Assembly: GCA_038231135.1 (NCBI GenBank)
Contig: JBBRLX010000001.1
Coordinates: forward strand, 160,001 to 224,000
Reading direction: 5' to 3'
DNA from: Candidatus Eiseniibacteriota bacterium
GTDB taxonomy: Bacteria > Eisenbacteria > RBG-16-71-46
Length of the DNA stretch: 64,000 bases
Below, piece by piece: positions 1-64,000 of the stretch. The notes under the pieces were generated by a model, which was not told the origin of the DNA, ran no database searches, and saw only the letters and a list, made by a program, of their open reading frames with translations. Position numbers and translations under genes: made by a program. How positions within the stretch are numbered: the stretch's first letter is position 1; each line of letters opens with the position of its first letter.

Positions 1-476
1 CGCCCGCCGCCGCCGACGCCGCGCCCGCCGCGGAATTCCGCATGGACTTCGGTCGTGAGCTGACGTTGCCGGGCCCTGGCCCGGTGTCGAGCACTCCCGC
101 GGCCACGGCGGCACCGGAACGCGCGGCGCCGCCGGCGTTGCGGCGTCCCGAGGTCGCGACGGCGCCCAGCGCCGCCGCCCGCCCCGCGGTCGCTCCGCCG
201 CCGCCGGCCCACCCGCCTCAGAGTTTCGCGCCGACGGTGGTCGCTCAGGCGCCGCCGTTGTCGCCCGCCATGCTCCAGCCCGAGCCGTTCCTCACCGGGG
301 TGCGTCCGCAGTCGGCGCCCGCGGCGGCGCCCGCGCGGCCGGGCCTTCACACTGAGCACGTGGAGCTGGCGCACGACACGAGCGCCGATGTGACCGAGGC
401 CGTGATTCCGATCACCATCGCGGCCGGAGCCTCGCGCGAGATCGTGCTGCGGATCGTCATCACCCATTCCGAATAG
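1..476 (+). CDS. C-terminal part of a Pro/Ala-rich protein, probably 5'-truncated by the window edge
   Basis: Low-complexity Pro/Ala linker followed by a short beta-rich tail (EAVIPITIAAGASREIVLRIVIT), stop at 476; start not resolved. Confidence 0.55.
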   Translation, partial: PAAADAAPAAEFRMDFGRELTLPGPGPVSSTPAATAAPERAAPPALRRPEVATAPSAAARPAVAPPPPAHPPQSFAPTVVAQAPPLSPAMLQPEPFLTGVRPQSAPAAAPARPGLHTEHVELAHDTSADVTEAVIPITIAAGASREIVLRIVITHSE

Positions 477-582
477 TCAGCGAACGTCAGCGTCCAGTGG
501 GCCCTTAGGCCCCCCTGGCCCCCGGCGTTCGGAATGCCATGTCCGGACCCGGTTATTTTTGCCGGCCGCGATTCCTGGGCCA

Positions 583-611
583 TTGACAGGCGGGAGCGAC
601 CTTCCTAAATT
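583..611 (+). promoter_or_regulatory. sigma70-type promoter, near-leaderless transcript
   Basis: TTGACA(583-588)-17 nt-TAAATT(606-611); ATG at 621 only 9 nt downstream and no SD. Confidence 0.65.
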
Positions 612-620
612 GAATACACC

Positions 621-1091
621 ATGAAGACCTCGCGCGCAGTCTTGATCGGTTGGGCCGCGGTTGCCGTGTTCAGTGCCGGCGCGGCATTCGCAGAGCCGTT
701 CGGAAGCAATCCCGCCACAGACGGCGGCTGGTCTCCCCGGGTCCCCATCACCGGGCTTGCGCGTCCCATGGCCGGTCTCGACCTGTCGCGCCTGCACCTC
801 ACGACCTCGATCTCGGTCGGCTCGGGGTTCACCGGCGGTGCCGAGGGCCTGCAGACGACCAGCCTCAGCTATCAGTTCCGCGCACCGCTCGCCATGCAGG
901 TCAGCATCGGCAACGCGTTCGGCGCGTCGGCTCAGCGCGGCGCCAACAACTTCTTCCTGCAGGGCCTGGATCTGGCCTACCGGCCCACCGCGAACACCGC
1001 GTTCTCGATCCACTATCAGAACCTGCGGTCGCCGCTCCAGTACGGCTACAGCCCGTACGGCTACGGGCCGGAATACTTCGGCCAGCGCTGA
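621..1091 (+). CDS. Secreted hypothetical protein
   Basis: Signal peptide MKTSRAVLIGWAAVAVFSAGAAFA; beta-strand-rich body; Tyr/Gly-rich C-terminus. Confidence 0.75.
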   Translation: MKTSRAVLIGWAAVAVFSAGAAFAEPFGSNPATDGGWSPRVPITGLARPMAGLDLSRLHLTTSISVGSGFTGGAEGLQTTSLSYQFRAPLAMQVSIGNAFGASAQRGANNFFLQGLDLAYRPTANTAFSIHYQNLRSPLQYGYSPYGYGPEYFGQR

Positions 1092-1124
1092 ACCTTCGCC
1101 GGCCGCCGCTCTCCCCGTAACATC

Positions 1125-1910
1125 GTGACCCGGCTCGACCCCGCCTTCGCCGCGGCGCGCGGGCGCACCCGGCTCATTCCCTACCTCACCGCCGGCTATC
1201 CATCGCTCGAGGAGTCGCTGGAGCTGATGCGCGGCTTCACCCGCGCCGGAGCAATCGCGATCGAGGTGGGAATGCCGTTCTCCGACCCGATCGCCGACGG
1301 CGCCGAGATCCAGCGCGCTTCGGAGTGGGCGGTCCGTAACGGCGTCGGCGTTCCCGAGGTGCTGGACCTGGTGGCCGCGTTCCGCCGCGAGTCGGCGGTG
1401 CCGGTGGTGGTGATGACCTACGCCAACCCGATCGTGCACTTCGGCGCCGGGAGCTTCGCGGACGCCGCGGTCGCTGCCGGCGTCGACGGCGTGCTGATCT
1501 CGGACCTGCCGCCCGACGAGTCGCCTGACCTGTGGCGCGCCATGGATGCCGTGGCACTCGACACGGTGACGCTGGTTGCGCCCACCACACCCGCGGCCCG
1601 CCTGCCGGCGATCGTCGCCCGCTGCCGCGGCTTCGTCTACTGCCTCGCACGCATGGGCGTCACCGGCCGGTCCGCCGGCGAGTCGGCGGCGCTGCCGGAG
1701 CGCATCGCCGAGCTGCGCGCGCTCACGCGGCTGCCGATCGCGGTCGGCTTCGGCATCTCGACCCCCGCCGCGGCACGCGCGCTCAAGGGGCAGGTGGCCG
1801 CCGTGGTCGTGGGCGCGGCGTTCATGCGCGCAGTGGCGCAGGATCCCGCGCACGGCGTCGCCGATCGCGTGGCCGCCCTGGCCCTCGAGCTGGCGGCGGC
1901 GCTGGACTAG
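1125..1910 (+). CDS. trpA: Tryptophan synthase alpha subunit
   Basis: IPYLTAGYP, IEVGMPFSDPIADG, GFVYCLARMGVTG, AVGFGIS motifs. Confidence 0.95.
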   Translation: MTRLDPAFAAARGRTRLIPYLTAGYPSLEESLELMRGFTRAGAIAIEVGMPFSDPIADGAEIQRASEWAVRNGVGVPEVLDLVAAFRRESAVPVVVMTYANPIVHFGAGSFADAAVAAGVDGVLISDLPPDESPDLWRAMDAVALDTVTLVAPTTPAARLPAIVARCRGFVYCLARMGVTGRSAGESAALPERIAELRALTRLPIAVGFGISTPAAARALKGQVAAVVVGAAFMRAVAQDPAHGVADRVAALALELAAALD

Positions 1911-1923
1911 GCGGGCTCCCGAG

Positions 1924-1976
1924 GACCCTCCCGGTGAAATACTACGCGGCCGCGAAGCACCCTCACCGGAAGAGTC
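1924..1976 (-). other. Long G-U-rich RNA hairpin (3' structure or terminator-like) on the minus strand
   Basis: Minus strand GACTCTTCCGGTGAGGGTGCTTCGCG pairs with CGCGTAGTATTTCACCGGGAGGGTC using several G-U pairs that would be C-A mismatches on the plus strand. Confidence 0.6.
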
Positions 1977-2005
1977 ATACGTTCAGGAGATGGCGGGCGT
2001 CGTGA

Positions 2006-2062
2006 TCAGCGACGGATCCACCACAACAGATCCAACAACAGAACCAGCAGAGCGAATTCCAC
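2006..2062 (-). CDS. Putative 18-aa hydrophobic small peptide MEFALLVLLLDLLWWIRR
   Basis: GGGAGG SD 6 nt before GTG; TGA stop; hydrophobic core with basic C-terminus; below the ORF-track size cutoff. Confidence 0.5.
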   Translation of the reverse strand: MEFALLVLLLDLLWWIRR

Positions 2063-2168
2063 GGCTGACCTCCCGTTTCAGAGGTCACGCTTCCGTTGCG
2101 CGGTCAACCGCGATCCACATCCGCCCGTGGGTTGGCAGCGCGGGCGGCGGAGGCGGCGCTCTGTCGCC

Positions 2169-4646
2169 TCACCTGAACCCTTCGGCAGCCAGGCGTGGCC
2201 ACTTGAGTTCGTTCTTGGGTAGGGCCACCCCGGTTCGGACGGGATCCGTGAGCTGGCGCAGCACCACGACCGTGATGTCGTCGAGCTCGCGGTCGCTGAA
2301 CGCCCGTACTTCGGCCAGCAGCGCGGCCAGCACATCGGTCGCCCTGCGGCCCGCGTGGGCATCGAGCACCTGCCGCACGCCCTCGACGCCGAACAACTCG
2401 TCGCCCCGGCGCGCCTCGGTGAGGCCGTCGGTGTAGATCACCACCATATCGCCGGCCTCGAGCACCACGCTCTGGTCCGGATAGCCGGCGCCGAGGCTCA
2501 CCCCGAGCAGCACGCCGCCCGTGGTCAGCTCCTCGAAGCTGCCGTCCCTCCGGCGCAGCAGCGGGGGCGTCAGGCCGGCGTTCGCGAATTCGAGGCCGCC
2601 CCGGGCGACGTCGAACCGGGCGCACACCAGGCCCACGAACTTCTCCGGGCGGTCGAGGCCCACGAGTTCGCGATTCAGCGCCCCCAGCAGGGCACCCGGG
2701 GTCAGGCCGCGCCGCGCCTCGCTGCGGAACCGCGCCTGGACGCCGGCGAGCACGAGCGCCGCCGGCACGCCCTTGCCGGCCGCGTCGCCCACGGCCAGCG
2801 TGAACTCCCGGCCGGGTCCGGTGACGAAGTCGTAGTAGTCGCCGCCGACGCTCTCGCTCGACAGCGCGGCCGCCGCGCAATCGAGCGTGGGGTAGACCGG
2901 CGCCCGGCGCGGGAGCAGGTGCGCCTGGATCGCGCCCGCCTCCCGCAACTCCCGGTCGATGTGCACCCGGCCGTGGGCCGCGCGCCTCAGCTCGGCGTTC
3001 TCGAGGGTGACGCCGAGGTGGACTGCGAACCGTTCGAGCTCGAACAATTCGTGCCGGCCGAGCCACGAGCCGGCGAGCCGGCGGCCGAGCAGTGCGATCC
3101 CGCGCACGGGGTCGTGTCCGATCGGCAGCAGCCAGCGAACGCCGGCACGCTCGAGCGCCTCGCGACCGGCATCGACGTCGAGGTCCTCGATCGGGCGCAC
3201 GCCGGGGTGGTCCAGCGCCGCATGGGCGTGTGGGCCCAGCGGCGCCGACGCGATGCCGGCTGAGCCGGCGCGCACCACGACCCGGCCGTCGTCAGGGTCG
3301 AGCGCGACCAGCGCGCAGCCGTCGAGCCGCAGCGCGCGCTGCACCACGCGACAGGCGTCCTCGAGCACGAGATCGGTCGAGCGTTCGTGGACCTCGGGCT
3401 CGAGTGCGACCCACGCCGCGAGCGATTCCGGCTCCACGCCCGGGATGACGCGGCTGCCGAGCGATCGCATCCACGGCGTGAGCGGCCCGGTCACGCACGC
3501 GGCCAGCGTCACGAGCGCCAGGGCGCCGCCGGCGATGCCGGCGCCCAGGTCCGGCCACCAGGCCGCCGCGAGCCATTCGCCGCTCACGTACATTGCCGCG
3601 CCCGCCGCGGCCAGCAGCAGCGTCACCGCCCCGGCGCGCAGCGCCACCCGGAAGTCGAACACCGAATGGACGACCGCCGCCCACGCGAACGAGGCCGGGA
3701 CGAGCAGCGTGAGCAGCACGACGACCCGCTCGCCGGGCAGCGGCGCCGCGGGCGCGACGTTGCGCAGCAGTACGAACGTGGTGAGCGGCCCCGCGCCGAG
3801 CACGGTGCCGCCGAGCGCGACGCGCAGCCGCCGGCGGGTGTCGCCGGGCGCCGCGCGGACGTACTCGATGACGAACAGCACGAACGACGTGCCGATGCCG
3901 GCGGCGAACCACAGCGCGGCCGCGGTCTGGAGCGCGACATCGAGCGGCCCGATCACGAGTCCCGCCTGGCGGCCGAGCGGCACCGCCAGCGACACCGCGA
4001 ACAGCGTGGTCGCGACCACGTAGCCGAACCGCACCAGCGCCCGCAGTCCACCGTGCGGCGTCCGGTCGGGGAACAGCGCGAGGAAGTGCAGGAACAGCGC
4101 GGGGAGGTAGACGTTGACCGCGGCCAGCACGACGCCGTACGCGACGGTCGCCGCGCGGGACTCCCAGCGTGGCAATGGCGCCAGCCACACCGCAAATCCC
4201 ATGCACAACAGGAAGAACGCGCGCATCAGCGGGTCGCGGCGCTCGCTCCACACCCAGCCGCCGATCAGCACGAAGCCGGCGCCCACCAGCAGCAACAGCG
4301 CCATCATGCGCCGATCGCCGCCGGGCAGCGTGCCCGGGACGACCCACAGCGTGCGCCGCGTGCCGGCGCGATCGATCGTGACCGTAACCGGCCGGCCGGG
4401 CACGCAGTCATCGAGCAGGTGATCGGGGTCGCGTTCGGTCTCGGCGCCGGACACGGCCAGCAGGCGGTCGCCGGCCCGGGCGCCGGCGCGGGCGGCGGGG
4501 CTGCCGGGCAGCACGGTGACGACTTCGCCGTTGCGGGACAGGAACCCCGTATAGGCGCGGTGCGGCAGGCTCCAGGCGGACACCACGAGCAGCGCCGCGA
4601 TGGGAACGACGAGCCACGACAGCAGTGAGGAAGCGCTCCGATCCAT
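2169..4646 (-). CDS. Membrane PDZ-TM-GAF-SpoIIE (PP2C/RsbU-type) phosphatase
   Basis: [11 protein letters not shown] (PDZ), multiple TM helices, [38 protein letters not shown] before ATG 4646. Confidence 0.9.
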
Positions 4647-4769
4647 GGTGCCCTCCCGATGCCTCGCATGGAGGCTGGCGTATGGCGGGGGAGGTGTCAA
4701 GGACCGGGCGGGCCGCACCCGGCGACGGTGTTGCTTTGATGCGCCGCTATATTCAGGCTATTCTCGCGT

Positions 4770-4797
4770 TAAGCCGTCCGGGGTGTCTGGCCGATAC
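4770..4797 (+). promoter_or_regulatory. sigma28 (FliA/SigD)-type promoter upstream of csrA-flgM
   Basis: TAAG(4770-4773)-16 nt-GCCGATAC(4790-4797) versus consensus TAAA-N15/16-GCCGATAW. Confidence 0.7.
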
Positions 4798-4848
4798 GCA
4801 TGTCGTCGGGGAAGTGGTTCCCGGCGTCGGAGCGGAGGAAGCAGCACA

Positions 4849-5073
4849 ATGCTGGTCCTAACACGGAAGTTAGGCGAGAACATTCGGATCGGTGATTCGG
4901 TGAAGATCACCGTTCTGGAGGTGCGGTCCGGCCAGGTCAAGCTGGGGATCGAAGCTCCGCCCGAGGTCAAAGTTCACCGAGAAGAGATCTATGCCCGAAT
5001 CCAGGAAGAGAACCGCCGCGCGCAAGGGAAGGGTGAAAATCCCGGACCTGCGCGTGATCCCGAATCCCGGTAA
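4849..5073 (+). CDS. csrA: Carbon storage regulator CsrA
   Basis: [16 protein letters not shown]...[26 protein letters not shown]. Confidence 0.96.
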
Positions 5074-5206
5074 CACATCCCAGCCGACCATTCGGTGGGC
5101 CAAGGTGATGACCGCGCAGACACGCGTCGCCGAGGGCTACTACGATCGCGATGACGTGCGCAATCGGCTCCTGACCGAAGTGCTGACCGAGTTGATGAAG
5201 CACTGA
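5033..5206 (+). CDS. flgM: Minimal FlgM-like anti-sigma28 factor (57 aa)
   Basis: [18 protein letters not shown] resembles the FlgM C-terminal R..KV....I..G.Y motif; lies downstream of a sigma28 promoter in a fliA-containing cluster; GTG start inferred. Confidence 0.6.
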
Positions 5207-5369
5207 GGACATTCCAGCACTGTTCCGCCCGAGCCCGTCCCGCAACCGGGGCGGGCTTTGTCGCGTCCGCCGCGGTCGATGCGGCGTCGCGCACACTGCA
5301 ACGCCGCGCCGGCACGGCTTGGCCATTCCGGAAGCGTTTGCGATACTGGGCGTCCCGTATGGAGGCACC

Positions 5370-6596
5370 ATGACGCTCGTGAGCGCGCCACCCGCCGGAA
5401 CGCGCGCCCGGCTGCCACTGAACGCGCTGCTGCGCGCGGTGCTGCAGGATTCGGACGCCGGCATCCTCGTGCTCGACGCCCGGGGCCGGGTGCGCGAGAT
5501 CAATCCCGCCGCCGAACGCCTGCTGTCGGTACGGGCCGCCGACGTGCGCCTGACCGCGGCGCGGACCCTGATCCACACGGTGGTCGCCGGCGACGATCCG
5601 GTGGACGATGCGTTCCGCGCCGCGAGCTTCGAACGCGACACCGTGCTCGTGAACGGCGCCGGCATCGAAGTGCCGGTGGCGGTGCGCGGGTTCCGCCTCG
5701 GCCGGCCGCCATGGGTGGTGCTCACGCTCCGCGATCTCACCCAGAGCCGGCGCATGCAGCAGGAGCTGCGGCGCAACGAGCGGCTGGCGACGCTGGGGCA
5801 GCTGTCGGCGGGCGTGGCGCACGAGATCCGCAATCCGCTGGCCGGCATCGGCACCAGCGCCCAGGTGCTGCTGCGGCGGTTCGAGCCCCGCGACGACCGC
5901 GCGCGATTCGTCCAGGTGATTCTCGACGAGGTGGCGCGGCTCGATCGCATCGTCACGAGCCTGCTGGAGTACGCGCGGCCGCGCACCCCGGAACTCGCGG
6001 CCGCGGATCTCGAGTCGTGCGTGGCCAAGGTGCGGGAGCTCACTGCCGTCGAGGTCGCCGCCGCGGGCATCACGGTGGAGGTCGACGCGACGCCGAGGGT
6101 GCCGGCGGTGTACCTCGACGAGGACCTCATCACCCAGGTGCTGCTCAACGTGACGCTGAACGCCATTCATGCGATGCCGAACGGGGGCACGCTGCGCTAC
6201 GAGGTGCGCAAGATCCGGCGCCGTGCGGCGCCGCGCAGCCCGGGGCGCCGCGCCTCGGATGCGCGCGGCCGCGTGGGCGAGGCCCCGCCGCGCCGCTCGC
6301 CGGACGGCGACTGGATCCACTACCGGCAGGTGCGCGTGATCGATACCGGTATCGGCATCTCGCGCCACGTGCTGCCCAAGCTGTTCGATCCGTTCTTCTC
6401 CACCAAGCCGCGTGGTACCGGGCTCGGACTGTCGATCTGTCAGACCATCATGCAGGAGCACGGCGGCGCCATCGAGGTGGCGAGTCGCGAAGGCCGCGGC
6501 ACGACGGTGCTCCTCAGCTTCCCCCTGGAGAAACGCCATGGCGAGAGACGCGAGTCCTCCGGCCACGCAGACCGCGTACACGCTGCTCGTCGTTGA
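5370..6596 (+). CDS. PAS-domain sensor histidine kinase (NtrB/AtoS/FleS-like)
   Basis: PAS (GILVLDARGRVREINPAAERLL), AHEIRNPL, NVTLNAIHAM, DTGIG, FDPFFSTK, GTGLGL; SD GGAGG. Confidence 0.93.
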   Translation: MTLVSAPPAGTRARLPLNALLRAVLQDSDAGILVLDARGRVREINPAAERLLSVRAADVRLTAARTLIHTVVAGDDPVDDAFRAASFERDTVLVNGAGIEVPVAVRGFRLGRPPWVVLTLRDLTQSRRMQQELRRNERLATLGQLSAGVAHEIRNPLAGIGTSAQVLLRRFEPRDDRARFVQVILDEVARLDRIVTSLLEYARPRTPELAAADLESCVAKVRELTAVEVAAAGITVEVDATPRVPAVYLDEDLITQVLLNVTLNAIHAMPNGGTLRYEVRKIRRRAAPRSPGRRASDARGRVGEAPPRRSPDGDWIHYRQVRVIDTGIGISRHVLPKLFDPFFSTKPRGTGLGLSICQTIMQEHGGAIEVASREGRGTTVLLSFPLEKRHGERRESSGHADRVHAARR

Positions 6597-7962
6597 CGAC
6601 GAACCCGCGCTGCGCTTCGCGATCTCCGAGTGGGCGCGGGACGACGGGTTCACCGCGCTCGAGGCCGCGAGCGGCGCCGAGGCGCTCGAGCGGGTGCGCG
6701 AGCAGCCGGTCGACGTCGTCGTGCTCGATCTACGGCTCGGCGCCGAGGATGGCCTCGAGGTGCTGCGGCGCCTGCGCGACGAGGATCCGGCCCTCGAAGT
6801 GATCATGCTCACCGGTCACGGCACGGTGGAGCACGCGGTGCGGGCCACGCAGCTCGGCGCCTACGACTTCATGCTCAAGCCTCCGAACCTCGAGCACCTG
6901 GGCGTGGTGCTGCATCGCGCGCTCGAGCGCGCGCGGTTCCAGCGCGAGCTCAAGCACCTGCGCGCCGGCGCCGAGTCCCGGATGATCGGCGAGAGCGGCG
7001 GCTTGAAGAAGGTCCTGCAGCTGCTCGACCGGGCCGCCCGGCATCCGACGACCACGGTGTTGATCCTCGGCGAGACCGGCTCGGGCAAGGAGCTGATGGC
7101 GCGGCATCTCCACGGCCACGGCCCCCGTCCCGACGGACCGTTCATCGAGCTCAACTGCAGCGCAATCCCGGAGCAACTGCTCGAGAGCGAGCTGTTCGGT
7201 CACGAGCGCGGCGCATTCACCGATGCCAAGCGGGCCAAGAAGGGGCTGTTCGAGCTCGCGGACAAGGGCACGCTGTTCCTCGACGAGATCGGGGAGATGC
7301 CGGCCCAGCTGCAGGCGAAGCTGTTGCGCGTGCTGGAGAGCCACACGTTCCGCCGCGTGGGCGGTGACGCGGACGTCACCGTCGACCTGCGGGTGGTCGC
7401 CGCGACGCATCGGGATCTGCAGCAGCAGATCGGCGCGGGGAAGTTCCGCGAAGACCTGTTCTACCGGCTGAGCGGCGTGCCGATCCAGATGCCGCCGCTG
7501 CGTGACCGGGAGGAGGACATCGGCGCGCTGGCGGAGAATTTCATCCAGCGGTTCTGCGGTGAGCTGGGGCGGGCTCCGGCGAAGCTGCATCCGGACGCGC
7601 TGGCACTGATGAAGGCGTACGCGTGGCCGGGGAACGTGCGCCAGTTGAAGAATGTGGTCGAGCGCGTGCTGCTGCTCGAGGCCGACGACGACATCCTGCC
7701 CGGCCATCTGCCGCCCGAGTTCCACGCCGGAGGCCGCGCGAGCGCCGCCGGGGCGATCCCGCAGCCGTTTCCCGCCGGAGTCGTGGTGCCGCTCGCCGAG
7801 GTCGAGATGATGGCGATCCGTCACGCGCTCAGCGTGTGCCGGGGCAACAAGACCAAGGCCGCCAGCCTGCTCGGCATCTCCCGCCAGACCCTGCGCACCA
7901 AGCTCAACGATCCCGTGCTCGACGACGCCACCGACGACGAGGCCGACGCCACCGAGAACTGA
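6538..7962 (+). CDS. sigma54-dependent response regulator (REC-AAA+-Fis HTH)
   Basis: VVDDE receiver, GETGSGKE, ESELFGHERGAFTDA, FLDEIGE, WPGNVR, GNKTKAASLLGISR. Confidence 0.95.
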   Translation: MARDASPPATQTAYTLLVVDDEPALRFAISEWARDDGFTALEAASGAEALERVREQPVDVVVLDLRLGAEDGLEVLRRLRDEDPALEVIMLTGHGTVEHAVRATQLGAYDFMLKPPNLEHLGVVLHRALERARFQRELKHLRAGAESRMIGESGGLKKVLQLLDRAARHPTTTVLILGETGSGKELMARHLHGHGPRPDGPFIELNCSAIPEQLLESELFGHERGAFTDAKRAKKGLFELADKGTLFLDEIGEMPAQLQAKLLRVLESHTFRRVGGDADVTVDLRVVAATHRDLQQQIGAGKFREDLFYRLSGVPIQMPPLRDREEDIGALAENFIQRFCGELGRAPAKLHPDALALMKAYAWPGNVRQLKNVVERVLLLEADDDILPGHLPPEFHAGGRASAAGAIPQPFPAGVVVPLAEVEMMAIRHALSVCRGNKTKAASLLGISRQTLRTKLNDPVLDDATDDEADATEN

Positions 7963-8002
7963 AGTTCTTTGTTAGGGCGGGGCCCGCCGCGGGCGACCAG
8001 AA

Positions 8003-8061
8003 TCCCTCCGCATCCGCCATCCCCCCGCAACGAGGTTGGGCGGGCATCCCGCATCCCGTCC
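8003..8061 (-). ncRNA. Candidate CsrB/Rsm-like GGA-repeat sRNA core (boundaries unknown)
   Basis: Seven GGA motifs in 59 nt on the minus strand of a 346-nt intergenic gap, several as CGGGAUG/GCGGAUG; csrA lies 3 kb away. Confidence 0.35.
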
Positions 8062-8253
8062 CGGTCATTCTGCATGGCCGCGAGTCCGACCGCGGCACCT
8101 CGCACGGTCGTCGACCGCTCCGGCATCGCCTCGAGCTCCCAACCTAACTGAAGTGTTCGTAATGCCATGCCCGTGCGCCGTTAGGCAGGCGCCGGCGTGC
8201 CCGGAGCGTGGCGGAACCGTCTGTGTGTGGCGTAGTTCGCGGCTTCGGCGTGG

Positions 8254-8270
8254 CTGGCACGACGACTGCA
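8254..8270 (+). promoter_or_regulatory. sigma54 -24/-12 promoter
   Basis: CTGGCACGACGACTGCA with exact GG-N10-GC spacing, directly downstream of a sigma54 activator gene and upstream of the fliA operon. Confidence 0.75.
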
Positions 8271-8308
8271 AACTGTTCATGAGCCACCCCCTAAAACGGA
8301 GCCCATGA

Positions 8309-8695
8309 ATGCCCCACATCCTGATCGTGGAAGACGAGCCCTCGACCTCCTGGGCGCTATCGGAGGGCCTGTCCGACGACGGATTCACCATCGACGCGTT
8401 CCAGACCGCCGAAGCGGCCTGGGAGTGGCTCCGTCGTGGCCACAGCGATCTGGTGATCACGGACCTCCGGCTGCCGGGAATGAGCGGGATCGACCTCGCC
8501 CGCAAGCTGCAGCGCGGCCCGCACGCACAGCCCGTGATCCTCGTCACCGCCTACACGACTCCCGAACCGTCGTCCGAACTGGAACGCGCCGGGATCGTCG
8601 AGTGTTTCTCGAAGCCGTTTCAAATCGACCAACTGCGTCAGTCCGTGCACCGGGCGCTGGATGCTCAGCCACCGCGCAAACGGGCCCGTGCGTGA
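8309..8695 (+). CDS. Single-domain response regulator (receiver only)
   Basis: ILIVEDE, ITDLRLPGMSG, VTAY, SKPF. Confidence 0.9.
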   Translation: MPHILIVEDEPSTSWALSEGLSDDGFTIDAFQTAEAAWEWLRRGHSDLVITDLRLPGMSGIDLARKLQRGPHAQPVILVTAYTTPEPSSELERAGIVECFSKPFQIDQLRQSVHRALDAQPPRKRARA

Positions 8696-8706
8696 GGTTC
8701 GCCGAC

Positions 8707-9027
8707 ATGACAACACCCCGCCGCCCCCGTCTGACGCTCATTGCGTCTCCGCAGTCCGAATCGACCAACCCCGCCACGCGGATGGCGGCCCTGCTGGGCC
8801 GCTGCACGGAGCCGCAGCGCACGATGCTGGCGCTACGGCTCGTCGAGCGCCTGTCGTCGGTCGAAGCGGCCGCGACGCTCGGCATCACGGTCGGACAGTT
8901 CGAGCGCTCGTATCAGGCGCTGATCGCCGATCTGCGCCGCGCGATGGACCGCACGAACCGCGGCCGCTGGCAGACCGCCGAACGCCGCGCGTCGCTCGCG
9001 ATTGCGCGCCTGCGGAAGGCGTCATGA
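8707..9027 (+). CDS. Stand-alone sigma70 region-4-like HTH protein (106 aa)
   Basis: LLGRCTEPQRTMLALRLVERLSSVEAAATLGIT parallels FliA region 4 (LDQLPEQERLVVALYYYEHMTLNEIGRALGIS); no region 2. Confidence 0.6.
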   Translation: MTTPRRPRLTLIASPQSESTNPATRMAALLGRCTEPQRTMLALRLVERLSSVEAAATLGITVGQFERSYQALIADLRRAMDRTNRGRWQTAERRASLAIARLRKAS

Positions 9028-9275
9028 GCCCGCACACGAACTGGCTGACGCCCGCGGCCGATCCCGCCCGCACGATTCCGGCAACGGCGGACGAACGCGC
9101 GTGGACGATCGACAGCGCGCTGGGCTCGCTCGATTCCGAGCAGCGCCGCCTCGAGCGCCTGGGCTTCGAGCTGCCGCTCGCCCGGTGCCGCGAGCAGCGC
9201 CGGTTCTGGGAATTCGTCCACGCCGTGAGCGCGCTCGAGCCTCGCGCGGATTCGCGGCTGCGGAGGACCGCGTGA
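9024..9275 (+). CDS. Small helical hypothetical protein (83 aa)
   Basis: Translationally coupled on both sides (ATGA and GTGA overlaps). Confidence 0.6.
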   Translation: MSPHTNWLTPAADPARTIPATADERAWTIDSALGSLDSEQRRLERLGFELPLARCREQRRFWEFVHAVSALEPRADSRLRRTA

Positions 9276-10195
9276 CGCGTAAAGACGAGAAGCACCTGCC
9301 GCCGGAAGCACCGGGGCCTCGCGGCAAGCTGCGGCTCGTTGGTCACGCCGGTCACCCGTCGGAGCTCGATCGCGTCACGCATCCCGCGCAGTGGCAGCGG
9401 GCGCACGTGCCGACGATCGCGATCGCGAGCGGCAAGGGCGGAGTGGGCAAGAGCAATCTCGCCGCGAATCTGGCGGTGGCGCTGGGCGAGGCCGGGGCGC
9501 GCGTGCTGCTCGTCGACGCCGATCTCGCCCAGGCGAACCTCGACCTGCTGCTGGGCGTGCATCCGCGCTTCGACCTGCAGCACGTGCTGTCGGGCGAGAA
9601 GCAGCCCGAGGACATCGTCATCAAGGCTTCGAAGGGCGTGAAGCTCGTGCCGGCGTCGTCCGGCGTGCCGGAGCTCGCGGAACTCGACGACTACCGGCGC
9701 GAGTGCCTGCTGCGCGCACTGGGCTCGCTCGAGGTCGACACCGACATCGTGCTGCTCGACCTGGCGTCGGGAGTGTCGGGCGGAGTGACCGGGATCTGCC
9801 ATGCGGCCGACGAGGTGATCGTGGTCACCACGCCCGAGATGCCGGCGTTCTCGGACGCCTACGCGCTGATCAAGCTGTTGCACCAGCAGGGTCGCAAGCG
9901 GCCGCCGCATCTGGTCGTGAGCATGGCCGACACCGCCGAGGAAGCCCGCGAGACGGCGCACCGCATCCGCCTCGTCGCGCGCCGGTTCCTCACGGTGGAC
10001 ATCGATTTTCTTGGTTGTGTGCCGTTCGATCCCGCGGTCGCGCGGGCCGTGCGGCGCCAGGAACCCGTCCTTACCGCCTACCCCCAGTCCCCGGCAGCCG
10101 CGGCGTATCGCGAGCTGGCAGGACGGCTGTGGGAGGCGCAGGAGCCCGATCCGTCGATCCGGACTCCGCATGTACCGCAGCGTCTCGAAGCCTAA
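9272..10195 (+). CDS. flhG: FlhG/FleN-family MinD-like ATPase
   Basis: IASGKGGVGKSN, DADLAQANLDLLLG, VVTTPEMPAFSDAYALIK; immediately upstream of fliA. Confidence 0.85.
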   Translation: MTRKDEKHLPPEAPGPRGKLRLVGHAGHPSELDRVTHPAQWQRAHVPTIAIASGKGGVGKSNLAANLAVALGEAGARVLLVDADLAQANLDLLLGVHPRFDLQHVLSGEKQPEDIVIKASKGVKLVPASSGVPELAELDDYRRECLLRALGSLEVDTDIVLLDLASGVSGGVTGICHAADEVIVVTTPEMPAFSDAYALIKLLHQQGRKRPPHLVVSMADTAEEARETAHRIRLVARRFLTVDIDFLGCVPFDPAVARAVRRQEPVLTAYPQSPAAAAYRELAGRLWEAQEPDPSIRTPHVPQRLEA

Positions 10196-10204
10196 GGAGT
10201 CCCC

Positions 10205-11035
10205 ATGCCGCGAACCGCTCCGTCCATTCGTCGCACCCCGCCGCTCCGCATCACCCGTCGCGCCCCCGCGGTGGTAACGGCCCCGGCGCCACCGCCGGCG
10301 CCGCGCGCCACATCGTATTCGAAGGACGAGCTGCTCAAGCGGTTCGCGCCGCTGGTCCGCCACGTGGTGGAGCGCGTCGCGGCCACGCTGCCGAAGAACG
10401 TCGATCACGAGGACCTGTACTCCGCCGGAGTGCTTGGCCTGCTGGACGCGCATGCCAAGTTCGACACCGGCAAGGGCGTCAAGTTCGAGACCTACGCGGT
10501 GTGGCGCATCAAGGGCGCCGTGCTCGACCAGTTGCGGTCGCTGGACTGGGTGTCGCGGTCCATGCGGCGCAAGGCCCGGAACCTGGACGGCGTGACGCGC
10601 AAGCTCGACCAGAAGCTCGGCCGCGCCGCCTCCGAGGAGGAGGTCGCCCGCGAGATGAAGATGTCGACGCCCGATTTCTACCGGTTGCTCGATCACGTGC
10701 GCGGCGCCGTGCTGGTGTCGCTCGACGAGAGCCGCTCCGGCGAGGACCACGAGCCGTCGACGCTCGGCGACCATCTGCCGGATCCGTCGGTGGTGAACGT
10801 GGAGGCGCGGCTCGAGGAGGAGCAGTCGCGCGTCGTCGTGCTGCGGACGCTCGACCAGCTCCCGGAGCAGGAGCGGCTGGTCGTGGCGCTCTACTATTAC
10901 GAGCACATGACGCTGAACGAGATCGGCCGCGCGCTCGGCATCAGCGAGTCGCGGGTGTCGCAGGTGCACAGCCGCGCGATGCTGCGGCTCCGCATGCGGC
11001 TGCACAAGAACCTGCATGGAGAGATGGCCGCCTGA
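10205..11035 (+). CDS. fliA: FliA/WhiG family sigma28 factor
   Basis: DLYSAGVLGLLDA, KFETYAVWRIKGAVLDQLRSLDW.SRS.R, EIGRALGISESRVSQVHSRA. Confidence 0.95.
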   Translation: MPRTAPSIRRTPPLRITRRAPAVVTAPAPPPAPRATSYSKDELLKRFAPLVRHVVERVAATLPKNVDHEDLYSAGVLGLLDAHAKFDTGKGVKFETYAVWRIKGAVLDQLRSLDWVSRSMRRKARNLDGVTRKLDQKLGRAASEEEVAREMKMSTPDFYRLLDHVRGAVLVSLDESRSGEDHEPSTLGDHLPDPSVVNVEARLEEEQSRVVVLRTLDQLPEQERLVVALYYYEHMTLNEIGRALGISESRVSQVHSRAMLRLRMRLHKNLHGEMAA

Positions 11036-11430
11036 TGGCCACACAAGGAGGTCCGCTGCTGCTGGTGAGTCCGGCACTCGCGTTTCGCGACCGGATGCTG
11101 CAGCTGGCGGAGCGCATCGAGTCGGCCGGAACGACGGATGCCGCCGAATTGCGGCAGGCTGTCGCGACCTGGTGGCTCGAGCAGCAGGACTGGGAGCGCA
11201 CGCTCGGCGCCCGGCTCGAGATGCACCACGAGATCAACAACGCGCTGGTGGGTGTACGCGGTCACGCGCAGCTTCTGCTCCACGGTTCCGCCGGGAGCGA
11301 GCCGAAGGTGCGCGATCGTCTGGAGGTGATCATCCGTGAATCAGGACGCATCGAAAAAGCCGCGCAGCAGATCCGGGAAGTCCGCAACAGCCTCCCCGGA
11401 TCCGATCCGCCGTCGTCGCACGCAGCCTGA
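11035..11430 (+). CDS. HisKA (DHp)-only protein, 131 aa
   Basis: H-box HHEINNALVGVRG with no HATPase_c domain; TGATG coupling to fliA. Confidence 0.7.
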   Translation: MATQGGPLLLVSPALAFRDRMLQLAERIESAGTTDAAELRQAVATWWLEQQDWERTLGARLEMHHEINNALVGVRGHAQLLLHGSAGSEPKVRDRLEVIIRESGRIEKAAQQIREVRNSLPGSDPPSSHAA

Positions 11431-12484
11431 CTCGCGGAGCCTGTCCGCCGCCGCGCCGGGACGCCGGGCAGACCCCCGGTCCGCCGATCGCGCCGCTGCC
11501 GGGACGCACGGCGAGACGGTGGCGCCCGCCGCCCGCCGCACCGACACGCATGGGGTGCCGCGGGAGCGTCGCGGGGATGGCGCGGTTCCGGCGGCGTCCG
11601 AACGCCGTCGCGCGTCGCGGTTCCTGTGGTCCGCGTGCGAGGCGCTGCTCGCCGCGGCGGCCGAGCCGCGCTCGCTGAATCGCGCGCTCGACATGCTCAA
11701 GCAGGCGTTCGAATGCGATGGCGTCGCGCTGCACGCGCTCGCGCCGTCGGGGAAGCTCGAGCCGTGGAGCACGCGGGGCGCGTGGAAGAGCACCGCCGGC
11801 GACCTCCGCGACTGCATGAGCGTGCCGCTGTTCCGCGGCGACGAGCGGGTGGGCACGCTCGACCTGCGCGCGGCGCCGGGACAGAGCTGGCGTCCGGGGC
11901 AGCTCGGCCTGATTCGCACCGCCGCCGGTGCGCTGGGTGCGGCGCTCGGCGCGCGCATCGAGCTGCAGCGGCTCCGCACCCTGCCCGGCCGCGATTCGCT
12001 CACCGGCCTGGCGGACGCCCGCGCGCTCCACACCCGTCTCGGCGAGGAGCTGACGCGCTCCCACCGGCACGGCATGCCGGTGTCGCTGGTCGTGCTCGAT
12101 CTCGACCATCTCGCGGGCGTCAACACCCGCTACGGCCGCGAGACCGGCGACGCGGTGCTGTCGGAGACCGCACTGGTGCTCAAGCTGCAGCTGCGCGAGA
12201 CGGACCTGGTGGCGCGGCTCGAGGGCGATTCGTTCGGAATGATGCTGCCCGAGACCGACCGTGATTCGGCGCTGCGCTGCGCCGATCGCGTGCGGCGGGC
12301 GGTTGAGGAGCACCGGTTCGCGCGGATCGGTCACATCAGCGCCAGTGCCGGCGTCGCGGCGTGCCCGGCCGACGGCAGCGAAGCCATCGAATTGATCGAA
12401 CTCGCCGAGCGTGCGCTGGGACTCGCGAAGAAGGCGGGCCGGCGGCGCGTGATGACCGTGGCGTCCCCCGGACCGGTTCATTGA
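11336..12484 (+). CDS. GAF-like plus degenerate GGDEF domain protein (start uncertain)
   Basis: DSLTGL, LDLDHL..VNTRYG..TGDAVL, RETD I-site, active site reads EGDSF. Confidence 0.85.
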   Translation: MNQDASKKPRSRSGKSATASPDPIRRRRTQPDSRSLSAAAPGRRADPRSADRAAAGTHGETVAPAARRTDTHGVPRERRGDGAVPAASERRRASRFLWSACEALLAAAAEPRSLNRALDMLKQAFECDGVALHALAPSGKLEPWSTRGAWKSTAGDLRDCMSVPLFRGDERVGTLDLRAAPGQSWRPGQLGLIRTAAGALGAALGARIELQRLRTLPGRDSLTGLADARALHTRLGEELTRSHRHGMPVSLVVLDLDHLAGVNTRYGRETGDAVLSETALVLKLQLRETDLVARLEGDSFGMMLPETDRDSALRCADRVRRAVEEHRFARIGHISASAGVAACPADGSEAIELIELAERALGLAKKAGRRRVMTVASPGPVH

Positions 12485-14235
12485 TGACCGGCCCCGAGCT
12501 CCACGTGGCCCATGACGCCCACACGGAGCCCGTGGACCCGGACGATCGCCCCGCGCGTATTCTCGTCGTCGACGACGAGGCGACGGTGGCGGAGATCTTC
12601 CAGGAGTTCCTCACCGACCAGGGCCACGAGATCGCGGTCGCATCGACCGGCGAGCAGGCCCAGCAGATGATCCCGCAGTTCAATCCCGACATCGTGCTCA
12701 CCGACATCAACCTGCCGGGCACGTCGGGGCTCGAGGTGATGCGGTTCGCGAAGCGGCACGATCCGGAGACCGCGGTGATCGTGGTCACGGGCCACGCCTC
12801 GGCCGCGACCGCGATCGATGCGCTGCGCCAGGGCGCGTACGACTACATCACGAAGCCGTTCGATCTCGACGAGGTGCACCAGATCGTCGAGCGCGGACTC
12901 GCGAACCGCCGGCTGCGTTCGATCAACCGCCGGCTGGTCGAGGAGCTGCGCCAGAAGAACGAGATCCTCGAGTACCACGAGCAGGAGCTGCGCGAGCGTG
13001 TCGAGCAGGCCACCGCCCAGCTCAAGCGGCTGTACGACGTCGGCATGGAGGTCAGCGCCGACCTCGAGCTGGCGCCGCGGCTGCGCCTGATCGCCGAGAA
13101 GAGCGCCGTGCTGTGCGGCGCGGCATCGGCGATCGTGTTCCTCGTCCAGCCGGAGCAGAACGACTGCTGGGCCGCCGCCATTCACGGCCTCGAGCTGCCG
13201 CCGCTCGAAGACGGCCAGGTCCGCTGGCTGCACCGCGACGAGGCGCTGGCGCCGGCGGTGCTGGAACCGCGCACGCTGCGCCGCGCGGTCGCGCCCGGGG
13301 CGCCGGCCGAACAGGTGGCGGGCATCGCGGGCTTGAGCTTCCGCACGCTGCTCGCCGCGCCGATGATCGCGGACGGTAACGTGATCGGCATGGTCGCGCT
13401 GTTCGACAAGCCGAACGGGTTCAGCGAGGACGATCAGAGCTTCCTCGAGCTGTTCGCGACGCAGACCGCGATCGCGGTGCGCAACTCGCAGCTCTACGAG
13501 GACACCAAGAGCCTCGACCGTCTCAAGTCCGAGTTCGTGGCCGTGGTGTCGCACGAGATCCGCACGCCACTCACGTCGATCAAGGGCTCGATCGAGCTGC
13601 TGTCGGACCCACGATACTTCCCGAGCACCGAGCAGCAGGCCAAGCTGCTGACGATCGCGAGCGCGAACACCGAGCGGCTGCTGGTGCTGATCAAGGACAT
13701 CCTCGACTTCTCCAAGCTCGACTCGTCGTCGATGCGGCTCAACCAGGAGCTGCAGCCGCTCGAGCCGGTGATCGAGCACGCGATCCACAATCTGCGGACG
13801 CTGCTCGAGGAACATCGCATCGAGCTGCAGCTGCGGATCGAACCGGGACTGCCCCAGGTCGCGATCGACGCGGGACGCGTGATGCAGGTGCTCACGAACC
13901 TGGTCTCGAACGCGATCAAGTTCTCGCCCGCGGGCGCCGCCATCGAGGTCCGTGCCGAACAGGTCGGCGGCGAGCTGCAGGTGTGCGTGCGCGATCACGG
14001 CGAGGGCATCGCACCCCAGGACCTGACGAAACTGTTCCGCAAGTTCTCGCAGATCGACTCCGCCGCGACCCGCAAGGCGGGCGGCGCGGGTCTCGGTCTC
14101 GTGATCTGCAAGGGCATCGTCGAGCAGCACGGCGGCCGGATGTGGGTCGAGAGCGAAGTGGGCGTGGGCAGCCAGTTCTACTTCACGCTGGCTCCGTCCG
14201 GGCGCACCGCGCTCGAACCGGCGAACCGACCCTGA
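12484..14235 (+). CDS. Hybrid REC-GAF-histidine kinase
   Basis: ILVVDDE receiver, GAF, SHEIRTPL, NLVSNAIKF, DHGEG, GAGLGL. Confidence 0.93.
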   Translation: MTGPELHVAHDAHTEPVDPDDRPARILVVDDEATVAEIFQEFLTDQGHEIAVASTGEQAQQMIPQFNPDIVLTDINLPGTSGLEVMRFAKRHDPETAVIVVTGHASAATAIDALRQGAYDYITKPFDLDEVHQIVERGLANRRLRSINRRLVEELRQKNEILEYHEQELRERVEQATAQLKRLYDVGMEVSADLELAPRLRLIAEKSAVLCGAASAIVFLVQPEQNDCWAAAIHGLELPPLEDGQVRWLHRDEALAPAVLEPRTLRRAVAPGAPAEQVAGIAGLSFRTLLAAPMIADGNVIGMVALFDKPNGFSEDDQSFLELFATQTAIAVRNSQLYEDTKSLDRLKSEFVAVVSHEIRTPLTSIKGSIELLSDPRYFPSTEQQAKLLTIASANTERLLVLIKDILDFSKLDSSSMRLNQELQPLEPVIEHAIHNLRTLLEEHRIELQLRIEPGLPQVAIDAGRVMQVLTNLVSNAIKFSPAGAAIEVRAEQVGGELQVCVRDHGEGIAPQDLTKLFRKFSQIDSAATRKAGGAGLGLVICKGIVEQHGGRMWVESEVGVGSQFYFTLAPSGRTALEPANRP

Positions 14236-14324
14236 TTCCCGATCCGGAATCGGGGCGCCGCCGGCGCAATTCCGCGGCGGTGCGTTCGCGTCCGGACTCG
14301 GCACGGGACCTCGCCGCGGAGCGC

Positions 14325-15344
14325 GTGCTGCTGATCGACTGCCTCGATTCCCAGGGCAGCCGGACCATCGACGCCGCGGCCCGCGGCCGCGCGCTCGCGC
14401 TGTGCGCGGGCGAGGTCGAGATCCTGACGATCGATCTGCGCGACGGCGCGCCCGCGCCCGCCCGCTCGCTCGCCGCCCAGCTCGCCGGGGCCTGTGCTCG
14501 CCTGACGCCGGACCGGCTGGTGATCGCGTCCGCGCTGCCGTGCGGCCGCGACATCGTGCGCGCGATGCCGCGGCCGGCGGCCGCCGTGTGGTGGCCGACC
14601 GGGCTGCCGCAGGCCCCGCGGCCATCCCGGGCATGGACGCCGTTTGGATCGGGCGCGGCGGCGGTGCCGTCGCTGCACGATTGCGATGGCGCCGGGACGG
14701 CGGCGGACCCCGGCGTCGCGACTGCGGCGGCGCTCGACTGGGCGGTTCACGAGGACTCCGGCGTCGCGCGGGCCCGGATCACGCTGTGGGACGGCCGCTA
14801 CCTGCTCGCCCCGGTGCCGCTGTCCGGGGTGCCCGGGCACGAACTGCTGCGCGCGTTCGCGGCGCTCGATGCGCGCTGGAATCGCGTCGAGCTCGTGGTG
14901 CTCGGTGCCGCCGACCCCGCGTTCCATCATGCGGCGCGGCGCCTCGGCATCGGGGCCCGCCTGCACTTCGCGGGCGCCGCCACCGCGGATGCCGAGCTGA
15001 CCTGGCTCGCGAGCGCCGCGGGCGCGATGTTCGCGACCGACGCCCCGGTCGCCGCCTCGCTGATCGTACGCGCGATCGCGTGCGGTACGCCGGTGTTCGT
15101 CGCCGGCTCCCGGCTCGCGAACGCGGTGAATCCGTGGCTCGCCCACCACGGCACGCTCCCGGCGTCGTGGCCGCTCGATCCCGAGCCGTTGCGGGTACGG
15201 CTGGAGTCGCTGCTCGACCACGATCACGAGCTGGAGGTGGCGACCCGCCAGGGCCGCGCGATCGCGGCGCGCCACCAGACGCGGGCGCTGTCGGTGCGCC
15301 TGGCGGTGGCCCTCGGCCGCCCGCCCCGGAGCCGCGCCGCCTGA
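14325..15344 (+). CDS. Divergent GT-B (GT4-like) glycosyltransferase-fold protein (start uncertain)
   Basis: LLRAFAAL..LVVLG..LGIGARLHFAG..RAIACGTPV pattern. Confidence 0.55.
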   Translation: MLLIDCLDSQGSRTIDAAARGRALALCAGEVEILTIDLRDGAPAPARSLAAQLAGACARLTPDRLVIASALPCGRDIVRAMPRPAAAVWWPTGLPQAPRPSRAWTPFGSGAAAVPSLHDCDGAGTAADPGVATAAALDWAVHEDSGVARARITLWDGRYLLAPVPLSGVPGHELLRAFAALDARWNRVELVVLGAADPAFHHAARRLGIGARLHFAGAATADAELTWLASAAGAMFATDAPVAASLIVRAIACGTPVFVAGSRLANAVNPWLAHHGTLPASWPLDPEPLRVRLESLLDHDHELEVATRQGRAIAARHQTRALSVRLAVALGRPPRSRAA

Positions 15345-15450
15345 CATCGGGCGAACCAGGTCCCCGCGGCCGATGCGCATCGATGTACGTTGTCGCGGCC
15401 GTCGCTTCGCCCTATCGTGCACGCCACCACTTCATGTACCGGAGGATCTC

Positions 15451-16389
15451 GTGCGCATTCTGGTGACCGGGGGGGCCGGGTTCATCGGCTCGAGCCTCGT
15501 GGATCGATGGGTGACGGACGGGCATCAGGTCGCGATCCTCGACAACCTGTCGACCGGCAGGCGTGACTATGTGAATCCGCGCGCGACGTTCCTCGAGCTC
15601 GACATCGTGGATGCGCCGGCGGTCGATCGCGCGATCGGCGAGTTCCGGCCCGAGGTGGTGAGCCATCACGCGGCGCAGATGGACGTGCGCCGGTCGGTGC
15701 TCGATCCGGCGTTCGACGCCCGCACCAACGTGCTCGGCTCGATCGCCCTGCTCGAGGCGTGCGCGCGCCACGGCGTCCGCAAGGTGATCTACGCATCGAC
15801 GGGCGGCGCGATCTACGGCGAAGGCCGCTCGCTGCCGGCCGCCGAAGATCATCCCATCCATCCCGAATCGCCGTATGGCGCGAGCAAGTATGCGGTCGAG
15901 CTGTATCTGAAAATCTGGCAGCAGCTCCATGGGCTCGACTTCACGGTGCTGCGCTATCCCAATGTATTCGGCCCCCGCCAGAACCCTCACGGCGAGGCGG
16001 GGGTGAATGCCATCTTCATCGGGCTCATGCTCGCCGGCCAGCGGCCGCGCATCTTCGGCCACGGTGACGCGGTGCGCGACTACCTGTTCGTCGACGACGT
16101 CGTCGCGGCGAACGTGCTGGCGCTCGGCAGCGCGGGGGGCGAGGTGATGAATCTCGGCACCGGCGTCCCGACCTCGGTGACCGACATCGTGCGTGAGCTG
16201 AACGGCGTGCTCGGCACGAACCTCGAGCCGATCCAAGAGCCCGACCGGCCCGGCGAGATCCAGCGCATCTACCTCGACGCCGCCCGCGCGAACCGGTTGC
16301 TGGGATGGACGCCCACGGTGACGTTCCGCGAGGGCTTGCGGCGCACCGTGGACTGGGCGCGCGCGCGCGGGGCGCAGATCAGCGCGTGA
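15451..16389 (+). CDS. NAD-dependent epimerase/dehydratase (UDP-glucose 4-epimerase-like)
   Basis: ILVTGGAGFIGS, DNLSTG, PYGASK, RYPNVFGPRQ; SD GGAGG before GTG. Confidence 0.93.
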   Translation: MRILVTGGAGFIGSSLVDRWVTDGHQVAILDNLSTGRRDYVNPRATFLELDIVDAPAVDRAIGEFRPEVVSHHAAQMDVRRSVLDPAFDARTNVLGSIALLEACARHGVRKVIYASTGGAIYGEGRSLPAAEDHPIHPESPYGASKYAVELYLKIWQQLHGLDFTVLRYPNVFGPRQNPHGEAGVNAIFIGLMLAGQRPRIFGHGDAVRDYLFVDDVVAANVLALGSAGGEVMNLGTGVPTSVTDIVRELNGVLGTNLEPIQEPDRPGEIQRIYLDAARANRLLGWTPTVTFREGLRRTVDWARARGAQISA

Positions 16390-17953
16390 GGTGCAGCTCG
16401 ATCAAGCCCACGGCGGAGCGGTCGGCGGCGCCCTTCACGTGCCCGAGCTGATCGATCCAGCGGTAGCCGCCGGTCAGCTGCACGTTGACGCCGCTCGCCG
16501 GCCACCAGCGCACGCCCAGTTCGAGCTGGCGGGTGGTTTCGACCACGCCTTCGAATTGCGCCGAATCCACGATCGGCGACCGGGGCAGGAACGGCTCGTT
16601 CAGATCGTTCTCGCCTTTGTCGTAACGGGTGACGCGCGCGTTGAGCTGCAGCGCGGGGCTCAGGTCCCACGCGCCGCGCACGCGGATGCGGCGCGCGTCC
16701 GGCGCGAACGGGAATCCCAGCGACTGACCCTGGGCGACGTACGACCGCCCGAAGAACGACGTGTAGACGAACCGCGTGACGCGCGTGTACTCGCCGCCCC
16801 AGGTGAGCCGCGTGTCGCCGACGGCGCCGACGCCGTCGTAGCCGAGCTGGAACGCGTACTTGTTCGGGTTCCGGCCGCTCTTCGCGTGCAGGTCGTCGAT
16901 CAGCAGCTCGCCGTAGACGCGGGTGCCGTTCGCGATGCGCCAGCTGGCGTCGAACGCCGACAGGATGTTGTTGCGGTGGGCGATCAGCGAATCCGGCTCC
17001 TTCTGGAGGTCCAGTCGCTGCACCAGCACGTAGGGGATCGCGCCCAGCACGTAGAGCGGCTGCCAGCCCGGCCACTTGTAGCGCGCGGCCTCGGTGACGC
17101 CGAGTCGCAGGTTGTCGTGGGGCTGCCACTCGATGCGATGGGCGGCGAGCTGCTCGCCTTCGGCCTGTTCCACGGTCGCCGACAGCGCCATGAAATCGAG
17201 GCGCAGCGCCTCGAGGTGCGCGCGCATCATCAGGCCGACCATCGACGGCGCGGTGCTCGACAGCACGAGCGACCCTTCCTCGCCCGGTCCCCAGTTCCAG
17301 CGGCTCTCGCCGAACTGCACCGCCCAGCGCTGCCGGTCGCCGGTGTAGGCGATATACGTCTCCTCCGTCAGCACCACGAAATCGTTGTTCGGAACGATCG
17401 GGTCCGCGAACGACCGGGCGCTGTCGAATTGGCCCGCGACGAATCTCGAGTAGACCAGCCAGCGATCGAGCGCCACCGCGGCGCGCGTCTCGGAGCCCGA
17501 GCCATTGAGGAACCGCCGGCCATGCTGGTCGATCTGCGCGCTGCCCGAGATGCCGGTCGAGATCTCGAACCGCTGGTCGTCCTCGGAGCGCTGGTAGAGC
17601 CGCGGGGTCGAGTGGTAGGCGGGATCCGGCGTGTACCAATCGGCCGCATCGCGACCGAACGCCCGTTCGATCCGCGCCACCGACATGCGGTAGCGGGGAT
17701 CCGGATTCTGTAACGGAGCGCCGGTGCCCATGAGATCGAGGAGCTGATAGGGACGGCTATTGATGTGGGGCAGCAGGATGCGCCCTTGCAGCGGGGTGGG
17801 GTCGAGCGTATCGAGGATGCGGAACTCGGCCTCGAGCGGATCACCTACCGACAGGTAGTCGAACGGAGTGGCGCGTGCGCGGGTGGGCGCGAGACACATC
17901 ACGATCGCCGCGAGGGCGGTCAGCACACGAGGGAGGTATGACGGATGTCGCAT
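16379..17953 (-). CDS. Capsule assembly Wzi-like outer-membrane beta-barrel protein
   Basis: Signal peptide; FGESRWNWGPG..GSLVLS, AAHRIEW, LGVTE, YGELLIDD motifs. Confidence 0.7.
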   Translation of the reverse strand: MRHPSYLPRVLTALAAIVMCLAPTRARATPFDYLSVGDPLEAEFRILDTLDPTPLQGRILLPHINSRPYQLLDLMGTGAPLQNPDPRYRMSVARIERAFGRDAADWYTPDPAYHSTPRLYQRSEDDQRFEISTGISGSAQIDQHGRRFLNGSGSETRAAVALDRWLVYSRFVAGQFDSARSFADPIVPNNDFVVLTEETYIAYTGDRQRWAVQFGESRWNWGPGEEGSLVLSSTAPSMVGLMMRAHLEALRLDFMALSATVEQAEGEQLAAHRIEWQPHDNLRLGVTEAARYKWPGWQPLYVLGAIPYVLVQRLDLQKEPDSLIAHRNNILSAFDASWRIANGTRVYGELLIDDLHAKSGRNPNKYAFQLGYDGVGAVGDTRLTWGGEYTRVTRFVYTSFFGRSYVAQGQSLGFPFAPDARRIRVRGAWDLSPALQLNARVTRYDKGENDLNEPFLPRSPIVDSAQFEGVVETTRQLELGVRWWPASGVNVQLTGGYRWIDQLGHVKGAADRSAVGLIELHLTR

Positions 17954-17982
17954 CGTCCATCATGCTACCAGCGCCCGGCGGG

Positions 17983-20301
17983 ATGGTGCCAGCGCGGGCC
18001 GCGTTCGCGCGCCGTTCCCCGCGGCGCGTGGTGTTCCACGCGGCGTCGTGCCATGCTGGTGCGGGCCTGCGTGATCGCGACGATCGTGTTCCCCCACCCC
18101 CAGGAGTCGAACCGCTGAATTCCCGCACGCCGCGCCCGACGAAACACGGCACCACCGCCGGGGCCGCGACCGCCCCGCCGCCCGTCGCCGCGGCCGCCGC
18201 GACGATCGACACCACGTCGGAGCGCCCGGGCGGCTGGCTCGCCGCCGGGCTCGCGCTGTCGCTGGTGCTGCTGCTCGCGCACTCGAAGGTCTATGCGTTC
18301 CTCACCGACGACGCGTTCATCTCGTTCCGCTACGCGCGCAATCTCGCGCACGGCTTCGGCCTGGTGTTCAACCCCGGCCTCGAGCGTGTCGAGGGCTACA
18401 GCAATTTCCTGTGGGTGGTGCTGCTCGCGGCGTTCGATCGCCTGGGGCTGGTACCCGAACGTGTGGCGAACGTGCTGTCGTTCACCGCGACCGCCGGGCT
18501 GTGGGCGGTGGTCACCGCGTTCGTGCTGCGCCGCCGGCCCGTGCACCGGCCGTGGCTGGTCCTGGTGGCGCCGCTGGTGCTGGCGTCGATGCGCACCGTG
18601 GCCGTGTGGGCGACGAGCGGGCTCGAGACGCGGCTGTTCGAGTGGTTCGTGGTGGCGGGGGCGCTGCGCCTCGTGACCGAGGTCGAGACGCTGGCCGGCG
18701 GACTGCGGCCGCGCGCCCGGGCCGGCTGGCTGTTCGCGCTCGGGGCCCTCACGCGTCCCGACGGCATCCTGTTCGGGGGCGTGGCGCTCGGCCTCGCCGC
18801 GATCGTGGTCGCGCGGCGGCGCCGTCCGGAATTCGGCTGGCTGGTCGCGAACGTGCTGCCGTTCGCCGCACTCGTCATCGCGCAGTTCGCGTTCCGTCAC
18901 GCCTATTACGGCGCCTGGTGGCCAAACACCTACTACGCGAAGGCCGCGGGCCGCGTGGCGTGGGGGCCGGGGCTCCAGTACGTGGCAGCGTTCGTGCTCG
19001 AATACGCGCTGTGGTTGTGGGTGCCACTGCTGGTGCTGGGCGGGCTGCGGCTGCGCGAGACCGGCCGTGGCTTCATGGCGCTGCTGTTCGCCGTCCTCAT
19101 CGTGCCGCACGCGCTGTGGATCGCGTCGATCGGCGGCGATCATTTCGAGTACCGGCCGTTCGATCTGTACGTGCCGCTGCTCGCGATCCTGCTCTACGAA
19201 GGCGCCGTGCGGGCGTCGAAGCGCATGCCCGTAGCGGGGCTGGCGGCGCTGCTCGCAGGCATCCTCGTGTTCAACCTCGCGCTCGCGACCGCGTCGCACC
19301 GCGACTTCCCGCGCCGGCACATTCCCGGGTTCCCCGGCTCGGTCGTGTCCCAGCCCACCGGCGCCCGGTTCCTCGATCCCGCACGCAATCCGATCTATCG
19401 CTGGCCGGGGCTGTCGGCGATCGCACGGCTGCATCGCGACCTGCTGCGCCGGCTGAGCGTGCAGTTCGTGGGCGTGCGTCAGGAGGAGCACCGGATGTTT
19501 CTCGACCTCGTGCGTCCCGAAGGCCGGGAGCTGCAGGGCCTCGTGGCGCGCGGCATCCTGCCACCCGACACCTACATCGCGATCGACTGCATCGGCGCCA
19601 TTCCCTACGAGTCGGATCTGCGGGTGCTCGACCGGCTCGGGCTCACCGACGCCGCCGTCGCGCATTCGGCCCCGGGGCCCGACCACGTGCTGGCGCACGA
19701 GAAGCGCGCCACCTCCACCTACGCCGCGCAGCGCGGCGTCGACTTCTGGGCGACGAATCGCGTGCACCTGTTGTTTCCGGCCACCGACACCTGGCCGCTC
19801 GAGGCCGCGGGGGAGGGCCAGGGGTTCTGGGCCGCGAACTGCGGCGACGGCTCGTGGATCGTGACGCAGCTCCCGCTGGGCATGGCGGCCACGGCGCCCC
19901 GGTTCCCGCACCTCAAGTTCGTGACGTCGTTCGATCCCACGTTCGTTCCCGGCTACCTCGCGAACGGCATCGCGATGCTGCAGGACAGCGTGGCGCGCGC
20001 CCCGAATCCCGCGGCCCGATTCCAGCTCGCGTCGTATCTCCTGTTCGCGAGCCGGATCCCGGAGGCGCTGCCGCAGCTCGGCCGCTGTGCCGAGGACACC
20101 CCCGACAATCCGCGCGTCTGGTACTACCTTGGCGTTGCCCACCTCAAACTGGGCCAGGCGCCGCTCGCGGTGACCGATCTCGGGCGTGCGCTCGAGCTCG
20201 CGAAGACGGGCGGGCTTGCCGACTTCGTGCCGCAGGTCGAGGCGCTGCTGCAGCAGGCGCGCGGCTCGACGCCGCCGGCCGTGGCTCGCCCCGGCTCCTG
20301 A
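17983..20301 (+). CDS. GT-C-type polytopic glycosyltransferase with C-terminal TPR (start uncertain)
   Basis: DDAFISFRYARNLAHG.GLVFN...RVEGYSNFLW, SGLET, TRPDG, PNTYYAK, GGD, DRLGLTD; TPR-like VWYYLGVAHLKLG. Confidence 0.75.
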   Translation: MVPARAAFARRSPRRVVFHAASCHAGAGLRDRDDRVPPPPGVEPLNSRTPRPTKHGTTAGAATAPPPVAAAAATIDTTSERPGGWLAAGLALSLVLLLAHSKVYAFLTDDAFISFRYARNLAHGFGLVFNPGLERVEGYSNFLWVVLLAAFDRLGLVPERVANVLSFTATAGLWAVVTAFVLRRRPVHRPWLVLVAPLVLASMRTVAVWATSGLETRLFEWFVVAGALRLVTEVETLAGGLRPRARAGWLFALGALTRPDGILFGGVALGLAAIVVARRRRPEFGWLVANVLPFAALVIAQFAFRHAYYGAWWPNTYYAKAAGRVAWGPGLQYVAAFVLEYALWLWVPLLVLGGLRLRETGRGFMALLFAVLIVPHALWIASIGGDHFEYRPFDLYVPLLAILLYEGAVRASKRMPVAGLAALLAGILVFNLALATASHRDFPRRHIPGFPGSVVSQPTGARFLDPARNPIYRWPGLSAIARLHRDLLRRLSVQFVGVRQEEHRMFLDLVRPEGRELQGLVARGILPPDTYIAIDCIGAIPYESDLRVLDRLGLTDAAVAHSAPGPDHVLAHEKRATSTYAAQRGVDFWATNRVHLLFPATDTWPLEAAGEGQGFWAANCGDGSWIVTQLPLGMAATAPRFPHLKFVTSFDPTFVPGYLANGIAMLQDSVARAPNPAARFQLASYLLFASRIPEALPQLGRCAEDTPDNPRVWYYLGVAHLKLGQAPLAVTDLGRALELAKTGGLADFVPQVEALLQQARGSTPPAVARPGS

Positions 20302-20459
20302 CGCAACTTCCGCCCTGCGAGTGATTTGCGATGTCGACCTAGCGTGGAACGCGAGTCCGCGTCAGCGCCCCCGGGTGTTGAGGGCGTTTTCCGGCGTGTG
20401 ATAGCTTGCGAGGCTCGGTCAGCCGTTTCGGCTCACCGAACTTCCCTTTGGAGGCATCG

Positions 20460-23102
<2,643 letters not shown>

Positions 23103-23163
23103 TGTTGCTCTTGCCGCTCGCGGCGCCGAACACCGAGATCCACCATCGCGAGGACGGGACCCC

Positions 23164-23679
23164 ATGCAGAAGATCGTGACGTTCCTGTGGTTCGACGACA
23201 ACGCCGAAACGGCGATGAACTTCTACACGTCGGTGTTTCCGAACTCACGCATCGTGAGTGTGCGCCGCTACGGCGATGCCGGCCCCGGCGCGAAGGGCAG
23301 CGTCATGACCGGCACGTTCGAACTCCATGGCCAGCAGTTCATGGCCCTGAACGCCGGCCCCAGGTTCAAGTTCAACGAGGCCATCTCGCTGATGGTGAAC
23401 TGCGAGACCCAGGCCGAGGTGGATGACCTGTGGGCGAAGCTGACCGCCGACGGCGGCCAGGAGAGCCAGTGCGGCTGGCTCAAGGACAAGTTCGGGCTGT
23501 CATGGCAGATCATTCCGACGGCGCTGGGCAATTACCTCGGCGACTTGGACCCCGCGAGGGCGCAGCGGGCGGTACAGGCGATGCTGGGGATGAAGAAGAT
23601 AGACATCGAGGGGTTGCGGAAGGCGGCGGAGGGGGAAGCGGAGGAGCCCCATCGTGGGACTCCTCCGCTCCTACGCTAG
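23164..23679 (+). CDS. VOC/PhnB-like (3-dmu-9_3-mt family) protein
   Basis: MQKIVTFLWFD, FMALNAGP, CGWLKDKFGLSWQI. Confidence 0.92.
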   Translation: MQKIVTFLWFDDNAETAMNFYTSVFPNSRIVSVRRYGDAGPGAKGSVMTGTFELHGQQFMALNAGPRFKFNEAISLMVNCETQAEVDDLWAKLTADGGQESQCGWLKDKFGLSWQIIPTALGNYLGDLDPARAQRAVQAMLGMKKIDIEGLRKAAEGEAEEPHRGTPPLLR

Positions 23680-23692
23680 CTGCCGTTGAGTG

Positions 23693-24523
23693 CTACGCCG
23701 TTCCCACGCGGCGACGCGACACGTAGAACAGTCCGCCGCACGCCAGCAGAGCGGCGAGCAGCCCCATTCCCCAGGTCGACAACGCCGGCAGCGCCACCGC
23801 GAATACGGCGTCGTTGAATGTCGTCGCGACGCCGACGTTGTCCACGATCTCGGTGATGGTGGCCCCGGCGGGCGTCGACTGGCGGAGGGCAATCGAGGCG
23901 AGGGGCTTCCCGACCACGGTTGCGCTGGTGCTCACGATCGGAGAGTCCTCCGAGCTGGACGGATTGACCCACAGCTTCGAGGTGCCGGTGATCGCGTCGT
24001 ACGACACCACGATGCGGTAGGGCACCCCGATCGTGAGGCCGGAACCCCAGCGTATCGTGGGAGTGGTGACCAGGGCGCCCGCGGCGATGCCGAGGTCGAA
24101 GTCTCCACCGGCGGTCGGCGGACCGATCCAGATTCGTGTCACGAACCCATTGGTGTCGGGTGCCGCTGGCCGAAAGTGGGCGAAGTAGTCCTGGGCCGAG
24201 CCGATCGTGGTACCCGGCGCGATGCGGAGGGTGAACGATGCGAACGTCGAATCGGTGGCGGCCCGGGTCGTGAACGGCCGGTTGTCGTCCTCACCGGACC
24301 CTGTGCTCTGAACCACGTAGGCGAGGCCGTTGTTGATCTGAATCGCCTTGACTCCAGGGGCGCTGTGCGCGGACCAGCCACCCTGGCCGTTCAGATTTCC
24401 ATTGGGATAGCTGAACGAGTCCTGGAGCAGCGTCGTCGCCTGTGAAGCTCGCGGCGCAAGGGATGCCGCTAGCAGTCCGGCGGATACAACGGCGAGTAGC
24501 AATCTGGAACGTGAGGGCATCAT
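23693..24523 (-). CDS. Secreted Thr-rich beta-sandwich protein with IPTL-CTERM-like sorting signal
   Basis: Signal peptide; DSFSYPNGNLNGQGGW; C-terminus LPALSTWGMGLLAALLACGGLFYVSRRR; SD GGAGG. Confidence 0.8.
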   Translation of the reverse strand: MMPSRSRLLLAVVSAGLLAASLAPRASQATTLLQDSFSYPNGNLNGQGGWSAHSAPGVKAIQINNGLAYVVQSTGSGEDDNRPFTTRAATDSTFASFTLRIAPGTTIGSAQDYFAHFRPAAPDTNGFVTRIWIGPPTAGGDFDLGIAAGALVTTPTIRWGSGLTIGVPYRIVVSYDAITGTSKLWVNPSSSEDSPIVSTSATVVGKPLASIALRQSTPAGATITEIVDNVGVATTFNDAVFAVALPALSTWGMGLLAALLACGGLFYVSRRRVGTA

Positions 24524-24679
24524 GTGTGGGGCCTCCGATTCGACGCGGGTTGCGAGCTGCGACGCGGTTGCTGCCATACCACATCCTAAGTATCCCCGGG
24601 GCCAATTATCAAGGAATTGTTTGGAAAACTTCACGAAATGATCAAATAGACACGCGAGCGGCTTCGGAAATACCGGCGT

Positions 24680-24873
24680 GGATCGTGCACCAGGATCCCG
24701 GGTTTGCGGACTACGCCGGGGGCGACCTGAGCCTGACGGACGGATCGCCGGCGATCGACAGTGGTACGTCGTCGGTGGATCAGTGGCCCGCCACCGACAT
24801 GCTGAACCGCCCTCGCGGAACGTCACCGGGTATGGGTCGACGCGGCCATCGTCATAGGTCGGTGTCCAGGTGA
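24680..24873 (+). pseudogene. Fragment of a choice-of-anchor-Q-like C-terminal module
   Basis: DPGFADYAGGDLSLTDGSPAIDSG...PATDMLNRPR without a credible N-terminal part. Confidence 0.5.
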
Positions 24874-25001
24874 ACGTGCCGCTGGATCCGTCGTGAACGC
24901 GGCATCACTCCCCGCCGGAATCACCACCGGCCGGTTCGTCGTGGTCAATTGAGAACGGCTCGCGCCCTCGGCGCCGACGCAACGGCGCTTCAGCGGGCTC
25001 T

Positions 25002-26864
25002 TCATGACGGGGGGACTCGTGGGTTGGTGGTGGTCGATGCGCCGCTGCGACCGCGCTCCAATCCGCGACGTGTGTATGTGGCGAGAATCGTGCGTCGAGA
25101 GAGCATCCCAACGATCTTGTCTCCGCCATTCGACTCCACGACGGGCAACTCGTCCATGTCGCCGGCATCAAGGCGAGCCAGAGCGAGATCCAGACCGTCT
25201 CCCGGAGCAACGATTTGAGGTGGCATGGCGAGGTCGTGAGCGATCAGCGGCAACCGGCCGGGATGGCGATCGAGAAGCTCCTGGATCTGGCCGCTGGAGA
25301 TGGTGCCCGTTACGTGGCCCTCATCATCGACGACCGGCAGGCAGGATTGCCGCGAGCGGGACATCGTCCGCACTACGTCGGCAAGCGGGGCGTTGGGCGG
25401 CACGGTCGCAACGGCTCTGGTTTCCATGACCTCGCCCGCACGAAAGCTTCCGAGCACCCACTCGCGTAGCGCGGCCCAGTGCGCGGGCGAGTGAAGGCGT
25501 GACGGTACCTGGCTGCGGTAAAGGGTCCAGCGACGGCCAACGAGATACGCCACGGCGCAGACCCAGAGGGCGGGGAGCAGGAGTTCATAATTGCCCGTCA
25601 TCTCCGAGACCATGACCAACGTGGAGATCGGCGTATTTGCCGCTGCAGCGAAGAATCCTGCCATGCCGACGGCCACGAATGCGCCGGGCTGAGTGACGAT
25701 CTGGGGCATCACCTGATGTGCCAGCATTCCAATGGCGCCGCCCAATGTCCCGCCGATCACCATGGAGGGCCCGAACACGCCGCCCGATCCGCCGGAGCCG
25801 ATGGAGAACGAGGTCGTCAGCATCTTCCCGACCGCGAGCCCGAGCAGCAGCAGAATCGGGAGATGGCCATCGAGGGCCTGCTGGATCGACCCGTAGCCGA
25901 ACGCGAGTACGTCGAGCACCCGTACGTCACGCGACACCGCGTAGGCCGCCAGCGCGAGCGATCCCGTCGCGAGACCGCCCAGCGCCGGCCGCCAGATCGG
26001 CGGCACGGGCAGTCGCCGGGAGAACTCGTGAACGCCGTAGAACAGCCGAACGAACAGGCCTGCTGCGAGAGCCACGACGACGGCCAGCACGGTGTAGGGC
26101 ACGAGCTCGAATGCCGAGTGGAAGCTGAAGTGCGGGGTCGCAAACAGACTTCCGAAGCCGAACTTCAGCGAGAACACGCAATAGGCAATGATGCTCGACA
26201 GCGCCGCCGGAATGATGACGTCGGATTCGAATTCGGGATCCGAATACAACACCTCCGCGGCAAACAGCGCCCCCGCGAGTGGCGCGCGAAATATGCTGCC
26301 GACCCCCGCCCCGACGCCCGCGGCGAGCAGTACTCGGCGACTGCTTTCGGAGAGTCCGAGCCGCGTCGCCAGGAACGATCCGAACCCGGCTCCGATTTGA
26401 GCGATCGGGCCTTCACGGCCACCCGACCCACCGGATCCGAGCGTAATGGCCGAGGCGATGCTCTTGACGAACGGAATGCGCCCCCGAATGATCCCGCCCC
26501 GACGGTGGAACGACTCGACCGCTTCGTCCGTGCCATGTCCTGCTGCTTCCGGAGCGAAGCGTTGGACGATGATTCCCGTCACGAGTCCGCCGACCGCCGG
26601 CACGAGGGGAAGCAACCAGGGGCGGAGCGCCGTGGTCGAGGCTCCGAACAGCGCGTGCTCACCCGGTGGCCCCGGCTGGGAATAACCCACCAGCGTTCCC
26701 AGCAGGAAGTGCTGGGTGACCTGACACATCGTCTGAAAGACGATGGCGCCCAGGCCAGCCACGACACCCACGAGCGAGCTCAGGGCCAGGACGCGCCCCA
26801 CCACGTGCAACTCGAGATCTTCGAGTTGGCTCGAGAAGCGTTCGAGAGGTCCCGCGGTGGTCAT
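25002..26864 (-). CDS. ClC-family chloride channel/antiporter with CBS pair
   Basis: GHGTD, GSGGSGGREGP, FRAPLAG, GGVFGP, EMTGNY, C-terminal CBS domains. Confidence 0.95.
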   Translation of the reverse strand: MTTAGPLERFSSQLEDLELHVVGRVLALSSLVGVVAGLGAIVFQTMCQVTQHFLLGTLVGYSQPGPPGEHALFGASTTALRPWLLPLVPAVGGLVTGIIVQRFAPEAAGHGTDEAVESFHRRGGIIRGRIPFVKSIASAITLGSGGSGGREGPIAQIGAGFGSFLATRLGLSESSRRVLLAAGVGAGVGSIFRAPLAGALFAAEVLYSDPEFESDVIIPAALSSIIAYCVFSLKFGFGSLFATPHFSFHSAFELVPYTVLAVVVALAAGLFVRLFYGVHEFSRRLPVPPIWRPALGGLATGSLALAAYAVSRDVRVLDVLAFGYGSIQQALDGHLPILLLLGLAVGKMLTTSFSIGSGGSGGVFGPSMVIGGTLGGAIGMLAHQVMPQIVTQPGAFVAVGMAGFFAAAANTPISTLVMVSEMTGNYELLLPALWVCAVAYLVGRRWTLYRSQVPSRLHSPAHWAALREWVLGSFRAGEVMETRAVATVPPNAPLADVVRTMSRSRQSCLPVVDDEGHVTGTISSGQIQELLDRHPGRLPLIAHDLAMPPQIVAPGDGLDLALARLDAGDMDELPVVESNGGDKIVGMLSRRTILATYTRRGLERGRSGASTTTNPRVPPS

Positions 26865-27559
26865 GACTGGCCGGCCGATCTGCGTTTCGGCGGTTCAGGC
26901 CCGGAAGGCCGCCGGTGGATTGGCAAGTCCTTCATTGACGGGTGTTTCAGACGAGTCCGAATGCGGGCGAGGGCCGCCTTGTCCTTCTGCAGCTTCGTCT
27001 CGCCCGGCCACCGCCTGATCACCCCCTCGGTCCGGTCCGCCCAGTCCCGCATCATGGTGGCATGGCTCCAGAGAAAATCGAATACCAGGCCACGCACATG
27101 CAGTTGACTCTGAAACGGCGCGGTCCCGGCCAGGTACTCCTCACCGACGACGCGACCCGTCGCGAGTATCGCATCCGCGTCGGCTCGAACCTGCGCCAGC
27201 GCGGCATCAAGCTGCTTTGCGGTGGAGAAATCCGCCAGGAAAATGCGCAGCAACGGCTCGCACTCGAGCGCCATTGGCTGCGGCTGAGTCCGAAGCCACT
27301 GCCGAACGACTCGCTTACCGGCGGGGGTGATCGAGTAAATACTGCGTGCCTGCGTCCCACCGGGAGCGATGCGGCGCCTGGCGCGCGCCCAGCCCTGGCG
27401 AACGAGCCATTTCGCCTGGTCGTAGATCCCACTCTCTGCGCGCGGCCAGAAGAACCGCATGTTGCGGCGCAGTTGCTTGGTGACATCGTAGATGGCCCAC
27501 TCCGAGCGCAGACAGAGCAGTCCGAGGATTGCGTTTGCAGTGGTCGCGGTTCGTCTCAC
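26861..27559 (-). CDS. PadR-family transcriptional regulator (start uncertain)
   Basis: AILGLL, FFWPRAESGIY, YSITPAG; stop overlaps the ClC start. Confidence 0.85.
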   Translation of the reverse strand: MRRTATTANAILGLLCLRSEWAIYDVTKQLRRNMRFFWPRAESGIYDQAKWLVRQGWARARRRIAPGGTQARSIYSITPAGKRVVRQWLRTQPQPMALECEPLLRIFLADFSTAKQLDAALAQVRADADAILATGRVVGEEYLAGTAPFQSQLHVRGLVFDFLWSHATMMRDWADRTEGVIRRWPGETKLQKDKAALARIRTRLKHPSMKDLPIHRRPSGPEPPKRRSAGQS

Positions 27560-27630
27560 GGCAGCCGGCTCTCGGTTGAGGGCGCGTCGTTTCCTCTTGG
27601 ATGGGGCAGAAGCATATTCTTGGCTAACTG

Positions 27631-27643
27631 CTCCACTGTGGAG
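27631..27643. promoter_or_regulatory. Palindrome, candidate PadR operator
   Basis: CTCCAC-T-GTGGAG in the region upstream of padR. Confidence 0.4.
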
Positions 27644-27841
27644 TAGCCACCCTAACACGCTAACAGCCTGTGGGCGAGCAGGAGTCTCGATGCCGATCGC
27701 TCGAATCTTCGAGGCAAAGGACTGGACTCTCGCGCCGCACGAGGTCATGACCCGTCGCAAGTAGTGCCGGTGTGGATCGCGTATTCCTCGAAGCCATTGC
27801 CAATTTCCGAGTTCGCGGGGCGGGTAGTGACGAATACGGCA

Positions 27842-29437
27842 TTACGGCTGCTTCGGCGCCCACACGAAGTTCGGCCGCGTGCGGTACCCGGTGATCGGCC
27901 AGAACAACTCGCCCTCGGTGTTCCCGAACATCTGTGCCGCGTGGTCGTAATAGGGCTCGGTCTCGTCCTTGAGCCAGCCGGTGTCGTCCAGGATCACGAG
28001 GTCATACCGGTGTTCGCGCAGCGCGGCACGCAGCGCGTCCATGAGCTTGCGATGCTGCGGAGTATCGCCGGGGCGCAGCACGTCGGTGAGCGAGAGTTCG
28101 TGCGCGTAGGACGTCTTGCCGGCCATCTCGGCGAGGTAGGGATGGCTCGGGATCCACACGTCGCCGGGCACGCGCCTCAGGCTCTCCACGAACTGCCGGC
28201 CCGCGACCAGGTCGGCGGCGGGCGGCAGTTGCCGCCACGGCTTGTAGGCGCACAGCGCGAACTGGACGAGGCACAGCACCACGACGAACCGCTCGAGCCC
28301 ACGGCCGCGGGCGGGAAGCGCGCCGGCGAAGTCGAGCAGCGCGCCGAGCCCCCAGCCGAGCGCGAGCGCCGCGGCGAAATGCGCGGGCATCAACAGATTC
28401 GTGAAGCCGCCCACGCGGATCCGGGTGGCGTACGCGGTGAGGATCAGGCTCGCGAGCAGCACGGCGTCGACGGCATCGCGCCGCCGGGTCTCGTGCCGCG
28501 TCACGCAGAACCGGAACAGGCCGATCGCGAGCGAGATCGCGAACGTGCCGAGCAGGTCCGACGTCCAGAAGCCGCGCAGCAGTTGCGGAATGATCGGATG
28601 GTGCCGGGGCAGCTCGAACACGTAGAACCGGTACCAGCCACCGGACGCGGCATCGAGCGCGAGCGATGCGCCGCCCGCGACGGCGGCGACCACCGCGGTG
28701 AACGCCACGCCGCGCTTCCAATCGGCAACGAGCAGCGCCAGGGCCACCGGCAGCGCGATGAACAGCGCCGACTGCTTGGTGAGCGCCGCGAGCGCGAACG
28801 CTAGCCCGCCGAGCGCGCCCGCGAGCCACGGGCGTTCCAGACGCACCAGCCAGACGCCGGCGGCCATGAACATCAGGTACATCGAATCCACGCGCGCGAG
28901 GTCGAGCCACGCGCCGCCTTCGCGATAGCTGGCCGCGAACAGGCAGGCGGCGAGCACGGCGGGCAGCGTGCGCCGGGTGTCGCCCCGGACGATCAGGAAC
29001 GTGAACGTGAGCACGCCGAGCGAGCACACGAACGACAACAGCCGCAGCGGCACGAACCCCACGCCCAGCAACTTCGATAGTGCGGCGCCGGCGTAGAAAT
29101 ACAACGGTGGGTAGGTGAATGGCGTGAACGCGAGCGATGGTTCCACGTAGAGCGGCTGGCCCGCGAGGATGCGATGGATGTGGCCGAGTGTGCCGCCTTC
29201 CATCCACTCCAGCTCGAACGGATAGCCCATGCGCATGATCGCGACGGCCATGTAGGCGATGGGGTAGAGCGCCGCGAGGGCGACGATCACGCCCCACAGC
29301 CGCGACGCGCCGCGGTCCGCAGGCGCCGCGGTGGTTGCGGACTGCGGGGCATCGCCGGGCGCCGCGCCCCGCGCGGGCGCGGCCGTAACCGGGGCCGAGT
29401 GCGCCTCGCGCGAGGGACCCTGCCGTGACTTCGCCAT
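27842..29437 (-). CDS. GT-C (PMT/ArnT-like) membrane glycosyltransferase, paralog B
   Basis: YPFELEWMEG, YPPLYF, DLARVD, TKQS, about 11 TM segments. Confidence 0.8.
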   Translation of the reverse strand: MAKSRQGPSREAHSAPVTAAPARGAAPGDAPQSATTAAPADRGASRLWGVIVALAALYPIAYMAVAIMRMGYPFELEWMEGGTLGHIHRILAGQPLYVEPSLAFTPFTYPPLYFYAGAALSKLLGVGFVPLRLLSFVCSLGVLTFTFLIVRGDTRRTLPAVLAACLFAASYREGGAWLDLARVDSMYLMFMAAGVWLVRLERPWLAGALGGLAFALAALTKQSALFIALPVALALLVADWKRGVAFTAVVAAVAGGASLALDAASGGWYRFYVFELPRHHPIIPQLLRGFWTSDLLGTFAISLAIGLFRFCVTRHETRRRDAVDAVLLASLILTAYATRIRVGGFTNLLMPAHFAAALALGWGLGALLDFAGALPARGRGLERFVVVLCLVQFALCAYKPWRQLPPAADLVAGRQFVESLRRVPGDVWIPSHPYLAEMAGKTSYAHELSLTDVLRPGDTPQHRKLMDALRAALREHRYDLVILDDTGWLKDETEPYYDHAAQMFGNTEGELFWPITGYRTRPNFVWAPKQP

Positions 29438-31050
29438 CAGCGCACCCGCATCCACACGGTGACCGGCCGCAGCGGCGCTCCCGACACCGGCATGAACGAT
29501 CGATCGGCGGGCGCGAACAATCGTTGTGCCGGCTGGTAGAGCCCGGCCAGGTGGGGCTCGAATGCGCCATTGTCGTCGAGCACCAGCGCGCCGAACCGGT
29601 GCGCCGCGAACGCGCCCGCGATCTCGTCCTGCAGCCGTGCGGCGGCCGCCTTGTTGGTGCCGCTCAATCCGGGCTCCGCTCGTAGCACGTCAATCACTGC
29701 CATCAGGTGGGCGTGAGGCTCGCGGCCGGCGAGGCGCGAGAGATAGCCGTGCGCGGGCACCCACACGTCACCGGGCAGGCCGCGCAGCGTTTCGACCACC
29801 GCGGCGCCGGCGCGCATGTCGGCACGCGACGGTACGAACCGCAGCGGATTGTACGCAAGCACCGCGAACTGCGCGAGCGCGAGCAGGTAAGCGACAGCGG
29901 GGGTGGGGAACGTGACGCGGCTCGGCGCCACGACCGTCGCGCCCGGCGCCGGCACGCGTGCGTTCGACCGCCGCGCCCCGCTCAGCGCCGCGAGCCCCCG
30001 CGCCCCGAGCACGGCCAGCGCCGCGTGCACCGGCATCAGCACGTTCTCGGCGCCGCCTTCGTGCAGCCGCCCGATCGCGGCGGCGAACAGGCCACCCACG
30101 CCGAGGCCCAGCGTCGCGACCGCGGTCCGCAGCGCATCGCCATCCGGGCGCGAGCCGGCGCCGCCGGACGCCGATGCGCGAATGACGCGCACGCAGTCCC
30201 GTGCGTCGACGAGCGCGAACGCGAGCGCGATTGGCAGCGCCATGAGCAGGTCGCGCCACCAGAAGCTCCAGCCGGCGGGGTCGAACGGGTGGGCACGCGG
30301 GATCGCGATCGTGTAGAACGTGAACCAGCCGTCACTCGCCCGGTCGAGCCACAGGGTCCCGAGCCCCACGCATACCAGCAGCGTCGCCACCAGCGCCACG
30401 CCGGCGCGCCGGTCGTTCATCACCGTGAGCACGATGAACGGCGCCACGATGATCGATGCCGATTGCTTCGTGAACACCGCGAGCGAGAACAGCAGGCCTG
30501 CGACGATGCCGCGCAGCACCGCGCCCCGTATCGCGAGGTACGCGACGAACGCCGCCAGTGCGAGCGCGAGCGACAACGCATCGACGTGGCCGAGGTCCAT
30601 CCACCCGCCGCTCCTCGCATACGTCGCGGCGAACAGGCCGGCTCCGACCCCGCCGGGCCAGCGCGCGGCGCCGCCGCGATTCGCGAGGCAGGCGATGCAC
30701 GCCAGGCTCGCGAGCGTGGCCGCGAGCGAGGTCAGCCGCAGCGCGACGAAGCCTTCACCCGCCAGCCGGGCCATCGCGGCGGCCGCGTGGAAATACAGCG
30801 GCGGGTAGAGGAACGGCACGTGGGCGATCGACGGCGCCGTGTAGAGCGGCGCGCCGTTCAGCACCCGGCGCACCACCTCGCGCATGCCGCCCTCGATCCA
30901 CTCCAGCTCGAATGGCGATCGGATGCGCGCGAGCGCGACTCCGGCGAACGCCAGCAGGGGCAGGGACGCGACCGCAGCGAGGACCCACGGCCCCCATGCG
31001 CCGGCCGGCGCCGCGCCGCGTGCCGCGCGGGAGCCCGCGTCCGTGGCCAC
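29437..31050 (-). CDS. GT-C (PMT/ArnT-like) membrane glycosyltransferase, paralog A
   Basis: SPFELEWIEG, YPPLYF, DLGHVD, TKQS; tandem paralog of the downstream gene. Confidence 0.8.
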   Translation of the reverse strand: MATDAGSRAARGAAPAGAWGPWVLAAVASLPLLAFAGVALARIRSPFELEWIEGGMREVVRRVLNGAPLYTAPSIAHVPFLYPPLYFHAAAAMARLAGEGFVALRLTSLAATLASLACIACLANRGGAARWPGGVGAGLFAATYARSGGWMDLGHVDALSLALALAAFVAYLAIRGAVLRGIVAGLLFSLAVFTKQSASIIVAPFIVLTVMNDRRAGVALVATLLVCVGLGTLWLDRASDGWFTFYTIAIPRAHPFDPAGWSFWWRDLLMALPIALAFALVDARDCVRVIRASASGGAGSRPDGDALRTAVATLGLGVGGLFAAAIGRLHEGGAENVLMPVHAALAVLGARGLAALSGARRSNARVPAPGATVVAPSRVTFPTPAVAYLLALAQFAVLAYNPLRFVPSRADMRAGAAVVETLRGLPGDVWVPAHGYLSRLAGREPHAHLMAVIDVLRAEPGLSGTNKAAAARLQDEIAGAFAAHRFGALVLDDNGAFEPHLAGLYQPAQRLFAPADRSFMPVSGAPLRPVTVWMRVR

Positions 31051-31053
31051 GCT

Positions 31054-32121
31054 TCAGCCCGCCAGCAACCCGACGATGCGCGCACCGCTCGCGCCGTCGC
31101 CGAACGGATTCGCCCAGGTGCGCGGGCGCTCCAGCATGTCGCGCGCGGCGGCCACGATCCGCGCAGGATCGGCGCCGGCGAGCATGTTCGCGCCGATCGC
31201 GACCGACTCGGGGCGCTCGGTATTGTCGCGCAGCGTCACGCACGGCACGCGCAGGCAGCACGCCTCCTCCTGCAGGCCGCCCGAATCGGTGAGCGTGAGC
31301 GCGGCGCGTGCGTGGAGGCCCAGGAAGTCCAGATAGCCGAGCGGCGGCAGCCATCGCACGCCGTCGGCCGCGATGCGCAGCGCGTCCAACTGCTGCGCGG
31401 TGCGGGGATGGAGTGCCGCCAGCGCCGGCATGCCGAGTGCCGCGCACGCCTGCGACAGGCCCGCAAAGATCCCGCGCAGCCGGTCCTCGTGCTCGACGTT
31501 CTCGCTGCGGTGGACGGTGACGAGCAGGAACCGGCCGGCCTCGACGCCGAAGCGCTCGAAGCGCGTGGCTTCCATGGCGCGGGGTCGCTGGCGTTCGAGC
31601 TCGTCCACCACCGTGTTGCCGGTGACGTGAATGCGATCCGCGGCGATGCCCTCGCCGAGCAGGATGTCCCGCGCGTGCGACGTGGGCGCATACAGATGAT
31701 CGGACAGGTGATCGGTGATGACGCGGTTGAGCTCTTCGGGCATCGTGCGATCGTACGAGCGCAGCCCGGCCTCGACGTGGCCGACCCGCACGCCGAGCTT
31801 GTTCGCCGCGAGCGCCGCGGCCATCACCGAGTTGGTGTCGCCCTCGACCAGCACCACGTCGGGCGCGTGCTCCAGCAGCGCCAGCTCCATGCCGGTCATG
31901 ATGCCGGCGAGCTGCCGCACGGCGCCGAGCGAGCCCACTTCGAGATTCACGTGCGGCGCCGGCAGCTCCAGCTCCTCGAAGAACAGCCCGTCCATCTCGA
32001 ACGTGTAGTGCTGGCCGGTGTGGATCAGCACATACGGCACGTCCCGTGCGATGCATGCGCGCACGATCGGCGCCATCTTCACGATCTCGGGACGGGTGCC
32101 GACCACGATGCCGAGCTTCAT
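31054..32121 (-). CDS. wecB: UDP-N-acetylglucosamine 2-epimerase (non-hydrolysing)
   Basis: GTRPEIVKMAP, HTGQH, GDTNS, HVEAGLRS, TDSGGLQEEA, TERPE, NPFGDG. Confidence 0.95.
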   Translation of the reverse strand: MKLGIVVGTRPEIVKMAPIVRACIARDVPYVLIHTGQHYTFEMDGLFFEELELPAPHVNLEVGSLGAVRQLAGIMTGMELALLEHAPDVVLVEGDTNSVMAAALAANKLGVRVGHVEAGLRSYDRTMPEELNRVITDHLSDHLYAPTSHARDILLGEGIAADRIHVTGNTVVDELERQRPRAMEATRFERFGVEAGRFLLVTVHRSENVEHEDRLRGIFAGLSQACAALGMPALAALHPRTAQQLDALRIAADGVRWLPPLGYLDFLGLHARAALTLTDSGGLQEEACCLRVPCVTLRDNTERPESVAIGANMLAGADPARIVAAARDMLERPRTWANPFGDGASGARIVGLLAG

Positions 32122-32927
32122 TTCGCCGCGTCGCCCTGCGCCGCCGTAAGCCGCGCCGCCACCGCGCGCTTCGAATGGACGCCGAAGCGCTCGACGAACC
32201 GCTTCACCAGCAGCGTGACGGTGCTGCGCACGGTGCTCAGCACCTTCATCTTGCTCTGGCCGAGCCGGCCGCGGTAGTCGAGCTCGAACGGCAGCTCGAC
32301 CGCGCGGACGCCGAGTGGCCGCAGCTTGATCAGCAGGTCCATCACCGACTCGAACCCGCGGGCGGTGCACAGGTCGTCGCCGTAGACCAGGCGCGCCCGC
32401 TTGAGCAGGGGCACGCGGTAGGCGCGGAAGCAGCAGGTGAAGTCCCGGACGCCCGGGATCGGGAACATCGCCTGGAACACCAGCCGTCCGATGTCGGACA
32501 GCGCCCGGCGATACCCGGGCACGCCGCGCACGTCCGAGCCATGGCGGTAGCGCGACGCGATCGCGAGGTCGTAGTCGAAGCCGAGCGCGTCCACCAGCGC
32601 CGGGATCATCGCGGGGGGATGCGTGAGGTCGGCGTCGAGCGTGACGATCACGTCGCCGTCCTCGGCGCGGTCGAGGCAGGCGTAGATGCCGGTGCGCAGC
32701 GCCGCGCCCAGGCCGCGATTCACGTCGTGCTGGAGGATCGTGAGCGACAGGGCATCCCCGCACTCGGCGGCGGCTCGCTCGGCTTCCGCCACGGTGGCGT
32801 CGGTGCTGCCGTCGTCCACCACGACGGCGCGGTAGTCCCTGCGGCCGGCCATCGCCTCGGCGAGCGCGAGCAGCACGGGCCGGATCACACGCTCCTCGTT
32901 CCAGGCGGGGAACATGACGTAGATCAT
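32118..32927 (-). CDS. GT2 DPM1-like polyprenyl-phosphate glycosyltransferase
   Basis: PAWNEE, VDDGSTD, NRGLGAA, DADLTH, ASRY, RDFTCCFRAY. Confidence 0.9.
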   Translation of the reverse strand: MIYVMFPAWNEERVIRPVLLALAEAMAGRRDYRAVVVDDGSTDATVAEAERAAAECGDALSLTILQHDVNRGLGAALRTGIYACLDRAEDGDVIVTLDADLTHPPAMIPALVDALGFDYDLAIASRYRHGSDVRGVPGYRRALSDIGRLVFQAMFPIPGVRDFTCCFRAYRVPLLKRARLVYGDDLCTARGFESVMDLLIKLRPLGVRAVELPFELDYRGRLGQSKMKVLSTVRSTVTLLVKRFVERFGVHSKRAVAARLTAAQGDAAK

Positions 32928-34219
32928 GCCGCCGTCTCCTCCGCCAGCCGCGGCATCATGCCGTCGACCACCTCGCAGCACGAGTTCCACGAGTTCACGT
33001 TCGGGTACACCTGCGCCGTGGACGCGAGGTACAGGCGCCCCGGGATCACGGACGTCGCCGGCTTCCGATTCGCGTAGTCCAGCGTCCAGATCGGCTCCAC
33101 GAACGGCGCGCGGAACACGTAGGCCTCGACCACCGACCGGGCGGCGAGCGGGAACAGCGCGGCGAGGTCGACGCGGTAGCGGCGCAGCAGCTCGTCGTCG
33201 TCGATCGCGAACAGCGGGCTCGAGCGGTGGGCGTAGTTCACGAGGTAGGTTACATGGAGACCGTGCGCGCGTTCGAGCGGCACCAGGTTCGACATCTCGA
33301 TCACGCCCTGCGCGGTGGTCGTGCTGTCGACGAACGGCATCCAGTAGTAGGGCGACAGCGGCTCGCGCATCAGGAACACTGCGCTCACCACGCCCTGGTA
33401 GTCGAGCTGGAGGGTCGCGATCGCGGGGTCGATGCCGAGGCTGCGCGTCAGCTTCTGGAACGCGACGAGTGGCGACGTGGCGACGACGTAGTCGTGGGTG
33501 ACGCGCGCGCCGCCGGCGAGCACGACCGCCATGCGATCACCCTCGCGCTCGATCGCGTCGACGCGGGTCCCGAGCCGCACCGTCGCTCCCGTGTTCGCCA
33601 GTCGCTGCTCGAATGCGCCGATCAGCGAGCGGTAGCCGCCGGCGAGACAGCCCTTGGTCTCGGGGCCGGTGTTCTTCTCGCGCGCCATGCGGCTCGACAC
33701 CCACAGCGCCGGCAGCGATTCGTAGGGGTCGCCGATCTTGGCCGACAGCAGCGGTTTCCACAGCACGTCGAACGCGCGTTCGCCGGCCATGTCGCGCAGC
33801 CAGTCGGCGGCGGTGACCTGGTCCAGCGCCGGGTCCTTGCCGCGCGCGCGCGCGCGCAGGCCGAGCAGCCCCATGCGCACCCGCTCGGGAAGCGTGAGCG
33901 GGGAGAACCGCAGCAGGTCCCACGCGGTGTTGAGCGGGAACACGCGGCGCCGGTACATGAACCCCATGCGCGTGCGGCGCCACAGCAGCTCGGGTTCGAG
34001 GCCCAGCTCGCGCACGTGCCGCAGCAGCGCCCGGTCGGAGGGCAGGATGCAGTGGTAGAACTTCTCGAGGTGGACGTCGCGCCACGGGAACGTGGTGCCG
34101 AGGCCGCCCAGCCCCGGTTCCCCTTCATACAGCGTGACGCGATGGCCGAGGCCCGCGATCCGGACGGCGCTCGCCAGCCCCGAGATGCCGCCGCCGATCA
34201 CCGCCGCATGAAGCGTCAT
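32924..34219 (-). CDS. NAD(P)/FAD-dependent oxidoreductase (HemY/amine-oxidase-like fold)
   Basis: VIGGGISGL, GGL, EKFYH; first gene of the glycosylation operon. Confidence 0.85.
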   Translation of the reverse strand: MTLHAAVIGGGISGLASAVRIAGLGHRVTLYEGEPGLGGLGTTFPWRDVHLEKFYHCILPSDRALLRHVRELGLEPELLWRRTRMGFMYRRRVFPLNTAWDLLRFSPLTLPERVRMGLLGLRARARGKDPALDQVTAADWLRDMAGERAFDVLWKPLLSAKIGDPYESLPALWVSSRMAREKNTGPETKGCLAGGYRSLIGAFEQRLANTGATVRLGTRVDAIEREGDRMAVVLAGGARVTHDYVVATSPLVAFQKLTRSLGIDPAIATLQLDYQGVVSAVFLMREPLSPYYWMPFVDSTTTAQGVIEMSNLVPLERAHGLHVTYLVNYAHRSSPLFAIDDDELLRRYRVDLAALFPLAARSVVEAYVFRAPFVEPIWTLDYANRKPATSVIPGRLYLASTAQVYPNVNSWNSCCEVVDGMMPRLAEETAA

Positions 34220-34432
34220 CCGCCGACCGGCCTCCGGATTCCATGGGTTGGGGAACGGGCGCCGGCGGCCGGGGACCCCCGGACGCGACTCGATGCACCG
34301 GGCTTCACAATAGAATCGCGGGCGGATCGAAACAACCGCCCGGAGCCGGCGGGGGCGCCCGTGGAAGAAATCCCCGCGGGCGGCGTATGGTGTGCGGAAT
34401 CCACGAGTTCGACCCCTTGAACGGAGGTGATC

Positions 34433-35782
34433 ATGTCGTTCCCCCGTATGTTCCCCCGCTGGACGTTCGCTGCCGCGCTGGCCATCGGCGTCGTCCCGAC
34501 GGTTTCGGCCCACGCCGGGCCCGCCGTGACGGTGTATTCACACGACCTCGGCTTCGTACGCGAGACGCGCGCGCTCGACCTGCGCCGCGACCGCGACACA
34601 CTGCTGGTGCCGGTGCCGGAGCGCGTCGACTTCACGTCGGTGCGGCTGGCGCCCGACGGCGCGCGGCTGGCGCGGCTGGCCTATCGCTACGACGTGGCGA
34701 GCGGCGACGGCGCGCTCGACCACGCCCGCGGCAGCCGTGTGCGCGTGACGCTGCGCGGCGACCGCGCGGTGGAGGGGACGCTGATCGCTGTCGATGGCGC
34801 GTGGCTGGTGGTGCGCGAGGACGGCGGCGACGTGCACACGCTGTCGCGCGCGGCGGCGGACGACGTGAAGATCGCGAGCCCGGGCGACCGGCTGGCGATC
34901 CGCCCGTCGCTGGAGGCGGTGCTCGACGGCCACAAGGGGCGCGTGACGGCGGAGCTGTCGTACCTGACGGGCGGGCTGTCGTGGACGGCCGAGCACGTGG
35001 TGGTGCGCCACGGCGAAGCCGGCGCCACCTGGTCGTCGCGGGTCACGGTCGAGAACACCACCGGGCGCGAGTTCGCCGATGCCACGCTCAAGCTGGTGGC
35101 CGGCGATCCCAACCGCGTGAACGCGTCACCGCCGCCGATGCCGATGTTCCGCGCGATGGCCGTGGCCGGGCAGGCGGAGGCGAAGTCCGACATGACCGAG
35201 CAGACGTTCGGTGAATACCACCTCTACACCATCGATCATCCGGCCACGCTGCGGGACCGCGAGACGCAGACGCTCGACATGTACGACGCGCGGCCGATCA
35301 AGGTGGCGGCGCGCTATCTGTACCGCGGCGACGGCGCGGGCGTGCACGCGCAGCTCGAGGTCGTGAACGACCGGGCGGCCGGGCTGGGCATGCCGCTGCC
35401 GGCGGGCCGCGTGCGGTTCTACGAGCAGGACGCCGGCGGCGCGCTGCAGTTCACCGGCGAGACGACCATCAATCACACACCCGACGGCGAGAAGCTGACG
35501 CTCGACGTGGGCACGGCGTTCGACCTGGCGGCCGAGCGCCGCGAGACGTCCAACAAGCGGATATCGGATCACGAGCGCGAGTACGGCGTCGAGATCAAGC
35601 TCCGCAACCGCAAGTCCACGAGCGTGCAGATCGTGGTGGAGGAGAACGCGGGCGGCGACGTCGAGATCACCCAGAAGACGCACGAGTTCGTGCGCAAGGA
35701 TGCGAACACGCTGCAATTCACCGTGACCGTGCCGGCGGGCAAGGAAGTCGTGGTGGGCTACACGGCGCGCCAGCGCTGGTGA
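34433..35782 (+). CDS. Secreted DUF4139-like protein
   Basis: Signal peptide; VTVYS.DLGFVRETR, SYLTGGLSW.A, EYHLY, GLGMPLPAGRVR. Confidence 0.85.
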   Translation: MSFPRMFPRWTFAAALAIGVVPTVSAHAGPAVTVYSHDLGFVRETRALDLRRDRDTLLVPVPERVDFTSVRLAPDGARLARLAYRYDVASGDGALDHARGSRVRVTLRGDRAVEGTLIAVDGAWLVVREDGGDVHTLSRAAADDVKIASPGDRLAIRPSLEAVLDGHKGRVTAELSYLTGGLSWTAEHVVVRHGEAGATWSSRVTVENTTGREFADATLKLVAGDPNRVNASPPPMPMFRAMAVAGQAEAKSDMTEQTFGEYHLYTIDHPATLRDRETQTLDMYDARPIKVAARYLYRGDGAGVHAQLEVVNDRAAGLGMPLPAGRVRFYEQDAGGALQFTGETTINHTPDGEKLTLDVGTAFDLAAERRETSNKRISDHEREYGVEIKLRNRKSTSVQIVVEENAGGDVEITQKTHEFVRKDANTLQFTVTVPAGKEVVVGYTARQRW

Positions 35783-37059
35783 GCCGCCGCGACCCGCGCG
35801 GCGGGGCGCCCAGCCCGGGCCGCAGCCTCGAACCGGGCGCGGACGACCGCGTCGGGTTCGTGCTGCGGCTGGGGCGCGCGCTGCACAGCTACGGCTACCC
35901 CGCGCATCGGCTCGAGGACGTGCTCGCGCAGGTCGCGCGGAAGCTCGGCCTCGAGGCGCAGTTCTTTTCGCTGCCCACCGGGATCTTCGCGGGGTTCGGC
36001 TCGCCCGAGCTGCAGCGCACGCATCTGCTGCGCGTGCAGCCGGGGGAGGTGCAGCTCGACCGGCTGGTCGACGTGGACCAGGTCGCGAGCGAGGTGCTGA
36101 AGGGGACGCTCGACCCCGCGGGCGGCACCGCGCGCATCGAGGCGATCGCCGCCCGCCCGCCGTGCTACGGGCCCGCGCTCACGGTGGCGGCGTACGGCCT
36201 CGCGGCGGCGACCTCGGCGCGGTTCCTGGGCGGCGGCGGGCGCGAGATCGGGCTGGCCGCGGTGGGCGGACTCGTGGTCGGGCTGCTGGCCGCGGTGACC
36301 GGCCGCGGGCGGGCCGGGCGGGTGTTCGAACCCCTCGCGGCGTTCGTGGCGTCGGCGCTGATGGGTGCGCTGAGCCTGGTGACTGGCGCGTGCTCGGTGT
36401 ACGTCGCCACGCTCGCGGCGTTGATCGTGCTGATCCCCGGGCTCACGATCACCACCGCGATGACGGAGCTGTCGACGCGCCATCTCGCCTCCGGCACCGC
36501 GCGCCTGTCGGGCGCGATCGTGCTGTTCCTCGGCATCGGGTTCGGTGTCGCGCTCGGCACCCGGGTCGCGGCGCTGGCGGTCGGACCGCCGCACATCGCC
36601 GAGCCCCGCGAGCTGGCAGCGTGGACCGAATGGCTGGCACTGGCGCTCGCGCCGGCCGGCCTGATGGTGCTATTCCGCGCGCCGGTGCGCGAGCTGCCGT
36701 GGATCACCGCCACCGGCGTGCTGGCGTTCTACGGCGGGCGGCTCGGCGCCCGGCTGCTGGACCCCGAGCTCGGCATCTTCGCGGGCGCGCTGACGGCCGG
36801 GGTCGCGAGCAATCTCTACGCCCGCTGGCGGGACCGCCCGTCGGCGGTCACGCTGGTGCCGGCGGTGATCCTGCTCGTGCCGGGCAGCGTGGGTTTCAAG
36901 AGTCTCGCGCTGCTGCTCGAGCAGCACGTGCTGGTCGGCGTCGAAAGCGCGTTCCGCATGGTGATCATGCTGTCGGCGCTCGTCGCGGGGCTGCTGATCG
37001 CCAACGTCGTCGCGCCGGTCGAGCGCGCGGGCGAGTGGGACGCGGGCACGGCGGTATAG
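35779..37059 (+). CDS. ThrE-family threonine/serine exporter
   Basis: LGRALHSYG.PAHRLE, LIPGL..T.AM.EL, LLVPGS; about 10 TM. Confidence 0.9.
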   Translation: MSRRDPRGGAPSPGRSLEPGADDRVGFVLRLGRALHSYGYPAHRLEDVLAQVARKLGLEAQFFSLPTGIFAGFGSPELQRTHLLRVQPGEVQLDRLVDVDQVASEVLKGTLDPAGGTARIEAIAARPPCYGPALTVAAYGLAAATSARFLGGGGREIGLAAVGGLVVGLLAAVTGRGRAGRVFEPLAAFVASALMGALSLVTGACSVYVATLAALIVLIPGLTITTAMTELSTRHLASGTARLSGAIVLFLGIGFGVALGTRVAALAVGPPHIAEPRELAAWTEWLALALAPAGLMVLFRAPVRELPWITATGVLAFYGGRLGARLLDPELGIFAGALTAGVASNLYARWRDRPSAVTLVPAVILLVPGSVGFKSLALLLEQHVLVGVESAFRMVIMLSALVAGLLIANVVAPVERAGEWDAGTAV

Positions 37060-37232
37060 GCCGGACCGAAATCGCGGTCCGGATGCCCGCGGAACCGCCG
37101 AAAACCGCCGCGAAATTGACCGGTTCTTGCGGGACGGCCCGGCCCGCACACGGTATACTCGGTCGGTCGCTGCCGGCGGCCGTCATGACAACGCCCAATT
37201 CCGCTCAAAATCGCCCGGGGGAGGCTTCCAGG

Positions 37233-37808
37233 ATGCTGCGCGCCGCGTTCGTGCTGCTGCTGCTGTCGATGACGCTGGCCACGCCGGCCCACGCCCAGCG
37301 GTACGCGCCCCACAAGGACGGCGAGCTGCCGCGCATCATCTTCCCCGATTCGCTGGTGTCGCTGAACGACAAGTGCGCGGTCGCGAAGCGCAAGCTGAGC
37401 ACCCTGATCGACCCGATCTACGTGAACCAGCTGCCGATCGCGTTCTGCTGCGCCCCGTGCCCGGCGATCTTCTCGCGCAACCCCGCGCCCTACGTGAAGG
37501 CGATCGCGCCGAAGCTGCCGTGCGTCGTGAATCCGGCGCGCGCCGCGGTGATCGACTCCGCGGGCGCCGTGTTCGTGGATCACGACGTGTTCTTCTTCTC
37601 GGACGTCAAGGCGCGCGCGGCGTTCCTCGCCGATCCGCTCAAGTACGCGCGCCACCTGACGGATCCCGTCAGCCAGGTGCGGTTCGCGACCACGGCCAAG
37701 TCGCCGCACCTCGTATACCACGGCCGCAACTACTACTTCGAGAGCCCCGACACGTTCGCCCAGTTCCAGACGAACGAGCGCGCGTACGCGGTCCGCGGCG
37801 GCGAGTAG
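37233..37808 (+). CDS. Secreted protein with three YHS/TRASH-like repeats
   Basis: Signal peptide; IAFCCAPC..IFSRNP, VFFFSD...AAFLADP.KY, DPVS...YHGRNYYFES; SD GGAGG. Confidence 0.75.
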   Translation: MLRAAFVLLLLSMTLATPAHAQRYAPHKDGELPRIIFPDSLVSLNDKCAVAKRKLSTLIDPIYVNQLPIAFCCAPCPAIFSRNPAPYVKAIAPKLPCVVNPARAAVIDSAGAVFVDHDVFFFSDVKARAAFLADPLKYARHLTDPVSQVRFATTAKSPHLVYHGRNYYFESPDTFAQFQTNERAYAVRGGE

Positions 37809-37898
37809 GTCCCTTAGCCTCGCGCCGGCCGGCGCCGCTCCCGGGATTCGGCGGCCGCCTCGACCGCGACGGGACGGCTCCGGTAGCATCGAGCGGTC

Positions 37899-39965
<2,067 letters not shown>

Positions 39966-39967
39966 CG

Positions 39968-40519
39968 TTGGCAGCCGGCACGGCCGGTTCGCCGCACCCC
40001 GCGCCACGGCGAGGAGGCCGCCTGCGAGTTCGCCTGATCCTGGCCACCGTCGACGACGCTCCGGCGATGGCCGTGCTCAAGGAGGCCGTCGCGAACCGCA
40101 TGACGTCCGTATACGGGACGGGCCCGTGGTCGTCGTTCGGCACCGTGCGTGGCGTGCTCGCGCAGATGCGGGCGGGCCGGTATTTCATCGCGAAACACCG
40201 CGGCCGGGTCGTGGCGAAGCTGTGGCTCGGCACGCGGAAGCCGTGGGCCATCGACCCCCGCTACTTCACGCCCTGCAAGCGCCCGCTGTACCTGCTCGAC
40301 ATGGCGGTGGCGCCGGCGCTGCAACGCACCGGGCTCGGCCGCCAGTGCCTCGACGAGGCGCGGCGCATCGGCCGCGAATGGCCTGCCGACGCGATCCGGC
40401 TCGACGCGTACGACGCCGCGGCCGGCGCGGGCGGGTTCTACGCGCGCTGCGGGTTCGCGGACCGCGGCCGCGCGGCCTATCGGAACGCTCCGCTGGCGTA
40501 CTTCGAGACGCTGCTGTAG
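39968..40519 (+). CDS. GNAT N-acetyltransferase (start uncertain)
   Basis: MAVAPALQRTGLG acetyl-CoA motif, IRLDAY, FYARCGF. Confidence 0.85.
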   Translation: MAAGTAGSPHPAPRRGGRLRVRLILATVDDAPAMAVLKEAVANRMTSVYGTGPWSSFGTVRGVLAQMRAGRYFIAKHRGRVVAKLWLGTRKPWAIDPRYFTPCKRPLYLLDMAVAPALQRTGLGRQCLDEARRIGREWPADAIRLDAYDAAAGAGGFYARCGFADRGRAAYRNAPLAYFETLL

Positions 40520-40618
40520 ACCGGTGCGGCGCGGCCGGCCGCAGCGCTTCGAATCGCTGCGGGCCGGGAGCCGCCGCGGCTCGACCGCTCCGGTCCCGCT
40601 CGGGTAGCATGACCGGTC

Positions 40619-41512
40619 ATGCTCGAAACCGTGGCGCTTCAACTCATCCGGTACGCCCTGTCCGAGGACGTGGGCACCGGCGACATCACGTCGCTGAACA
40701 CGATCCGGTCCGGGGTCAAGGCGCGCGCGGCGATCGTGGCCAAGTCGCCGGGCACGCTCGCGGGTGTCGACATCGCCGGCTACACGTTCCGTGAGGCCGA
40801 TCCCAATCTCAAGTTCCGCAAGCTGCTGCCCGACGGCTCGCAGGTGGAGCCGGGCGCCGCGTGCGCGCAGGTGATCGGTGACGCCGGCAGCGTGCTGAAG
40901 GCGGAGCGTACCGCGCTCAATTTCCTGCAGCGCCTGTCGGGCATCGCGACGCTCACCCGCAAGTTCGTCGACACCGTGGCCGGCACCGGGTGCATCATCC
41001 TCGACACGCGCAAGACCACGCCCGGGCTGCGCTACCTCGAGAAGTACGCCGTGACCTGCGGGGGCGGGGAGAATCACCGGCTCGCGCTGTGGGACATGTA
41101 CCTGGTGAAGGACAATCACATCCGCGCCGCGGGTGGCCTGACGGCCGCGATCGATCGCATCACGCGCACGCGGCAGGGCGACCTGCTGCTCGAGGTCGAG
41201 GTCGAATCGCTCGATCAGCTCGCCGAGGCGCTGCGCCCGGAGGTGGATCGCGTGCTGGTCGACAATCGTTCGCCCGAGGAGGTTGCCACCGCGGTGCGCG
41301 AGGTGGACCGGTGGTGCCGCGAGCATCCGCCCGACAGCTCGCGCATGCGGCCCGGCGCGAAGCGCTGGCCGGAGGTCGAAGTGTCGGGCGGCATCCGGCT
41401 CGACAACGTGCGGGAGTACGCGCTCACGGGGGCGGACTACATTTCGGTGGGCGCGCTCACGCATTCGGCGCCGGCGCTCGACCTCAGCCTCGAGATCGAG
41501 GAAGTGGGATGA
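40619..41512 (+). CDS. nadC: Quinolinate phosphoribosyltransferase
   Basis: ED...GDITS, ERTALNFLQRLSGIAT, DTRKTTPG, KDNH, EVEV, SGG, ISVGALTH. Confidence 0.97.
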   Translation: MLETVALQLIRYALSEDVGTGDITSLNTIRSGVKARAAIVAKSPGTLAGVDIAGYTFREADPNLKFRKLLPDGSQVEPGAACAQVIGDAGSVLKAERTALNFLQRLSGIATLTRKFVDTVAGTGCIILDTRKTTPGLRYLEKYAVTCGGGENHRLALWDMYLVKDNHIRAAGGLTAAIDRITRTRQGDLLLEVEVESLDQLAEALRPEVDRVLVDNRSPEEVATAVREVDRWCREHPPDSSRMRPGAKRWPEVEVSGGIRLDNVREYALTGADYISVGALTHSAPALDLSLEIEEVG

Positions 41513-41565
41513 CCGCCGCCGTCGGCGCCGCCTCGCGTCGGACCTGAACCGGGAGTCGGAAGCCA

Positions 41566-42399
41566 TTGCCTGAGAATACGTTCGATCGCGCCCGCTTCGC
41601 GCAGCGTCTCGCCACCCGGCGGCTGGGGCGGCAGCTGGTCGTACGCGCCGAAACGGCGTCGACCAACGACGACGCGTGGGACGCGCTCGCCCAGGGCGCC
41701 CCCGACGGGGCGACGGTGATCGCGGAATCGCAGATCCGCGGCCGCGGCCGTGGCGGGCGTACGTGGCAGTCGGCGCCGGGACGCGGGCTGGCGTTGTCGC
41801 TCGTGCTGCACCTCGACTGCGATCCCGAGCCGCTGGTGTCGCTGCCGCTGGTCGTCGGGCTCGCGCTGGTCACGGCGCTCGACCGGCTCCATGTGCGCGC
41901 CGAGCTCAAATGGCCGAACGACGTGCTGTTCGACGGTCGCAAGCTCGCGGGCATCCTGTGCGAGCGGCGGTCGACTCCCGACGGGCTCGACGCCGCGGTC
42001 GTGGGAGTGGGCGTGAACGTGCTCCAGTCCCGTGACGAATTCGCGCCGGAGCTGCGCGACACCGCGACGTCCGTGGCGCTGGCGCTCGCGTCGAGCGCGG
42101 CCGCGCCGGCCTCGCGCGAGGACGTGGCCGCGGAGTTCCTGAACGCATTCGAGCCGCTGTGGACGGAGCACGCAGAAGGTGATCCGCGCCGCGCGCTCGA
42201 CGCGTGGTCGCGCCGCGCGGCGTTCTGGGGCGCGCCCGTCACGGTGCGCACTCCGGCCGGCAGCGTACGCGGCGTCGCGCGCGCGCTCGATCCCGTGGGT
42301 GCGCTGCTCGTCGACACCGGCGACGGCGGAGTCGTCCGGGTGCTCGCCGGCGACGTCGAGGTGGACGCGCCCGAGTCGGCGCCGGGCGGAACGTCGTGA
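41566..42399 (+). CDS. birA: Biotin-[acetyl-CoA-carboxylase] ligase (no HTH)
   Basis: STND, Q.RGRGR.GRTW.S, KWPND, KLAGIL, GVGVN. Confidence 0.93.
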   Translation: MPENTFDRARFAQRLATRRLGRQLVVRAETASTNDDAWDALAQGAPDGATVIAESQIRGRGRGGRTWQSAPGRGLALSLVLHLDCDPEPLVSLPLVVGLALVTALDRLHVRAELKWPNDVLFDGRKLAGILCERRSTPDGLDAAVVGVGVNVLQSRDEFAPELRDTATSVALALASSAAAPASREDVAAEFLNAFEPLWTEHAEGDPRRALDAWSRRAAFWGAPVTVRTPAGSVRGVARALDPVGALLVDTGDGGVVRVLAGDVEVDAPESAPGGTS

Positions 42400-43187
42400 C
42401 CGATCCGCGCCAGACCGGCGAGATGCCGTTCCTCGACCATCTCGTGGAACTGCGGTCGGTGCTGTTCCACTCGGTGATTGCGGCCGTGATCGGGGCCAGC
42501 TTCGGCTGGTGGTTCGCGCCGCGCGTGCTCGAGGACCTGGTGCATCGCACGGTCGGTGTCGCGGTGGTGCTGTCACCGCTCGAGGCGTTCAACGAGCGCT
42601 TCAAGCTGTCGCTGCTGATCGGGCTGGTGCTGGTGCTGCCCTACGTGTTCTACCGCATCTGGCTGTTCGTCGTGCCCGGGCTCATGAAGCGCGAGCGCAG
42701 CATGATCCTGCCGATGGCAATGGGCTCGATGGTGCTGTTCGTGATCGGCGTCGCCGTGGCGTACTTCTACCTGGTGCCGCTGGTGCTGCGGGTGCTGATG
42801 CAATTCATGACGCCGAGCATGCACGCCGACATCCAGCTGGGTCCGCTGCTGGGGTTCTTCTACAACATGGCGCTGGCGTGCGGGCTCGTGTGCCAGCTCC
42901 CGCTCGTCACGATGACGCTCACCGCGGTCGGCCTCGTCACGCCGGGCTTCCTGCTCAAGCAGTGGCGGATCGCGATCGTGGCGGTGTTCTTCATCACCGC
43001 TGTGATCACCCCCGGCGACGTGGTGACGGCCCAGGTGATCATGGCGCTGCCGATGACGCTTCTGTATTTCCTGAGTGTGCTGCTGTCGTACCTCGTCGCG
43101 CGGCGACGGCAGGAGGCTGCAGCCGAGCCCGAGGCCGAGCCGCTCGTCCCCGGGCCCCGACCGATCGATGGAGGTGACCATGCCTGA
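42396..43187 (+). CDS. tatC: Twin-arginine translocase TatC
   Basis: EMPFLDHLVELR, WLFVVPGL, ITPGD, PM.LLY. Confidence 0.93.
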   Translation: MTDPRQTGEMPFLDHLVELRSVLFHSVIAAVIGASFGWWFAPRVLEDLVHRTVGVAVVLSPLEAFNERFKLSLLIGLVLVLPYVFYRIWLFVVPGLMKRERSMILPMAMGSMVLFVIGVAVAYFYLVPLVLRVLMQFMTPSMHADIQLGPLLGFFYNMALACGLVCQLPLVTMTLTAVGLVTPGFLLKQWRIAIVAVFFITAVITPGDVVTAQVIMALPMTLLYFLSVLLSYLVARRRQEAAAEPEAEPLVPGPRPIDGGDHA

Positions 43188-44028
43188 GCGCCGGCGCAGT
43201 TCCGCGCGCAGCTCGAAGACCCGTGTCGCGAACACCCGCTCCCGGGCGGCCCGCGCAGCCGGGCGCACCGCGCGGGTGCTCGCCGTCGACGTCGGCAACA
43301 GCGAGACGACGCTGGGGCTGTTCCACGGCGAGAAGGTCGCCGGGTTCTGGCGGCTCACCAGCACCCGCCAGACGGCGGATGAGGTCATGCTCGTCGTGCG
43401 GTCGCTGCTCGCCACGGCGGGAGAGGCGAAGCTCGACGGCACCGCGCTGTGCTCCGTGGTGCCCGCGCTCACCGGGGCATGGACTGCGGCGCTCGCGGGC
43501 CTGGCGCCCACCGCGCCGTTCGAGGTGTCCGCGGCGTCGGCGGAGGACCTGACGATCCGCTACAGGGATCCGTCCGCCGTCGGGGCCGACCGCATCGCCA
43601 ACGCGATCGCGGTGCGCGCGCTCTACGGCGCACCGGCGATCGTCGTGGACCTGGGAACCGCGACCACGTTCGACTGCATCGGCCGCGGCGGCGACTACCT
43701 GGGCGGCATCATCGCGCCGGGCGTGGGCACCTCGGCGGAGGAGCTGTTCCGCCGCGCGGCGCGCATCGCGCGCGTGGAATTGCGCCGGCCTCCGCACGCC
43801 GTGGGCCGCACCACCGAGGAGTCGCTGCAGGCGGGCGTGCTGTGGGGGCACGCCGGCCAGGTCGACGCACTGGTGCGCCGGCTCGCGCTCGAGATTCGCG
43901 GCACGCCGCACGTGATCGCGACCGGCGGCTGGGCGGCGATCATCGCGCCCGAGTGCGAGACCATCAACCGCGTCGACGATACGCTCACGCTCAAGGGCAC
44001 GCGGCTGCTGTGGGAGCGCGCGCGCTGA
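43180..44028 (+). CDS. coaX: Type III pantothenate kinase
   Basis: DVGNS, SVVP, GADR, VDLGTATTFD, GGIIAPG, ATGG, LTLKG. Confidence 0.95.
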   Translation: MPERRRSSARSSKTRVANTRSRAARAAGRTARVLAVDVGNSETTLGLFHGEKVAGFWRLTSTRQTADEVMLVVRSLLATAGEAKLDGTALCSVVPALTGAWTAALAGLAPTAPFEVSAASAEDLTIRYRDPSAVGADRIANAIAVRALYGAPAIVVDLGTATTFDCIGRGGDYLGGIIAPGVGTSAEELFRRAARIARVELRRPPHAVGRTTEESLQAGVLWGHAGQVDALVRRLALEIRGTPHVIATGGWAAIIAPECETINRVDDTLTLKGTRLLWERAR

Positions 44029-45848
44029 GCGCCGCCCGCGGGCCGCGGCCGCCGGGCACCCTCGCGGTGATCGCACTGCTCGTGGCCTACCTCGCGGCGG
44101 CGTGGGGCTTCGCGTTGCCGATGCCGTTCATCAGTGACGACTGGCAGATCCTCGCCCGCGTGCGCACCGCGTCGTTCGGAGCGCTGTGGGGCGGCCAGGA
44201 TCTGCTGTGGCGCTGGTGGCGGCCGTGGTCGCGCGAGCTGCACTTCTGGTCGCTGTCGCGCCTGTTCGGCCCGCGCGAACCGGCGTTTCACGCCGTGAGT
44301 TTCGCGCTGTGGGTCGCGGTGCTCGCGCTGTTCTTCACGCTCGCGCGCCGCGCCGCCGGGCCGCGCGTGGCCGCGATCGCGTGCGCCGGGCTCGCCGCGC
44401 TGTCCGCGTGGTCGGGCGCGCTGCTGTGGGCGGCGGGTGTCCAGGATCTGTGGATGCTCGTGTGGGTGCTGCTCTACCTGCACGCGGTTGCGCGCGGCCG
44501 CGCGTGGCTGGCGCTGGTGGCGCTCGCCGGCGCGCTGCTGAGCAAGGAGCTGGCGGCCGTGGCGCCGGGGCTCGGGTTCGCGTGGGCGCTGTGGGTGTCG
44601 CGCGCGCGCGCGGCAACGGCGCTGCGCCGCATCGCGCCGCATGCGGCGCTGGTGACGGTGTGGGTGGTCGTGCATCCCACGTTGCGCGACCGGTTGCTGC
44701 ATCCGGCCCAGCTCGACGTGGAGCTGCCACGCCGCACCGAATCGCTGGTCACCACCGCGATGCGCACGCTGGGCACGTTGATCAACCTGCAGTACGCGCC
44801 GCATCCCCAGGCGGGATGGGCGGCCGCGATCGTGCCGGCACTGCCCGCGATCGCCGTCGTCGTGGCACTCGGAGCGTGGGCGGCGTTCGCGCGGGGAGCG
44901 GCGGGTGGCGGTGCGACCGGGGGTGGCAACGAGGCGACGAGCGGGGGCGCCGCTCCTGCCCGGGCGCGGCGCGCTCGCCGGAGTGCACAGGCCGACGCGC
45001 CGGACGCGCCGGCACCGCCACGACCCGCGATGCTGGGCCTCACGTGGGCGGGGGTGGGCTGGCTGCCGCTGGTGCTGCCGTCGATCGACTGGCATCCGTA
45101 TTACACGCTGCTCGGCGCGATGGGGGCATGGCTCGCAATCGGCACCTGGCTGGCGCGGCGCCCCGCGGTGGCGTCGGTCGCGCTGCTCGCGGTGGCGATG
45201 CTGGAGCCGGTGCAGGCCGACACGCCGGTGTGGAGCTTCAGCGCCAGTCTCTACCAGCGACGCCAGGCGTACTTCGTGGGCCGGCTGCGCGCCGAGTTGC
45301 TGCGCATGCATCCCGCGCTGCCGCCACGCTCGCGGCTGTACTTCTCGCGGGTACCGAACAGCATCGGGCTCGGCTACTCGTGGTTCAGTCCCGCGTTCAG
45401 CGTGTGGTACGCGGACTCGACGATCCACGGCGGGTTCTGGTCGTCCTACCGCCCGCGCGCCGCGGACGGCGCGCCGGACTATTTTTTCCGCTACGACAGC
45501 TCAGGGGTGCGGTGGGCGGAGGTGCGCCCGGGTGCGGAGCCGGTGCCAGGCGCGATGCGCATGAATTCCCGGTGGCGCGAGGATCACGCCGAGCTGGCCG
45601 CGTTGTTCGCGCGCACCGGCGACTGGCCCGGCGCGGCCGGGGAATACGCGAAGCTGTGGAGCGCCACGCCCGAAAGCATCGCGTACGCCTACGATGCCGG
45701 CGTGGCGCACGAGATGGCCGGCGACAGCACGGGCGCGGCACGGGCGTACCGTGCGGTGGTCGAGTCATCGCGGTCCACGCCCGACGCGCGCACGTTCGCC
45801 CGCGCGTTCGGCGCCCGCCGCGCCGCGATCCGGAACGGTCCCCGATGA
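44025..45848 (+). CDS. GT-C (TMTC/PMT-like) membrane protein with TPR-like tail, paralog 1 (start uncertain)
   Basis: FISDDW, WWRPWSRE, LLSKE; multiple TM segments; C-terminal helical repeats. Confidence 0.7.
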   Translation: MSAARGPRPPGTLAVIALLVAYLAAAWGFALPMPFISDDWQILARVRTASFGALWGGQDLLWRWWRPWSRELHFWSLSRLFGPREPAFHAVSFALWVAVLALFFTLARRAAGPRVAAIACAGLAALSAWSGALLWAAGVQDLWMLVWVLLYLHAVARGRAWLALVALAGALLSKELAAVAPGLGFAWALWVSRARAATALRRIAPHAALVTVWVVVHPTLRDRLLHPAQLDVELPRRTESLVTTAMRTLGTLINLQYAPHPQAGWAAAIVPALPAIAVVVALGAWAAFARGAAGGGATGGGNEATSGGAAPARARRARRSAQADAPDAPAPPRPAMLGLTWAGVGWLPLVLPSIDWHPYYTLLGAMGAWLAIGTWLARRPAVASVALLAVAMLEPVQADTPVWSFSASLYQRRQAYFVGRLRAELLRMHPALPPRSRLYFSRVPNSIGLGYSWFSPAFSVWYADSTIHGGFWSSYRPRAADGAPDYFFRYDSSGVRWAEVRPGAEPVPGAMRMNSRWREDHAELAALFARTGDWPGAAGEYAKLWSATPESIAYAYDAGVAHEMAGDSTGAARAYRAVVESSRSTPDARTFARAFGARRAAIRNGPR

Positions 45849-47695
45849 CGCCGCGGCCACGACAGCGTCCGCCCGTCGCGCCCGTCGCGCCACGGTCGCG
45901 CCATGGATCCGGCGCGGTGTCGCTCGCGCTCGCCGGCGGCATCCTGCTCGTGCACTGGCTGCACGCGTTGCGCGTGCCGTTCATCAACGACGACTACGTG
46001 TTCCTGGACATGGTGCGCGACCGGGCGTTCGCGTCGCTGTGGGGAACGTCGCGGCTGATGTTCGGGTGGTGGCGGCCGGTGTCACGCGAGTTCCACTACT
46101 GGGCGCTCGAACGCACGATCGGCGCGCGCGAGCTGCCGTTCCATGTCGCGAGCCTGCTGCTGGCGCTCGCGGTGCTCGCCGTCTACTACCGCCTCGCCCG
46201 CCGCCTCGCCGGCGCGCGTGCCGCGGCGATCGCATCGGCGGGGGTGGCGGTGATGGCGGCGTGGGCCGTGCCGATGGTGTGGGTCGCCGGCGCCCAGGAG
46301 TTGTGGATGCTGCTGTTCGCGCTGCTGTGTATCGACGCGTTCGCGTTCGGCAGCGTGTGGATCGCGGCGCCGGCGCTGGCGGTGGCGCTGCTGAGCAAGG
46401 AGACCGCGGCCGTGGTGCCGGGCATCGCACTCGCCGTCGCCATCGCGACCCGCCGGTTCGCGCCGCGTGCCACGCTGCTGCGCGTGCTGCCGCTCGCGGC
46501 CGTGACCGTGGCGTGGGCGCTGGTGCATCCGGCGGTGCGGGCAATGCTGACGGGTGTCGCGCATGGAGCGGGTTCCGCGGACGGCACCACGGTGACCTCA
46601 CCGGCGGCGATCGTGCTGCACACCCTGCGCGTCCCCGTGAACCTCGACCAGCCGCCGGCGCCGGATCACGGCTGGATGAGCGTGCTGGTGCGGGCCGCGC
46701 CATCGATCGTGCTCGTGGTGCTCGCTGTGGTGTGGGCGTTCCGGAACGAACGGCGGGAGGGCGGCGGATCGCCCGCGGCCGGCGCGGGCACCGGCGTGCC
46801 GGCACTCGCCCTGGTGCCAAGGTCCCGCGCGGCGGACATCGTATCGCCCGCGAGTACGGACCCGCGGCCCCTCGACAGCACGCACCTCGCGGCGTGCACG
46901 ATCGTGTGGGCCCTGCTCGGCTGGCTGCCGGTGCTGTGGCCCGCGCTCGGCTGGCACTCGTACTACACGCTGCTCGGCGCATTCGGCGTTTGGTTGCTGG
47001 CGGGTGCTTGGCTCGCGCGCGAGCGCTCGGTCGCGCTCACGGTGCTGATCGCGCTCGCGGTGCTGCGCGCCGGCCAGGCGGCGACGCCGTCGCTCGACTG
47101 GGGCACCGAGTGGTATCAGAACCGCGCCGCCGCGTTCGTGCAGTTCCTGCGCGCCGACCTGCTGCAGCGCGAGCCCCGGCCCGCACCGCACTCACGGTTG
47201 TTCTTCGGAGGTGTGCCGAGCAACGTGGGGTTCCTCACCGCGGGCGCTCCGGCGCTGCGCGTGTGGTACGGCGACAGCACGCTGTCGGGCGGCTACATGT
47301 CGCAATACGCCGCGCGCGGCGCCGGCGCCGCGCCCGGACCGGACCGGTTCTTCCGTTACGACAGCACCGCCGGCTGGGTGGAGCTGCGCACCCTAGACGA
47401 GCCGGCCGCGGCGCGCGCAGAGAATCCGCGCTGGGAGGCGGATCACCGCGAACTCGCGGCGGTGTTCGCCCGCGCGCGCGACTGGACGGCCGCGGCGCAC
47501 GAATACGCAAGGCTTGCGACCGCGGCGGACGCGCCGCTGAAATCCGCGACCGATGCTGGCGTATGCTTCGCGATGGCGGGCGATTCGACCGCCGCCGCCC
47601 GCTGGTTCGCCCTCGCGGCGCGCCAGCCGGGTGCCGATGACGAGGTGAAGGCGTTCGCGCGGCGTTTCGCGCATCATCTGAGCGCCGTGCCCTAG
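45845..47695 (+). CDS. GT-C (TMTC/PMT-like) membrane protein with TPR-like tail, paralog 2
   Basis: FINDDY, WWRPVSRE, LLSKE; shares FFRYDS and RW..DH.ELAA with paralog 1. Confidence 0.7.
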   Translation: MTPRPRQRPPVAPVAPRSRHGSGAVSLALAGGILLVHWLHALRVPFINDDYVFLDMVRDRAFASLWGTSRLMFGWWRPVSREFHYWALERTIGARELPFHVASLLLALAVLAVYYRLARRLAGARAAAIASAGVAVMAAWAVPMVWVAGAQELWMLLFALLCIDAFAFGSVWIAAPALAVALLSKETAAVVPGIALAVAIATRRFAPRATLLRVLPLAAVTVAWALVHPAVRAMLTGVAHGAGSADGTTVTSPAAIVLHTLRVPVNLDQPPAPDHGWMSVLVRAAPSIVLVVLAVVWAFRNERREGGGSPAAGAGTGVPALALVPRSRAADIVSPASTDPRPLDSTHLAACTIVWALLGWLPVLWPALGWHSYYTLLGAFGVWLLAGAWLARERSVALTVLIALAVLRAGQAATPSLDWGTEWYQNRAAAFVQFLRADLLQREPRPAPHSRLFFGGVPSNVGFLTAGAPALRVWYGDSTLSGGYMSQYAARGAGAAPGPDRFFRYDSTAGWVELRTLDEPAAARAENPRWEADHRELAAVFARARDWTAAAHEYARLATAADAPLKSATDAGVCFAMAGDSTAAARWFALAARQPGADDEVKAFARRFAHHLSAVP

Positions 47696-47760
47696 GTCAC
47701 TGCAATGCAGCCAGTTGGACGAGTGCGGGTCGCGGGCCCGCACGCATCAGGGACGAGCCC

Positions 47761-49359
47761 ATGGGCAAGCTGATCCAGTTCGACGACGAAGCGCGGAATG
47801 CCCTGCGCCGGGGCGTGGACAAGCTGGCGGGCGCGGTGCGCGTCACGCTCGGCCCGCGCGGCCGCAACGTGGTGATCGATCACCGCGACGGCAATCCCAC
47901 GATCACGAACGATGGACTCACGATCGCGCGCGAGATCGAGCTCGAGAATCCCTTCGAGAATATGGGCGCCCAGCTCGTCCGCGAGGTCGCGATCAAGACC
48001 GGCCAGGTCGCGGGCGACGGCACCACCACCGCGACCGTGCTCGCGCACAGCCTGGTGTCACGCGGACTGCAGGCGGTGGCCGCCGGCCACAATCCGATGG
48101 CCGTGAAGCGCGGCATCGACCACGCCGTGGAGGCGGTGGTCGAGGATCTGCGCCGCCAGGCGCGCACCGTGAACAACCGCGCCGACCTGCAGCGCGTGGC
48201 GCGGGTGAGCGCCGGCGACGACACGATCGGCAACATGGTCGCCGACGCGCTCGACCGCGTGGGCGCGAGCGGCGTGATCACGATCGACGAAGGCCGTGGC
48301 ATGACCGACACGCTCGAGGTGGTGGAAGGCGTGCGGTTCGACCACGGCTACCTGTCGCCGTACTTCGTCACCGACGCGGAGAGCATGGAGGTGGTGCTCG
48401 ACAACCCGCTCGTGCTGATCACCGACCTGCGCGTGTCGGCGGCGCAGGAGGTGCTGGGAGTGCTCGAGCACGCCGCCGCCACGCGCCGTCCGCTGCTGGT
48501 GATCGCGGACGACGTCGAGGCCGAGGCGCTTGCCACGCTGGTCGTGAACCGCCTGCGGGGCACGCTGCACTGCGTGGCCGTGCGTGCGCCCGCGAGCGGC
48601 GAGCGGCGCCGCGAGCTGCTGGAGGACCTCGCCGTGCTGACCGGCGCCACGCTGGTGACCCGCGACATGGGCCGCTCGCTGGAACGGTTCCACGCCCCCG
48701 ACCTGGGGCGCGCGAAGCGGGTCGTGGTGGATCACGACTCGACCACGATCATCGAAGGCGGCGGCGACGCCGTGGCGATCCGCGCGCGCGTCGCCGAGCT
48801 GGAGCGCGCGCTCACCGGCGCCGGCACCGACCACGACCGCGAGCTGCTCAGGGAACGCATCGCGCGCCTCACCGGCGGCGTCGCATTGATCCACGTCGGC
48901 GCCGCGAGCGCGCTCGAACTGGCCGAGCGCAAGAACCGGTTCGACGACGCGCTCGCCGCGACGCGCTCGGCCGTGGAGGAGGGCATGCTCACCGGCGGCG
49001 GCGTCGCGCTGCTGCGCGCGCAGAAGTCGCTCGATTCGAGCAAGGCGCGCGGCGACGAGAAGATCGGCTACGACATCGTGCGCCTCGCACTCGAGCAGCC
49101 CACCCGCCAGATCGCGGAGAACGCCGGCGAGCGCGGCGAGGTCGTGGTGGCGCGCACCCGAGAGCAGACCGGCGGATTCGGCTACGACGCGCTGGCCGGC
49201 GTGTACTGCGACCTCGACGCCGCGGGGATCGTCGATCCCGCCAAGGTCACGCGCTGCGCCCTGCAGCACGCCGCGAGCATCGGGACGCTGATGCTCACGA
49301 CCGACGCGATCGTCGTGGATGCGCCGGGCAAGGATGACGAGGGGGGCGGGGAGGAGTGA
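47761..49359 (+). CDS. groL: Chaperonin GroEL (divergent paralog)
   Basis: TLGPRGRNV, ITNDG, AGDGTTTAT, GYLSPYF, GGGVAL, GIVDPAKV. Confidence 0.93.
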   Translation: MGKLIQFDDEARNALRRGVDKLAGAVRVTLGPRGRNVVIDHRDGNPTITNDGLTIAREIELENPFENMGAQLVREVAIKTGQVAGDGTTTATVLAHSLVSRGLQAVAAGHNPMAVKRGIDHAVEAVVEDLRRQARTVNNRADLQRVARVSAGDDTIGNMVADALDRVGASGVITIDEGRGMTDTLEVVEGVRFDHGYLSPYFVTDAESMEVVLDNPLVLITDLRVSAAQEVLGVLEHAAATRRPLLVIADDVEAEALATLVVNRLRGTLHCVAVRAPASGERRRELLEDLAVLTGATLVTRDMGRSLERFHAPDLGRAKRVVVDHDSTTIIEGGGDAVAIRARVAELERALTGAGTDHDRELLRERIARLTGGVALIHVGAASALELAERKNRFDDALAATRSAVEEGMLTGGGVALLRAQKSLDSSKARGDEKIGYDIVRLALEQPTRQIAENAGERGEVVVARTREQTGGFGYDALAGVYCDLDAAGIVDPAKVTRCALQHAASIGTLMLTTDAIVVDAPGKDDEGGGEE

Positions 49360-49368
49360 GGGCGTTGT

Positions 49369-50763
49369 TCATGGCGACGCCTTCCCCGAAACGGCCACGC
49401 ATTCTTGCTGTCCGGGTGTAAACGACTCTCGACGCACGCGATGAGCTGAATTAGAACCGAGGAATGCCAGCGCGGCCCGGACTCGCTCGTCGAGCGAAGC
49501 GTCGGACATGGTCTCGCAATGCTCCGCCGCGCGTCGTGCCTCCTCGGCGCGGAAGCCGAGCCGTCGCAGCCAGGGCATCACGTTTCTCTTCGGGTTCATG
49601 GCGTCGGCCTTTGCCGCCGCTGCGGCCGCCCGTTGCTGTTCGTCGGCTGCGACTCTTGCCTCGGCTGCCTGCGCACGTCCCTGCGCCGCTGCTTCCCGGG
49701 CGAGTCCCCGCTTGCGGCTCATGAAATCGGCGCCGAACTCGCATTCCGCCGTGTACTGGTTGTGCGAGCGGCACCGCAGCCGCATGCCTGCAAGGGTCGC
49801 TTCGCCGCCACGCGCCACCGGATCGATGTGATCGAATTCCAGTAGCGATCGCGAGGGGCAGCGCTTGCCGGTGTCGCTCGTGAACGTGCATTGGCCGTGA
49901 TCCCGCTGCCACACGGCGCGTTTCACGTGTCGTGGAACGTACCTACGATTCTCGTTCGCGCATTCCGTATGTGCGCCGCTACGCGTTGCCTTCCTACGCG
50001 GCCGCTGGGTCGCCCCGAACTTGCGCCGTTCGAGTTCGTGAACGAGCAGATCCAATGCCTGTCCGAGGAGTTCCTCGGCGTCCCGCCCGGTGGTTCGGTG
50101 GCTCGCGAGGGACTTGGCATACTGCAACTTGCCGTAGTTGGTCTCACCGATCGTGCGCCGAAGTTCCTGCGAGCCAGGCTGGCGCCGCGCACATGTCTGA
50201 ACGGGCCCCGGGGCCTGCTGCGCGAACAACTCCGACTCCAGGGCCAGCCGCCCCGACGTCTCAACAGGCTCCGGGGCCTGTTGCGCAGATGTCAACTTAA
50301 CAGGCCCCGGGGCCTGTTCGGCGCAGGCCGCCGACGTAGCCATTACGGAGGGCGCAACTCCAGGGAACCGCTGCGCGAGCAGCCGTTCGATCTCGATCCG
50401 GGTCTTGTGCCTGGCCGCCGCCAGCAACTCGTCGAGATTCTCGGGCGTGAGATGCGGCGCCAGCGCGATCACGGAACTGTGGTGCAGATGCTCCGCGGCG
50501 AGCTCCAGAAATAGGGCCGGGAACTTCCACGCCGTTCGCGCCACGCGGATGAGCTTGAAGGCCGGATCCGGCTCCATGTTCATCTCATGCACGCAATAGG
50601 AATGCATCGACGGATGCGCCGCCGGCAGGTACAGCCGGCGAGCGTCGAATTCTGCCAGCCAGGCGAGCGCCTCGGTCGCGTTGCGAGAAACCCGGGCGAA
50701 CTTCACCGGCAGTCCACGAGCAATGTCACCGTCAGCGAGATGAGTCAGCGAATACCAGGTCAT
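49369..50763 (-). CDS. DUF222/13E12-like HNH endonuclease domain protein
   Basis: LAEFDARRLY...SMHSYC N-terminus; RYVPRHVKRAVWQRD.GQC, LEFDHIDP.ARGG, RCRSHN. Confidence 0.85.
   Translation of the reverse strand: MTWYSLTHLADGDIARGLPVKFARVSRNATEALAWLAEFDARRLYLPAAHPSMHSYCVHEMNMEPDPAFKLIRVARTAWKFPALFLELAAEHLHHSSVIALAPHLTPENLDELLAAARHKTRIEIERLLAQRFPGVAPSVMATSAACAEQAPGPVKLTSAQQAPEPVETSGRLALESELFAQQAPGPVQTCARRQPGSQELRRTIGETNYGKLQYAKSLASHRTTGRDAEELLGQALDLLVHELERRKFGATQRPRRKATRSGAHTECANENRRYVPRHVKRAVWQRDHGQCTFTSDTGKRCPSRSLLEFDHIDPVARGGEATLAGMRLRCRSHNQYTAECEFGADFMSRKRGLAREAAAQGRAQAAEARVAADEQQRAAAAAAKADAMNPKRNVMPWLRRLGFRAEEARRAAEHCETMSDASLDERVRAALAFLGSNSAHRVRRESFTPGQQECVAVSGKASP
50203..50320 (-). repeat. 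Three QAP(G/E)PV repeats in the HNH protein linker
   Basis: AEQAPGPV, AQQAPEPV, AQQAPGPV; DNA unit (c)gggGCCTG recurs three times. Confidence 0.6.
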
Positions 50764-51122
50764 GGGTCGCTCACGAGAATTGGGTGAGCGGGGGCTCTTC
50801 AGCTCTCAATTCTAATGGCACCTGATTTCGCGCTCGAGGATCTCGCGAGAGCGTGCGGAGTGAAGGGTCGCGAGATATTCGCGTCCGGAGATGATCGAGG
50901 CCGCCGCACGTAGCCTGAACGGCGACAGACGCCCAATGCGGCAAGCGCGGTGAGGCGTCGGTTACCCCAACCCGTGGGTCGTCAAGTTAATTCGATGGTA
51001 CGGACCGGGCACACTGGTAACAGATCGGACCGGGGATATGGGTTACAGCTCGCGAGAATCATCCGGGGCGCGAGCATCGTCAGAAGGTCGCCGGGAAAAC
51101 TGGACGCGGTTTCCAAGAGCCC

Positions 51123-51497
51123 CTATGGCACTATTTGAAGCCCCGCACCGATACGCGCGAATAGCTCGAGGCAGTGATTCGGGATATATCCAAGAGATTC
51201 GCGCTCTTTGTTAAACACCCCATATCCAACGGTTACTCGAGCGCCTCTCGGAAGGGCGGTGAATCGATCTGCGTGATCTCTGATCAAGCTCGAAAGGGCT
51301 TCCATCCGGGCTTCGACGGAGTCTTCCTCGGTTGCGGGTGCTTGAAGTGCCCAGCCGCCTTCATCATGAACAAGTAGTCCTTCGCAGCGGGCAGGATCGA
51401 GTTGAAGAATCTCCGTAATGTATTCCGGGGCGCACTCAAACTCAGAAATTACCAACAGGGCGTTGAATTGCGGCTCATCGCGAGTTGGTTCAACCAT
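51123..51497 (-). CDS. DUF4279-like small protein
   Basis: PEYITEILQLDP, W.L, LELFARIGAGL pattern; atypical AT-richer codon usage. Confidence 0.6.
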   Translation of the reverse strand: MVEPTRDEPQFNALLVISEFECAPEYITEILQLDPARCEGLLVHDEGGWALQAPATEEDSVEARMEALSSLIRDHADRFTALPRGARVTVGYGVFNKERESLGYIPNHCLELFARIGAGLQIVP

Positions 51498-51563
51498 CAC
51501 ACCTCCACAACATGCAGGTGATGCGCGATGGACCTCGCGCGGCGATGCGGTCTACGCGCCTAT

Positions 51564-52355
51564 TCATCCGAGGTCTGCGCCTTGTTCTGGCAGCCCCAGC
51601 GCCCGCGTCTCCGCAAACGCCTCGGCTCGCTCGAGCGTCGACAAATCGCCGATCGCAAGTGCCGGCACCGGCGTCCCAACATCCCGTCCCAGAACCGCCA
51701 GCCCCAGCCAGCGCGCCTCCGCGCCGCTCGCAGGCAACGCATGAGCACTCGTGATGCGCCCCAGCTTCGCATCGTCCCGTCGCGCGTCGTAGGGCACAGC
51801 AGGCGGCGGCCCCGAACCTTCCACCAGCACCAGCCGCCGCCGCACGCTCTTATAGGTGACGAGCCGCATCAGCGCCTCCTGGCCGGTGAAGCAGCCCTTG
51901 CTTAGATGCACTTCGTGCGCGCGGCCGATCTCGAACGGCGTGAACTCTTCGGCGATCTCGTGGCCATGTCGCGCGTGGCCGGCGCGAATTCGCGCGAGAT
52001 CGTCCACGAACGTCTCGCCCAAAGGTAGCAACGGCGCGTTCGCGTCGCCGGTGCGGTCTTCGAGGCGCACGTCCTCGCGAAAGATCGAGCGATCGAGGAA
52101 CGCCATCAACTCGCTGGCGGGCGCATCGTCGCGCAGCAGCCACACCATTCCGGATGCATCGCGCTGCACCCACGCGCGGTGCAGCAGCCGGCCGCGGAAC
52201 TCGCAGAACATCGTGGCGCGACCCTGCCCGGGTTCGAGATCCGACAGGAACTGCGTCGAGATCCGGTGCAGCAGATCGAGCGAGTCCTTGCCGGGGAGGG
52301 CGATGGCGGCGGTCGGGGCGACCGCCCGTGCGGCCGTGTTCGGCAGGGATTCCAT
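51564..52355 (-). CDS. ygfZ: YgfZ/GcvT-family folate-binding protein
   Basis: GKDSLDLLHRIST, KGCFTGQE signature. Confidence 0.85.
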   Translation of the reverse strand: MESLPNTAARAVAPTAAIALPGKDSLDLLHRISTQFLSDLEPGQGRATMFCEFRGRLLHRAWVQRDASGMVWLLRDDAPASELMAFLDRSIFREDVRLEDRTGDANAPLLPLGETFVDDLARIRAGHARHGHEIAEEFTPFEIGRAHEVHLSKGCFTGQEALMRLVTYKSVRRRLVLVEGSGPPPAVPYDARRDDAKLGRITSAHALPASGAEARWLGLAVLGRDVGTPVPALAIGDLSTLERAEAFAETRALGLPEQGADLG

Positions 52356-52489
52356 TCATCGAGGCTAGCCGCGATCGCCGCAGACCCGCAAACAGCTCAC
52401 GCAATCCCATTCCGGAGCCCATTCCCTCCGAACCACCGCAATCGCGCACGGTTGGCGGCCTTCGCTCACCCGATGCTAGAGTCGCGCGT

Positions 52490-53581
52490 ATGCCCGACAC
52501 CGTGTCCACCGACTCCCTGCTCGTCCTGCTCGAATCCCTCGTGAACATCCCGAGCGAGACGGGCCACGAGGACGCGGTCGTGGAGTTCATCCGCGGCCGG
52601 CTGCGGATGGCGGGAGCCACGCGCGGCGAGACGCTGGCCTCGGGACGCAGCTTGATCTGGCGCGGTCCGCAGCGTGGCAAGCCGCTGGTGGTGCTCGCGG
52701 GGCACACGGACACCGTGCCCGCGCAGGGCAACGCGACGGCGCGCCGCGAGGGCGACAAGCTGTACGGCGTCGGCACCACCGACATGAAGTCCGGCGACGC
52801 GGTGATGCTCGCGCTGATCGAATCGCTCGATCCGATGTCGCTGCGGTTCGATCTGGCATGCGTGTTCTACGACGGAGAAGAAGGGCCGCAAACCGGCAAC
52901 GGTCTCGGCCGCGTGCTGCAGGAGCTGCCGTGGCTCGCGGACGCGAGCCTCGCGGTGCTGCTCGAGCCCACGAACCTCGGCGTCGAGCTGGGCTGCAATG
53001 GCGTGATCAACGCCGAAGTGCGGGTGACGGGCAAGAGCGCGCATAGCGCGCGACCGTGGACCGGCGTGAACGCGATCGGCCGCGCGGCGGCGTGGCTCGC
53101 CGAGATCACCCAGGTGCCGGTGAAGCCGAAGCAGCTCCACGGCGTCGAGTACATCGAGACGCTGCAGGTCACGACGCTCACCGCCGGGCGCGCGCGCAAC
53201 GTCGTGCCCGACGAACTGGTCGCGAACCTCAACTATCGTTTTACTCCCGACATGTCGATCGCGGATGCCGAGCAGGCGCTACGCGCACGCGTGCCCGCGG
53301 AGTTCGAGTTGCGGTTCGTCGATCGCGCACCGGCCGGCGACATGAGCCTCGACGCGCCCGCGGTCAAAGAGTTCGTCGCGCGGTTCCCGGCGAAGCTCGC
53401 GGGCAAGCAGGGCTGGACGGACGTGGCGCGGTTCACGGCCGCCGGCATCCCGGCGTTCAACTTCGGTCCCGGCCGTCCCGAGCTGTGTCATCAGGCGGGC
53501 GAGTACTGCCCGATCGGCAATCTCGAACCGGCGTATCGCTGGCTCGCGGAGTTTCTCACCACCCGCGGAGCGGCCGCATGA
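52490..53581 (+). CDS. dapE: Succinyl-diaminopimelate desuccinylase (M20)
   Basis: GHTDTVP, DMKSG, YDGEE, EPT, HSARPW.G.NA, GWTDVARF, NFGPG. Confidence 0.92.
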   Translation: MPDTVSTDSLLVLLESLVNIPSETGHEDAVVEFIRGRLRMAGATRGETLASGRSLIWRGPQRGKPLVVLAGHTDTVPAQGNATARREGDKLYGVGTTDMKSGDAVMLALIESLDPMSLRFDLACVFYDGEEGPQTGNGLGRVLQELPWLADASLAVLLEPTNLGVELGCNGVINAEVRVTGKSAHSARPWTGVNAIGRAAAWLAEITQVPVKPKQLHGVEYIETLQVTTLTAGRARNVVPDELVANLNYRFTPDMSIADAEQALRARVPAEFELRFVDRAPAGDMSLDAPAVKEFVARFPAKLAGKQGWTDVARFTAAGIPAFNFGPGRPELCHQAGEYCPIGNLEPAYRWLAEFLTTRGAAA

Positions 53582-54762
53582 CTTCATCCCGCGTCGGCGC
53601 CCACGTGTCGCTGCCCGGCCCGATCAATCCGCTGCTCGAGGGTCCCGGCGAATATCCGTTCGTGCGCCTCGAGCGGCGCAGCCGCGAGCTGATCCCCGCC
53701 GGCGTCACGCCGATCGACTTCAGCATCGGCGACCCGCGCGAGCGCACGCCGGCATTCATCCGCGATGCGTTGCGCGCGGCGGTGCCCGAGGTTTCGAGCT
53801 ATCCGACCGTCGCCGGGGTGCCGGAGCTGCGCCGCGCCGCCGCGGGCTGGGCGCAGCGCCGGTTCGGCATCACGCTCGATCCGGATACGGAGCTGCTGCC
53901 GGTGAACGGCACCAAGGAGGCAGTGTTCCTGCTCGCGTTCGCGGTGATCGGCCGCGAGGCCGAGAAGAATCTCGTCGTGATCCCGACGCCGGCCTATCCG
54001 GTGTATGCACCTGCCGCGCGGCTCGCGGGCGGCGAGCCGCACTTCGTGCCGCTGCGCTCCGCCGATGGCTGGAAGTTCCGGCTCGACTCGGTGCCCGATG
54101 AGATCTGGCGGCGCACGGCGCTGCTGTGGCTCAACAGTCCGCACAATCCCACGGGCTCGATGCTCGAGCTGAACGAGCTGTCCGCGATCGGCGCGCACGC
54201 CCGGCAGTTCGGCTACTGGGTCGGCGCCGACGAGGCGTATGCCGAGGTGTTCTTCGGCGACGCCCGGCCGCACTCGATGCTCGAGTGCGGGCTCGAGAAC
54301 GTGCTGGCGTTCCACACGCTCAGCAAGCGCTCGGCGATGACCGGCTATCGCTCGGGCTTCATGGCCGGCGACGCGCGCCTGATCCACGCACTGCGGCGGC
54401 TGCGTCCGAACGTCGGCGTCGCCACGCCGGAGTTCGTGCAGCGCGCCGCGATCGTGGCGTGGAACGACGACGCGCATGCCGCGGCGCAGCGCGACGTCTA
54501 CCGCACGAAGCGCGACGTGATGCTCGCCGCATTCACGGCCAAGGGCTGGCACGTCGAGGCGAGCGTGGCGGCGTTCTACCTGTGGATGCGCGTGCCGGAC
54601 GGCGACGACACTGCGTTCGTCGAGCGCCTGCTGCGCGCGGGGCTCGTCGCGATGCCGGGCTCGTGGTTCGACCCGGCGGGCGCGGGCTACGTGCGCTGGG
54701 CGCTCGTGCCGACGCTCGAGCAGTGCCGCGAGGCGCTCGAGCGGATAAGTCACATCGCCTGA
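53578..54762 (+). CDS. dapC: Class I/II PLP aminotransferase, succinyl-DAP transaminase
   Basis: GTKEA, NSPHNPTG, DEAY, LSKRS.MTGYRSG; located between dapE and dapD. Confidence 0.85.
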   Translation: MTSSRVGAHVSLPGPINPLLEGPGEYPFVRLERRSRELIPAGVTPIDFSIGDPRERTPAFIRDALRAAVPEVSSYPTVAGVPELRRAAAGWAQRRFGITLDPDTELLPVNGTKEAVFLLAFAVIGREAEKNLVVIPTPAYPVYAPAARLAGGEPHFVPLRSADGWKFRLDSVPDEIWRRTALLWLNSPHNPTGSMLELNELSAIGAHARQFGYWVGADEAYAEVFFGDARPHSMLECGLENVLAFHTLSKRSAMTGYRSGFMAGDARLIHALRRLRPNVGVATPEFVQRAAIVAWNDDAHAAAQRDVYRTKRDVMLAAFTAKGWHVEASVAAFYLWMRVPDGDDTAFVERLLRAGLVAMPGSWFDPAGAGYVRWALVPTLEQCREALERISHIA

Positions 54763-54779
54763 GTCCCCGGAGACTGCGC

Positions 54780-55610
<831 letters not shown>

Positions 55611-55681
55611 GTGCGGGGCCCGGCGCTGCGTTACCGGCGCCCGGCGCCCGAACGCAAGCGCGTTCGCAACCGCCCAGCGGG

Positions 55682-55870
55682 TCAGGGCAGGCGAACGATT
55701 CGCCGCGCTTGGCTCTCACCGTTCGCGTTCAGCTCGTAGAAGTAGGCGCCCGCCGGCATGGCACGCCCATTCAGCGGCGGGAGCTGATCGTGACCTGTCG
55801 CCCGGCCAGCACGTCACGAATGTGGCAGTCGTTGAGACGAACCTCGGACTGCTCGAGCAACGCGACCACC
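55682..55870 (-). pseudogene. Frameshifted remnant of a FlgD-Ig/T9SS-type C-terminal domain
   Basis: One frame gives EVRL..HIRDVLAGRQV; another gives NGRAMPAGAYFYELNANGESQARRIVRLP-stop. Confidence 0.5.
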
Positions 55871-56008
55871 TGCCCGCGTACCGTCGTATCCAGCCGGCGG
55901 ATCGAGCCCGAGGCTTGACCCTCGTCCGGGGCCGCTCCTAGACTCCGGATGGTTCGGTGGCCGTCCTCCGAGGCTGCCGCTTTCGAGCTTGCGGACCGTG
56001 GAGGCACG

Positions 56009-56368
56009 TTGGCTGTCATCCGTCTCGAGGGCCTGTCCGTGTTCGGACATCACGGCGCCCGGCCATACGAAAAGGAAGCCGGGCAGCGCCTCGAGGTCGA
56101 TCTCGAGCTCGAACCGATGGACAATCGGGCCGAGTCGAGTGACCGGCTGGCGGACGCGGTGGATTACGACCGGCTGTACCGCACGGTGCGTGAGGTGGTG
56201 GAGGACCAGAGCTTCCACCTGCTCGAGAAACTGGCGGCCACGACGGCCGAGGCGATCCTGGAACGATTCAACGTCCGCTCCGTCAAGGTGCGGATCTCGA
56301 AGCAGAACCTGGGTTGGACCACCGGGGGCCGCGCGGTGATCGAAGTGGAGAGGACGCGTACGTCATGA
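56009..56368 (+). CDS. folB: Dihydroneopterin aldolase
   Basis: GHHG..PYE...GQ, D.LADAVDY, LLEKLA; TTG start with GGAGG. Confidence 0.93.
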   Translation: MAVIRLEGLSVFGHHGARPYEKEAGQRLEVDLELEPMDNRAESSDRLADAVDYDRLYRTVREVVEDQSFHLLEKLAATTAEAILERFNVRSVKVRISKQNLGWTTGGRAVIEVERTRTS

Positions 56369-56862
56369 AGGCGTTCATCGGATTGGGATCGAACCTGGGC
56401 GAACGCGAGGCGATGATCCGCCTGGCGCTCGACGACCTCGCGCGGATGCCCGAGACGCTGCTGGTGCGCGCGTCGTCGCTGTACGACACCGAGCCGGTGG
56501 GCGAGGTGGAGCAGCCCAACTTCCTCAATGCGGTGGCGCAGATCGACACCGAGCTCACGCCGCGCCAGCTGCTGTGGAACCTGATGCTGATCGAGAAGCG
56601 CCTCGGCCGGGTGCGCACCCAGCAGCGCTGGGGCCCGCGCGCGATCGACCTCGATCTGCTGCTCTACGGCAGCCTGATCATCGACGAGGCCGATCTGCAG
56701 ATTCCGCACCCCGAGCTGACCAGGCGCTCGTTCGTGCTCGTGCCGCTCATGGAGCTGGACCCGCTGCTCGTGCATCCGGTCACGGGGGAGACGCTGCTGA
56801 ACCAGCTGTCACGTCTCGACGCCCGTCCGCCGGTGCGGCGCGGCAGCCGGCTGTGGAACTGA
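56365..56862 (+). CDS. folK: HPPK
   Basis: IGLGSNLG, QPNFLNAV, IE..LGR.R, WGPRAIDLDLL, IPHP. Confidence 0.96.
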   Translation: MKAFIGLGSNLGEREAMIRLALDDLARMPETLLVRASSLYDTEPVGEVEQPNFLNAVAQIDTELTPRQLLWNLMLIEKRLGRVRTQQRWGPRAIDLDLLLYGSLIIDEADLQIPHPELTRRSFVLVPLMELDPLLVHPVTGETLLNQLSRLDARPPVRRGSRLWN

Positions 56863-56897
56863 CGCCTTAAGGCCGCGCGGCGCCCCTTCCAGAGCCC

Positions 56898-57548
56898 ATG
56901 GCCGAGAACCGGTACGTCGTCGTCGAAGGGGTGATCGGGGCCGGCAAGACGAGCCTCGCCCGGCTGATGAGCGAGCGGCTCCAGGCCCGGCTGGTGCTCG
57001 AGGAAGTCGAGGAGAACCCGTTCCTCAAGGACTTCTACCAGGACCGCGAGCGGTTCGCGTTCCAGACCCAGATGCACTTCCTGTTCAGCCGCTACCAGCA
57101 GCAGCGCTCGCTCCGCCAGCTCGACCTGTTCCACGAGCGCATGGTGTCCGACTACCTGTTCCAGAAGGACCGCATCTTCGCCGGGCTCAACCTGTCCGAG
57201 CGCGAGCTGGCGCTGTACGACCGGCTGGTCGCCTGGCTCGAGCTCGACGTGATGAAGCCGGACGTGGTGGTGTATTTGCAGGCCAACCCGGACACGCTCA
57301 TGATGCGTATCGCGCGCCGCGGGCGGACGTTCGAGCGCGACATGAGCCGCGACTACATCCGCCAGCTGAACGACGCCTACAACCACTTCTTCTTTCATTA
57401 CGCCGAAGCGCCGCTGCTGGTGGTGAACACCAATGCCATCGATTTCGTGAACAATCCCGACGACTTCGAGGACCTGATGCAACGCATCATCGTGCATCGC
57501 CAGGGCACCACGTACTACGCACCCATCGACCGCGGAGCCGCGACGTGA
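56898..57548 (+). CDS. Deoxynucleoside kinase
   Basis: EGVIGAGKTSL, NPFL..FY, Q..FL.SR, RI..RGR.FE. Confidence 0.93.
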   Translation: MAENRYVVVEGVIGAGKTSLARLMSERLQARLVLEEVEENPFLKDFYQDRERFAFQTQMHFLFSRYQQQRSLRQLDLFHERMVSDYLFQKDRIFAGLNLSERELALYDRLVAWLELDVMKPDVVVYLQANPDTLMMRIARRGRTFERDMSRDYIRQLNDAYNHFFFHYAEAPLLVVNTNAIDFVNNPDDFEDLMQRIIVHRQGTTYYAPIDRGAAT

Positions 57549-58381
57549 CCGGCGAGCCGTCGGTCGGCGCCGGCCGCACCCGTCGCCACAAGGTCACCGC
57601 ACCCCAGGTGCTCGAGCTCAAGCGCAAGGGCCAGCCCATCACGGTGGTGACGGCGTATGATTTTCCCACCGCGCGGCTCGCCGACGACGCTGGCGTCGAC
57701 ATGCTGCTGGTCGGCGACAGCGTCGGCACCGTGGTGCTGGGCTACGACAGCACACTGCCCGTGACGATGGCCGACATGCTGCATCACACCCGCGCCGTGA
57801 CGCGCGCGAAGCCCGCGGCGCTGGTGATCGGCGACATGCCGTTCATGTCGTACCAGGTGAGCGTCGAACAGGCGGTCGCGAACGCCGGGCGGCTGGTGCA
57901 GCAGGGCGGCGCCGACGCGATCAAGCTCGAAGGCGGCGAGCGTGTGGTCGAGTCGGTGAAGCGCATCGTCGATGCCGGCATCCCGGTGATGGGGCACCTC
58001 GGCCTCACGCCGCAGTCGGTGCTCGCGTTCGGGGGTTACAAGGTGCAGGGCCGCGGCGAGGCCGATCAGGAGCGGCTGCTGCGCGAGGCAAAGCTGCTGG
58101 AGGCCGCCGGCTGCTTCTCGATCGTGCTCGAAGGCATACCCGCCAAACTCGGCACCGAGGTCAGCAAGGCGCTCACCGTGCCCACCATCGGCATCGGCGC
58201 CGGCGTGGGCTGCGACGGACAGGTGCTGGTGACGCACGATCTCCTGGGGTTCTACCTGGGCCACACCCCCAAGTTCGTGCGCCGCTACGCCGAGCTGTCG
58301 ACCACGATCCGCGAGGCGTTCGAGCGATTCGTCGCCGACGTGCGCGAGCGGCGGTTCCCGAGCGACAAGGAGTCCTATTGA
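57545..58381 (+). CDS. panB: Ketopantoate hydroxymethyltransferase
   Basis: TAYD, LVGDS, DMPFMSY, KLEGG, GHLGLTPQ, GIGAG, DGQVLV. Confidence 0.97.
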   Translation: MTGEPSVGAGRTRRHKVTAPQVLELKRKGQPITVVTAYDFPTARLADDAGVDMLLVGDSVGTVVLGYDSTLPVTMADMLHHTRAVTRAKPAALVIGDMPFMSYQVSVEQAVANAGRLVQQGGADAIKLEGGERVVESVKRIVDAGIPVMGHLGLTPQSVLAFGGYKVQGRGEADQERLLREAKLLEAAGCFSIVLEGIPAKLGTEVSKALTVPTIGIGAGVGCDGQVLVTHDLLGFYLGHTPKFVRRYAELSTTIREAFERFVADVRERRFPSDKESY

Positions 58382-58455
58382 GCACCCGGCCGTCCGCCGG
58401 GCGCCGCCGCCGTGCCGGGGCGACCCGCGCGCGCGGACACCGCCGGACGGGCTCG

Positions 58456-59304
58456 ATGCGGGTCGTGCGCGGCATTGCCGCGCTGCGCCGGGTGATCGCG
58501 AGCTGGCGCGGCGAGGGCACGACGATCGCGTTCGTGCCCACCATGGGAGCGCTCCATCGCGGCCACCTGTCGCTGGTCCGGCGGGCGCGCGCCACGTCGG
58601 ATCGCGTGGTCGTGAGCATCTTCGTCAATCCGCTCCAGTTCGGACCGCACGAGGACTTCCGGCGTTATCCGCGTCCGATCGGCGCCGACCGCGCGCTGTT
58701 GCGCGCCGCCGGCGTCGATGTGTTGTGGCAGCCGGACGCCGACGAGATCTATCCGCCCGGCGACTGCACGCGGGTGCGGGTGGAAGGGTTCGATGCCACG
58801 CTCGAGGGCGTCTCGCGGCCGGGACACTTCACCGGCGTCACGACCGTGGTGGCGAAGCTGCTCCACGCGGTCGCCCCCGACGTGCTGTGGCTGGGACAGA
58901 AGGACGCGCAGCAGGCCCGGCTGATCGAACGGATGGTGAAGGACCTGCTGATTCCGGTCCGGGTGCGCCGCGCGCCGACCGTGCGCGAGCGCGACGGCCT
59001 TGCGTGTTCGTCGCGGAACCTGTATCTCAGCCCGGAGCAGCGGGCCGACGCGGTGGCGCTGTCGCGAGGGCTCGCCGAGGTGAAGGCGGCGCTCGACCGC
59101 GGCGAACGCCGCGCCGCGACCTTGGTGCGGCTGGTGCGGCGCGCCTGGCGCGACGCGCCGTCGGTGCGTGAGGACTACGTGGCGGTGGTCGACGCCGCGA
59201 CGCTGGCGCCGGTCAAGGCCGTGCGCGGGAAGGTGCTGGTGGCGGTCGCGGCGCGCGTCGGCGCCACGCGACTGATCGACAATCTCGAATGGGAGCCACG
59301 ATGA
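58456..59304 (+). CDS. panC: Pantoate--beta-alanine ligase (alternative start 58378)
   Basis: VPTMGALH.GH, SIFVNP.QF, RPGHF.GV, GQKDAQQ, RE.DGLA.SSRN, RLIDN. Confidence 0.96.
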   Translation: MRVVRGIAALRRVIASWRGEGTTIAFVPTMGALHRGHLSLVRRARATSDRVVVSIFVNPLQFGPHEDFRRYPRPIGADRALLRAAGVDVLWQPDADEIYPPGDCTRVRVEGFDATLEGVSRPGHFTGVTTVVAKLLHAVAPDVLWLGQKDAQQARLIERMVKDLLIPVRVRRAPTVRERDGLACSSRNLYLSPEQRADAVALSRGLAEVKAALDRGERRAATLVRLVRRAWRDAPSVREDYVAVVDAATLAPVKAVRGKVLVAVAARVGATRLIDNLEWEPR

Positions 59305-60080
59305 CGCAGTACCGGCATCCGGATGTGGTGGCGCTCGTGCTCGCCGCGGGCCAGGGCACGCGCATGCAGAGCGATCTCGCCAAGGTGCTGCATCCGATGG
59401 CCGGCCAGCCGCTGCTGGCGCACGTGCTCAGCACGCTCGACGACCTCGGCGTGGGCCGGCAGCTCGTCGTGATCGGGCACCAGCGCGAGCGGGTGCGCGA
59501 GGCGTTCGCGGATTCGGACGTCGAATGGGTCGTGCAAGCCGAGCAGCGCGGCACCGGTCATGCCGTGCTGATGGCGGGGCCGGCGCTCGAGGGCTTCGAA
59601 GGCCGCATGCTGCTGGTGTGCGGTGACACGCCGCTGCTGCGGGCCGCCACGCTGCACGGGCTGATCGAGGGCCACGCGCGATCCGGCTGCTCTGCCACCG
59701 TGCTGTCGATGCGACTGCCCGATCCCAAGGGCTACGGGCGCATCCTGCGCGGGCCGAACGGCGACCTCATCGGCATCGTCGAGGAGCGCGACGCCAGCCC
59801 CGAGCAGAAGGCGATCGACGAGGTGAACTCCGGCATCTACGTGTTCGAGGTTCCGGCGCTGCACGAGGCGCTCGCCGGGCTCACCGCCCATAACGCGCAG
59901 GGTGAGTACTACCTCACCGACACCATGGACCTGATGCGCCGCGCCGGCCGCCGCGTGGCGGTGGTGTGCGCGGCGGACTACCGCGAGCTGCTGGGCATCA
60001 ACACGGTGGATCAGTTGAAGCAGGCCGAGCGGGTGTGGCGCGAGCTGGGCTCGCGGGGCGGCGCTCCCGATGCCGGCTAG
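59301..60080 (+). CDS. GlmU N-terminal (uridyltransferase) domain-only protein
   Basis: LAAGQGTRM.S..AKVLH, Q.EQRGTGHA, GYGRI, EVNSGIY, NAQGEYYLTD, GIN; ends before the hexapeptide acetyltransferase domain. Confidence 0.88.
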   Translation: MTQYRHPDVVALVLAAGQGTRMQSDLAKVLHPMAGQPLLAHVLSTLDDLGVGRQLVVIGHQRERVREAFADSDVEWVVQAEQRGTGHAVLMAGPALEGFEGRMLLVCGDTPLLRAATLHGLIEGHARSGCSATVLSMRLPDPKGYGRILRGPNGDLIGIVEERDASPEQKAIDEVNSGIYVFEVPALHEALAGLTAHNAQGEYYLTDTMDLMRRAGRRVAVVCAADYRELLGINTVDQLKQAERVWRELGSRGGAPDAG

Positions 60081-60702
60081 GGCTCCCGGTCTGGCGCGGC
60101 TGTGGGCGCCGTGGCGCATGGCGTACATCGATGCCGCCGCGACCGGCAAGGCACGGCGCGGCCGTGGCCGGAAGGCGGTCCCGGCAGATCCGGCGCCCGG
60201 CGCCGGGCCGCCGTGCCTGTTCTGCCGCGTGCGCGACAGCGCCGACGATCGCGGGAATCTCGTGCTGGCCCGCCGCCCGCGGGCGATGCTGATGCTGAAC
60301 AAGTATCCCTACAACCCCGGGCATCTGATGGTCGCGGTCATGGAGCACAAGGCGCAGTTCACCGATCTCGATGCCGCCGAGCGGCGTGACGTGCTCGAGC
60401 TGGCGGCGCTCGCCGAGCAGGCGCTGGCGGCCGAGTATCATCCACACGGCATGAACTACGGGATCAACGTCGGCCGGGTCGCCGGCGCCGGGTTCCCCGG
60501 TCATCTCCACATGCACTTCGTGCCGCGCTGGGACGGCGACACGAATTTCATGCCGACGGTGGGTGAGACCCGGGTGCTGCCCGAGTCGCTCGAGAATACG
60601 TGGCGGCGCCTCGGCCGCGCGATCAAGCGCCTCGGCCGCCGGCGTCCGGCGGCCAGGACCCCCCGGGGTCGAGGACGGATACGTGGCCCGCTCGCGCGGT
60701 AA
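60070..60702 (+). CDS. HIT-family (FHIT/Ap4A phosphorylase-like) protein
   Basis: LWAPWRM.YI, CLFC, LNKYPYN.GH, N.G..AGAG, HLHMHFVPRW.GD.NF. Confidence 0.92.
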   Translation: MPARAPGLARLWAPWRMAYIDAAATGKARRGRGRKAVPADPAPGAGPPCLFCRVRDSADDRGNLVLARRPRAMLMLNKYPYNPGHLMVAVMEHKAQFTDLDAAERRDVLELAALAEQALAAEYHPHGMNYGINVGRVAGAGFPGHLHMHFVPRWDGDTNFMPTVGETRVLPESLENTWRRLGRAIKRLGRRRPAARTPRGRGRIRGPLAR

Positions 60703-61111
60703 TCCGCTCGCTCGCGCGGTCCTCGGCGTGCTCGCGGTGCTGGTCGTGGCGCTCGCGCTGTCGACCGCCTACGCCCGGTTCCGGCCCACGACGCGGTTCC
60801 GCACCGACACCACGACTCACGCCCGGCCGATCCGCGTCCAGGTGCTCAACGGATCTGGGGAGAGCGGAATTGCGGGCAAAGTGGCTACCTACCTGCGGGA
60901 TGGCGGGTTCCAGGTGACCGAGGTGCGCAACGCCGATCGCTCGGACTACTTCGGATCCATGGTGGTGGCGCGCCGCGAAGATGTATCCTCCGCAGAGACC
61001 GTCGCCCGGTTCCTGGGCGGCACGCCCGTGATCCGCCAGACGTCCAGCGCGGACGGAGCCGAGGTCACGGTGGTGCTCGGCAGCGATCGCAGCCGGCTCC
61101 GCCTCGAATAG
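60683..61111 (+). CDS. Membrane-anchored LytR C-terminal domain protein
   Basis: TM helix, VQVLNGSG.SG.A, V.NAD, VTVVLG.D. Confidence 0.85.
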   Translation: MARSRGNPLARAVLGVLAVLVVALALSTAYARFRPTTRFRTDTTTHARPIRVQVLNGSGESGIAGKVATYLRDGGFQVTEVRNADRSDYFGSMVVARREDVSSAETVARFLGGTPVIRQTSSADGAEVTVVLGSDRSRLRLE

Positions 61112-61143
61112 CAGTTCACGCAGCGCTCGCAAGGGAGACTCAC

Positions 61144-61368
61144 GTGTTCGGAATGGGTGGATCGGAACTCATGGTGCTGTTCGTGATCATCCTGTTGATC
61201 TTCGGACCGAGCCAGATCCCGAAAATGGCTCGCGGCCTCGGCCAGGCCATGCGCGAGTTTCGCAAGGCGCAGCGCGAGCTCAACGACGAGATGACCCGCG
61301 AGGACGCGCCGCCCCCTCCGCCGCGCGCGCCGGAAGTGAAATCGGTGGAGAACAAGCCCATCCAGTAA
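61144..61368 (+). CDS. tatA: TatA/E translocase subunit
   Basis: MFGMGGSEL...LLIFGP..IP..ARGLG...REFRKA. Confidence 0.93.
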   Translation: MFGMGGSELMVLFVIILLIFGPSQIPKMARGLGQAMREFRKAQRELNDEMTREDAPPPPPRAPEVKSVENKPIQ

Positions 61369-61407
61369 TTCGGCCAGGCCCCGTTCAGGGATCACAAACG
61401 GACGGCA

Positions 61408-61442
61408 GGCGGATCCGCCGGGCCATGCCCCGCGGATCCGCC
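61408..61442. terminator. Hairpin between convergent tatA and PPIase genes
   Basis: GGCGGATCCGC...GCGGATCCGCC inverted repeat; no U-tract. Confidence 0.5.
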
Positions 61443-61452
61443 ATCGCATGCC

Positions 61453-63264
61453 TCAGTTCACCGAGTCGAGCCTCATGTCCTCAACCTTGGACTTGCCCCG
61501 CAGTTCGGCGAGGTAGGAGCTCAGGAACTGACGCTGCCGGCGTTCCAGGATTTCGCTCATGAGCTGCGACCTGGCCGCGACGAACGCCGCCGGCTCGGCA
61601 AGCGTCTGCCGGGTCACTCGCGCGAAATACCATCCGGCCACGGTCTCGGTCGGCCCGATGACCTGACCGGCCCTGGCGCCGAACAGGGCGCCCAGCACCT
61701 CCGGAGCGTTCTGCAGCCGCGGATCAGGGGTCGCCCGCGTGGTGCCGGTGATCGGGAACGGCTGGACGCCCGCGGCAGCCGCGGCCTCTTCGAGCGTGCG
61801 GCCCTGCTTCAGCGCCGCGGCGATCGCGTCCGCCTTCGGCTTGCTCGCCGCGAGCCGGGCGTCGAGCTCCGCGAGTTGGTGCAGCTGCTGTTCGACCTCG
61901 GAGCGGCTCGCGAGCCCGGCCGGCGACTGGCGGGTCACCTGCGCGATCACGAACTCGTCCGGACCCTCGAACACCGGGCTCAGGTCCTTGAGCTTCGCGT
62001 TGAGTCCCCAGTCGGCGGCTTCCGGGACGGCGTAGAGCTGGGGCGGCGTGTTGTTGGCGTCGTAGGCGCCGGTGGTCGAGGTGGCGAGGCCCGCCGAGGC
62101 GGCGGCCTTGCCGAGCCCGGACCGCTTCGCTTCGGTGAGCAGCGCCTTGAGCTTGTCGGCCTGGACGCGGAGCTCGTCGTCGCTCGCGCGCACGCGGACC
62201 ACGATCTGGGCGATGCGGATGCCGGTGGGCCCCGACGCCGAATCGGGCGGCAGCCGGCGGATGATCACGAACCGGCTGGCATCCTGGAACGGATCGGCGA
62301 TCTGCCCGGGCGCGAGCGCCGCGATCCTGCCGCCGATCACCGGGTCGAAGTCGCTCATCTTGAACACGCGGTCGATCACGCCGCCCTTGTCGGAGCCGGG
62401 ACCCTCGGAATAATCACGGGCGAGTGCCGTGAAATCCTCGCCGCCGCGGGCGCGATGCGTCAGGCCGTCGGCCAGCTCCTTCGCGGTGCGGATCTCGGAA
62501 TCGCCGTACTTCTTCTGGACCATGAGCACCTCGAGCTCGGTGTGGGCCGCGGCCATGAACCGGCTCTTGTACTTGTCGTAGGCGCGCTGCAGGTCCGCCT
62601 CCGCGACCTTGGGCGCCGCCGCCATGTCCGGCGGGATCTGCACGATGGTCGCATCCACCTTGTCGTAGCGCTGCTTGTAGGCGTCGAGCAGCTCGGGCTC
62701 GGACACCTTGAGCGACGAGATCAGGCGCTCCTGCAGCTTCCGCGTCGGGAGCTGCGTGCGGATCATGTCCTCGAACGGCGACCAGTTGACGTTCGGGTCC
62801 TTGAGCGCCGCCTGGTACTTGGCGTAATCGAACTGGCCGTTGGTCTGGAATCCGGCAGCCGACTGCAGCATGGTAGGCGGCTGGGTCTTGAGCGACAGCA
62901 CCACCTCGCCGTCGGTGGCCTGCAGCCCGGCGTGCTTCGCCTGCTGTGCCATCAGCCGCTGGTAGACGAGCGAGCGCCAGGTCTGCACCTCGAGCATCTT
63001 GAGGTCGCGATCGGCCGCCTCGCTGCCGTACTGCTGCTTGTAGTTCTGGCGCTGCTCCGCGAGCGCGGTCGTGAAGTCGGTGCGGGTCACGGGATCACCG
63101 TTCACGCTGCCCACCGCTCCCGCGACGCGGGCGCCATTCGAGCCTCCGAGGCCCGAGCCCAGCAGGAACACGAAGCCGCCGAGGAACGTGATCACCGTGA
63201 TCACGATCAGGATCCACCAGATCGTCTTGGTGCGCTTGCTGCCGGCGCGAAGGATATTGAGCAT
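61453..63264 (-). CDS. SurA_N/PpiD-like peptidyl-prolyl isomerase
   Basis: N-terminal TM, VGSVNG..V, FQTNGQFD..KY, GEDF..LARDYSE.PGS.KGG parvulin motif; SD GAGGAG. Confidence 0.88.
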   Translation of the reverse strand: MLNILRAGSKRTKTIWWILIVITVITFLGGFVFLLGSGLGGSNGARVAGAVGSVNGDPVTRTDFTTALAEQRQNYKQQYGSEAADRDLKMLEVQTWRSLVYQRLMAQQAKHAGLQATDGEVVLSLKTQPPTMLQSAAGFQTNGQFDYAKYQAALKDPNVNWSPFEDMIRTQLPTRKLQERLISSLKVSEPELLDAYKQRYDKVDATIVQIPPDMAAAPKVAEADLQRAYDKYKSRFMAAAHTELEVLMVQKKYGDSEIRTAKELADGLTHRARGGEDFTALARDYSEGPGSDKGGVIDRVFKMSDFDPVIGGRIAALAPGQIADPFQDASRFVIIRRLPPDSASGPTGIRIAQIVVRVRASDDELRVQADKLKALLTEAKRSGLGKAAASAGLATSTTGAYDANNTPPQLYAVPEAADWGLNAKLKDLSPVFEGPDEFVIAQVTRQSPAGLASRSEVEQQLHQLAELDARLAASKPKADAIAAALKQGRTLEEAAAAAGVQPFPITGTTRATPDPRLQNAPEVLGALFGARAGQVIGPTETVAGWYFARVTRQTLAEPAAFVAARSQLMSEILERRQRQFLSSYLAELRGKSKVEDMRLDSVN

Positions 63265-63514
63265 CGAAGTCTCCTCGTCCGGCATGGCGGACGATCACAC
63301 ACAAGGGGAACACGGAATGGCACAAGGGGAATGAGGGGAGCGAGTCTAACAGGGGGGACGAGGCCGCGCCAAACCCCGGCGGACTCGCGCCGGCGAGCCC
63401 GGACGCTGCCGCCGCAGACGGGCGATAATGTTGCGGACATGCGGGTTTCCATGGCGCCCGCCCCCGCCCTGTGCTACCCATCAATCACGCCGCGACCGTC
63501 CAACGGAGGGATGC

Positions 63515-64000
63515 ATGCGCAACGATGCCGCGGTCCGCACCGCCGAGCCGGAGACGGCCGGCAAGATCGCGCCCTGGCCCACCCAGGTGCTCGACGCGCT
63601 GGAACAGGCCGTGGTGGGTCTAGACCGCGAACGGCGTGTGGTCTACAACAACCGCCGCATCGAGGAGTTGCTCGGCATCGAGTCCGGCGCGCTGATCGGC
63701 ACCGCGGGGTCCCGGGTGTTCCCGGGCGCCGACGCACGCTGGCTCAAGGGTGCGTCCCGCGAGACCCGGGACTTCAAGTTCGAAACCGAGGGCCGCGAAC
63801 TGACGCTCAAGGCCGAGGCGCTGCCGATCCGCGACGAGGATGGCGACCTGGTCGGCTCGGTGGTGCTGGCCGAGGCGATCTCCGAGTCCGAGGATGGTGA
63901 ATTCCAGAAGAAGATCGACCGGCTGGTGTCGCTGGGCGAGCTGTCGGCCTACGTGGCGCACGAGATCCGCAACCCGCTGACCGGCATCCGCACCACGGTG
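63515..64000 (+). CDS. PAS sensor histidine kinase, 3'-truncated by the window edge
   Basis: MRNDAAV...VVGLDRERRVVYNN (PAS)...LVSLGELSAYVAHEIRNPLTGI; not in the ORF track because no stop lies in the window. Confidence 0.88.
   Translation, partial: MRNDAAVRTAEPETAGKIAPWPTQVLDALEQAVVGLDRERRVVYNNRRIEELLGIESGALIGTAGSRVFPGADARWLKGASRETRDFKFETEGRELTLKAEALPIRDEDGDLVGSVVLAEAISESEDGEFQKKIDRLVSLGELSAYVAHEIRNPLTGIRTTV

Follow-up and report, generated by a model that had tools for sequence, protein, structure and literature searches.

In the polar flagellar hierarchies of Pseudomonas, Vibrio and Campylobacter, a histidine kinase and a sigma-54 activator act on an flhA-flhF-flhG-fliA group and, beyond it, on FlgM. 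Loss of the flagellum is often described as beginning with the regulators. In Bacillus, a CsrA-FliW-flagellin checkpoint has been described (PMC13443453). Among legionellae, accounts report that the non-flagellated Legionella longbeachae keeps FliA, FleN, FleR/FleS and FlgD, that L. oakridgensis keeps FliA and FlgM, and that L. israelensis and L. londiniensis also keep FleQ and FleN; the L. oakridgensis FlgM is reportedly (as relayed by a review) degraded, not exported (PMC2824747, PMC5655016). The FliA-family factor WhiG is reported to act in Streptomyces sporulation and on type IV pili in Rubrobacter and Actinoplanes, with WhiG2 lying away from the flagellar cluster and under RsiG and c-di-GMP (PMC12871210). 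In Bdellovibrio bacteriovorus, FliA is described as a global attack-phase regulator with the consensus TTAAG-N16-CCGATA (PMC3627812).

Here we compare with these systems a locus from an uncultured Eisenbacteria genome (G000; assembly 93.45% complete, 97 contigs), lying in a window of 64,000 nucleotides, the whole stretch of DNA analysed. As a preliminary description of this DNA had observed, csrA, an FlgM-like gene, a kinase with a sigma-54 activator, flhG and fliA are all present in one co-oriented block, an observation that holds here. The locus comprises the following features.

1–476, plus strand: 3' part of mglA (Ras-like GTPase, 385 aa; G000:C1:159319-160476, beginning 682 nt before the window)
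2169–4646, minus strand: PDZ-membrane-GAF-SpoIIE phosphatase gene (Pfam), bounding the ancestral flagellar cluster on the left
4736–4764, plus strand: sigma-70-like site TTGATG-N17-TATTCT, a basal promoter predicted from sequence, directly 5' of the sigma-28 site
4769–4797, plus strand: predicted sigma-28 promoter of csrA-flgM, TTAAG-N16-GCCGATA (TTAAG 4769-4773, GCCGATA 4790-4796; mostly N15 in relatives)
4849–5073, plus strand: csrA (PF02599, 91.5 bits; TIGR00202 above cut-off)
5033–5206, plus strand: short FlgM-like anti-sigma factor, 57 aa from a GTG, assigned by position and profile orthology
5233–5259, plus strand: GC-rich hairpin and short T run after flgM, a possible terminator judged from the sequence
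5319–5347, plus strand: sigma-70-like site TTGGCC-N17-GATACT, candidate promoter of the kinase-activator pair (the scanner made no call)
5370–6596, plus strand: PAS-HisKA-HATPase histidine kinase, H box AHEIRNP intact
6538–7962, plus strand: REC-AAA+-Fis HTH sigma-54 activator, with GAFTDA loop and receiver Asp
8255–8270, plus strand: sigma-54 promoter TGGCAC-N6-TGCA, predicted to drive the genes from REC through fliA and beyond
8309–8695, plus strand: stand-alone REC protein (Pfam; dN/dS 0.13)
8707–9027, plus strand: sigma-70 region-4-only protein (weak match, E 0.004; dN/dS 0.24)
9024–9275, plus strand: small protein of no known family (dN/dS 0.30)
9272–10195, plus strand: FlhG/FleN-type MinD/ParA ATPase, Walker A GKGGVGKS intact
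10205–11035, plus strand: FliA/WhiG sigma-28 (TIGR02479, 244.2 bits against a curated cut-off of 189.6; Pfam regions 2, 3 and 4 present)
11035–11430, plus strand: HisKA-only protein with conserved His (HEINN; dN/dS 0.34)
11336–12484, plus strand: GAF-GGDEF protein, start uncertain, active site EGDSF, RxxD kept
12484–14235, plus strand: REC-GAF hybrid histidine kinase, bounding the ancestral cluster on the right

The FlgM-like protein, whose start is uncertain (another candidate ATG lies at 4991), keeps C-terminal helices of the sigma-binding type; it gives no match to the Pfam FlgM family (PF04316), and no FlgM chain came up when solved structures were searched by profile. Among its aligned orthologues, 27 of 61 match PF04316 at E<=0.1 (best 8e-6), the one from the flagellated genome G026 scores above the cut-off (28.8 vs 25 bits), and in flagellated loci the gene stands after fliD. 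The FlhG-type ATPase is 46% identical (E 3e-76) to a gene located between flhF and fliA in G104, and the kinase is the genome's best match to the flagellar-cluster kinase of that same relative. The sigma-54 gene itself, rpoN, is present at G000:C1:247898.

Flagellar genes, reported earlier as missing from the window, prove to be missing from the whole assembly, in which HMM and tblastn searches located no flagellar set elsewhere. Profile searches of the genome gave no matches for flagellin, FlhA, rod proteins, FliW, FliG, CheW or MotA_N, and of 34 flagellar proteins taken from relatives, 31 had no tblastn match. The matches to FliI, FlgD and FlhF reach only 27-47% identity and were read as non-flagellar paralogues; that of FlgD spans just 58 aa, and the sole FlhF candidate (27% identical) was taken for an SRP-type paralogue. 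FlhA, FlhB, FliP, FliQ, FliR and FliF are absent from the genome, leaving FlgM no flagellar type III system by which to be exported; FliG, FliM and FliN of the C-ring and FlhF, the partner of FlhG, are likewise absent, and the CsrA-FliW-flagellin checkpoint is represented by CsrA, with neither FliW nor flagellin in the genome. Unlike the polar hierarchy and the Bacillus checkpoint, the window has thus lost the export apparatus, FlhF, FliW and flagellin, the usual inputs of FlgM, FlhG and CsrA. An ordinary dispersed flagellar regulon was rejected, since no structural genes lie elsewhere in the 93.45% complete assembly; the retention of flagellar-type regulators in a genome devoid of flagellar structural genes is upheld.

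Examination of flagellated Eisenbacteria, which show the layout of the polar hierarchy, points to the origin of this arrangement. Full clusters in G104, G126, G043, G026 and G129 contain the same flanking and regulatory genes in the same order, so that the synteny check suggested earlier finds both the borders and the gene order of the block matched; about 35 flagellar genes lie between them, and the SpoIIE phosphatase gene adjoins flgF in four of these genomes (on the same strand in G104 and G126, divergently in G043 and G129). This correspondence indicates that the block is almost certainly what remained of the regulatory part of the Eisenbacteria flagellar cluster once its structural genes had been deleted. 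Partial deletions survive elsewhere: fliW with a fliC remnant in G040, fliW with a fliJ-like remnant in G071, fliW in three family-8 genomes and fliN in family 7. From these graded deletions, FliW, FlhF and sometimes CsrA or FlhG emerge as dispensable (csrA was not found in two of five distant genomes), and FliA, the GGDEF protein, the hybrid kinase and usually the kinase/activator pair as nearly never lost.

Such losses appear to have recurred. A locus tree, built from the locus genes and with weak deep nodes at odds with the database's order, implies at least six apparently separate losses of the flagellum and contains five lost/kept sister pairs with local support of 0.996-1.0. FliA exceeds its cut-off in 187 of 201 sampled genomes, flagellin is found in 69 and FlhA is over its cut-off in 66, and by hand tally FliA is kept in 70 of the 72 good-quality genomes without flagellin, although related genomes in these counts are not independent. 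Across all 12 genes of the block, dN/dS runs from 0.05 to 0.34 (trpA, for comparison, 0.23), with csrA at 0.05, fliA at 0.06 and flgM at 0.16; by this measure the block genes are under purifying selection. That the block is a decaying relic, or that flagellar genes were missed in an incomplete assembly, could draw on the 93.45% completeness, the 97 contigs and the decay of the GGDEF active site, but is scarcely credible: the deletion joints fall within a single contig, dozens of relatives, long-contig assemblies that lack flagellin among them, have the same compact block, and fliA is strongly constrained.

About a third of the window's family (flagellin in 28 of 86 genomes) carries a second, mobile flagellar cluster elsewhere, with sigma-28-like sites before its flagellin and flgM, and the block might be kept to run it. 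This is very improbable: the four such clusters examined each come with a FliA (38-40% identical to that of the window), a sigma-54 activator and an FlhF of their own, FlgM was seen in three of the four, and family 7 keeps fliA with flagellin in none of 41 genomes, which suggests that the block persists even in long lineages that never had the second cluster.

Events of this type are already known from Legionella, which, in the accounts cited above, resembles the window in the deletion of structural genes between conserved bordering genes, in the retention of sigma-28, anti-sigma factor, FlhG/FleN and a kinase/sigma-54 activator pair, in the proposal of several losses and in a sigma-28-dependent flgM (predicted here). 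Unlike in Legionella, retention in Eisenbacteria is the majority state across an uncultured phylum-level group, the window's regulators form one contiguous block with csrA, the GGDEF protein and the hybrid kinase, the partial deletions form a graded series, and the output predicted to be conserved consists of mglA and type IV pili. In most Eisenbacteria, then, the regulators are the part kept after repeated independent losses.

Both promoters recognised at the outset are conserved. The sigma-54 site ahead of the fliA operon occurs in 79/80 loci by a fairly loose pattern and the sigma-28 site ahead of csrA-flgM in 48/67 by a strict one, some genomes entering these counts twice; the sigma-28 misses are mostly TGAAG variants or loci with csrA placed after fliW. 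The TTGATG-N17-TATTCT-type pattern is found in 32/55 loci, the window copy falling under the consensus scanner's threshold. Upstream of the kinase, a TATACT-like -10 box is present in 43/58 loci (0/58 on the reverse strand), and a sigma-28 site in 0/58.

The preliminary description had interpreted the block as a retained loop, rewired and given added parts, in which FliA possibly feeds back on the two-component system, repurposed for a non-motility programme; we weighed it as a new, self-sustaining loop of a WhiG-like kind. With no sigma-28 site ahead of the kinase, there is no closed loop. In flagellated relatives, sigma-54 sites stand before flgF, flgB and flhB, driving structural operons and the flhB..fliA operon, and sigma-28 sites stand before fliC and flgN; the sigma54-to-FliA order is therefore inherited. 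Of the supposed additions, the sigma4-only and GGDEF genes already reside in flagellated clusters, and the HisKA-only gene, present in three families, is indeed absent from the flagellated loci examined, as is the open reading frame at 9024-9275, which among loci examined occurs only in the window's family and one sister family. The GGDEF protein does have a decayed active site here (EGDSF; the family is variable), but its gene is ancestral, with GGEEF/GGDEF intact in the same GAF-GGDEF gene of flagellated relatives. The selection on the two lineage-limited genes, the GGDEF decay and a sigma-28 motif excess larger in the window's family than in most flagellated genomes lend the rewired loop some plausibility; against these stand the ancestral parts and order, the lack of sigma-28 sites upstream of the kinase and an mglA site likely older than flagellum loss, and we regard it as improbable. 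The observation on which the preliminary description rested is thus confirmed, and its interpretation partly supported.

A genome-wide scan with the sigma-28 motif, as that description had proposed, defines a predicted regulon: with the correct spacer it yields 29 non-coding upstream sites, and with any of 19 other spacers 0-3; non-coding sites of >=17 bits number 32, vs 1-3 in shuffles. The form TAAAG/TCAAG-N15-GCCGATA is in excess in the genome, and across 44 genomes the pattern is counted 643 times against 334 for a control spacer, across the 15 genomes of the window's family 277 times against 76; G036, G011, G061, G082 and G081 do not exceed their control counts. These comparisons make a live sigma-28 regulon very likely. 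Its predicted targets include mglA, a minor-pilin operon, PilB/PilT-type ATPases, adhesins, sugar genes and kinases and, outside pili, glyoxylate-shunt enzymes, rsmA, glutamine synthetase, accB and a PBP. The GTPase that we take to be MglA from its sequence likeness (no Pfam match at 1e-5) is encoded by a conserved neighbour of the locus, behind a site TCAAG-N15-GCCGATAC of 20.4 bits.

The highest-scoring site leads to the minor-pilin operon and the most widely conserved one to mglA, whose sites of >=13 bits occur in 21/30 loci, in 16/16 of the two nearest families and in 3/6 flagellated loci (control spacer 0), and are absent in G026, G028 and family 7. Since the mglA site is also found in flagellated relatives, this output likely predates the loss; FliA likely ran predicted pilus and cell-polarity genes while the flagellum was still present. 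At the same threshold, sites precede DUF6982 genes in 16/30, fimT-like genes in 6/18 (control spacer 0 each), pilT in 3/20 and pilB in 4/29 loci; the main pilB has a weaker site (>=8 bits, a threshold picked after the data were seen, 127-170 nt upstream) in 13/13 family genomes vs 0/13 for the control. None of four major-type pilins is among the >=16-bit sites, pilA on contig C31 having no more than a 13.5-bit site, together with a sigma-54 site, and the only relative with wcaJ lacks the site before it. The genome holds two type IV pilus clusters with PilM and secretin.

Among the predicted targets, conservation is best for mglA and type IV pilus genes, which speaks against a non-motility programme and points to surface motility or adhesion. 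We therefore favour, at a probability of roughly 0.6, the reading that the block is a deletion remainder likely kept because its FliA is predicted also to switch on mglA, type IV pilus, adhesin and some polysaccharide and kinase genes; surface motility or adhesion is probably the main retained job. Alternatively, after the same deletion, FliA may act as a broad life-stage regulator of dispersal or stationary phase, with pili one output among many. Predicted targets that span hybrid kinases, cell-wall enzymes, metabolic genes and proteins of unknown function are consistent with this, as are a DUF6982 target as conserved as the pilus genes and the Bdellovibrio attack phase, for which a FliA box is reported at 92/140 promoters (PMC3627812). 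The top-scoring and most conserved sites, leading to the minor-pilin operon and mglA, make this broader role rather unlikely, though cross-genome conservation covered six targets, most chosen as pilus-related, and so does not cleanly separate the two readings.

The favoured role in surface motility or adhesion has parallels. Like WhiG of Actinomycetota as reported, the window's FliA would be a FliA-family factor outside a flagellar role with type IV pilus targets (predicted here); unlike WhiG2, it sits at the old flagellar locus with an FlgM-like partner and a sigma-54 cascade. The consensus published for Bdellovibrio is near-identical, and its broad non-flagellar regulon beside flagella is the state we infer for the Eisenbacteria ancestor; Bdellovibrio keeps its flagellum and its regulon was mapped experimentally, whereas that of the window is predicted.

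In the cascade that we envisage, the kinase and sigma-54 activator would be expressed from a sigma-70 promoter, and the phosphorylated activator would open the sigma-54 promoter that the deletion presumably moved beside flhG-fliA. FliA would then transcribe about 25-30 promoters, csrA-flgM among them, with FlgM and CsrA damping the output, making this a linear cascade with negative feedback and not a self-amplifying loop. This raises the question of what controls FlgM, FlhG and CsrA once export, FlhF and FliW are gone. Relief of FlgM might come by another way, most likely proteolysis, and its N-terminus has a candidate motif that may bear on control by degradation. A more tentative proposal is that the Eisenbacteria cascade was already the master switch of MglA-steered type IV pilus surface motility and that the flagellum was later lost at least six times with the cascade untouched, the checkpoint being replaced by a shortened FlgM with protease-tethering motifs and by new inputs from FlhG, the HisKA-only protein and a c-di-GMP-binding GGDEF remnant. 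If true, the group would offer a naturally replicated experiment on a checkpoint outliving the machine it monitored.

For a group with almost no known physiology, the analysis gives a testable regulon and a lifestyle prediction of pilus-based surface motility or adhesion; in annotation, matches to fliA, flgM or flhG in Eisenbacteria genomes are no sign of swimming. As for the hairpin after flgM, on which the scanner made no call, similar ones are seen by eye in relatives.

The preliminary description's gene block is present: twelve genes in one orientation (4849-14235), running from csrA to a REC-GAF hybrid kinase, make up what is a real, conserved feature. Its FliA scores 244 bits against a curated cut-off of 189.6, CsrA likewise exceeds its curated cut-off, and the kinase histidine, the GAFTDA loop of the activator, the receiver aspartates and the Walker A motif of FlhG are all intact. 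The FlgM-like ORF of the window matches no family profile; among its orthologues, 27/61 match PF04316 at E<=0.1 and one exceeds the cut-off, and the profile of their alignment, compared with solved structures, returned no FlgM and seven unrelated matches (E>=0.69). The N-terminal stretch of these proteins is short and variable, and an LRVV- or KVVPF-like motif occurs in 26 of 62 orthologues as against 2/124 in other frames, a count to which the KVVPF-like form was added only after the sequences had been inspected. Both forms resemble ClpX-tethering motifs of SspB, a likeness that offers a lead only. Basic N-terminal extensions holding a similar LxLV/LRI-like stretch are also seen in the protein with sigma4 only (8707-8750), in FlhG (9272-9350) and in FliA (10205-10260).

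Searches of the whole genome from which the window derives (G000; 4.09 Mb, 97 contigs, 93.45% complete) yielded no match to flagellin, FlhA, rod proteins, FliW, FliG, CheW or MotA_N, while positive controls for these profiles matched in known flagellated genomes. When 34 flagellar proteins from flagellated relatives were compared with G000 by tblastn, 31 found no match; the other three, FliI (34%), FlgD (47%, 58 aa) and FlhF (27%), we read as hitting an ATPase, an Ig-like domain and an SRP-type paralogue, respectively. A complete flagellar set elsewhere in the genome, which would have pointed to an ordinary dispersed regulon, was thus searched for and not found. FlgM cannot be exported in G000, and rpoN is present. 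A CheR-like gene (C38:7283-8068) occurs although CheW was not found. Across the phylum, FliA exceeds its cut-off in 187/201 genomes, flagellin is found in 69/201 and FlhA exceeds its cut-off in 66/201; by a hand tally of our tables, FliA is retained in 70 of the 72 good-quality genomes lacking flagellin (>=90% complete, <=5% contaminated). Family 7 has flagellin in 0/41 genomes. The flagellated relative G104 gave no MotA_N match despite its otherwise full flagellar cluster, which may reflect gene-call gaps or a divergent stator.

That the block is a decaying relic can be rejected, since its compact gene order recurs in near-family loci and dN/dS, pooled over up to 13 close pairs, lies at 0.05-0.34 across its genes. 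Individual values are 0.05 for csrA, 0.06 for fliA, 0.13 for the REC gene, 0.15 each for the kinase, flhG and the GGDEF gene, 0.16 each for flgM and the activator, 0.21 for the hybrid kinase, 0.24 for the sigma4-only gene, 0.30 for the small-protein gene at 9024-9275 and 0.34 for the HisKA-only gene, with 0.23 for the comparison gene trpA. In near-family loci, mean identity to the window is 80% for FliA versus 64% for TrpA.

The origin of the block is evident from the flagellated relatives. The cluster of G104 begins with SpoIIE-PDZ, flgFGAHI, SLT, flgNKL, fliW, csrA, fliC, fliS, fliD, flgM and PilZ, continues through a kinase, a sigma-54 activator, sigma4-only, REC and TPR genes and a second kinase/activator pair, and ends with flgBC, fliE-K, flgDE, fliL-R, flhBAF, flhG, fliA, HDOD and GGDEF; removal of the structural genes from this order leaves that of the window. 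The clusters of G126, G043 and G129 resemble it, and that of G026 deviates in the csrA region. The sigma4-only and GGDEF genes are present in flagellated clusters and hence ancestral, so the suggestion that they are added parts fails; the HisKA-only gene (11035-11430; in three families) and the 9024 ORF (in two) were not found in the flagellated loci examined. Partial deletions survive as well: fliW is retained together with a fliC remnant in G040 and with a fliJ-like remnant in G071, family 8 has fliW-csrA, family 7 has fliN-flhG-fliA with csrA at another place, and in family 4 only the kinase, activator, (flhG) and fliA are left. The G040 remnant is a 251-aa flagellin between csrA and flgM (L060 3009-3764), in a genome without FlhA.

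A FastTree phylogeny of 35 loci, built from four of five genes (the kinase was excluded because several best matches were not the orthologue) and representing the loci rather than the species, recovers the families and contains five sister pairs of lost and kept clusters with local support of 0.996-1.0. Under a loss-only assumption, these imply at least six losses counting the window's lineage, and 11 on a midpoint root; the deep nodes are weak. In roughly half of the genomes with flagellin, a different flagellar cluster lies elsewhere; in the four examined it has its own FliA (38-40% identical to the window's), activator and FlhF. This second cluster (L306-L316; G032, G143, G069, G090) is self-contained, its divergent flagellins share ~24% identity with those of the resident type, and its distribution is patchy in families that have lost the resident cluster; it was possibly re-acquired. 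A third flagellar/chemotaxis locus (L085, G152:C70) has 56% GC and a FliA 39% identical to the window's.

Promoter positions within the block are also conserved. The REC gene has a sigma-54 site ahead of it in 79/80 loci, and csrA has a sigma-28 site in 48/67, with a sigma-70-like site just 5' of that sigma-28 site in 32/55. A consensus scanner called neither a sigma-70 promoter nor a terminator at 4600-5500, so both features, including the sigma-70-like site ahead of the kinase described below, are placed by conservation only. Deletion likely joined a pre-existing sigma-54 promoter to flhG-fliA and a pre-existing sigma-28 promoter to csrA, because the flagellated relatives have such sites in their clusters: sigma-54 sites before flgF, flgB, flhB and the gene 3' of the activator, and sigma-28 sites before fliC and, in G129, also flgN. 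The preliminary description had further envisaged a possible loop from FliA back to the two-component system, which was not supported, as 0/58 loci have a sigma-28 site before the kinase; a TATACT-like -10 box lies there in 43/58 (reverse strand, 0). Given this arrangement, the predicted circuit most plausibly forms a linear cascade, on which FlgM and CsrA would exert negative feedback. An ANGGA motif follows the kinase -10 box within 32 nt in 38/57 loci (window 5350-5370 and orthologues), compared with 412/3056 gene starts genome-wide. This motif and the ribosome-binding site overlap, and the 57 loci include kin, which are not independent. CsrA control of kinase translation is possible on this basis.

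The genome-wide sigma-28 scan that had been proposed was run with a weight matrix built from promoters of relatives, the window being left out. With the right spacer it located 29 sites of >=16 bits in upstream non-coding DNA, against 0-3 with each of 19 others; at >=17 bits there were 32 non-coding sites versus 1-3 in mononucleotide shuffles. A strict pattern applied to 44 genomes gave 643 matches versus 334 at a control spacer (window's family, 277 versus 76; family 7, 44 versus 9), with no excess in G036, G011, G061, G082 and G081. The top-scoring site precedes a fimT-like/pilV-like/FG-GAP operon. Among the 66 downstream genes scanned, predicted targets include a PilB-type ATPase with REC, plus Hpt and hybrid kinase; mglA; two PilT-type ATPases; a 4,100-aa DUF11 protein; glycosyltransferase, Wzy_C and WcaJ genes; four more kinases; DUF6982; and unrelated metabolic genes. 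We use mglA, fimT and pilV as presumptive names, assigned by sequence likeness. G000 holds two type IV pilus clusters.

Six targets were followed across orthologues, each giving 0 at the control spacer. A site of >=13 bits precedes mglA in 21/30 loci, including those of flagellated G021, G129 and G104. Sites were also predicted for DUF6982 in 16/30 loci, for the fimT-like gene in 6/18 (flagellated G026 included), for pilT in 3/20 (five of the 20 being paralogues) and for pilB in 4/29, with a weaker fixed-position site in 13/13 family genomes. As a core target wcaJ was rejected, its orthologue occurring in 1/33 genomes and lacking the site there (0/1). Because the mglA site occurs in flagellated lineages, non-flagellar sigma-28 output is likely older than the flagellar losses, and pleiotropy would explain the retention of the regulators without any new wiring; the predicted output is MglA and type IV pili. 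The predicted mglA leader (L177:1070-1319) is about 190-270 nt long in the window's family and about 55-125 nt elsewhere, and has no Rfam match, as is true throughout 12 target loci (83 kb, 0 matches). Three related small proteins lack a Pfam match (G000:C28:47290-47790, C14:31855-32328, C16:84351-84866); one has a 19-bit sigma-28 site and is divergent from a pilT-like gene.

DUF6982 (L170:799-1248; G000:C22), a conserved predicted target, yields a confident model (pLDDT 88) of what appears to be a pair of small beta-barrels. The model resembles Sm/Hfq folds weakly (VIA; best Z 6.6, rmsd 3.3, 63 aligned) and has no Foldseek match at E<=0.001; an RNA-binding role is no more than a lead. Downstream of the second-best sigma-28 site (G000:C49:3769, minus; L168:3588-3769 minus) come ~145 nt in which several GGA motifs occur, and then a terminator. 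As a CsrA-titrating RNA this candidate was not confirmed: its fold z is -1.3, only short chance-level DNA matches occur in 60 family genomes, and 0/5 relatives have a sigma-28 site at the same place. The stretch may also code for a short peptide. No convincing CsrB/RsmZ-like RNA emerged when non-coding DNA was scanned for stretches rich in ANGGA.

Retention of regulators after flagellar loss is already known; here it is repeated across a phylum-level group. Legionella longbeachae keeps FliA, FleN, FleR/FleS and FlgD with conserved bordering genes (PMC2824747), and other Legionella keep fliA/flgM, some additionally fleQ/fleN, with FlgM of L. oakridgensis reported degraded (review, PMC5655016). 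Published work also describes Rubrobacter WhiG as targeting type IV pili (PMC12871210), Bdellovibrio FliA as a global regulator with the same promoter consensus as predicted in G000 (PMC3627812), and flagellar loss in host-associated Pseudomonadota as beginning with regulators (preprint 10.1101/2025.11.22.689265), and predicts that CsrAs of Eisenbacteria seldom act on the flagellin leader of B. subtilis (PMC13443453). No publication dealing with the Eisenbacteria locus came up in a literature search whose coverage mostly excluded subscription journals.

After the block, the window carries glycosyltransferase-like, epimerase and wzi genes (14286-17953). Most families have sugar-transferase or wzi genes 3' of the block, which suggests that its association with capsule genes is old. 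At the right end of the window (63515-64000 onward; G000:C1:223515-226012), the gene of a second PAS kinase begins and a response-regulator gene comes after it; rpoN is another 24 kb along.
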